Shown here piece by piece: positions 1 through 64,000 of a stretch of DNA of 64,000 nucleotides. Numbering within the stretch: the first letter of the stretch is position 1; every line of letters begins with the position of its first letter. The stretch comes from Pecten maximus (Eukaryota). The position numbers were made by a program, and so were the translations under genes. Below the pieces are notes generated by a model that saw only the letters and a list, made by a program, of their open reading frames with translations, searched no databases and had not been told where the DNA came from. Where the stretch lies: positions 37,386,001 through 37,450,000 of the forward strand of contig NC_047017.1 of assembly GCF_902652985.1 (NCBI RefSeq). Reading direction: 5' to 3'.

Positions 1-258
1 GTCTACAGATTTTAACACATTTGACTTGTGACATTGAAAGTAGGTAAGTGTGTTCATTGTTAGCCTTTCATCCCAGCATGCTACTGGTCCAATCTCAAGA
101 CCAGTGACCTCTTGGTTTATTGAGAAAAAGCAGAATTTGTATGCTGTTTATGATCAGATGACAATAAGAGCGATTGCAATAGATCACTTGACCAATTCAA
201 GGATGAGGGTAAAAAAAACTTTTTCTGTAAAAGAAGAAAGTGTTTTTCCTTCATTTAC

Positions 259-3200
259 CTTGACATCTTCCTTCTTCTGTGGATTTTTTTCTTTCTTATC
301 AGATTCTTTCTTGAAAGGTACATGTATTCCCCTGCCAGAGTGACTCCTACTTCTCCCGGGTCGACTGATAGTTCCCATAGAACTGCCCAGTTTACGATAA
401 AAGTCCTCAAATGCATGAAGATATTTCTTGTATGCATTCTTTATTTGGTGTGAAGCTGTGTTGGAAGGTGGTAGACTCATCTTGGCATAAACACCTCGCC
501 ATTTCAATTGGTTTGTCACCTGGGGGGACAAAAACATAAAATATGTAATTTCTTTGTTACTTCATCAACTACAAATGTCAAATCAATTTCATCTATTCTT
601 ACAAGGCTGGAAAACTATTATGAATCATAATAATACTCAACATTTTCATGTAATTATTCTTTTGATATCATAAAACTTTTAAAATTTTAATCTTTGGTGG
701 TGTTCATTTTTTATTGAGAAAATTAGGTTCAAATATGGGAAAAATATAAGGGTGATTTTCAATTAAGCATGGGACATAATATATGGGACCATCAGCCATC
801 TGGTAAAGTCCTGAAAAGATAACATCAAATGCCTAGCTTACATACCTTATTGTATCCACCAATATTCTGAACTACTTTGAAGAGCTTATACAAATTCAGG
901 TCTTTATTACTAAGGGTTGGTCCTTTGTTGATTGGGGTACCTGTTGAAATACAATACACATGATCAAGTCTAGAAACTGGAGTCCACATTAATTCTAACC
1001 TTGAATTAAAATAATTATTTCAGTGTTGCCACACTTGACATTTATAGAAAGTTCTATTGAACTCCACCACAGTCAATCAGCAATGAGTCCTAATTTCCAA
1101 TTTTCTATACATTTTAAGCAAATACAGTTCGATAATCCATAAATTCATTCGCAGATCTCTATCAAATAGTTATGACCTTGAATAGAAACATGTGGTGGTC
1201 TTGTAGATCAAATCACAAACAGACAGAGATAAGTTAAATGAAACAGGATGGAAGCATATGATATTGTGTGAACATTATTTATATGTGGGTTTATCTTCCG
1301 TAACTAACCTCTGTCATCCATAAACTTGTAAAGCTGGGCTACAAATCTGTCCTTCTCTTCACTTGGTTCATCATCAGAGGACTAAAGTAAAAGATAAAGA
1401 CAGCATATTATAAACAAACTGGATAAGGTCTCAAATGCACACAAAGACTAATTCTATAATACACCATGATATTTATATTCAGCATCTATTTGAACCATTC
1501 AAAATTTTCTTCCAAGATGTAATACCGCTTGAAGAATCAAAACCAGAGACTGAATTTAATTATGACATACCTCTTCATCATCTGTAATTTCTTCTTCATC
1601 TGTCCCAAGGAGCTCATCTCTTTCCCATGAGGTGGGCAAATCTTGGTTGTCATAGTAGGCAATGCATTTCTCAAATGCTAAATAAACATAAAAATATTTA
1701 ACATCAGAGATAGGGTCTAGATATAATGGTTGCTAATATAGGTAAACATTTATTCATTTGACATTTTCTACAGTACACATCCAGCTAGTGTGTTCATATA
1801 AATGCAATTGTCACTTTTCCCCTTATTTTTAACATTTAAATTGTGACAAGAAATACAAATTGACAATGAGCTTTCTAAGACATGCACTTAAATTACAAAC
1901 CTGCTTTCAAAGTTTTGTCTTCATTTTTCTGAACAGTTTCCTTTGAAAACTCCTTCATGTCTTTACGAGCAATTGAGTGGCTGAAATAAAATAAAATCCA
2001 GAATAAAATTTCATGACAAGATATATTATCTTTAAGAAATCTTATCACAAGTCAAACAAATCAACCAAGCAAAATGTTTCAAGATAAATATTACTCACAA
2101 TTTTCAAAGATTTACAATTAAGTATTACTCACAATTTTCCATCTTTAAATGATTTGATAAGGAGATGATCCTTGGTGCGTAGTTCAGTGCTGTGGGCATC
2201 AGGCAGAACCACAAGTACAGGCACCTGTTGTTTACGCTTGTCTCCCATCTCGGCCAACATCACCTTCCCTACCAGGTTCTGTAATCTGCCCTTGTACACA
2301 GCACGTTTAGGGATACTTTCATCAGAGCTTGTATCATCATCTTCATCATTCCTGATACCAGACAAAAAGTAAACATTTCATTACCCAATACTAATTCTCC
2401 TGATATGCATGAATTTTAACTTTTCCTGTATTATAACAAATGAGTCCTAAATGCAAGCAATACAATTTATGTTGCCAATGGTATAGATCAGTATCTGTGT
2501 TTGACAATACAGTAGTTAAACAAAAATAATGACCTAATACTGAAGATAGTGTGTTCTTTGTATTAAACTCCAGTTCATTTACCAAGTCATTTCAACGAGT
2601 CTAAATCTTAGAATGTCTGTCTTAATAATCAAACAGGGAGAAATTAGGAAATGATAGTGTAACTGTAAGTTGCAGCAATGCTAAATGTAATCTGTATCTA
2701 TAATACCATCTTCTTTTTTCATATGTTCAGTTGAGACTCAATACCTCATGGTTGTAGAATTACATTAATTACAACTGTATCAATATCAATCAAATTCAGT
2801 GTCATAAAAATCTGTAGTTTCTAGAACATACCCTATGCTATGCCTTCCTCCACGCTTGACATTTTTGCTGTGCATCACAGGAGTTCCAAAATGCTCAGGA
2901 TGAGACAAAGGGAGATTGTCTAAGGTCTGCAATAAATTAGGTTTTTATTCAAATACAACAATGAAATAAAAATATCCAAGTAAACATATATTCTTTCTGA
3001 TAAACTAATTGTTACCTATCTAACATATCTTCAATCTTGCTTTGTTTATGACAGGAAAATCACAACAGACTTGTATAGTATTGCCATAATCGTCCCCAAA
3101 CTGCTACCTTTCAAGGAATGCTAGGAATATTTAACCAAAGATGCATCTTATTTGAATACTAATTCCTCCCACTGGTTGTTAATATTTCCTCTCCAATGTT

Positions 3201-6200
3201 GCCACAAGAGTTATCTCTATCTTACCACCCCCATATAAAGGGAAGAAACAGTGTCCAATAAATTGGAATGACATACCTCACTTTCAATGAAATGTTTTTC
3301 TCCTTTCAAACACAGTTGTGTTCTCCTGAGTGTTTTCTCATCGCCATCATTAAACACTGCAAGTCACAAATAGAGAAAGAAGTTATATATATATTTGTAG
3401 TATAAAAGATCATGTAAATTTATCAGGAGGAAAGGTGACGTCATACTTGATTTGTGTTATCGTAAATATTTGCAAATAGTGCACTTTTTTTTCTAAAATT
3501 GGCAAGTGAAAAAATTCTCTAAGCACTATATGCAAGAACAAGCCTCTGCCAGGTAGTTGCATGGATGTTCTGAATGTGAGCTGAGATTTGCTATTGTCAT
3601 TTCTTTTTACAGCAGGTTTATGATTTAATACTTAAATATATAAAGCATTTAGTAAGTAAATATTGAACAAATAATGAAGGAAAGAAATAGTTATTTTGAC
3701 ATTTAAATCCTTGAAATTGTATATCTATTTATCAGAAATTACAAGGATCTGTCCTTTTCAAGTGACATGTGTTCTGCACACATAAGGTCTCACTTCAGCA
3801 AGTTAACGTGTTCAGGTGCAAATACAATGTAAAATGACTCAATTAACATCAAACAAAACTTGAAATGATACATCAGCAATTAGCTGCTCTGATTCATTAT
3901 TTACACCGTAAAATTTATCCTATTAACATGTTTATTTGATTGATGTAAAAGTAGTAACCAGCACTCTGACAGCAGAATTGTTTCCATATACAGAATGGTG
4001 GCTAGTGTTACATTACGTAGCCCGACACTTCTACTCCGCTTTCCAGTCAATCTTGTTATAATTGGGCCTAATTAGTTTTGTATATCTTGTGTACAGATAC
4101 CCCAAGAAAATCACAAGCTAATTGGGGTAGGATTAATTATTTTGTTTGTACAAACATCATAGATCAATGATTCCAATTCAATGTAATTAAGCTTTGATAA
4201 GTTACAGATTTCCATCATCTTGCGCTGGAGTATTCAGCTACTGTGCAGTTAAAACATTCAAAGGAACAACCCCAATTTTTTTTATCTCAAAACGTATTAT
4301 TAGATCAAAGTGTCAAGGCCACTCATAGGTGCTGTGCATGGGGGATCGAAATAAAAGAGAAAATCATGTTTCTTGATAAACCACATCACGACTTTCCCTA
4401 CGTACATAAGATTCCCATAAATAACAAAGAAGAATAGTATTAAGTATGTTGATCAATTTACTGATACATACCAACAGTGTACATGCTTGTGTCTGTAAGT
4501 CTGGTGATGACACCCTCAGTCAACATGCCTGTCTCTGGATTTTTAACTTCCACTGTAGATCCATTCTGTAAGCAAAATGCAAGATCTATATATTCTTGTT
4601 TCCAAAAACTGAACATAATATGCTATATCTATTTGAACATTCTAACCAATTCTGGTGTATTACAATCAAATAAAAACATCGAATAATACACATGATTTTG
4701 TGACAACTCTATGAATTACAGTCCCAAACTGAATCAAAGTGTGCAATATAGTTGCTTAATATTTCTTTGCATGAACATTAATTAACAAAATATATACAAT
4801 CAAACTTAAATTCTACTCCGTAATCATGTTATCAAGCAAAATATCAGGCACATACAGCATTCAAAGTCTTTGAAGTATAAATGCAGTAAAACCCCATTTA
4901 CTCGAACCTGGTTTATTGGAATACCCCTCATTCATTGAACAGTTCGTTTGGTCCCGACCAAATTCGTACATATTCTTTGTTAAATAACCAAGGATTAGTT
5001 AAACCGTTATTCCTTGAACACCCTGTATTCCTCTCACAGTAATTTATCCCAAAATCTTCATAATCATTGCATTAATCCTATCTATTCAATCTATTCGTAG
5101 GAAAGGTGTCATCTGTTCCAACCAACTTATATTTTTAGCTGTTTCATGCCTGCACTGCGTCAGGCTAAGACTAGTCTATTGGTATCGAAACAATGATGTG
5201 TTGACACAGGTGTCTGATCAGGATAACAGGTAATAACAGGATTAATGGTGGTATCATTACATAGCTTTGGTAATATCATAAATGTTTAAATGTACATGTC
5301 TATTATTTTAAGCGAGAATCTTTCACATATACACCACTCTGCTGTGCTGACGGAATTGATTCTATATTTGTGTTTAACAATATTGAGGAATGGTGATATA
5401 AAAAGGAAAACTAACAGAGGGTTCTTGACAATTTGTGTTTTCCCCGATGGGTGGGGTTTTATTGCACAATTAATATTTGACTATTATTTAGTTATTGGTA
5501 ACAATATCAATAGAAATGCAATGATAATATAATACGAAAATCAAACTGGAAGTTTATATATGGCGAACATAAACATTTCAGTATACAGAAGTAGATTACT
5601 AAGTAGAGACTAAATTCAAGTGTATGTTGTTAAGTTTCAAATCTTATCAAATGTTGTAAATCTGTACTTATTGCTATCAGCTATGCATAATAATAGCATA
5701 AGTTTCACAATGCCTATGCATGGTTAAAATTATCATACAATATATGACAGGTCTATACTTGAAGATCCAGAACCAACCTCAGGTTCATCGTATACCATGT
5801 ATTCATCAAACTTTTGATCAGGTCTCCACTAATTCAAAGAAGTGAAGGTTTTACTGTTTTAATGACTATAACAACACTTACCTTCAAGATTCCTTTCACA
5901 CCATCATCAGTGACAAGGAGAGATGACTGTGTTTCTTTCAGAAATATCTAAAAGATAATCATTATGAGATGAATTTTAAATGAAAATGTGTGGAACCACA
6001 GATTAAAATTAATATGTTTTCGCCAAGAAATCATAATTGTTCCAGCATATTTTATAAACAATTCTTTAATAAATCAGTTTACTAAATTAAACAAATGGAA
6101 TAGTTTCAATTCAGAAATTCCTTCCTTCTTTTTGTCTTAACAATAAACTTACCTTGCACTTAACACATTTCACTAGTTTCTTCACTTTTGCTTCACAAAA

Positions 6201-8477
6201 GGCTCCTCGATACTTTGCACTAACTTCTGTTCCTACCACAAGGAATGGGGGATCATCCCCAGCCTGAAAATAAAAGATATACTGAATTTGAACATCCTAT
6301 AGAATAAAACACTTTTCTTTGGTATAGTCTTAATAAATGTCTGGGAACCTTTTGCAAAATTGGTTAGATACATTATTTAAAATTCACAATACTCCTTTCC
6401 AATAACTGCAAAAAGGTGATCATACAATGTTGCCAGTTTTGAGATACAAATTCATAAACATCCAAAAATTAATCTTTCAAAACTTTACAAAATACCTGGA
6501 GGATGAAACCTTCAATTAACTCTGCATCCAGGATATTTTGAAATTGGGGCATGCCTCCCATGTATTTAAGATAAGTAGAGACTCCCATATGTCTCCACTA
6601 GCTCTAGATCTATGGCGAATTTAGAGCAACATTATTTACTTAGGTCTATGGCTCTATGCTGTTGCTTGTTACTTCTAAGTCAAAAATGCTGATGTTGTAA
6701 ATAACAAACTGTTATATATGTAATTCAAGACATTTGTTATGACTCTTTATGACAGATGCAAGCCACAAATCAAACTTGGGTTGATCTACAGGGCCAGCTG
6801 GGTGCAGTTTGTCATACGTACACAAACTACACCCAACATGCTCTGGTTAAACATGTGCCAGGTAATTGCTTTATATTATATATTTACACTAGTCAAGCTT
6901 CGTCACTATTCAACAATATTACCAGATGTATTTGTCTACCATTCTTACAGTTATGTAGCTAGTTCATAGGTTTTACAGATATCTTTAATTTGTGTTTCCT
7001 TTGAAAAACCTCGTCTGTGATTGGTCAGACTGATTTTCACGATCTCAGTAACTTCTGCCATTTGAACATCCTGTTGAATCAGTGAACGATTTGGTGAATC
7101 TTTATTCTGATCATTAGTCTAGGCATAGCTAATTGAAAAAATTAGTCTTTTGCTTTTGGCTGTGTGCGAATTGGGAGCGATTCATTTCGTCTCCTGCACT
7201 CGTCTTTAGAGGAAGTAACTTGTGATAACAGTAACTTATTAATAGAAATAACCACTAGAAATACAAGGACTACTTACTAATACATAATAGGATCACATTC
7301 TTTGACTTGAATTGGTTTTTCTATTTCTACCAGTTTCATGAGGGCTATTTTTTGCTTTTATAATATATAACTTGATGTTTGCGTTTAGGTAAAAAAGTCC
7401 TATCTATGATGTAGACTTCAGCTAACACAAAGTGAACTACTAATGATTCAAATGGACTTTGTATTGAGACTTATTAATATAATATCGCATGTTCTAAGAG
7501 AAAAACAAAAACAACTTCTTAATCATACCTAAGCCACGCAAAAAATAATAATTATCATAATGTTCAATATCTTCTGTATTCTGTCATTTAATATTCTTTC
7601 CTAAAACAGCTTCAAATCACAGCTAGACTGGTCATGCAGAAGGAAGCTTTATAAAAACATATATGCTTTGGATATCACTTAATCTACTTTTTGTATATAA
7701 AGATGTACCTAAAATTAAGAATAAAATAAATTAAATACATCCAGCATTTGTATCTCCAAGGCAATAATAAAAGCAAATTTGCCCTTCTGATGGCAAAATG
7801 CCTTCTCATTTAGCCTTATTAGGAGATGACATTAAGCAAGTTAACAAAATACTACACAAGTCACATTAGAACATAATGTGTAACTCGATAAAAAAAATCC
7901 ACATACGGAAACCAAACATTTAAGACGTGCTTTACATGCTACCGGGATAGAAAACGATTTTATGTTATGACATGGCTGCCACTCAGGAAACACAGCTGAT
8001 TGGCCTTCATGACTTTTTGAACAAGTTTGGATTAAATCAAATGGCCCAGTACGTTATCGCTTCAATGTTTCAGACTTATAAATGTCAGACAGCGCAGTGC
8101 AGCTAGCAGTTGCTGCACTCGATCCGCTGTGGAGGTCACTGGGCTACGACAACCGGCGGATCTGCAAGGTTGTTTACATCGGTGCATCCCAGCTGCCATA
8201 ATGTCGACCAAGACAAAACTGCTGACAGGCCCACGTTGTTACATCACCAGACAAACCCAAACAAATAGTAGACTAAAGGTCAATAATGTTCATAAACATA
8301 AGTTAATAATATAGGCCAATATAGACAAAATAGCTTAATTTATAACGCGTTGATACATATACCAGGATAATATCAATAGAACAAGACATGTTCATGGATT
8401 ACAAGAAACATTACTGACGCGCCTAAACCGACTGTCGATCGAAACCAAAGCAGACAAAAATGACAAGGACTCACCAT
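259..8477 (-). CDS. ARID4B: AT-rich interactive domain protein 4 (ARID4A/ARID4B-like, RBBP1 family); 5' part, gene continues past the left edge
   Basis: GT-AG exons with consistent phases: 8477-8475 (ATG only), 6263-6153, 5947-5882, 4565-4472, 3356-3277, 2926-2832, 2351-2133, 1980-1901, 1677-1571, 1381-1309, 940-846, 519-259. Translation [29 protein letters not shown]...[22 protein letters not shown]...PEHFGTPV matches the ARID4 Tudor N-terminus. [18 protein letters not shown]...[29 protein letters not shown]...[10 protein letters not shown] is the ARID domain. The A versus B paralog assignment is not resolvable by eye. Confidence 0.93.
4884..5856. mobile_element. Non-autonomous Tc1/mariner-pogo-like DNA element (~970 bp) in an ARID4 intron
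   Basis: Imperfect TIRs CAGTAAAACCCCATTTACTCGAA (4884) and TTCAAAGAAGTGAAGGTTTTACTG (ending 5856). No transposase ORF; the TA TSD is not preserved. Confidence 0.55.
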
Positions 8478-8654
8478 CTTGATTTTTTTACGGAAGACCC
8501 TAAAGTCCACGGTACACTTCCCACAAAAAGATATCCAACCAGATCCTTTTGGCTTTTGATATATTTCAATCAACAAGTTCAGGTACTACCGTCATCGTCG
8601 GCAATCCACTATCAACCACGGCTGAACAACAACTTGTCATCGGAAAATTCTGCG

Positions 8655-8740
8655 ATGCGATTGGTTGATTATCACGTGGGCGATAGAAATTACCCATACT
8701 TCCGTTGGTACGCATGCGTTGTACGCCATTCAATGGCGGA
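8655..8740. promoter_or_regulatory. Housekeeping, probably bidirectional promoter (ARID4 / SLC25 gene)
   Basis: CpG-enriched cluster ~200 bp upstream of the ARID4 ATG: ATTGG 8660, CACGTG 8673, ACTTCCG (ETS) 8698, ACGCATGCGT (NRF1-like) 8710, inverted YY1-like pair CGCCATT-C-AATGGCG 8724-8738. Confidence 0.6.
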
Positions 8741-9479
8741 AACACATGATTCAACAGTGGGAGCACACGCAACAAACAGTTCCATTTTCACCCACAATTC
8801 TTAAATGTTCACATGTAATCATCTAAAATTTTATCCCTTATTGTTCATATCTTCATATAAGTTCATGATTACGTATACGGCACTCTTAACTAGAGAGGGA
8901 TTGCCGTTGCTCCACTGATGACATTTGGAAAATTGTCTGCGAAAACAACATCCGGGGAATTCATGTTAAATAGCTGACAGGGGGCGCTTCCGATTTATGT
9001 CAATAACATTCGTGATTTTTTTTACCAATTTAAGTTTTCCTCTAATCCGTTTAAACAAACCAAAGCTTCATACGACTTGGGGCATGTTTTAAGTATTTTG
9101 ATGTTATGATTTCATTCTTTGAACTGGAAATTTATCAATATTTAAGTCATTAGATGCTAAATTGTGAAAGTGAAAGTAGGCTCTGTGATAGACTTGCACA
9201 TGCTCGAGTTTTGCAATATACTACTTGGAGAATGAATACATCATGGTTTTGTCAGTAATTGTGGCGGATACATTTCAACGACTTGCATACTGTGATTGTG
9301 CATAGTTGTTTAGTTTTTGACTTTTCAATTTTTGAGTATTCTTGTAAACAATGTTTCTTGCTCTTTAGTTAGCTTACATAGATGGCTTTATTTTCCTCTT
9401 ACACAACTTTATTGTCTTGTTCTAGAGTCTAGACAGGGAACATACTTCTTACAGAAATATATGTCCTTGTTTTTGCTAG

Positions 9480-9602
9480 TGTAACAGAAGAGGAAAAATG
9501 CAACCGCAAGACTAGGAGTCAAACCTGGACTTCCGAACTCTAGACTTTCTAACCATTTGAGCTATCTTGTCTCCAGCGTTCATCCCTATCCACCTCCTCA
9601 TA
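9480..9602 (-). mobile_element. Old, diverged solo LTR related to the tRNA-LTR TRIM at 11390
   Basis: TGTAACAGAAGAGGAAAAATGCAACCG...CTTCCGAACTCTAG...ACCATTTGAGCTATC aligns by eye to TGTAACAGGAGAGGAGAAAATGTAGCGG...CTCCGAACACTAG...ACCAATTGAGCTACC. Confidence 0.6.
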
Positions 9603-11414
9603 ACTAGACTAGGCATTTGCACAATGCATTTTATTGTACTGCATATATAGCTCGAAACTTGAACTGACACTTTATATGAAGTGCATTGGCTGTTTCTTAT
9701 ATCAGGACAAAATATCTTTAAACAGGTTGAGTAATATCCCCCTGGAGTCTTATATATTGTTAAGTGTTACTTAGTATTTTATGTATAAGCTAAGCTTTTA
9801 TAGTTGCTTGTAAAGGTAGCATACCTTGGTTGGCTATTATGTAGCACAACAGTTTGGGTAACTTGCATCTAGAAAAATGTTCAGACAGTTAGGAAATGAG
9901 GATTCTACTACTGAGTAATAAGAATGGAGTTCAAAGAATTCACCACTCCTTATCAGTTAAATATTCTGTTAAGTATACCCCCTAATTCTCTCCTTGGTAG
10001 TCAATAGTCATATATTACAGTTTAGGAAGTTTTAGAATTGAGCAATCCTTGTAAAGTTGCAGAAAATTATCAAATACACAATTTACATGATGGATACTGT
10101 GCTTTACAATCAGGTAATGGGTCCTCAGAATCACCTTAATACCCTTTTTTGTGAAAACCTCTAGGCTAGTGAATGCATTACTCATCGGTGATATACCGGG
10201 TACATGTTCAATGTATAACGTACACTTAATATTGGAAAAAACTACTCTTTAGATTCAGTAAAGAGCACTGATGGAAATGTATTATAGATGTTACTTCTCT
10301 AATTATTTAACATTAACAATCATCAGCTTATTCACATATAGAAGTGAATTAGAATTGTAACATTTTGTTTCAGTATTGAGATCACTATCATTTGTATTGC
10401 TTACTATGAACATAAGTAAAATAGAGGATGGTGAGAATGTGTTCTTGTACACATTAGGTTAGAAGTCGAGTGCCAACAGCCATCAGTTGTAAGGATGTCT
10501 AGGATTGTGAGTAGTGCCCATGCATGTGTGACCTGAAATTGCAGTGTTATCTTCTGGATCATTATACGGTATGTGTTTTCATTTATTCCTACTGGTCATT
10601 CCAGTTAATTTCTGAAAAGCTTAATTCTGATTCATGTACAGGTTTTTTTACTCTCTGAAAACAAGAGGGTTTACAGGAATTACCTTGTGTTTTAATTTAT
10701 TCTTCAGCGACGCTTGTGAGAGTTACAAGAGTCCATTATGAAACTATTATTTCAGTATTAGTATGAAACTGATAAATCTATATACAAATGTATATTTAAA
10801 TTTGCTACAATTTATGCATGCACTGAGATCATGTTAATTTTACTACAGTGCTAATGTCCTGTTTTATAATATGCGACTTTAAATCAAATTTCTTGACTCT
10901 TGTTGGCTCTCTTGAAAGTATATATGTATTATACATATATTTGAGAAGATGATGTGCATGAAGAAAGGAAGGGATTTTTGGGAGTGATTATAGCCAATTA
11001 TGCTTTGTAATCTATATTAAAATACCATTCAGTTTTATTGCAACTTGATAGAGTGTGATTATGATAAATGATATGGCAAGTTCTGCTACAGTAAATATAG
11101 TTATTGCCATTGGTAACAGAGGAATATCGGTAATTGGGTCAGTCATTTGAAGATAATGTAAATAGTAAATTGATTGCCAATTTCTTTAGCTGAATCAAAA
11201 TATGTTTCATACATTGTTTCCATAAAACAAAAAGTAAAAACAAAAATAGTAAAAACATAGGATTGCTTTTTTCATGCTTGACAGGTAAATTGTTCACTCT
11301 TGGACCAATTAATTGGAAATTATTATGCACTAAGTCTTGAGCCTATTTGTAACTATTTTCTGGTTCCAATATCAATATGTCATTGCTACTGTAACAGGAG
11401 AGGAGAAAATGTAG

Positions 11415-11486
11415 CGGCCAGACCGGGGTTCGAACCCGGGACCTCCGAACACTAGCCGGATGCTCTACCAATTGAGCTACCTGGTC
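11415..11486 (-). tRNA. tRNA-Thr(AGT)-like sequence inside the TRIM 3' LTR (element-borne, not a standard tRNA locus)
   Basis: GACCAGG TA GCTC AATTGGTA GAGC A TCCGG CTAGTGT TCGGA GGTC CCGGG TTCGAAC CCCGG TCTGGCC G folds as a 72-nt cloverleaf with one acceptor-stem mismatch. A and B boxes are intact and TTTT lies 5 nt downstream. Confidence 0.7.
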
Positions 11487-11633
11487 ACCGGTGATCGACC
11501 CAGTCCAGTCCCGCTACACACCTCCCTCCTTTTTTTCAAGTCTTCACCCTCGAAGACACACGAGACCCTTATACCACCACCATGGGTATTTTAGTTGGGC
11601 GCCAATTTTGTAACAGGAGAGGAGAAAATGTAG

Positions 11634-11705
11634 CGGCCAGACCGGGGTTCGAACCCGGGACCTCCGAACACTAGCCGGATGCTTTACCAATTGAGCTACC
11701 TGGTC
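11634..11705 (-). tRNA. tRNA-Thr(AGT)-like sequence inside the TRIM 5' LTR
   Basis: Second copy of the same sequence; the single LTR difference weakens the D-stem (GAGC to AAGC). Confidence 0.62.
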
Positions 11706-12275
11706 ACCGGTGATCGACCCAGTCCAGTCCCGCTACACTACTATAAATAGCTTTGTATTTTATTAGTAACACATAGTTTGTTATGAATTTCTTTTTAGCC
11801 AGCATGTTTTATCCATGGTTATTCATTGTACATGTACACTCTACATAAAAATTTTATGCTGCTTCAAAATAACCACTGAATGGATTTCACATAGTTGCCA
11901 TGCAGATACTTCATTACAATCTGCATTGTCTAGTGTCAGAAGTGTATAGGTCCATAGCCTTCTTGTTTATAGATAGCTATAGAGAGCTTATTGTGTCACA
12001 AATATGCTTCCCTATACAAAATCAAGCTTCATAACTTAACTAAAGCATAAGTCAGAGGTACCAGAGGGCCTGTGTATTATTGGTTAAAATGTTTAGATCT
12101 GTTCTATTGTTAAGAAGTAACCAAATATGTGATGTAACTAGTTTCAGGCCCCATGATTCAAGTGACTTCTAAAGTACCAACATTGATCAAACATACATAA
12201 TTTCTCACAATTATTGAATTTACCCATTGTGTACAAAAATGCTTCCTTATAAAAATTGAAGCCACATCACCCCTT

Positions 12276-13170
12276 AATTATCCCCTCGAAAGTCGGGGAG
12301 GGGATATAGCGTTCCGTTCGTACGTAAGTACGTACGTATGTTCACATTTTGTCAGCGCTCTTGCCACTTCATTTTTGAACGGATTCTGACCAAACTTCAT
12401 ATATGGGTCCAGCATGGGAATACCTCGAACGAGTTCGTGTTTCAGGGTGCCAAGGTCAAGGTCAAGGTCAGCGTTACTATTTATAGAAAATCTTTGTCAG
12501 CGCTCTTGCGACTTCATTTTTGAACAGATCCTGACCAAACTTCATATGTGGGTTCAGCATGGGAATACCTCGAACTAGTTCGTGTTTCAGGGTGCCAAGG
12601 TCAAGGTTAAGGTCACCGTTACTATTTATAGAAAATCTTTGTCAGCACTCTTGCGACTTCATTTCTGAACGGATCCTGACCAAACTTCATATATGGGTCC
12701 AGCATGGGAATACCACGAACGAGTTCGTGTTTTAGGGCGCCAAGGTCAAGGCCAATGTCACCGTTACTATTTATAGAAAATCTTTGTCAGCGCTGTAATG
12801 CGACTTAATTTTTTAACGGATCCTGACCAAACTTCATATATGGGTCAAGCATGGCAATACCTCAAACAAGTTCGTGTTTCAGGACGCCAAGGTTAAGGTC
12901 AAGGTCACCGTTACTATTTATAGAAAATCTTTGTCAGCGTTGTTGTGACTTCATTTTTGAATGGATCCTGACCAAACTTCATATATTGGTCCAACATGGC
13001 AATACCTCGATAGCCCATGCCTGATAATAAGCCCATCCATGTCTATTGCAGTTCAGAGCAAATGACAACTGATGTTATTTCAATGTCCTGCAATAACCCC
13101 ACCCACCATTTTGCGTCAGAGTTCATGTGTTAGCACGCGAGGGGATTTGTATCGTTTGCGATGCCTTGTT
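12276..13170 (+). mobile_element. Helentron/HINE-type non-autonomous element with internal ~145-bp tandem array
   Basis: 5' hairpin TCCCCTCGAAAGTCGGGGA, (CGTA)n-like microsatellite, about 4.5 units of 145-147 bp (register points 12351, 12496, 12641, 12786, 12933), subterminal IR CGAGGGGAT, 3' hairpin and CTTGTT end. Confidence 0.75.
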
Positions 13171-15277
13171 AAAACATCAATCAGAGGTCAGAGGTACCAG
13201 GATGTGTGTATTGGTTACAAATGTTCAGATCAATTCTATTATTAAGAAATAAACAAACATCATTTATCTATATATGTTAGTTTTCAGGCCCTGTGATTCA
13301 AGTGACTATGACCAAAAACATACCGAATTTCTCACTATTATAGCATTTGCCAGTTTTTATGAGAAGCTAGTTTTGTTACTTTGTGCATTAGGTGTCCACC
13401 ATTGTGTGAAATAGATAGCTGTCCATTGTGTTTTCCTGGTAACATCTGTGTAGTGGATATCAAATGAATGATGTAGCGGTATAACTAGTGTTACTACAGA
13501 CAAGATGTTCACCCATGATCCAGTACAGCTGGACACACCTTTAAAACCTAGCAAAACTCTGAACATGGTCCAGGTACTTTTATTTGCATAATTATGTTTC
13601 TTTGATTTGGAATTACAGGTTTCTGAAGTTTGATACATATGTATAAAAAATATTGTACAATTTGGCAATTTACAGGACTGCTGATCTGGAAGAATTTCTG
13701 TAGGACTGGAATGTACAGAGAATACAATAGGTATGTTATAATGATATGTGAAGGTAACGGGCCAAAATTACCTGAGTAGAATCCTTAACCAGTGTTAAGA
13801 GTTGTTCACTAGAATATTGTAGGGAGAGCAATTATTATAGCAAGAGAAACTTTCAATTTATAAGATATCAACGGTCATGACACTATACTGTGCTTTTTAA
13901 TTTTTACTTCTTGATCAATAAATATTTTAACCCCCCAAAAAAAGAAGAAATTAGATATCAAGTCTGAATTTTTTAGGGATTTCCATTTTAGTTTCACAAA
14001 AAATTGTGTAGACTATTCTCCGGCACATAAGCAAGCTTACAGCACGCCCAATAAGCCAATGCATGAGTATATTATTTTCATAATATGATAGTTTCAAAAT
14101 ATTTGTTTATCTTACTTACAATGTTATGGGAATCAAATGTAATTATTTCTCTGCTTTTTAAAACCACATCTTATGCACATGTATAATCTAATATAACCAA
14201 AATAACTAAGTATGATAGTTTTCTTTTTATATTCCTATCAAAAATTAACAAGGCAATTACATATTATCATATTATTGACATTGTCCATCCATTGATGATC
14301 CTGTTGGTAAACGCTATCATCATTATTATATATTTTTTGTTTTGCTTGGCAGCAGTTGGATTTTAGTATTATTTTAAGGAGTTTTATCCCTTTATCTTTT
14401 TATAACTATAGCAGTATAACTCATCAAGGAGATGGAGAAAGGAAAGCAACTCATATATACTATTTTCCTTGCGACATTGCAAAGTCACCTATTCGAGCTA
14501 CCTCATTGGTTGATAAAAATGGTACCTCATCTGTCAAATTGCACATTTTTAGATTCATATTTTTTAATTGGCAACAAGGAAGTGAAATTGTTTTTATATT
14601 TGAGACTAAGAATGGAAGTAGAATACTTCAGATTGGTTCTTGCATCAACTCTTTTGATGTCGTCGAAGTTTACCCCAAGAAGGATGAAAGAAGACAAGAT
14701 ATGAAAATGCAAAAATGTTAGTGTTGGTTGAATTGGTCAAAGTGATTATGAGGTGAAACGTAGTTCATTTCTACAACAGAGATTGCAATAGTAATAAAGC
14801 ATGGTTTAAAGCAGTTGATGGTGGAATTCTAGTAATATGTGACATGAATGTGTGTTGGAAAATAATCACCAAAACAGACAATGTAGGCCCTTTTATCAGT
14901 TACAAACAATGTAGGCCCTTTAATCAGTTACAAACAATGAATTTCTGAGACAATCTGGGATCGGGCAAGCATGCTTGTATTTTGTTGTTTTGGAAAATGT
15001 CAATGCAGTTGTTTTGCTGAAATGAATTCAAGGTGGGAGTATTGACATGGAATTAGTCATTGCTTTTATCGTATGGTCTGCTGAAAGAAGGATTTTCCTC
15101 GACAAGACTGCAGATCATGTCTTCATATCCCCACTCACCTACACACATTTCCTCCTTGTGCAACACATTGCATCCAACACATCCCATGTCACTAGTTCTT
15201 AAGTATTAAGATGCAACATGAATCTATATTTCATAAAGGAAAAACAGACCAGTTATTGCTTTGACCAGACAACAAGG

Positions 15278-18200
15278 ATGGAAAAGGGCTCGTCTTATAT
15301 ACTGAATGACTACTTATCAGGAGCCATTGCAGGTAGTGAACATATACATAATTCTGTGTTAGTAGATATTTTGTACTTGATATAACAGTGACTTGAGTTT
15401 CTCTATATCCTGATTCAGAAGTGAATTCTCCATATAATTAACAATATGCTTTAGGTGAATGGTACTGTAGTATCACAGATTGTTCCACTTCCCTTACCTG
15501 GTTTATCAATTCTCCCTTAAATAAGGAAGATAAAGTAGGTGCTTTACATACCTCAATATTTGATACTTCATTTTTGAAAGTCTAATTCCAATTTCCACTA
15601 GTAACTCAGATAATTTTGTTGTGATGGTTATGGAAATTTACTGAGTTTCACCCCAGAAATTGTGTTTTAATTGTTAAATTTTGCGTTACCATTAGATTGA
15701 AACCACTTTAATTGTGTGAATTACTCCAAAATACATTTATAAGAAATAACACACACACATAATAGTGCCATTTGACTGTACTCCCTGTCTTAAATCCAAC
15801 AGTGTATATATCACATAGGTATGCTGATGAAGTTTCATAATTCTTGTGTTACTTATGTACAAGTTATAGTGGACATGTTCTCTGTAAACTCTAATACCTC
15901 AACTACAGGTAAACTCTAATACCTCAACTACAGGTAAACTCTAATACCTCAGCTACAGGTAAACTCTAATAGCTCTGCTACAGGTAAACTCTAATACCTC
16001 AGCTACAGGTAAACTCTATTACCTCAGCTACAGGTAAACTCTAATACCTCAGCTACAGGTAAACTCTAATACCTCAGCTACAGGTAAACTCTAATAGCTC
16101 TGCTACAGGTAAACTCTAATAGCTCTGCTACAGGTAAACACTAATACCTCAGCTACAGGTAAACTCTAATACCTCAGCTACAGGTAAACTCTAATACCTC
16201 AACTACAGGTAAACTCTAATACCTCGGCTACAGGTAAACTCTAATACCTCTACTACAGGTAAACACTAATACCTCAGCTACAGGTAAACTCTAATACCTT
16301 AGCTACAGGTAAACTCTAATACCTCTGCTACAGGTAAACTCTAATACCTCAGCTACAGGTAAATTTAATACCTCGGCTACAGGTAAACTCTAATACCCCA
16401 ACTACAGGTAAACTCTTATACCTCAGCTACAGGTAAACACTAATACCCCAACTACAGGTAAACTTTAAAACTTCTGCTACAGGTAAACTTTAATACCTCT
16501 GCTACGGGAAAACTAAAGTATCTGCTAGGAAAAATCTTAACATAACTGCTACAGATAATTGATAATCTGTAGCATATCTGTTAGAGGTAAACTCTAATAT
16601 CTCTTCTACAGCTAAACTCTAACATATCTGCTACAGGAAAACTCTTACATCTCATATCTGCCATAGGTAATTCCAGTATATCTGCTACATGTAACTTTAA
16701 TGTCACTGCCACAGGTAAACTCTTAATCTGTCTGCCACAGCTAAACTCTTAATCTCTGCCACAGCTAAACTCTTAATCTCTGCCACAGCTAAACTCTTAA
16801 TCTATCTGCCACAGGTAAACTCTTAATCTATTCGCCACAGGTAAACTCTTAATCTATCTGCCACAGGTAAACTCTTAATCTGTCTGCCACAGGTAAACTC
16901 TTAATCTATCTGCCACAGGTAAACTCTTAATCTATCTGCCACAGGTAAACTCTTAATCTGTCTGCCACAGCTGAACTCTTAATCTGTCTGCCACAGCTAA
17001 ACTCTTAATCTCTGCCACAGCTAAACTCTTAATCTCTGCCACAGCTAAATAGATATGTTTTATTTTTCACTGTAGCCTTATATTGTTTTTAATGGATTAT
17101 AAGTCTTGGGTTATTGCTCTGTGCATATATGTCGTTTATTCATGATGAAATGAGAATGCTTTTTCATCTATAGGAATTGGTATATTCGGCAGTTGTGTAT
17201 TTCCAATATTTTAGGTTCTGTAGGAGTAGTTTCTGGTCACCCCTTTGACACTGTTAAGGTAAGCATAATCTAAAATAACAAGTACATGTAGAAATGTATT
17301 CTATATATCATACAAGTATTATTTTGAATGTATAAATTATATATTGGGTGATTTCAACTAGAATGTATTCTATTGCCCTATACATTATCATATTACAGAA
17401 GAATCTAATGTATCTGAATTAACAATTATCTGTAATGCTAGTATGTCCCCACAAACAATAAGATTACCTTATGATGTTATGTTGTGGTATTATCATATTT
17501 GATACCTTCATGTATTACAGACCTTGTATAATATTTTATAACTACAGGTATTACATACCTTTATCATATTTGATAACTACAGGTATTACAGACCTTGTAT
17601 CATATTTGATAACTACAGGTATTACAGACCTTGTATCATATTTGATAACTACAGGTATTACAGACTTTGTATCATATTTGATAACTACAGGTATTACAGA
17701 CCTTGTATCATATTTGATACCTTCATGTACATGTATTACAGACCTTTGTATCATATTTGATAACTACAGTTACTACAGACTTTGTATCATATTTGATAAC
17801 TACAGTTACTACAGACTTTGTATCATATTTGATAACTACAGTTACTACAGACCTTGTATCATATTTGATAACTACAGGCCTAGGTATTACAGACTTTGTA
17901 TCATATTTGATAACTACAGGTATTACATACCTTTATCATATTTGATAACTACAGGTATTACAGACCTTGTATCATATTTGATAACTACAGGTATTACAGA
18001 CCTTGTATCGTATTTGATAACTACAGATATTACAGACCTTGTATCATATTTTATAACTACAGGTATTACAGACTTTATATCATATTTGATAACTACAGGT
18101 ATTACAGACCTTGTATCATATTTTATAACTGCAGATATTACAGACTTTGTATCATATTTTATAACTACAGGTATTACAGACCTTGTATCATATTTGATAA

Positions 18201-20299
18201 CTAAAGGTATTACAGACCTTGTATCATATTTGATAACTACAGGTCCAGTTACAAGTTCAGTCTGCAGAGAACAAGTATAAGTCCTTACTGGATTGTGTGT
18301 CCACAGTGAGAAAACAGAAACTGGTGAGTAAACCTTAACAAAATGGTTGATGACAAATCACTCCTCAGTATATGTAGAGGATGGATCTGTCCGAACTGAA
18401 CTGCAAAAAAAAAAAAAAAAAAATAATTGTGCAGTAAGTTTTTCAATAGAAATAATAATTTCCTGTCAAGTGCTGGTCTGAACCTCTGGTTATTTATTGA
18501 TAATTGATGATCCATGTTTCAGCTAGTCCAAACCTGTTAAAAGAAGTAAGTAATCGAAACAAATAACAAATTTGCATATTTCAGCTTCTGTGATGTTCCT
18601 GTCACAATTTTGAACTGTTCTATTTGCGTACTTTGATGCCATACTAGATTAGTAAGATATTATTTTCACATATTTTTCATAGTCCAAAGGGTTTTTTCGT
18701 GGATTATCCTGGCCCATGTTTTCTGCTGGAGTGATCAACTCGGTGTACTTCGGAGTGTACGGATATACACTGAAAGTACTTGGTGGAAATAAAGAAGAAA
18801 ACAGTACACCTCCATACCTCAAGATACTATTTGCTGGCTGCTTAGGAGGTGTGGTTCAGTTGATCCCAGCATGCCCAGCAGAAGTCATTAAGGTCGTTTT
18901 ACAGTCACAAATACCTCATGGCAACCTCCAAGGAGGTTAGTGTTCAATATATGCTGAATCATATTGAGAGGTATAATATTCTTGTATGTGGTATTAACAT
19001 GTGTGTTCCTTGTGACAAGACATTTCCATTAGTAGTATGTTTTGGACCTGCTGACCTAAAACACTTTATGACTATGTGTTAACTACGAGATAAGGCTTTC
19101 ATATTTGACATGTATGTTTTTGTGACAAGACCTTTCCATTGGTACTACATTTATACATTAATTGACCTGTAGATTTTACCGGGACCTTTGACCTACTTCT
19201 TAAAAATTGGTTCCGAATTTCAACCCACTCTGTGATCTATGTTGTCTTCTGACAATTATTGTGGTCTTTTCTATAGAATCGATTATAAAGAAATAATTCA
19301 AAATACAAATACACTGTATTGCTATATATCTTGAAATTCTTCAAATCTCTATTTCAAGCCATTCTTAAATGATCATTGCTGTTGATTTCAATTCAACAAT
19401 GCAAAATCAAAAACCAGACTATATTCCCGCATTGATGTTGATTTAAACAATAACTATTGTTACAAAGAGCAGGTATATATTCCATAATATCATATCTTAT
19501 TGGCTTAAACAATAACTGTATTATTACAAAGATCCGGTACATACTACATGTACATAATATCATATCTTATTGGCTTAAACAATAACTGTATTGTTACAAA
19601 GAGCAGATATATATTCCATAATATCATGCCTTTTTGGCTTAAACAATAACTGCATTGTTCCCAAGAACAGATATATATTACATAATATCATATCTTATCG
19701 GCTTAAACAATAACTGTATTGTTACAAAGAGCAGATATATATTACATACCGGTAGTATCATATCTTACCAACAACTTCATGATTACCATTATGCCAGTGT
19801 GCCATGCAAAAGAAATCTTCTCTTTTCCTTTATAGCCAAATTTTACAAGGGTCCTTTGGAAGGTGCTGCACACATCTTGAGACTACATGGTTTAAGGGGG
19901 ATGTATCGAGGTCTGCCCACTCAGTGTATCAGGGATGTTCCAGCTAACGGCATTTACTTCCTGACATTTGAGTTTCTAACCTTCAATGGATCAAGCAAGC
20001 TACCTTTTATACCTGCTGCTGTGCAAAATTTTTTCGCGGGTGGTATAGCTGGCGTTCTTAGTTGGATGGCGATTATACCGTTTGATGTGGTGAAAAGTCG
20101 CCTGCAAGCTGACTGTGATAGTAAGCGTTATAAAGGGTTTCTAGATTGTGCCTTGGCTTGCTACAGGCAGGACGGTTTATCAGTGTTTTTTCGGGGTCTC
20201 TCCATGGTGGCTTTGAGAGCATTTCCAGTTAATGCTGTTACATTCATGGTTTATGTTGAAAGTATGAAACTTCTTGGAGAGGAAGTTAGTTATGCTTAA
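15278..20299 (+). CDS. Mitochondrial solute carrier, SLC25A45/47/48/29-like (298 aa)
   Basis: Exons 15278-15332, 17215-17258, 18243-18323, 18683-18935, 19836-20299 total 897 nt with consistent phases. Three carrier signatures PFDTVK, PAEVIK, PFDVVK plus GFFRGL / GMYRGL / VFFRGL and RAFPVNAVTF. Possible 5'UTR exons 10374-10568 and 13676-13730 (low confidence). Confidence 0.92.
15884..17045 (+). repeat. Intronic minisatellite: 25-bp unit grading into related 24/26-bp units
   Basis: GTAAACTCTAATACCTCAGCTACAG x~25 (15884-~16505), a degenerate zone, then GTAAACTCTTAATCTATCTGCCACAG and CTAAACTCTTAATCTCTGCCACAG to 17045. Confidence 0.95.
17490..18242 (+). repeat. 36-bp minisatellite abutting SLC25 exon 3
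   Basis: GTATTACAGACCTTGTATCATATTTGATAACTACAG x~20; the last unit ends at the exon acceptor AG (18241-18242). Confidence 0.95.
19440..19770 (+). repeat. ~60-bp degenerate minisatellite (about 5 copies)
   Basis: Recurrent TTAAACAATAACTGTATTGTTACAAAGAGCAG...CATAATATCATATCTTATTGGC. Confidence 0.85.
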
Positions 20300-20498
20300 T
20301 AGGATATACAATCATATCGGGTCCAGTTATGTTATTATTTCTGACTTCTGTATCCCAATTTCTAGTATGTCTATTGTTCATTTTGGAAAAAATAGATTTT
20401 GCCAGTAAATATCAATGCTTTTATCCAAAATTTGCTGCCAGCAACTTTTCTTTAAAAAAAAAAAATTTGATAGAGCAAAAACGATATCAAAATGGGTA

Positions 20499-21430
20499 TT
20501 TTTAGGTCCCCTCAGACAAAGTTTCAAGAGACCTATTCTAATCGCCTTTTGTCTGTCGTCCTTCGTGCGTCCGTAAACAATTTACATTTTCGACTTCTTC
20601 TCCAAAACCGCTCAATCACATTCAATGAAATTTGGCAGGAAGCTTTTATGGCTAAAGGTCAACCAAAATTGTGAATTATATGGTCCCCACCCCCCAGGGG
20701 TCTGAGGAGTGGGGTCAAAAAGGGTCAAATTGACTAAACCTTCAAAAATCTTCTCTACTCTAAGATATGGTGGAATCAAACACTCTTCATAGATGGAAGG
20801 GTCTTAATTAAGGTGCTTTACCAAAACAGTGAATTTCATGACCCTGGGGTCACACGTTTGCCCCTAGGGAGGGGGTAACTTTACTATAGTTTATATAGGG
20901 AAATCACATTTTTGACTATCATTTGTTTGATTTCTATCAGTATTTATTCGAATTTGGTTCAAATTATCAGCATAGGATGACAGTTTGATGGTATGTATAT
21001 GTTGGCCCTGGTTGACCTCCAGGGGCTGATGGGCGGAGCCAAAAATGGTCAAATTAACTAAAATTTTAAAAATCTTCTTCTTACAACCCAAATAAGCTAG
21101 AATCAAATACTCTTCATAGATGGAAGAGTCTTAAGGTGCTTTACCGAAATTGTAAATTTTATGACCCTGGGGTCTCATGTTTGCCCCTGGGGAGGGGGTA
21201 AACTTTACTATAGTTTATACAAGGAAATCACATTTTTGACTACCTGGGTATCTTTTGTTTGATTTCTATTGGAATTCATTCTAACTTTTTTAACATTATC
21301 AGCATGGGATGACAGCTTAATGGTATGCATATTTTGGCCCTGACTGACCCTTTAGACTGATGAGTGGGGCCAAAAAGGATCATTTAAATTAACTGAAATA
21401 TTTCGAAACTCAGGTGCCTGTCGAGGCGTA
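20499..21430 (+). mobile_element. Helentron/HINE-type element (same family as 33254-34505, opposite orientation)
   Basis: TTTTTAGGTC...GACCTATTCTAATCGCCTTTTGTCTGTCGTC start and an internal ~320-bp duplicated block; reverse-complement match to 33254-34505 along its length. Confidence 0.8.
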
Positions 21431-21464
21431 AAAAAAAATTCAACCATCCTAATTCTCTGTGTTT

Positions 21465-22195
21465 TTACAAGCCTAATTCTCTGTTTAACCAGCCGAATTC
21501 TCTGTTTAACCAGCCTTATTTTCTGTTTAACCAGCCTTATTCTCTGTTTAACCAGCCTAATTCTCTGTTTGTTTTACCAGCCTAATTCTCTGTCTGTTTG
21601 ACCAGCCTTATTCACTGTTTAACCAGCCTAATTCTCTGTTTAACCACCCTAATTCTCTGTTTGTTTAACCAGCCTAATTCTCTGTGTGTTTTACCAGCCT
21701 AATTCTCTGTCTGTTTAACCAGCCTAATTCTGTTTACCCAGCCTAATTCTCTGTTTAACAAGCCTAATTCTCTGTTTAATCAGCCGAATTCTCTGTTTAT
21801 TCAGCCTTATTATCTGTTTAACCAGCCTAATTCTCTGTTTCTTTAACCAGCCTAATTCTCTGTTTCTTTAACCAGCCTAATTCTGTTTACCCAGCCTAAT
21901 TCTCTGTTTAACAAGCCTAATTCTCTGTTTAACCAGCCTAATTCTCTGTTTCTTTAACCAGCCTAATTCTCTGTGTGTTTTACCAGCCTAATTCTCTGTC
22001 TGTTTAACCAGCCTAATTCTGTTTACCCAGCTTAATTCTCTGTTTGTTTAACCAGCCTAATTCTCTGTTTAACCAGCCTAATTTTCTGTGTGTTTAACCA
22101 TCCTAATTCTGTTTACCCAGCCTAATTCTCTGTTTACCCAGCCTAATTCTCTGTTTAACCAGCCTAATTCTCTTGTTAACCAGCCTTATTCTCAA
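21465..22195 (+). repeat. 21/25-bp minisatellite
   Basis: AACCAGCCTAATTCTCTGTTT(GTTT) x~30. Confidence 0.95.
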
Positions 22196-22207
22196 TGGTT
22201 ATGTTTG

Positions 22208-22826
22208 TTTTTAGCTCACCGGTTACGAGTAACCGTGAGCTAATGCTGTCACCTCGGTGTCGGTGTCGGCGTCCCACCCCAAAACTTTAAAGTTTTTGGG
22301 ATCAGTTTTTGGAAAGCTTCTAAGTCCAAAAGAATACACCTCACACCCTTCTAATTTGGTTTATACATTCATTAGAGGTCTAGAAGTAATGTTATGGCAA
22401 AATCATACAGAAAAAAATTGTGATTTTTTCGCATTTTTACCATTTTGTGAACTTAACTTTTTAGCACCAAAATCCACTTTAAAGTTTTTGGGGTAAGTCC
22501 AAAATTATGGTCTCGCACCCTTCTAATTTGGTTTATGCATTCATTAGATGTCCAGGAGTGATGTTATGGCAAAATCATGCAAAACAAAATTGTGATTTTT
22601 TTTGGCATTTTACCATTAAGTGGACTTAATTTTTTTTGGCACAAAAACCCTCTTTAAAGATTTTTGGGGTAAGTTTTGGAAAGTTTGTAAGTCCACACCC
22701 TTCTTATTTGGTTTATACATCCATTAGAGATCTAGGAGCGATATTATGTGACGTACAATTTCAAAATGAAATTGAAATTGAATGCTGCCGCTGGTGAGCT
22801 TTCACAATCATTGATTGCACTTGTTT
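22208..22826 (+). mobile_element. Helentron/HINE-type element
   Basis: TTTTAGCTCACCGGTTACGAGTAACCGTGAGCTA hairpin, (GTGTCG)n microsatellite, internal ~175-200-bp repeats, subterminal GGTGAGCT, 3' hairpin and CTTGTT end. Confidence 0.75.
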
Positions 22827-23459
22827 GTATTACTGTTGGATTATATTTTTGTTTTTCACTTAAAGTCATAGCAGCCAAGTTCTCATTTAAAATGACGGAG
22901 CAATGTTTTGAATATGCACACTATGATTTGGATATGTACACATCCATGTATTTTAGATGAAGATATTTAAACATCTCGATTGAAAAAAAGTTAATTGTTA
23001 TTTATGAGTTTTGTATTTGTCTCAAAATTTACATTTAATTTTACATTATTAAATTATTTCATTATACTGATTTTAGCTATTGCACTTAAATAGAAATTTA
23101 TCTTTAGAAGAATGTTTTACTGATTTGTTTATAATACATTAATATGCCACCATGTAAAACCAAAAATTGAAGTAATAATTATTGTGTATTTGTACAAAAG
23201 GTGATGCACAAACCTCATACCAGACATTAGTTTTGATTTTATCAGGACATATGTAGGTGCAGAGTCTGAACATAACCCCTGGAGTAATGAGGTTTTGTAA
23301 TATATAATGTGTACATCAAGATCCAGTCACCTCTAGCCGAACTGTCCTGCCATTTAGCCAGGGGATGATTTGACTGTTAAGGACCAACTAGTATTCATCA
23401 CATTTTCTCAGTTATGCTTTAATGGTTTGTTCCTTAGTTAAATCTTAGATCCACTAGTC

Positions 23460-24232
23460 TACACATTTATACTTTAACCAGTTTATACTTTTAAGGTTTG
23501 TCCCTCAGTTAAATCATTAAACATTAATTTATACTTTAACCAGTTTATACTTTTAAGGTTAGTCCCTCAATTGAATAGTTAAAACATTTATACTTTAACC
23601 AGTTTATACTTTTAAGGTTTGTCCCTCAGTTAAATTGTTAAACATTTATACTTTAACCGGTATACTTTTAAGGTTTGTCCCTTAATTAAGTCATTAAACA
23701 TTTATACTTTAACCAGTTTATACTTTTAAGGTTTGTCCCTTAATTATTTAAGGTTTGTCCCTCGATTAAATAGTTAAAACATTTATACTTTAACAAGTTT
23801 ATACTTTTAAGGCTAGTCCCTCAATTAAATAGTTAAAACATTTATACTTTAACCAGTTTATACTTTTAAGGTTAGTCCCTCAATTAAATAGTTAAAACAT
23901 TTATACTTTAACCAGTTTATACTTTTAAGGTTAGTCCCTCAATTAAATAGTTAAAACATTTATACTTTAACCAGTTTATACTTTTAAGGTTTGTCCCTCA
24001 GTTAAATTGTTAAACATTTATACTTTAACCGGTATACTTTTAAGGTTTGTCCCTTAATTAAGTCATTAAACATTTATACTTTAACCAATTTATACTTTTA
24101 AGGTTTGTCCCTTAGTTATTTAAGGTTTGTCCCTTAGTTAAATTGTTAAAACAATTATACTTTAACCAGTTTATGCTTTTAAGGTTTGTCCCTTAGTTAA
24201 GTTGTTGGTCCACTAGACTATACATTTATACT
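23460..24232 (+). repeat. ~59-bp AT-rich minisatellite
   Basis: AAACATTTATACTTTAACCAGTTTATACTTTTAAGGTTTGTCCCTCAGTTAAATTGTT x~12. Confidence 0.95.
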
Positions 24233-27200
24233 TTGTAATTAGAAACCCTTTGTTAATTTTTTGTTTATACTTTTTAATTGTTAGTTGACTCTAGTTAAAT
24301 TTAGTTTATAGCTTTAATAGTTAAATTCAGTTAAAACATTAGATAAATTTAGTTTGTCTTTAGGTAATACTCTCCTTTAGAATTTAATGTGAAACAATTT
24401 CTGCATGTTGCAATGATATATAGCCAATAAAATCTGTGTAAAAAGCTGTATCATCAATCTGAAATAGTTATACAAATTTTATAAAATTGTTTTTTAAGTC
24501 AGAATTATTCATATATCATAATATATTATGTGTATACAATCTTTATTGTGTACAGGATATTAACAGTATTTCAATGTTTCATGATCTGCCCACGATAAGC
24601 CAAATATTACTATTCTGAATGTATGATACTTCCAGTATGGTTCATTGGAGTTCTGTATTAAATCTGAAATCCATATCATAATGAATCATGCGCTACATAT
24701 TGTGATGTTTGTAATATAAATGTAGATGTTGTATTGCTATTGTTAAGTTGTGTCAGTATTAGAAAAATCTAATTTCTTTAATTTGTAAGAATTGTTCCTC
24801 AACATTTACTCTTTTTATCTTTTTTTCAACTGATGACAGATAGTCACATGTTAAGTCGCATGCTTAGTTGATTTAATGGTGAAATGCAGGTGTATTTTTA
24901 GCCCAGTATTATTTTTAAATATAGCAGCTGGAGCCATGTCTGGATAGTTTTCTATGCAATAATTAAGAAATACTTTTATTTTCATAAAACTTTGTAATAT
25001 TCATGAACAGATATCGAATATGGCCTTGGGTGACCTTGAAATTTGGCATCCAACTTTTTGTCCATATGTCCTTTGAATGGTCATACAAGGTGGTATTGAT
25101 AACCCACTCCAATTGGATTCTGAGCTTGGTCTAAAATTCAATATGGCTGTCATAAGCTCTCTTGGATTTTTGCATCCAAAGTGTCTGTTGAATGGTTCCA
25201 ACATGATTGTTCTAAAAGAATGTTTTAAAGTTCACAGAACTTGTAACTTATATTTACCGGTGTCAATTCCTAGCAACTTGTGTTCCAACTTTACTTGCAT
25301 TAAGAGCTGCAAGTGGCAATCTTGAATCTATTTCATGGAAATAGGAGATCTTTTGAAGAAATTATCTTTGATGATATTTTTTGTTAGTTTACCATTAATT
25401 TTTACATTATTTACTTGCTACTTAGATTTGTCTATTTTAATACACATACTACATTTTACCAAAGTTTAACTTTCATGCTTTATGCTCAGCCAAATTCATG
25501 CAAATGTACTGATGATTTCTGCACAATATATATTTTGAAGGAATTATCAGATTTCATGTGAAACCTCGATGCCACATCACCTGTAAATGCAATCAGCAGG
25601 GATTTCATCATCCTCGAAAATTTCAGGGATTGCAGTGTACAATCTCTGTGAAGATAATTGAGATGGTTACCCTTCTATTTCAAAGGCGTCATTCCACTCA
25701 ACCTTGTGCGGGTGTGCACTTCTGTGGAACGCCGGTTGCCATTGTTTGTGTCCTCCTTCGTTCTTCATTAAGATGTTTAAATCTGGTAACTTTACACAAG
25801 AGTATAGATGGTATTTGAAGGTATACAACAGCATTAATAGAACTTTGCTTTTACTTAGCTGATGTTCAAATCAAAACTTATCGAGTAATGGAGATTCAGT
25901 TGTTACATGTATAAAAATCTCCATGCCACATCAGTGGAGGAGGTATAACTTATATACTTAGCTCATTTCTCTATTATTTCTTGTTTGAAAGCCGAATTAT
26001 ATTGATTTTGAATACTACACCATACCGGTATGCCCAGTCGCTGTGATTATGAAAACCACAAACAATTCCATATTACATTTATATTCCAGATTGGGAGCTT
26101 TTCTTGTTGCATGTGATTGTGTATAAAATGATTTTGTTATTTACATTTTATTTTCCTGTGTTAAAGAGTAATTGTTACAATACCAAATAATGTTTTCAGA
26201 TACAAAATTTGTGATAATTGCCCTTAAAATGATTTGTGTTGTATGCTTCTTGTTACATGTACCTTGCCTTGATTAAATGACCTTTTAATCTATCTAATAG
26301 ATATTTGTTTCCAATTAAATACACTATGTAATTCATACTTGGATACGTGTTACAATAGGGGGATTTTAAATATATTTTCAGATGGTTTAACAGAGATGAA
26401 TGATCAGCATTGTTAAAAATTTTACTTGTATCCTTTTTCAAAGAAAGGTATGATAAAAAGCTTTCAGATATATTGGTAATGCATATTGTAACATCTATTT
26501 CTTTGGATCATTCAATATGCATTACATTTTTATCTCAATATATACATTGACATTTTTTGTTAACATGTGAGCTATATACCCTGGGTTATCAGTAATGATT
26601 TCTGATATTTATTGTTCCAGTTTTCTATTGAAAGTGGATATTTATACCAAGGTAATCAATCCATGATTTGTTATACAATGTAATGCATAATAAATTGCTA
26701 AACAAACCAGTAAAATATATTTGTAGACAGAATAATGTATTTTAGTACTTTAATAAAGCATTATTAGTTTCTATGCTGTTTTATTTTTATCTCAAGTTCA
26801 TGTCATCTATCTTCCATGAGGAATCGTGGAGTTCCGAATGATTTGGTCCAGGTCAGCAATGACTGCTAGAGGTAGCTGTGCAAAGCACCTTACAAGTTTG
26901 TCTGGCTCTAGCCCAAGTTTCCTCTGGCCCTGCTTCCATACTTGTCACTGGAGCTTCATATTCTAAGCATGGGTTCACCTTGGTAAGGCGGTGTCATGTA
27001 CCAAAAGTATGTCACTTCTACCAATGTTTTGACCTTTGACATTTGAAAGTTTGTTAGGGCTTGATTTCCTGCACTACAATAATTGATCAACAACAAACAT
27101 CAGGGTTTAATATCTCTTTAATAAATATCAAAATGTCTTATAGTAAAAGCACACCCTGCTTCTATTCCATCTTTCTGCCAATCAAAAGATTGCAGCATGT

Positions 27201-27489
27201 TCTGTTTCACAATGTAAGTGAAAGAATCACACATCATTTCAGTAGCTTTCATTGAAATTCCATGATATCCCCTTGACTCGGTTATATCTGTATTCCATCA
27301 CATTTTGTGGTTCAGCGTGTCCAGTAGTAACACAATTGGTTGCCACTTAATCACCCATCCTGTTACAGTAATGATCTGTAACAATGCCTCACCTTCTGTT
27401 CAGACATTTACCTTGACACAGAGCCTGGAGCTATTCGGAAGTGATTTGTTCACCACACATTTTGACTGTGTTTCTAGTAGAGTACTACA

Positions 27490-30400
27490 TCAGTACTCCA
27501 ACCATTCCTTCATGTAAACACAGTTTGTTGGTGACACTGGACCTCCCTCACAGCACTGGTCAAATACCTGAAGAGGATAGAGTAGATATTGCGTAATAGT
27601 ACCAGGTATATGCATATTAAATAGGAAGGATTTCCTCTTAAATCTTTATCTGTAAGAGGTATATATCAAAAGGCAATAATTAAAATCCAGTAAAGGATGT
27701 AAAACTATTTTACTTTTGAGCATAGACATAATGGATAATAAATGTATTATCTGTATGACTAAAGTTTCCTTTCTAAAAACCATAAAATCTTCACATACAG
27801 GACATGATCCACAAGGCATCCTCATGAGTCCAGTGGTAGGTACAAGAGGTTTCATTGCACGGTATAGCTTGGAACTGGCCTCTCCTGAACTGGTGGATGC
27901 GGTCACTGATCGCTCTACTTTCCCGTCGTATATAAGGGTGTCCATGATAGTCTCAATATCGTCCACAGACAGCTGAACCTGAATTTAGTAAACTAACCCA
28001 ATGAGCCAACGGTCCCGTAATCATTCTATTTAAGTGAAGTACATTAACTTGTCAGTAATAAACACTTGTATAAACTGCAGGCAGTTCTACACCAATGTCA
28101 ACAATACTATTTCAATCCTTTTTACTTATGAAAGTTAACACTATACATCAGTTTGTGTTGGCTTATTAAAGGTTATTATGGTAATGAAACAGTTTATTAA
28201 TGAACCTGTAAACATACTACCTTTACATATTTGTTGTTGCAAAGTGTTTAAATGAAAATCAACAATCTTTTACTCTGTTAAATAATTTTGGCTTAAAGCA
28301 AAATAATACATCAATGGAATTGTGGGGATTCTGAGGTAGAGTAAGTCGTATCATGTTACCTGGTGTTGGGCTCTTTAGGAACTGTAATCATATAAACATG
28401 AATACATTTTCTGGTTTTTAGACCTTCCTATGATGTATGAACACCTGTTTGTCCTCTATCGATTGATTTAAAGGCACATCATCATGCATATTGGTAGCAT
28501 CGAGTCAAACAAAAGTGCATTCACTCTTCTGTACAATCTTTACCTTACTGATTCCCAGTTCTGAAATGTACTTCCACACATCTGATAATGAGGTAAAGGC
28601 CGCATTCCTCTGTGCTATGGGATCAACCTGGTTCTCCCTTGCAAGGCTAGCCTGAAACAAAGGTTGATGAAGATACATGATTGCCTGGCACACAGTGCCA
28701 AATTAAAAGATAAATCTATTAACTTGTTTTACATTTTTATCTGCGTTTTGCCTATGGCTTGGATATCGATAAAGTATTTACTGTCCGACATCCTCAAGTA
28801 ATGACTTTAAGTGATGTGAAATGCATCAAAAGGGTAAAGATTTGTAAATGATCTAAATGTGCTGCTACTGTTTAAACAATCTAACCAATTAGCCCATTAT
28901 TGTATATGCAGAGGGAAAGATTGATGCGATATTTCACTTTATCTGTGACCTTCAAAAATTACCACCTACCTGTTGGTACTAATGTGTAAATGTTTAATAT
29001 ACCATATGCAACTTGAAGCAGCTTGAACACAAGACTAGGACAAATCATAATGATACATTACTATAAGAAAAGGGTGGATCTGAACTGATATAGACCATAC
29101 CTTTTGCTCCAGATACTTGAAGCATTGCTGATTGAGAACCTCTACAAATTCTGACTCAAAATCTTGGTCACTGTACCATGCTCCTCCAGTCACTGTCCGA
29201 TCAGGCTCCAAATTGTACAGCATGTAGACCTTTTTCTTGGAGGCCTATCAGACAGGACAATTCATCAAAAGTAACACATTCAGTAAGCATATATCACTAA
29301 TCAAAAGTAACACATTCAGTAAGCATATATCACTAATCAAAAGTAACACATTCAGTAAGCATATATCACTAATCAAAAGTAACACATTCAGTAAGCATAT
29401 ATCACTAATCAAAAGTAACACATTCAGTAAGCATATATCACTAATCAAAAGTAACACATTCAGTAAGCATGTATCACTAAACTGTCTTTATTGGAGGTTG
29501 TCAACTTGTCATGGTGAAACCACATATAACTCTCCCAAGAATTTCTCAAATACTTACTCTTTGATAAAAGTAATCAAACCTTTTAGAAATAAATCCATTT
29601 CTCAATCGTTAGCAACAGCTTGTTAGATATACTGAGATTATTAAATTCAATGGTTAATTATAGTCAGTCCCACTTAAAATATCCAGAAAGTTTTCACAAT
29701 TCTACCCTTGTTGACAAGCGAACATTGGAAAATTCAAATAAATAGCTAAAACAAATTATGCTAACTATATAAAACTTACTTATTATGCGAAACAATGCAT
29801 ACTTACTGCGACAGACTTAACAGCTTTGATTAATTTCTTGCTCTCTAAGTTTTTCAGTATCTTGTTGACTTGAGTTAACAGCAGGTTACACTTGTATCGG
29901 ATGTCCCTTATCCATATGCCTATGTAGAAACATTTCAGATTATTACTGTTATAGTACCCAACAAATGCTGAAGAGATGGAATTCTTAACTGTGACTACCT
30001 GTACTAATGCTGAAGAAAGATTACAGCAATGCCAGGGAAATCTTAGCTGTGACTGTACCTGTACTAATGCTGAAGAGATGGAATTCTTAACTGTGACTAC
30101 CTGTACTAATGCTGAAGAAAGATTACAGCAATCCCAGAGAATTCTTAGCTGTGACTTTACCCGTACCAATGCTGAAGAGAGATTACAGCAATCCCAGAGA
30201 ATTCTTAGCTGTGACTTTACCTGTACCATTGCTGAAGAGATATTACAGCAATCCCAGAGAATTCTTAGCTGTGACTTTACCCGTACCAATGCTGAAGAGA
30301 GATTACAGCAATCCCAGAGAATTCTTAGCTGTGATCGTACCCGTACCAAAGCTGAAGAGATATTACAGCAATCCCAGAGAATTCTTAGCTGTGACTTTAC

Positions 30401-33400
30401 CCGTACCATTGCTGAAAAGACAGTACAGCAATCCCAGAGAATTCTTAGCTGTGACTTTACCCGTACCATTGCTGAAAAGACAGTACAGCAATCCCAGAGA
30501 ATTCTTAGCCGTGACTGTACCCGTACCAATGCTGAAGGGATAGTACGGCAATCCCAGGGAATTCTTAGCTGTAACTGTACCCGTACCAATGCTGAAGAGA
30601 TATTACAGCAATCCCAGGGAAGATATTTTCCATGTGTGTTGACGATGTGATATATTTTCTATTTGTACTAACAATGTGATATATTTTCTATTTGTACTAA
30701 CAATGTGATATTTTTTCTATGTGTATTGACAGTGTGATATATTTTTCTGTGTAAAATTGCCCAATAATGCTCCAGACTACATTTCATCAAAATCCGTTAA
30801 AGTATTCAGGACTAGTATGAATTTAAAGGAAATGTTGATGTAATGCGGACGACAGACGCTGCACCATGGCACAAGCTCACCGGCCCTTCGGACCAGGTGA
30901 GCTAAAAATGGATGAACACAGGAAACTGATACACAAACTCCTTTTCAGATTAGTTGTGAGCAGGTCTTGAAGCTTCAAGTTTTAACGGTTTAACCTGCTT
31001 GGTTCACCGTTGTCCTACTCTCCAGGGTTCCTGCGTAAGATCGTCGTTGGTCCTACTTCGCCACTAGTGTATAAAAGAACCAAACAACTACTGCGATTTG
31101 ATGATATTTATTCCCAGACATTGGTTACATGAGACATCAACAGAGAGAAGTGCGAGCATTATGTGGGCACCCGGTGATACATATTCTGCGCCGGCGTAAC
31201 ATGAAGTTAATAGATGGTAGTTGGCACACTCGGTGGCGTGAGGATGTCCGACTGTTGGCCCGGCGTACCTGGCGACAACCCGTGCCCGCCTACCTACACC
31301 CCAGCCAGCATCTCACCCGCCACAGTCCACTGGCCACCTCACTACACTGAGTGCTCTTTATAGATCTCGTGTGCTCTCACCTGTTGACCGATCGTCGCGG
31401 CTACAGGTGTCTAAGAGTATATATAGCCCCGAGCCCACATAATACGTCGCAATCCTTTACATGTAACAATACATATAGTACGCACTCAATACAAATACAG
31501 GTAAATATATACAATACATGTGCAACAAATACACGATCATTACACTACCCCCGCCTCAAAAGCGTTGGTCGTCCCGACCAATATAACAAAAATGATAGTT
31601 AACAAATTCAAAAATATGTTCATACAGTTCAAGTACCTTTCTTACTAACTCTTTTCCGTACAGCACACAAATAAACACAAAGTTCTCACTCCCCAGAATC
31701 ATTCTCAGCTTACAACACACACACATACTCACTCACAAGGCATAGTCAATAACTAATATAGATACGAAAAACATTTATACTTATATATACACAAATACAA
31801 TTATACACAGAACTATACAAATCAACATGAATGCATAACGCTTAGATATATCCCCCTGCCTTATTGGTGGACGTCCCGTCCAACCAAACAGGAATGAAAA
31901 CATGTCCATTACCCTAAAGTCTTTTTCCAATTCAAGAATTCCCGCGTCCCGCGATTAGCTCGTCCCGCGTGCTGGCCGGTCCCGCAATTTCACTTTTAAT
32001 GTCCTGGCATTACTCACACTCCTCCCACTCAATAACGTGGCACGACCGCGTCACCGTTGTTTCCCCATCTGGTCCAGTGGTTGTCCTTATTGTGCTTTCC
32101 TCCTGGCGATGCCGCTTGACTCTCATGATGTCACACTGAACAGACACATCGATGGCATCAACGTGTCGCTCCTTCCCTCCGCTCTCCTCATCCTTTGCCT
32201 CATCCACCAATTTCTGAGGTTCCGCTGCCCGCTTAACTGGTGTGGAATGCCGCAAAGGTGATACGACATTGGCATTCACAATAAAAGTCCTCATAGATAT
32301 GTCGGGATCTGCCCCGTTGGACAGTTCCTCTGCTTCCTCAGCATTCCCTGGCACCACAGAAACAGCAGCTGCATTGTTCGCCGTGGCCGTGATCGTGGTA
32401 GGTGGCGTAGCCTTCATTGCCTTCACTGCCTTCACTGGTGTGACAGTCGTGGTTGCACTTGTCACTGCCGATGTCGAAGAGGACGAGCGCCGTTTCTTAG
32501 GCGGGGTATGGTCGAGGGCCTTGGACGGATGTTGCCGTTCTATATGGCGCCGCAAATCCCCTTTCCTGGACAGGGTCTGTTCACAATACTCACAGGAGAC
32601 TCTTTTGCTAATGTCCCCTGTGTCTCCCCGGCTCCTGTCCTCCCTAACGGATGGTTCTACCCAGAGTCCTCTCTTTGCTCGTTCACATCCCACGATGTGT
32701 TGCTGTAACAATGCCATGCTGTCAAGATACCTCCCACATGCCATGCATCGGAACGAGTCCGCCGTTCGTGAAGAATATCTGGAGTAGGACATTTCTGTAA
32801 AATAGACAAAAAGGATGTATTAGACCCCCATCCAAAATTGTCATTTGACTACTACATTTCAAATTCCTCAAATCGGCACTGTAACATTTGTGTTCGCGTC
32901 GGTCTGTGATGATCACCGTGTGCCCACATATTATCAATATCTAAACCGCTCTCTTCGCTGTAATCTTCTTGGTGATCTTCTACGATGCTGTCTTCCTCTC
33001 TGTTAAAACCGCCGTGCCGTACCTTCTGTGGTTTTATACAGTCACTATGCACCACTTGTTTCCGTCCCCCGGCAACAGGCTGTACCTCGTACGTCACATC
33101 TGAGATCACGCTTGTGATGGTATACAGCCCGTGCCAAAACGTAGTTAGCTTGGGGCTTGTGCCGACCTTAACCGTAGGGAAGTATAACTTGACAACGCCT
33201 TTTGGTTTGAGTTTTTGACAGTTTGCACGGGTATCGTGATAACGTGATTTCATAACAAGAAGCCCATGGGCCTTAACGGTCACCTGAGATTTGAAATATT
33301 TCAGTAAATTTAATTGACACTTTTTCGCCTGACCCATCAGTCTAAGGGATCAGTCAGGGCCAACATTTGCATACCATTAAGCAGTCATCCCATGCTGATA

Positions 33401-36400
33401 ATGTTAACAAATTTAGAATGAATTTCAAAACAAATAAAACAAATTATAGTCAAAAATGTGATTTCCCTATAACTATAGTAAAGTTTATCCCTTCCCATGG
33501 GGCAAATGTGAGACCCCAGGGCCAGGAAATTCACAATTATGGTAATGTACCCTAAGACCCTTCTATCTATGAAGAGTATTTAATTCTACCTTATTTGGGT
33601 TGTAAGAAGATTTTTAAAATTTCAGTTAATTTGACCCTTTCTGGCCCCGCCTATCAGCCCCTGGAGGTCAGTCAGGGCCAACATGTACATACCATTAAAC
33701 TGTAATCCCAAGCTGATAATTTGAACCAAATTAGAATGAATTCCAATAGAAATACAACAAAAAAAAGTCAAAAATGTGATTTCCCTATATAAACTATAGA
33801 AAAGTTTACCACCTCCCCAGGGGCAAACGTGAGACCCCAGGGTCATGAAATTCACAATTTTGCTAAAGCACCTTCAGACCCTGCTATCTATAAAGAGTAT
33901 TTGATTCTACCATATCTGAGAGTAGAGAAGAAGATTTTTGAAATTTCAGTCAATTTGACTCTTTTTGGCCCCGCCCATCAGCCCCTGGGGGTCAACCAGG
34001 GCCAACATGTGCATACCATCAAACTGTCATCCCATGCTGATAATTTAAACCAAGTTAGAATGAATTCCAACAGAAATCCAACAAATAATAGTCAAAAATG
34101 TGATTTCCCTATATAAACTATAGTAAAGTTTACCCCCTCCCCAGGGGCAAATGTGAGACCCCAGGGTCAAGAAATTCACAATTTTGGTAAAGCACCTTAA
34201 GACCCTTCCATCTACGAAGAGTGTTTGATTCCACCTTATCTGAGAGTAGAGAAAAAGATTTTTTAAATTTTAGTCAATTTGACCCTTTTTGACCCCGCCT
34301 TTCAGGCCCCTGGGGGATGGGGACCATATAATTCACAATTTTAGTTGACCTTTAGCCATAGAAACTCCCTGCCAAATTTCAATGAATTTGGTTCTGTGGT
34401 TTTGGAGAAGAAGTTGAAAATTTAAATTGTTTACGGATGGACGACGCACGACGACGGACAAAAGGCGATTAGAATAGGTCACTTGAGTCTCAGGTGACCT
34501 AAAAACCCTGACATACTTATACGCCTACTCCATGGCTGTTTGCGTGTCCTCCACCCATTGACTTGTACTTCTCCATTCCTCATCAGGTGTTCTTCCCACC
34601 ATTATATCTATCGGCATTGATAGCTCTCGACCCAGCATGAGGAAGTTCGGTGTATAGTTTGTTGTTTCATGCAGAGACAACCTGTACTCCATAAGAAGGT
34701 ATGGTATATGGTGGTTCCAGTCAGTCTGGTTATTGCTCACGAATGATCTGAGCATCTCCTTCAGTGTTCGATTGAAGCGCTCAACCATGCCATCACTTTG
34801 AGGGGGATATGATGTAGTTCTCGTCTTCTGTATTGCGAGCATCCTACACATTTCAGTAAACAAAACGCTCTCAAACTGTCGTCCTTGGTCTGAATGAAGG
34901 GATGACGGCGTTCCGAATCTTGTTACTATTTCTTCTTTCAAGATGGTAGCGATCGTAGAAGTTTCCTGATTCGGCATCGCGAACACCTCTGTCCACTTAG
35001 TGAAGTAGTCAGATACCACTAAAATGTACTGATTTCCACTTTCAGTTCTCGGTAGCGGTCCTGTTGTGTCAATGGCGATTCGCTCCATTGGCATTCTGCT
35101 CTGCAGAACTTGCATTGGAGCACTTCTCGCATCCAATGATCCATTGGGGCACATCTTTCTGCAGACCATGCTAATAGTAGTGTTGACGTACTTTCTTTAA
35201 GCATTTCCTAATGCCCAGATGTCCCCCAGTGCGGCTGTCGTGTGTTTGAGTCAATACCATGACTCACATTTTCCTAGGCACCAGAACTTGCCATGACGCT
35301 TTCCTCTCCGTTGTATCGTTCCATTTCCTGACAATGACTCCATCCCGAAACTGGAACCGCTCAAATTGTGCCCAGAGAGATTTTAGCTCACATCCGCTAA
35401 AATACACCTCTTTGCAATCAGGATGCTTGCCCTATCAGATCCACTCGCCCAGAAGTTCTTTAATAAGCAACTGTGAATCCACCTCCGTGTTTACGACACG
35501 AACATGGCTCCATCCAGTTTTGCCGGAAGTCTTTTCGACACAGTGATCACAGAGAACTCTACTCAATCCATCTGCGCTTCCGTGATCTTTCCTTGGCCGA
35601 TGCTGAATTTCAAATTCATACGTTGACAATGTCTCACTCCAACATGCGGTTTGACCTTCGGGGCCTTTCTTCTGCATCAGCCATCGCAGTGCGGTCTGTC
35701 CGGATAAGGAAGCTTTTCCCTGTAAGATAGTGCCGGAAATAATGTACAAAGTACAAGACAGCTAGAAGCTCCTTCTTGGTCACACAAGAACGCTTTTCGA
35801 ATTTCAAAAGCGTTCTATTTCCATAACATATTGGCCGTTCTTTGCCGTCCTGTACTTGTGAAACCACAGCGCCGATGCTCATGTCGCATGCGTCAGTATC
35901 CAAAATGAATGGTAGGTCAAAATTTGGATGTGCCAATATCGGTGCCGATGTAAGCTTTGTCTTCAGTTGATCGAATGCTGTCTGGTAATGTGGTGTCCAT
36001 ACAAATGGCTGTTCTTTGCAGTAAGAGGTTGTGCTATCCGCAAGAAATTTTGTATAAATTTTCGGTAATACCCACACAACCCCAAAAATGACCTGACTTG
36101 GGCGACTTTTTGAGGTATCAGCCATTCTTGTACTGCTTTTGTCTTCTCAGGATCAGTGGCAACTCCATCTTCAGAGATAATGTGTCCCAAGAATGATACT
36201 TCTTTAGCGAAAAGGGTACACTTTCGGGGTTTCAGCTTCAGACCCACTTCGCTAACTAGTGTTGGGTAATCGGTTGAACACGGCAACCGATGATCGGTTG
36301 TAATCGGATGATCTCGGTAACCGATTATACAATTATAATCGGTTGTTATTTATCAGTCTGTTTGAAATTAAAAATGCAAACAAAATTGAGCCAGAGGCAA

Positions 36401-39400
36401 CTGGCACTTACTTATTCATTTGCTATTTATATCTATGGGACAAAGAATGTATAATGCCATTAAAACATCCTATTGAAATTAAAAATTAACAAACGAGTGA
36501 TTATAAAACTTGACAAGAAAATACACACATGATTGCAGCTTGTAAGTTAACACTTATTATCATTTAATGTTTTGTTTTGTTTAGATGTAACATACTGCGT
36601 GTATTTACATTTAAATAAATATGTTTCAGTAATATCATGGTTCCCCGAGTTACGAGTATCAACTAGACAACTACATTGCCTCAATGATTTTTCAATACTG
36701 AAGGGCTTAAAGATTAGAGCCAAAGAGGCCCAACTCATGTGAATAAAGAATATTGAATAGTAACTGAATAGTGTCTTAAACAATATAATTAGTTAACAAT
36801 TAGAATAAAAATTCTGATGGCATTATATGTATATAAACATAGGGACCCGATTGATCGATTATACAAAACATGATCGATGATTGTAATCGGTAGACAATAA
36901 TCAACCGTTAATCGATCATTCCCGATCATCGACACATCACTACCGCTAACCGCCCAAAAACACTGTCTAGGTTCTTGAAAGTACGGAAAGTACTCCTCGA
37001 AAGTACGGCCATGGACGATAATGTCATCGAGGTAGATTAAGCATACTCCCATTGGAGTCCAGATAGCACGGTCTCCATTAGACGCTCAAATGTTGCCGGC
37101 GCGTTGCAAAGACCAAAGGGTAAAACATTGAACTGGAACAGACCTTTTCGTGTAACAAACGCCGTCTTGGATTTATCAGCCGGATCCATTGCAATCTGCC
37201 AGTAACCAGAGGAAAGGTCTAATGTTGAAAACCATTTTGCCCCGCCAAGTTTGTCCAAAGAATCGTTAATATGTGGCAATGGATACGCATCCTTGATGGT
37301 GGCGTTATTCAATTGCCGGTAGTCAATGCAGAAGCATAGACTACCATCCTTCTTGCGTACTAGGACGATTCCCGATGCCCATGGACTGGATGATGGTTCA
37401 ATTATCCCCCTTTTCAGCATTTTTCCACGTGCTTGTCAGCTTCCTGAAGCGAATGATGAGGCAATCATCGTGGCGGCTGTTTAATCGGCGTCTTGTCTCC
37501 AGTGTCGCATGAGTTACTTGTCGTAATAGCATGTCTTACCACATCAGTAACAAGCTCAAATTGACCAATCGCCGTACCTTTGTACAACACCTGTGCCTCG
37601 TCCGCTGGATTCAGTAATCTGACTACAATAGCATTCCCAGTTTTTCCCTTCCTTGAGAGAGGTTCTACCAATCCAAATCCGTGACCAGCTTCTTCGCCGA
37701 GATGCTGCAGCAATGACTACCTCACTGCGCGGAGGAATTGTGATTGTCTCCCTAACATGAACTCGAGAACATCCAAACCGCCCTGTCAACCGACAGGCTA
37801 TTACCTCGTCTCCCATGGTAAGTTCTTTCTTATTCAAGTCTATGTGACAGTTTTGTTGGTACAAAAAGTCAAGCCCTAAAATGCCACCAGTCGTAATATC
37901 AGAGACAATAGCCCTGACTGTAAAGTTCTCCTGCCCATGGACAACATAAACTCCGCCTTGCCAAGTGAGCGAATGATCTCGCCATTAGCAGCTATGACGT
38001 CCTTCTTAATAAGCTCTAGGTTAGGTCGCTTCGCCGGCGAAATGCTATGAAATAAACCGATTGACAATAACGTTACTGTTGCACCAGTGTCAACAAGCAA
38101 CTCCGCATGAGCCCCGTTTAGTGTTGTCGAGATATAAACGCCAGCCTCGACTAGTTCATATCCTGTCCCCATATTCGAATATGCCGGGCTGTTTTCTGGA
38201 GAGTTGCGTCGGAAATGTCCTTCCTTGCCACATTTAAAGCATTTATCGTCCCTTGGTCGGCTCCTTCTAGTTCTTGATTCCTGGAGTTTGTCTATCTCCG
38301 ATTTCATGTCGGCCATCATTTTCTGCAAATCTTTGAGTGCGTTGACGTATCGTCCCCAATTGGCAATTCACTTACTGCATCCGCAGTTCTGGCATAACCT
38401 CTGAAATCGGACCAGAACCTTTCCGCTTTCTCGAACGCCTCCAATTCTACAGCTGTTCTCACCGCGTCATTAAGAGTACTAGGTCGACTTTGTTGTACGC
38501 GTAGGCGTATATCCGAACAAGTCAGCACATCTATGAAAGAATCTTTCGCAAGAACCTCCCATAACTCTGGTGTAGCGCCTGGATATATGCCAGTTGTGTT
38601 AATCTTAAAATTCCCTGCCCTCTTTAACTGCGAGCGATACAATTCCGTCTGGTTAGCTGGGGAAAATCGTTGCTGCAGCGCGGCTGCCAATATACCGAAA
38701 TCAGCCTTCTCATGAGCCGGAAGATTACTTAATACGCCTTGCGCCAACCCCCTTAAATTTACTGCGAGATGCATACCCTTCTCACTGTAGGACCAATTGT
38801 TTAAAGAAGCGCACATTTCAAAATGTGTCCTGTAATCAATCCAGGATGTTAAACCGTCATATGTTGCTGGCTTAACTTTCGTGCTTGATTGGGCTTGTTG
38901 CTTCAATGGCAAGATTTGTCTTGTATCCACATCAGGGATGACGTTCCTTATTACGCTACTGTCGATTCATTCCTAACGCCATTGTAGTATCCGTTTCATC
39001 ACCGGGCGTACTAGTCAACCATTTTTCTTCAATGAAATTGTCTCCTTGTCGCCCTGTTTGGCCTCTCCTTTGCTCAGTCATCAACCGAGAATCTATTAGT
39101 GAAATCTTTCGGCGTTGTCTAACACCTGCTGACACCACCTCAAGTCTTGGTGCTAAATCCTCCAATACACCTCCTGTGTACATTGCCTCCAGTGTCTGAT
39201 ATTCCAATTTCCTCTCTAGTTTACATTTACGATACCCTGGCTGTGTCTTTGGCCTTGCTCCACCATAAGGATCAAACTCCTTTGGTTGTTGACTCATAGG
39301 TGTCGGTAGTGCCGGAGACGCCCGATGCGCCGGCAATCCCTGCAATGATGTAGACGCCTGGTGTGATGGACACAGTAGTCGTGCGGCGATAGTTATAACG

Positions 39401-42400
39401 CCGGTGATGCCTCTTGCTCCAGCGCCGGATTGCTTCTGTCCGTCATATTCATATGGTCAATCTCCACCTGCAGCTTTTCTATTGTTATATACAATTCTTC
39501 CAGTTTTGACGCCATGTTTACACAGTATACTGCTGCCATCAATTTTGTAACGGTTTAACCTGCTTGGTTCACCGTTGTCCTACTCTCCAAGGTTCCTGTG
39601 TAAGATCGTCGTTGGTGCTACTTCGCCGCTAGTGTATAAAACAACCAAACAACTATTGTGATTTGATGATATTTATTCCCAGACATTGGTTGCATGAGAC
39701 ATCAACAGAGAGAAGTGCGAGCATTATGCTACAATTTTCTACCTTACGGGGACTTTGTCTCCACCTCCCATATCAAATGGGGAAAAAATTAAGTTGATAC
39801 AGTTAGTGTTACTAGACCAGGTTTTGTACACTTTTAACTATGCATTGTGAGACCTCTGTATCCCCTAGACAACTCATCTTTAAAGAATACCGATTAGAGA
39901 TTACACATTTATTCACTTTAACGTTTATAGATTACCTTTGTTGCTAGCATCCTTTATTATCTGATAGACTAACTTCTCTTGGTTGTCCCCTCCTTTTGCT
40001 TGGCTGAAATAAAAAGGCTGAAAATTAATACCTGTTTTGGAAACATGTTAATCTCGACTAAAATCAGGGTCCAACAAGTAGACTTCAAAACATTATGTTC
40101 TGAAAGGAAATGTGGCCCAGCAGGTAACACTGATCTCATTCCTGGGTAAATATTCTCTATGCAAAAAACGTCCTTTTAAAATATTTTATGAGCAAATATA
40201 ACTTACTGAGAAGCTGTTTATGATAACATACAAAGTATTTAAATACCAACACTTTTAAGTTTGTGTAATATATTTTATAATATCTTAGCTGAACAGATAA
40301 AAAATGTCCTTTTAGCAATAGCAACAATCGGTCTATTAGGCATCCATCCTCTATAGAACCTAGTACAGTACCAAGCTACATCTCCAGACTTTCATTATCT
40401 GAACTACTGTAGTGTCCCCCACATAATTAACTTACCAGCTTTTATGCAAACATCAGTATAACCAAATAAACTGATTCACTGATTGGTTTGGTTATGGTGT
40501 GTTTAATGCATATGGATTGCAATATGCATATCATAAATGATTATCAACTGTACATTAATTATATGAATCCTCCTTCCACTTTAAGGTTACAATCTCTCTT
40601 GTAAAACAATGTAGCCTAGTGCCAGTATCATAATTGGTCCAGTAACTTACTAGTACAGAATCTCACCACATAAGACTATATTTCCTTTTTAAAACACTGG
40701 GACAGAGGAATATTCAGCCTTAATGAAAGGAGTTAAAAAACCTACTAAGATGCCACAAACACCACATGTAATTAAATTCTCAAATGGTTTATTACCTGGC
40801 AGCATCTGGATCTTTCAATTTATACACCAGGTTAGATCCTCGCTTCAGCAGGTCAACTTTTCCCTGCACACAAAGATAAAGCATTGATACCATTTCAGTC
40901 CCAGATGTACATTCTATATGTGTTATATAACAGGTTATTTGAAATCAATTTTCCCACGTATGGCTACATTAGAAACACTCACAATCACAGTAAAAGGAAT
41001 ATTACTGCAGTAAGAAAAAACAAATTAGAAAATTGGTGCATATGCATAATGTTGGTGTTTGAAAACTACATCAGTGAATACAAAATGTATTTCAAAATGT
41101 TCAGATGAAAATTTTAAGAAGAATTGTCCATACATGATTCATAATTGCCATCAAAATTAGCGGATCCAGCAAAATATGTCAAGGTGCAGAAATGTTTGGG
41201 ATGACTACATTCACAGATTTTCACTAAGTTTTGATGAAAACTATAGGAGTTGTCCAGACAAAAATCTTACCACAGACATATGGACAGACTGACAGAGAAC
41301 CTGAATCCAACATACTCACTTACTTTGTTGCGGGCGGTATAAATATCGGGTATAAGAAGTAACAAATGGTCACAGTTTAAAGAGAGCACTCCCATATGAC
41401 TACCATAACCAATGACAATTTTATATCACACATACCGTTGACAGAAGTCTATTGATGGCAGTGACTCGTTGCTTGGCATTACACTGTGGGAACTCCTGTT
41501 GTATAATTGCATCTGTTATCCCATCTGTATATGTCTGACAAAGCTCAATGAATCTAGATAATGAAGAAGACAAATCTAAACATTAATGGTTATATGCAGC
41601 TTCTTTTTGGAAATCAAAATTGGCGAAGATATGAAATAATTATATATTACAAAATAAGAATAGTTTGTTATTGATGAGGCCCAATATCAGGTATCTGGAC
41701 CTCTTGGTTATTAAGTTGTTTACATATGTTGAAAAGTTGATATCGAACAGGTGCAGGTGCACCAGGGCTTTAAAAACTCCACCAGTGTAGACAATGATGG
41801 GCATGCATATTCACTGGCAAGTTACTTGTTGATGTGGCAAATGGTAGCATAAAAAAAAAACCTGGCAAACTAAAGTGTGGCCGACGCTGTCGCTGATGAA
41901 GACACCACTGATAAAGTGATCCCTTAATAACAACCTTGGTTCAGAGGTGTCACAAATCTTTTAGCAAATCTAGCAGTACAGATGATTTGTTTTAATAGGC
42001 ACCGACTTTAATTAAAACTTTGATCTGATTTGATACAGGGCTGATACAGTCTTCATGAGTAACCAGGGGCCTGTTTGTTCATGCAGACAAACTGGTTTGC
42101 AAATTTTAAGTAGTAACATTTCCAGGTTGGGGAAACCACAAACTTGCCTAGCCTATTAGATGATAATTGAGGTATAGCTATATAAACTTTAGGGAAATGT
42201 TCATCCAAGTCATATTTATTTAGTCATGAAACAACATAAAAATGCAAAAATAACATTTATTTGCAGTTAAGAAAGTACTACTCAAACAATGTTAGAGGAT
42301 AACATGGCGAGAAACTTATGACAGGTGCTGTGTAACCTCTGACTTCCCAAGGCGGAGTTACCCTGCGCAGAATGTCAAATTTTCAAAGTCAGGATTTTGA

Positions 42401-45400
42401 TCATGTCAAGCAGCTGATTTACATGTAAGTGTTTAACAGTGTCATGTTTTTACCTCTTGTTCATGAATCCATCATTAAAACCACAAAAATAGCACTCAAA
42501 GACACACAATCACAATTATTTACATTTCCAAGCTTCATTCCGGTAACAATTCAGATTGAAAATGGCAGCCTGGTAAATACAACAAGAGGCCCATGGGGCC
42601 TGTATCGCTCACCTGGTTGGATTAGACCAAATGTCAAATAATGTTCATGTTCAATTCGTTTTATTTGTCAATCTCAAACAATGCTATATATGGTTATGGT
42701 ATTGGAATCCCAACTGCTTTAAAGAAATAACGAAGTCCAGACTCTCTAAGGGTCTGAAAGACCTAAAGAATTGTTTTTAGAACATCCATTCATAACTTTA
42801 TGACTAGTAGTGATTTAAAGGAATTATATCTCTATTTCCCCTATGGGGCCCCGCCCCTTTGGCCCCTCGGGGGTCAGAGTCACCATTTATGCAAAATCTG
42901 TTCCCTTTCCGGATCCCCCAATGAAGTTTCTGACCAAATTGGGTTCAAATCCATTCATAACTTTATGACAAGTAGTTATTTAAAGGAATTTCCCCTATGG
43001 GGCCCCGCCCCTTTGGCCCCTCTGGGGTCAGAGTCACCATTTATGCAAAATCTGTTCCCCTTCCACCAATGATGTTTCTGACCAAATTGGGTTCAAATCC
43101 ATTCATAACTTTATGACTAGTAGCAATTTAAAGGAATTGCCTCTATTTCCCTTATGGTGCCCCGCCCCTTTGGCCCCTTGGGGGTCAGTCACCATTTATG
43201 CAAAATCTGTTCCCCTTCCCCAAAGGATGTTTCTGACCAAATTGGGTTCAAATCCATTCATAACTTTATGACTAGTAGCGATTTAAAGGAATTGCCTCCA
43301 TTTCCCCTATTGGGCCCCGCCCCTTTGGCCCCTTGGGGATCAGAGTCACCATTTATGCAAAATCTGATTCCCTTCCGCCAAGGATGTTTCTGACCAAATT
43401 TGGTCAAAATCCAATTATAACTTTTTGACTAGTAGCGATTTGAAGCAAATGTTGACGGACGGACGACGGACGCCGCACCATGGCATAAGCTCACCGGACC
43501 TTAGGTCCAGGTGAGCTAAAAATGAAATATAAAGCAAAAAGAAACGAAAAGCTATTTGCTTTGCACTTTATATTTGTTCTGCTTGGTACACACATTCCGT
43601 ATTTTAACAATTTTAACCAATGCCGTCATGTTCGAAATAGGTTATATGACTGTCAAGAATTGTGGGTATAGGCTTAGCCTAATTATTTGCAAACAGATGA
43701 GACAACAACATAAATTACATTAACATATGTATTCACTTGAACATATTTACAAAATCATAGGAAAACAATATTTACACCATACAAAACACCCTTACACACT
43801 CCCACTCATTCTCTACAATTAATTAATAATGTGCAACACAAAACAAAACCCGTCTCTGAAACCCATTGTCTCTCCAGACCCCAAATATATATAGTTCATC
43901 ACTGTGGTTGGTTCCCAAAGTTCTCTTCACTCCGATGTTGTTTAACTATTTCATAATCGGTATATATATGTATACCCTCCGTAGGCACTGTACTAGTCCA
44001 GCACAAATATCTCCTTTCTGGTTTCACATAAATAGACCAGGGATTCTGCTGCTCCCACTATGGTCTGGCACATATACCTTTCTATGGCTAATGGCTCCCT
44101 GTCCCAAGGTCACCTACAAGGTTACAGAGTCAATGTTCTAAGTTCATGGGTTTATAGCACTTGCACATTTGTATTATATTTGTATTTTACTTACAATGAC
44201 ATTTAATAATTCTCTTTCTCACTATCTCCTATTACTTTTCTCTCTATTTCCTATTTCTTTACATTCTGTTAGGAAATTATTCTACAACAATGACCTATAA
44301 TATTACACCCTATATTTTGCATGCTAAACATTTTTACCAACCTTACATTAATGACATAAATATGTACTTACTGTTGGCGTCTCTCTTTAGCATTTCTGAG
44401 CACACAGCTCACTCTCCTGTTTCATTCCAGGACTCCCACACTCCATTGAGGTGGACATAGCACACAGCTTCTCCAAGTAGCAAAGTTTTGCCCAAACTAG
44501 CACACAGCTTACATGTAGTGGCTTCAACTATCTCTAACTTGGATAATAACTTTGGGCACACAGCCCTGGTAACATTTCATTACCAAGCACACAGCTTAGG
44601 CATTTCTCCCCTGGCACACAGCCTCTGACATCCGTGAACCTTCCAGGTCCAGGTCTGGGGTTGAAATGGCCGCACACACAGGTAGCACTTACCTGTGTTG
44701 CATGATTTGGTTACGCCTCAGTGACCCTGACTCAGCACTTTCTATTCAGTGAACTCAGGTACCCTCTACAGTACAGGTGTATTCCCTGATCACTGTATAG
44801 GACACTATACCTTACCACTCCATAGTACTGGATAACTGGCAAATATTTTGCAGAGTACAACATAACTTTTTGACAATGACGTGGTGGAATGGTGTAGCAA
44901 AGTGTTTTGTGTCAACGCAATATTAATTTGGTGTGAATTAGTGATTGAACTGTTTCAATTGGATATATAATACCTAACCTGTAAGTACACACCATTGTCA
45001 TCAAGTTTAGACTTAGGAATACCAATATTATTGTCTGTTCCTTTCCGCCCTAAAACCTTTTGGTAAAATAATATTTTCCTTGTCGTAAATTAATGCAACT
45101 TTAAATAATGTACTGCAAATTTACTGTTTAAGCGATTATGGCAATTTTTAGTAACAAATCCATACGGCAACTGCCAGTGAACTGGGGTAATTCATTATGC
45201 ACACGCAAGTTGGTGGTTTTCCCCAACTTGATTTTAGGCATAAATCTGCAGGCATTCGGGCATTCGCAATCTTCTTCTAGGCGCGTTCAAAGGAAAAATA
45301 AAATCACTTGGTCCGTAATTATACCATAAACATATAACTCTGGTCCGACCTGTGCAATCTTTTGTCCAGCATTATAGCATATTTTCAGTTTTATCAATTG

Positions 45401-45507
45401 ACCAAACTCTTTGAGATGAGATGACATCTGATTTACACTTATAGCTACCTTGTTTCCAAATCAATAGCTTCGTCTGGTTCTTCTTTAATGGATACAGACG
45501 TTGCCAT
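27490..45507 (-). CDS. POLR3F: DNA-directed RNA polymerase III subunit RPC6/RPC34 (311 aa)
   Basis: Exons 45507-45449, 41553-41436, 40863-40796, 40003-39936, 29919-29807, 29244-29101, 28651-28544, 27978-27799, 27567-27490 total 936 nt with consistent phases. Motifs AINRLLS, EKLVYQII, GIWIRDIR...NKILKNLESKKLIKAVKSV, LEPDRTVTGGAWYSDQDFESEFV and the C-terminal Fe-S motif PCGSCPVFDQC...SPTNCVYMKEWL. Confidence 0.96.
29264..29479. repeat. 36-bp minisatellite x6 just upstream of the POLR3F exon 6 acceptor
   Basis: ATCAAAAGTAACACATTCAGTAAGCATATATCACTA, six near-perfect copies. Confidence 0.95.
29960..30620. repeat. 60-bp minisatellite x~11 near the POLR3F exon 5 acceptor
   Basis: AATGCTGAAGAGAGATTACAGCAATCCCAGAGAATTCTTAGCTGTGACTTTACCCGTACC units; these generate the repetitive ORFs on both strands. 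Confidence 0.95.
30760..30908 (-). mobile_element. HINE-type terminal fragment
   Basis: GGACGACAGACGCTGCACCATGGCACAAGCTCACCGGCCCTTCGGACCAGGTGAGCTAAAA is nearly identical to the end of the 42581-43521 element. Confidence 0.65.
30981..31544 (-). repeat. Complete 3' LTR (564 bp)
   Basis: Begins TGTAATG directly after the PPT; TATAAA at 31362-31357 and AATAAA at 31112-31107; the end CCGTTAAA corresponds to CCGTTACA in the 5' LTR. Confidence 0.88.
32010..32792 (-). CDS. Retrotransposon accessory ORF3: 260-aa zinc-finger protein with NLS
   Basis: Intact ATG-TAA ORF between the pol stop (32852) and the PPT. C-x2-C-x12-H-x3-C finger (CMAC...HIVGC), C2H2 finger (CEYCEQTLSRKGDLRRHIERQH) and PPKKRR. 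Preceded by acceptor TTTTTGTCTATTTTACAG (AG at 32796-32795). Confidence 0.75.
   Translation of the reverse strand: MSYSRYSSRTADSFRCMACGRYLDSMALLQQHIVGCERAKRGLWVEPSVREDRSRGDTGDISKRVSCEYCEQTLSRKGDLRRHIERQHPSKALDHTPPKKRRSSSSTSAVTSATTTVTPVKAVKAMKATPPTTITATANNAAAVSVVPGNAEEAEELSNGADPDISMRTFIVNANVVSPLRHSTPVKRAAEPQKLVDEAKDEESGGKERHVDAIDVSVQCDIMRVKRHRQEESTIRTTTGPDGETTVTRSCHVIEWEECE
33254..34505 (-). mobile_element. Helentron/HINE-type element inserted in the Gypsy integrase
   Basis: Ends AACAAGAAGCCCATGGGCC... and ...GACGACGGACAAAAGGCGATTAGAATAGGTCACTTGAGTCTCAGGTGACCTAAAAA; internal ~320-bp repeats; integrase-coding sequence on both flanks. Confidence 0.85.
36257..36942. mobile_element. Non-autonomous hAT-type element (686 bp) inserted in the Gypsy RT
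   Basis: Termini TAGTGTTGGGT / ACACATCACTA, many subterminal ATCG(G/A) repeats, 8-bp TSD TCGCTAAC (36249-36256) / CCGCTAAC (36943-36950). Excision restores NLDSVFGRLAEVGLKLKPRKC. Confidence 0.88.
37876..39515 (-). pseudogene. Gypsy gag and aspartic protease, disrupted
   Basis: ATG at 39515 after the PBS; capsid-like KPATYDGLTSWIDYRTHFE; degenerate knuckle CFKCGKEGHFRRNS; protease LLVDTGATVTLL; several stops and frameshifts. Confidence 0.88.
39546..39728 (-). repeat. Truncated 5' LTR (only the last 183 bp remain)
   Basis: Matches 30981-31163; homology stops abruptly at GCATTATG (39728). Confidence 0.88.
42581..43521 (-). mobile_element. Helentron/HINE-type element with ~150-165-bp internal array
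   Basis: AACAAGAGGCCCATGGGGCC...CGCTCACCTGG at one end; (GACG)n plus hairpin AGCTCACCGGACCTTAGGTCCAGGTGAGCTAAAA at the other; about 4.5 repeats of CCATTCATAACTTTATGAC... Confidence 0.82.
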
Positions 45508-45762
45508 TTTAAATTGACGATTTAATGCGTGCCTAGGCGCTATTTCATCTTTTTTTCGTTTCTTGCTTTCATTTTTAACCGGAAGTTGCATGTGCCACTT
45601 GGCTCCGCAGAAATAGTATATTTTAATTAAATAACATATCTTTTGTTTTAATGAAATTACGATTTGATTATTTATGACAGTGAAGATGTTTTAGATTGTC
45701 AAACGATTATTTAGTTGAGAACGTCATTGTTTTTACGCTAACCTCTTTACTGCGTTATAAAC
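45508..45762. promoter_or_regulatory. Bidirectional promoter POLR3F / KAT5
   Basis: Divergent ATGs 255 bp apart; CCGGAAGT (ETS/GABP) at 45579-45586; YY1-like GCCATTTT overlaps the POLR3F ATG and AATGGCGG overlaps the second KAT5 ATG. Confidence 0.8.
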
Positions 45763-56045
<10,283 letters not shown>

Positions 56046-57117
56046 GAGAGGAGCCGCCTGTGTTAAGATCCATTGGAAATATACTGGACACTCATTGACC
56101 ATTGATCAGCTTCAATGACTTGTTAAGATATCAGCCTTGTTACTGGTAGCACAATATCTTTTGTTGTAACTTTGTTGTTCTCCAATTTTCTCACACAACA
56201 CTTAATAATGCCCTCTTATTATCACGGAAAGTGGTTAATGTAGAGTTGATAAATAACCATTGCTCAAACTGTACATCAACCCCAATTTGTGATATTATAC
56301 AGTTTTAGGTCACTCGAGATTTCACTAGAGAGAAGGTAATGATGGCATCTATGTTGGGTAATACAATATATACAATAGATTGGGTCTTAAGCAGTATGAT
56401 GATGTTTGAATGTAGGTGATAGAGATGGGATTAGGGTGTAAAAAAACAAGTGTATATATATTTATTTCTTGAACCGCCCTGAAGTAACCCATCAAATACA
56501 CACAGTCAGATGAAAGACACTTATTTAAATCATTGGTAAAACGGCTTGATATATATATGTTTATAAAACTGCTTTTATTGTGTCAATCACTGTAAATATA
56601 AATATCTTGGAATTTGAGGAGTCAGTGCACCAATGATTACAGTATCAGATATGAACATGTTATTTTAACCACATATTACAATGATCAGGAGAAAGTTTAT
56701 TTATGTGGGAGGTCATGTAACATTACTATTCTTTTCATTTGGTGTGATAAAGAAAGTTACCCATTGTGTTTTCAGTTGGTATAGGTATAGTCATTCAGAT
56801 TTTATATATGTGAATGATTAGAACAGGTTGGTTAGGATAGAATGTTTTGGAACTTGACGGATTTAAACTTGAAAATGAGAATATTTCAAAGCTGTAAATT
56901 TGGCTTCAGCATATAAGAGATGATTTTCCAGAAACAAAATATTACTCAATATTTGACTGCAGTGTTTTATTGTTTGATTACATTGTATAGCTTCCAGATA
57001 ATTTCAACATGACATTGTGAGGTACAAAAAATATATATATATATAACGGCACCCGGAATAGGGGAGTTAGTATTTTATAATACTGATAAATGTATTATCC
57101 AAAATAAAAAAAAAGGG

Positions 57118-57667
57118 GGTAGGAGTAATCCATTGCAACAGCCTCAGGGTATGTTTCTTCAATTTATTACGACTTTGTCAACCAGTTTTGCCCCTAAGCT
57201 TTACCCTTAAAGTAATAGAATTGTGGGCATAAGTTTCTTTGAACAATTTTAATATCTATAGCTACACAAAGCAAGATTAGTATTCTAAATGTACCGATAT
57301 ACTTAATTTTACACACACCACTAAAAGATTGTGTGGTATTCTACTATAAATTGTATGCTTTCTGTAGCTTATATCCTTCATGGTAAGTACCATTATAGTA
57401 CTAAAAGCACATTTATGTATTGAGTGTTGAAACTCATCCAAGTCGTCGACGAGTGCCAGATCTTTTTTTTTAACATTTGTCGATGATTTGAAAAGTTCGG
57501 TCCAGGATTTTGCCTCTTGTCTGGTTTTAGCAGTATTTATTTCCAGTTCTATGTTATAAGTAGGGTGTTTTCTCTTCAAATGCTTCATATTGTCATCTGT
57601 CCTCCATTATATTCTCTTTGAAATGAAGAAACATACCCGGAGGCTGTTGAGATTGATTACCCTTACC
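57118..57667. mobile_element. MITE-like element with ~48-bp inverted repeats
   Basis: GGTAGGAGTAATCCATTGCAACAGCCTCAGGGTATGTTTCTTCAATTT versus AAATGAAGAAACATACCCGGAGGCTGTTGAGATTGATTACCCTTACC (about 80% reverse-complement match). Confidence 0.65.
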
Positions 57668-58521
57668 TGATTTTACTCTATTGCTCAATTTCCCTGTATA
57701 CCTTCAGGGTATCCATTGGAAGAGATATGACACTACGATCCACCCAAGTACACACAAATGACACTTGCACTACTCCCAGCATCTTCAAGAAAGAAAGAAA
57801 ATACTAAGTACAACAAGTTTATTTATTTAAAAAAAAAATTCAAATGTAAAAAAAAAATGTATACTTTCCCAAACATAATACTTCCAAATGTGGGTTTCTC
57901 GTGATTTTAATATCCCTATATATAGGTAGTATTTTACCAGATATAACTAAAAGATTTACATGATTTATCAGATTTCTGTCGGAGAAACCTAGCAGAAGTA
58001 TGCCTTTTCACGATGTGTATCGGAAACAAAAGTTATTCCTAGTCCTACATTTAAAAATGCATGAAACAGGTTTCTATAGCTTATATCTCCTTGCCTATTG
58101 CTTATAAAAAATGTGTTGTTAAAATATTTTACTGTTGTGGTATTAATTCAAGAATATTGCAGTCGAATACCACATATACCTTAATTTGAAAATTTGAGAA
58201 ACTCTTGCTGAGTCACCTAATTAGTTTTAATGTTTAATTAGTTTACATGTTGTGATAGAATCCCATAACTGAACACATAACATGCCCCAAGTGGTGTGGA
58301 GTATGGTGTTTTTCTTAACTTCAATTGTATTGAAATAACAACCAAGCAGCATACTCTATTTACTTAAACATAGTACATATATATACTAGATTATATAGAT
58401 GTGTATGTTTTGAACTCTATAGTAGGAGGAGAAGTGTGTTTATCACATCATGATATTGATGTTGTGCTTTGAATAGTTGCATGTTCACAGTATAAAGTTA
58501 GGTGCAATTGTGATAGAATGC

Positions 58522-58862
58522 AGCAGGAAAGAGTGAGTCGTATAACTTTGTGGCTGATCAGGAAAGAGTGAGTCGGAGCAGGAAAGAGTGAGTCGTATAA
58601 CTTTGTGGCTGATCAGGAAAGAGTGAGTCGGAGCAGGAAAGAGTGAGTCGTTTAACTTTGTGGCTGATCAGGAAAGAGTGAGTCGGAGAAGGAAAGAATG
58701 AGTCGGAGCAGGAAAGAGTGAGTCGTTTAACTTTGTGGCTGATCAGGAAAGAGTGAGTTGTATAACTTTGTGGCTGATCAGAAAAGAGTGAGTCGGAGCA
58801 GGAAAGAGTGAGTCAGAGCAGGAAAGAGTGAGTCGTATAACTTTATGGCTGATCAGGAAAGA
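58522..58862. repeat. Composite 20/36-bp minisatellite
   Basis: CAGGAAAGAGTGAGTCG followed by either GAG or TATAACTTTGTGGCTGAT, about 12 units. Confidence 0.93.
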
Positions 58863-60544
58863 AAGAAGTGGAGCATGCAAGAATACTTGTTTTAACATGT
58901 GTATGTATTGACAATAAAATGAGACGATACATACTGGTGTTAATTGTATCTTATTGTTAGGACGAGCTTCGATGTTTCTTACATGGAATATGTAACACTA
59001 GTCCAATCATATGTATATATAAAGCCACTGGGAAATATACACCAGTATTACATTTGGTATACCACTTTGAAGACCTCCAAATTGCCAAGGTTAGGTATAT
59101 AGCATTCACCATCTTGGCATCTGTCCATGATTGCATTTCCTGGCATATCTTCAGTACTATTTCACATAGGATTGTTAAGATTTGTGTGGGTACATCTTGA
59201 AGACAGTATCACAAAACAGTAGCAGGTCACTGTGACCTATATTTCATCTGTACTCTGAATTTGGCAAAAAAGTCTTTAAGGACTGTTTCAATAATACTAT
59301 TTAAGTTGGACCTGAAAATATTTGGTGGGGACTTCTTTGGTAGACAATCAGTAATGTACCAAAAACAGCCCATTGTGACCCATATATCGACCTTTGACCT
59401 CAATAAGGCAAAATGTTCATGATTTCACTTTCAGGCATTTACTGGTATGATGTTTGTCATATCTGTTTGTGGTTGTGTCCATGGTCAAGACACTTTACCC
59501 TGATTTCTCTAGATGGCATGAGACAGGCCTCCCGTCTTTTGTTCAGTGAGGTAGTCACCAACTACTACAAGGTGATCCCACCTAAAAATGACCCTTGCTA
59601 CTCACAGGGCCATAAACCCTGCAAACAAACAATACAAATTCTCATACTTGAAGTAGGTTGCTGTGACCAATATTTGAATATTTTAAATCCTTTCCAGACC
59701 TTTTCATTATTGTTAAAAAAGTCTTAGTTTTTTTGAAAATTACTGTACAGAAACAGAGAACTGTAGAGTTATATCTGGTTGGTATATTATTACTGGAATA
59801 TTAATGTATGCCGTAATCTCATTACAGTAAATATTTAGTATAGAAAATGTAACTTACATATGCAGAACAGGTATTCAGATAAAATATTGTTTATAGAACG
59901 TTATATAGGTATTGTGTGCTAGTCATAAGAATACATAGTCGGTACATATATTTCCTTATAATATATCTGGTTGTAGAATATGTGTATAAAGTACAAATCA
60001 TGATATTGTAACTCATTGATGTTAAAATATATATGAATGAAAAATGAGGTTTGTAATTTTAATCTAGATACAGTATAAATATTCATCTTCCAGTTTACCA
60101 TCACTGTAAGTGAGGTTTAGACAGCTACTTTGTGTATAGCATCTAATGAGAAATCATTTGTGTATGTAGCTTGGAAATAGACTAATGGAATTCAGCAAGT
60201 CAACACAATGTTTACATACTTTTAAACCTCAAAATTTGTAATCCAGCTGACCAGATTATATCCAGATTAAGAACTGCCTAAACTGTTAACAGGAATTATA
60301 ATAATAATTGTATTATAACGATGGTCTAGTGCTTTAACTTTACAGTAGATTAAGCCGATCTTTAATCTCCGTGATAAAATTATAGATTATCACTCCCTAA
60401 AAGGCAGAGGTACTGGTCAGTATTGGTATACTAGTATTTAGTGTATTGGTGACAATAGACTAATGTATGGAGATCAAAGATGTTAGTGTAAGGTAGTTGT
60501 CACAGAAAGAGCACTACTACTTGGTCAGAACCCCGCCATATATC

Positions 60545-63356
60545 ATGGATCATTCTGACCGTCCACTTTTCAACAATCTACTCAAGTTGTGTGACACTGA
60601 AGATGATACTTCAGTTAGAAAGGTGTCAAGGAGATCGAAGGAGAACAGTACTGATGGATCTTATTGTACTTCCTGTGCGAGACTGTGGAGGGACAGCAGG
60701 TACTACAATTGGGGTTCCCTGTACACACGCTCCTCCTTGTGTGCCGAGTGTCAGGAAGGGCGAGATGGGCAAGACTACATCAGTTACTGGGGAAGCTCCA
60801 AATACCGAGCAGGATCCTGGAGACTGCGACAAAAATGGATGAATCCAGATTTTGGATGGATGTTTACAAGTCGGACTGAAGCACAGAATTTAAATACTGA
60901 CACATCAAGGTCAGAAACAATTACAGAACGGTCATGGTCACAGGAATTTACTGCTAGGTCATATGAATCACTCTCAAGGTCAGAATTAAGTGCAAGGTCA
61001 CAGGAGTTAACACCAAGGTCACAGCAATGTCTATTTATAGCAAATAACACCACAAAATCAAATTCTGCCACTGATTATACCAGTCAGATCAAACAAGATG
61101 AAGACTATGATAGTGTTAACTTTTCTATGGATTCTACCCAGTCAAGATTCAGTTCTTCAAAATTTCCACAAGAAAGACATTCTAGGAGCAAGAGTCCATG
61201 TTTGCAAAAAGTTGATATAGCATCCAGGAAACAAATCTTTGAAGGATTAAGTGATGATAAATGTCAATCAGGTAAGATGACTTCTCCTGACTGCAGCAAG
61301 TATGAACCTGATCCAGTAAGAACAGACATTCCCAAGCTCGACCTGTCCAACTTGGAGGATACTCCTTACAATAGTCCTGTTTACCACTTTCCACTGACAC
61401 CAAAACACATACCAACTATAGCGAAGCCTAACCGCTGGGTGGGATAGTAAGTATTGTCAGGTCTTCACTCACAACTGTATTTATCCTCCAATAAGCCCCC
61501 TCCCCTAGTGTAAAAGTTTTGTACCATATTTATCCTCAAATAAACTCCCTTTGTAAGTGTAAAAGTTTAGTACTGTATTTGTCCTCCAGTAAGCCCCCTC
61601 CCCTAGTGTAAAAGTTTTGTACCATATTTGTCCTCAAATAAGCTCCCTCCGCAAGTGTAAAAGTTTAGTACTGTAATTATATTCAAATAAGCTCTCCTCC
61701 CATTGTGTTGAAGTTTTGTACCATATTCATCCTGAAATAAGCTCCTGTCCGACAGGCAAGTGCAAAAGTTTAGTATTAAAATTTGAGGAGGGCGTACTTG
61801 TGACCCCCTTTTGTGATGATTCTACAAAAATGAACAGGGCTTTATTGTGGATAAATATGGTAAGTATCATTACATGAAGTATCAGTATACTGAAATGGGA
61901 ATGGATATGGGATTCCTTAGCATATGATATTGATGCAATTATGTAGCACTGAAGTAATGTATACTAATTAAAAAAAAAACATCAACACCTTGACCTTTCT
62001 GCCACAGCATCATTTGAAGAGACAGTAGTTTACCTAGATTAACCAGGACTGATGTTCAGTCTCTATAGCTTTCAAAAATTCAAAAAGCTTATTCCTTGTC
62101 ATTGATGAACAGCTGCATTAATTAGCTGTTAGGTATACATACATATTGACGTCGCATGGAAAAGTTTCATTGCTGATCAAATGATAGATAAGTCAAAAAC
62201 GTCAAAGGCCAAGATCACATATAAATGACATCTTCTTACTGAGATTTTAAAACATTCAATCGTTAATCTTTACTAGGATACCAACCGTGAAAAAAAGAAC
62301 AATGAGGAGTTTATCATGTAATTTTTTCTCAAGTGGCTACTTCGTGGGTACTGCAGAGCTGACCAGTGACACTGGACATCTACTGTGGGTTCGTCCACGT
62401 GGTGACCTTCAAGTCATCTTCAAATACGCCAACACTGGACAGGATTTCAAGTAAGATAAACAATGTAACATTTGTAGTAGAGTTACTTATTCTCCATTGT
62501 TAAAAGTACACATACCCTTGAAGTTGTGTTATGAGACTCGCAATAAAACTTATTCTGACCCGTGTTAAGAAAAAAATGGGTTGCTAAAAAAAGTAATTGA
62601 TAGATTCTCAAGTACATGATGTGAAATGTAGAAAGATATATATGAGACACAACGGTTCAAAATCAAAATATCTAAGATTAAAAAAAACAAACTTTTTTTA
62701 ATAAAACTACTTTCAATTGTAGCCTTCAGTATACCACAACCTCAAACTTTGTCTTTTGACAATATTAAATTTGTACTGCTTCATCTAAAATTGAACTTAA
62801 GTGAATCCTAAAGTCAGTAAATATCTATTACCATAGTAACAGTTTGACATACAGCATACATATATTTATATAATATACATTTGTATATGTCTTTGGCCTT
62901 TGAAAAACAGGTGAAGAAAAAGCAAAGTTCATAATCATTGACATAATTTTTGGAGCCTCAGGGTATGATTTGTGATACAGTTAATTTATTCAATCAGTGG
63001 GGAGGGAGATATAAGCAGACATACCCAATATGTTGCCTTCAGTACATAAAGATATATTTATGTAGTTGCCATTTTCTCAATGTATTTTCAGGTGTTTTGT
63101 CGATCCTCAGTATACTGGTGTCAAACTTTGCCAAAGGAAGCCAGATGGAGAGCTCACAGTCATTCTTGATGGAAAAGAAAGTCCACAACATAGCAACAGT
63201 TGCTACCATGTGCAGTCTGTCACTCGGTATCCGCCCCAAAACAACTTCAAACTGGTGTCCTATCTCGGCCGGATAGAGTTGATACTCCAGGCTGTCAAAA
63301 ATGATACTTTGCCAAACCCTCAGAGATTTAAGATCAATTTTACAATGACTTTGTGA
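60545..63356 (+). CDS. Uncharacterised protein: large Ser/Arg-rich first exon plus a C-terminal meteorin-N/CUB-like domain (exon joining uncertain)
   Basis: 300-codon ORF from ATG 60545 to TAG 61447. Exons 62277-62450 and 63092-63356 have good splice sites and join in frame (...GQDFK|CFVDPQY...FTMTL*). The link between the first ORF and exon 62277 is unresolved. Confidence 0.55.
61475..61860. mobile_element. MITE whose left TIR is tandemly amplified (~49-bp units x6)
   Basis: Left CTGTATTTATCCTCCAATAAGCCCC; right GGGCTTTATTGTGGATAAATATGG followed by TA; each internal unit starts with the TIR sequence. Confidence 0.65.
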
Positions 63357-63527
63357 TATACATGTACTCCTTCCATGCACGAAGTATAAAGTATAATGTC
63401 TAAAGAACAAGGTAACCTATAATATGTCTCGGATATTTTTATGATATACAGAGTAAAGTGTTGATAATCATTTTTTATTAAATATCATTTTCTTACCACA
63501 TTGTCTTTTGTATTCATTATTTAGGGA

Positions 63528-63973
63528 AAATATGGTTCATAGGCCTTAACAGTCACCTGAGTTTTGATATATTTTTGCAGATTTGATTCCAGTGAGAAGT
63601 TGCTTGAAAGATTTTAACATATTTGACCCCTGTGCCCTGATTGAAGGTCTAGGTCATTTTTTGAATAATTTTGATAGCCCTTCATCCCAGCATGCTACTG
63701 GCTCAATATCATGCTATATCCCTAATATTAGGTGTCTAGGCCTTGCTTAATGAGAAGCCGTCTAAAGATTTTAGCATATTTGACCCCTGTGACCTTGAAT
63801 GAAGGCCAAGGTCATTCATTTGAACAATCTAGTTAGCCCTTTTCCCCAGCATACTTTATGCCCAATATCAGATCTCTAGACCTCTTGGTTATTGAGAAGT
63901 TGAAAATGTCAATTATTTAGGAACAGACGACAATGGACAAAAGGCGTTTAGAATGGGCGAGGTGACCTAAAAA
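63528..63973 (-). mobile_element. Diverged HINE-type element; related relics at 1-190 and ~41680
   Basis: GGCCTTAACAGTCACCTGAG...GGACAAAAGGCGTTTAGAATGGGCGAGGTGACCTAAAAA shares both ends with 33254-34505; its internal unit matches 20-125. Confidence 0.7.
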
Positions 63974-64000
63974 TCCATAAAAATGAGCAAATAAATAAAA

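What the first reader, a model, noticed from the sequence alone, without database searches (positions are those of the whole stretch)
32010..32812. Gypsy retrotransposon with a spliced zinc-finger/NLS gene in place of env
Seen: 60 bp after the pol stop and ~450 bp before the PPT there is an intact, co-oriented 260-aa ORF. It has a C2HC and a C2H2 finger, a PPKKRR basic motif, a Ser/Thr/Ala linker and a DVSVQCD motif, with no signal peptide or transmembrane stretch. A strong acceptor (TTTTTGTCTATTTTACAG|AAATG) sits 2 nt before the ATG. Established: this position plus an acceptor is how env is expressed from a subgenomic RNA in errantiviruses and retroviruses, and most Gypsy elements have no ORF here. 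Inference: the element encodes a nuclear accessory regulator (trans-activator, anti-silencing or targeting factor), and SVQCD may be an LC8/DYNLL-binding TQT variant. I cannot tell from sequence alone whether the family is already in repeat databases.
Basis: partly seen in the sequence, partly recalled or inferred. Interest (0 to 1): 0.82.

Follow-up and report, generated by a model that had tools for sequence, protein, structure and literature searches.

The report
Scallop retrotransposon with zinc-finger accessory gene
A decayed jumping-gene copy, probably from a scallop, carries an intact extra gene where retroviruses keep their envelope gene; it appears to encode a small nuclear zinc-finger protein, suggesting this retrotransposon family regulates itself with its own accessory protein, as complex retroviruses do.

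Summary
A 260-aa ORF (32792-32010, minus strand) lies 60 nt after the pol stop of a Ty3/Gypsy element. It has two zinc fingers, a basic motif and no membrane segment, and the element's best splice acceptor sits 2 nt before its ATG. ORF3 belongs to the family: a second, independently decayed Pecten maximus copy links RT to ORF3 (84% identity). An unnamed 30%-identical homolog keeps finger 1, the base-contact residues of finger 2, a gephyrin-like LC8 motif and the C-terminal block. The element's best donor lies 45 nt after the LTR TATA box, so an LTR-to-ORF3 splice would give exactly this protein. It also lies in sense orientation in an intron of the host RPC6 gene. ORF3's intactness is only mildly unexpected (P 0.03-0.08) and shows no extra constraint. 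Most likely ORF3 is a self-associating nuclear regulator of its own element; this function is inferred, not shown. Precedents exist (CERV, Grande gene23, rotifer ORF3s), but no zinc-finger ORF3 appeared in seven literature searches. Repbase and Dfam were not checked.

The parts
32010..32792 (-). ORF3, 260 aa, intact zinc-finger accessory gene
32685..32747 (-). Finger 1, C2HC (aa 16-36); its base-contact positions are not conserved, so it is probably a protein-contact finger
32529..32594 (-). Finger 2, classical C2H2 (aa 67-88), with R-1/D+3/R+6 shared with P0019
32487..32504 (-). PPKKRR basic motif, NLS candidate (aa 97-102)
   Evidence: KKRR kept in P0001
32130..32150 (-). DVSVQCD, LC8/DYNLL-type motif candidate (aa 215-221)
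32016..32120 (-). Predicted long C-terminal beta-hairpin (aa 225-259)
32794..32812 (-). Splice acceptor with polypyrimidine tract; exon starts at 32794
31545..32009 (-). 3' untranslated region with five CGGGAC copies (31984, 31967, 31951, 31878, 31576) and the PPT (31557-31545)
30981..31544 (-). Complete 3' LTR, about 564 bp: TATA 31425-31418, best splice donor (GT at 31380), AATAAA 31112-31107
39546..39728 (-). Remnant of the 5' LTR (last ~183 bp only; TATA and donor lost)
39530..39541 (-). Primer-binding site, 2 mismatches from a published tRNA-Leu-type PBS
32852..39515 (-). Broken gag-pol: gag, CCHC knuckle, PR, RT, RNase H, IN (H2C2, rve, p58_C)
36257..36942 (.). Nested non-coding insertion in RT with TAGTG/CACTA ends and a 7-8 bp target duplication (hAT-MITE-like; label recalled)
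33254..34505 (.). Nested insertion in IN with 324-bp internal repeats (Helentron/HINE-like; label recalled); a second copy lies at about 20.5-21.4 kb
29920..39935 (-). Phase-1 intron of host POLR3F/RPC6 that holds the element in sense orientation (flanking exons 40003-39936 and 29919-29807)

Best explanation
ORF3 is a genuine accessory gene of this Ty3/Gypsy family, not an env and not a chance ORF. In an intact element, a transcript starting after the LTR TATA box is spliced from the donor in the R region to the acceptor behind pol, so that the first AUG is ORF3's (sites shown; use inferred). The protein enters the nucleus through PPKKRR (inferred). It self-associates through the C-terminal hairpin, helped by LC8 bound at DVSVQCD (inferred). 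Multimerised, its single classical finger reads GCG-type sites, with the CGGGAC repeats just upstream of the 3' LTR as candidate targets (inferred). It thereby regulates transcription or chromatin state of its own element, like a trans-activator of a complex retrovirus. The copy in the window is a dead fossil whose ORF3 most likely survived by luck. I put element-encoded nuclear accessory protein at about 0.85 and this particular DNA-binding mechanism at about 0.4.
For: Position, fingers, basic motif, no hydrophobic segment. Acceptor first of 242. Donor first of 514 GT sites, 45 nt after TATA, with no ATG in the leader (donor matrix typed from recall). A donor upstream of the poly(A) signal in R is the foamy-virus layout (PMC3694450, abstract). 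P0001, a Pecten maximus gene model, joins this family's RT to ORF3 and has its own, different breaks. P0019 is a full-length homolog: 30% identity, E 9e-19; the part after the fingers scores 110 against a maximum of 73 in 2000 shuffles. R-1/D+3/R+6 occurs in both proteins but in only 23 of 1205 other fingers in the hit set; its reading as a GCG code is recalled from Zif268. Gephyrin EDKGVQCE and Ana2 STTGTQCD are listed LC8 binders (PMC6607443 supplement); Asp at -4, a large residue at -3 and Asp at +2 fit the published preferences; such a motif arose in 0.16% of 20000 shuffles of ORF3. The hairpin has pLDDT 81-96 per block. CGGGAC occurs 5 times in the 465-nt 3' UTR and 0 times in gag-pol, ORF3 and LTR.
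Against: No RNA evidence of splicing. Only two relatives were found in three word-index searches and one full HMMER search. P0019 has no genomic context (1441-nt unnamed contig) and lacks zinc ligands of finger 2. The candidate repeats lie outside the LTR, so they would not flank the 5' promoter. Their excess is modest and was noticed after the fact: 6 of 300 shuffles reach 5 copies of some GC-rich hexamer. One finger gives only about 3 bp of specificity. The two TQC peptides shown in the LC8 paper's main table are non-binders. No DNA of other copies was available, so dN/dS is untested.
Confidence: 0.42

Rival explanations
1. Rev/CERV-like export factor: ORF3 is made from the spliced RNA and binds the unspliced genomic RNA to let it leave the nucleus despite its strong donor and acceptor. 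The 3' UTR repeats would be the RNA response element.
For: The element has strong splice sites and so needs to export unspliced RNA. CERV of Cer1 is a spliced, nuclear, oligomeric, Cys-loop protein required for that export (PMC10309623, abstract and section 15). The repeats are in transcribed sequence.
Against: Finger 2 has a classical DNA-reading signature. The repeat region folds no better than shuffles (z 0.18; 111 of 200 fold as well). CERV is a large protein with three structured domains, unlike ORF3's predicted layout.
Confidence: 0.2
2. Integration-targeting or anti-silencing adaptor: the fingers bind host chromatin or DNA, and the LC8 motif and hairpin recruit integrase or host factors, or titrate LC8 away from a silencing complex.
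For: Finger 1 looks like protein-contact CCHC or ubiquitin-binding fingers, but only weakly (Z 2.9 or less). LC8 dimerises the Drosophila PICTS silencing complex (PMC7861614, search listing only).
Against: No link to integrase was tested. PICTS is known from flies; that molluscs lack it is my recollection. The structural matches are below significance.
Confidence: 0.17
3. A captured host gene fragment or separate insertion riding as a neutral passenger.
For: Few relatives found. P0019 might be a host gene, since its context is unknown.
Against: No host protein matched beyond the fingers: the best post-finger score among the 121 other hits was 55, within the shuffle range. No flanking duplication longer than a 7-nt T-rich word. 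ORF3 is linked to RT in a second copy. Motif-wise conservation at 30% identity implies long selection. The splice layout is purpose-built.
Confidence: 0.1
4. Host co-option at this locus: the RPC6 exon ending at 39936 splices onto the ORF3 acceptor in frame and the RNA ends at the 3' LTR poly(A) signal, giving an RPC6-N-terminus/zinc-finger fusion that selection keeps intact.
For: Sense orientation in a phase-1 RPC6 intron; the frame matches. The ORF3 acceptor is more pyrimidine-rich than the host's own next acceptor. ORF3 is intact while gag-pol has at least 15 breaks in 4716 nt (P 0.03-0.08).
Against: A frame match has a 1-in-3 chance. Changes polarised with P0019 fall 4 on the window side and 3 on the side of the clearly broken P0001 copy, with 15 unpolarised, so there is no sign of extra constraint. 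The ORF was picked because it is intact. Truncating RPC6 should be harmful (established knowledge).
Confidence: 0.06

Closest known systems
CERV of the C. elegans LTR retrotransposon Cer1 (PMC10309623; abstract and sections 6, 15 read)
   Same: Extra nuclear protein made from a spliced element mRNA; predicted oligomer; Cys-based metal site.
   Different: CERV is large, has three structured domains and is shown to export genomic RNA. ORF3 is 260 aa, mostly disordered, with a classical C2H2 finger, a C2HC finger and an LC8-type motif. No direct sequence comparison was run.
Errantivirus/retrovirus env expressed from a spliced subgenomic RNA (PMC13524379, passages read)
   Same: Same position between pol and the 3' LTR, same strand, acceptor just upstream.
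   Different: No signal peptide, transmembrane segment or glycosylation sequon; a nuclear-type protein instead of a fusogen.
Non-env ORF3s of bdelloid rotifer LTR elements (PMC5408684, passages read)
   Same: The third-ORF slot is filled by a non-envelope gene, typically from spliced messages.
   Different: Those are GDSL esterases, DEDDy exonucleases, coiled-coil or membrane proteins; 'zinc' and 'finger' occur 0 times in that paper's main text.
Plant additional ORFs such as maize Grande gene23 (PMC7264820, parts 1-2 of 3 read)
   Same: Accessory gene between pol and the 3' LTR encoding a nuclear protein of proposed regulatory role.
   Different: Gene23 is antisense with its own promoter. ORF3 is sense, apparently spliced from the LTR, and carries recognisable fingers.
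Foamy-virus layout (PMC3694450, abstract read; the Tas/Bel1 trans-activator is recalled)
   Same: Major splice donor in R upstream of the poly(A) signal; a 3' accessory gene for a nuclear regulator.
   Different: Retroviridae with env and an internal promoter (recalled); no sequence relation was found.

Membership tests
Ty3/Gypsy LTR retrotransposon (Metaviridae) | Domain order gag-PR-RT-RNase H-IN | tested here: met
   Pfam zf-CCHC, Asp_protease_2, RVT_1, RT_RNaseH_2, Integrase_H2C2, rve, Integrase_p58_C in that order
Ty3/Gypsy LTR retrotransposon (Metaviridae) | Direct LTRs with PBS and PPT | tested here: met
   190-nt LTR pair at 94.7%; PBS and PPT located; 5' LTR truncated
Ty3/Gypsy LTR retrotransposon (Metaviridae) | 4-6 bp target-site duplication | tested here: inconclusive
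   The outer end of the 5' LTR is deleted, so the pair cannot be compared
Named mollusc Gypsy clade (MolGy1-16, Mag, Cigr, Tor2) | Placement in the RT/RNase H tree | not testable with these tools
Errantivirus (env-bearing Gypsy) | ORF3 between pol and the 3' LTR with a splice acceptor | tested here: met
Errantivirus (env-bearing Gypsy) | ORF3 is a membrane fusion glycoprotein (signal peptide, TM segment, F- or gB-type ectodomain) | tested here: not met
   Highest hydropathy window 0.66, no sequons; Pfam hits are zinc-finger families, apart from two weak unrelated ones
Classical C2H2 DNA-binding finger | C-x2-C-x12-H-x3-5-H with a Pfam score above cut-off | tested here: met
   aa 67-88; zf-C2H2 26.6 bits against cut-off 25.2
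Classical C2H2 DNA-binding finger | Sequence-specific DNA binding | not testable with these tools
   Only inferred from R-1/D+3/R+6
LC8/DYNLL partner | 8-residue Gln-anchored motif in a disordered region | tested here: met
   IDVSVQCD matches the register of gephyrin EDKGVQCE; low pLDDT there; conserved in P0019
LC8/DYNLL partner | Physical binding to LC8 | not testable with these tools
CERV/Rev-type export factor | Made from a spliced element mRNA | tested here: inconclusive
   Donor and acceptor found; no RNA data
CERV/Rev-type export factor | Required for export of unspliced genomic RNA | not testable with these tools
   Needs a cell assay

The most novel reading that the evidence does not exclude
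A lineage of marine-invertebrate Gypsy elements is organised like a complex retrovirus without env. It splices from the LTR R region to a third gene for its own sequence-specific transcription factor, a single-finger protein made multivalent by LC8 and a beta-hairpin, which binds repeats in the element and switches it on or shields it from silencing.
Probability: 0.3. Interest if true: 0.82.

Novelty: new variant of a known kind. Interest (0 to 1): 0.6.

Why it matters
Env-less LTR retrotransposons are usually treated as gag-pol only, and the few accessory genes that have been studied, such as CERV and sORF2, changed how their life cycles are understood. A conserved zinc-finger nuclear protein in the env slot would be a new accessory type, and possibly a self-encoded transcription factor in an animal LTR retrotransposon. 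It comes with directly testable predictions: one splice junction, one LC8 site and one candidate DNA target. Separately, the strong acceptor and poly(A) signal in a sense-oriented RPC6 intron make this insertion a potential gene trap.

Tried and rejected
Longer fused forms of ORF3: 0 of 3699 candidates passed, which is weak evidence. A two-sequence profile found only P0019 and P0001 among 7998 scored candidates. Of 123 HMMER hits, 121 appear to match through zinc fingers only; I read 11 of them in full. The ESM Atlas gave generic C2H2 clusters for the whole protein and nothing usable for aa 150-260. Foldseek against PDB and BFVD gave no E <= 0.001. VIA-align gave best Z 2.9 for the whole model and 2.6 for the hairpin; this neither names nor excludes a fold. 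The whole-protein AlphaFold model is poor (pLDDT 42.7, pTM 0.20) and did not fold finger 2 confidently. A homodimer prediction of the C-terminal part was not available, so self-association is untested. Rfam found nothing in 29500-41000. The 3' UTR repeats form no unusual RNA structure. A separate-insertion reading was rejected for lack of a flanking duplication. Env-like function was rejected. Domestication of this copy was down-weighted. The genome-contig scan was not used because it holds bacteria and archaea only. Viral and metagenome contigs, Repbase, Dfam, RNA-seq and mollusc genome DNA stayed unchecked. Literature searches for a zinc-finger ORF3 in Gypsy elements listed none by title or abstract start. 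Term look-ups for 'zinc' gave 0 in PMC6238403, PMC8556966, PMC13524379, PMC10294476, PMC8220671, PMC5408684 and bioRxiv 2025.03.14.642691, and only the Gag knuckle in PMC12440569. PMC5746249 had no VQC/TQC in its main text. PMC13269885 passages held nothing relevant. Subscription papers and bioRxiv supplements could not be seen and may hold a prior description.

Full report
Observation. It starts 60 nt after the stop of the integrase C-terminal frame (32852) and ends about 450 nt before the PPT at 31557-31545. It has a C2HC finger (aa 16-36), a C2H2 finger (aa 67-88; Pfam zf-C2H2 E 7.4e-6, above cut-off), PPKKRR (97-102), an Ala/Thr/Ser linker and DVSVQCD (215-221). There is no hydrophobic segment (best 19-residue mean 0.66) and no glycosylation sequon. 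None of 2000 shuffles of its DNA kept 260 open codons. The acceptor 2 nt before the ATG ranks first of 242 YAG sites in the element; it ties on pyrimidine count with two sites in a nested insertion.

The element. Pfam domains run gag knuckle, PR, RT, RNase H, IN, which is the Ty3/Gypsy order. The 3' LTR is complete (31544-30981). Of the 5' LTR only the last ~183 bp remain (39728-39546); the pair differs at 8 of 180 core positions. The PBS is two mismatches from a tRNA-Leu-type PBS listed in the supplement of PMC13524379 (rows seen). The copy is dead. A mechanical lower bound gives 15 stops or frame switches in 4716 nt of gag-pol; my by-eye count from the three-frame translation is about 19. 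Two non-coding elements have inserted into RT (36942-36257) and IN (34505-33254); their hAT-MITE and Helentron labels are recalled. No target-site duplication can be tested.

Expression logic. The best of 514 GT sites in the element, scored with a donor matrix typed from recall, lies in the LTR at 31380. That is 45 nt after the TATA box and 270 nt before AATAAA, and it scores above four host RPC6 donors (6.6 against 2.4-4.6). No ATG lies between TATA and donor. In a full-length element the 5' LTR copy of this donor spliced to 32794 would give an mRNA whose first AUG is ORF3's. A donor in R upstream of the poly(A) signal is the foamy-virus arrangement, where U1 binding suppresses 5' polyadenylation (PMC3694450, abstract only). 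The sites are shown; their use is inferred. This copy has lost the 5' TATA and donor and cannot make that RNA.

ORF3 belongs to the family. The only close relative is P0001, RefSeq XP_033761528.1 of Pecten maximus. It is a gene model that joins a piece of this family's RT to the second half of ORF3 (84% identity over 162 columns). It reads through RT where the window is broken, and it has its own frame breaks in RT and near the basic motif, so it is an independent copy with ORF3 downstream of RT on the same strand. The host is therefore probably P. maximus or a close scallop (inference).

ORF3 is old. HMMER over 1.84 billion representatives gave 123 hits. Besides P0001, one covers nearly the whole protein in a single stretch: P0019, 288 aa, from an unnamed 1441-nt contig without context. 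It is 30% identical (E 9e-19). The part after the fingers scores 110 against a maximum of 73 in 2000 shuffles, while the best of the other 121 hits scores 55. Conserved blocks are finger 1, the recognition helix of finger 2, G-x-D-P-D-x-S, D-x-x-V-Q-C and the following R-V-K-x-H-x-x-E-E-x-T-x-R-T. P0019 lacks some zinc ligands of finger 2 and may itself be a decayed copy. A profile of the two found nothing further. The evidence for age therefore rests on a single sequence whose link to a retrotransposon is unproven.

Protein anatomy. AlphaFold models finger 1 and a long C-terminal beta-hairpin (aa 225-259; blocks of pLDDT 81-96 when folded alone) joined by disorder. Fold searches gave nothing significant. 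Finger 2 carries Arg-1, Asp+3 and Arg+6 in both homologs, a set found in 23 of 1205 other fingers in the hit list. By the recalled Zif268 code this reads GCG. The same positions of finger 1 are not conserved. The 3' UTR has five CGGGAC copies, three of them spaced 16-17 nt apart just after the stop, with none in gag-pol, ORF3 or the LTR; 6 of 300 shuffles reach five copies of some GC-rich hexamer. This was noticed after the fact and is only a lead. IDVSVQCD fits the published LC8 preferences at -4, -3, -1, 0 and +2 (PMC6607443, passages). The supplement lists gephyrin EDKGVQCE and Ana2 STTGTQCD as binders (rows seen), although two TQC peptides in the main table do not bind. A motif of this class arose in 0.16% of 20000 shuffles of ORF3. 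Neither LC8 binding nor self-association could be modelled.

Host context. The element lies in sense orientation in a 10-kb phase-1 intron of POLR3F/RPC6. The exons match Pfam Rpc34 positions 79-99 (weakly, E 0.024), 101-137 and 139-184. The host donor at 39935 would join the ORF3 acceptor in frame, and that acceptor is more pyrimidine-rich than the host's own next one. A fusion transcript ending at the LTR poly(A) signal is possible. Is ORF3 intact because of it? The chance of 783 nt escaping damage at the gag-pol rate is 0.083, 0.043 or 0.031 for 15, 19 or 21 breaks, and 0.056 in a simulation. But the ORF was chosen for being intact. Differences between the two copies, polarised with P0019, split 4 (window) to 3 (P0001), with 15 unresolved. 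Luck is the simpler reading.

Mechanism. Most likely ORF3 is a nuclear accessory protein made from a spliced RNA (about 0.85). Within that, I favour a multimerising single-finger DNA-binding regulator of the element's own transcription or chromatin (0.42), then a Rev/CERV-like exporter (0.2), then a targeting or anti-silencing adaptor (0.17). A neutral passenger (0.1) and host co-option at this locus (0.06) are less likely. All functional steps are inferred.

Comparison and novelty. The element is a Ty3/Gypsy member and not an errantivirus, since the env test fails. Extra nuclear or non-env genes are published: CERV (PMC10309623; abstract and two sections), Grande gene23 (PMC7264820; two of three parts), rotifer ORF3 enzymes (PMC5408684; passages) and sORF2 (bioRxiv 2025.03.14.642691; passages). 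Seven searches listed no zinc-finger ORF3 in a Gypsy element, and mollusc or annelid surveys searched by term do not mention one. Repbase, Dfam and subscription journals were not searchable, so the family may already be annotated. Verdict: a real feature and a new variant of a known kind; interest 0.6.

Noticed in passing
window 11390-11737 (minus): Tiny non-autonomous LTR element: two ~129-bp LTRs, each containing a tRNA-Thr(AGT)-like gene (ARAGORN 11414-11486 and 11633-11705), a PBS, a PPT and an apparent 4-bp duplication; fits Helenus (PMC10886601, passages: tRNA in LTRs, 4-bp TSD in animals, present in bivalves)..
   Followed up: partly
window 29101-40863 (minus): Exons of host POLR3F/RPC6; the Gypsy copy sits in sense orientation in one intron, with a strong acceptor and poly(A) signal that could trap the transcript.
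   Followed up: partly
window 33254-34505 and about 20500-21430: Two copies, about 85-90% alike and in opposite orientation, of a non-coding element with internal ~324-bp repeats, Helentron/HINE-like by its ends (label recalled).
   Followed up: partly
window 36257-36942: About 690-bp insertion with TAGTG/CACTA ends and a 7-8 bp duplication inside RT (hAT-MITE-like, label recalled).
   Followed up: partly
window 19901-20299 (plus): Exon of a mitochondrial carrier (SLC25) gene, Pfam Mito_carr E 5.8e-29.
   Followed up: no
window 60545-61447 (plus): 300-aa Ser-rich ORF with no Pfam match at E 0.1, probably a large host exon.
   Followed up: no
window 29960-30700 and other arrays (15.8-17.0, 17.5-18.3, 21.4-22.2, 29.2-29.5, 49.2-50.5 kb): Many minisatellite arrays (units 21-60 bp); the 60-bp array in the RPC6 intron creates spurious long ORFs in three frames.
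   Followed up: no
P0001 (XP_033761528.1): The RefSeq 'uncharacterized protein LOC117343293' of Pecten maximus looks like a gene model stitched from a decayed copy of this element, partly out of frame, not a host gene.
   Followed up: yes
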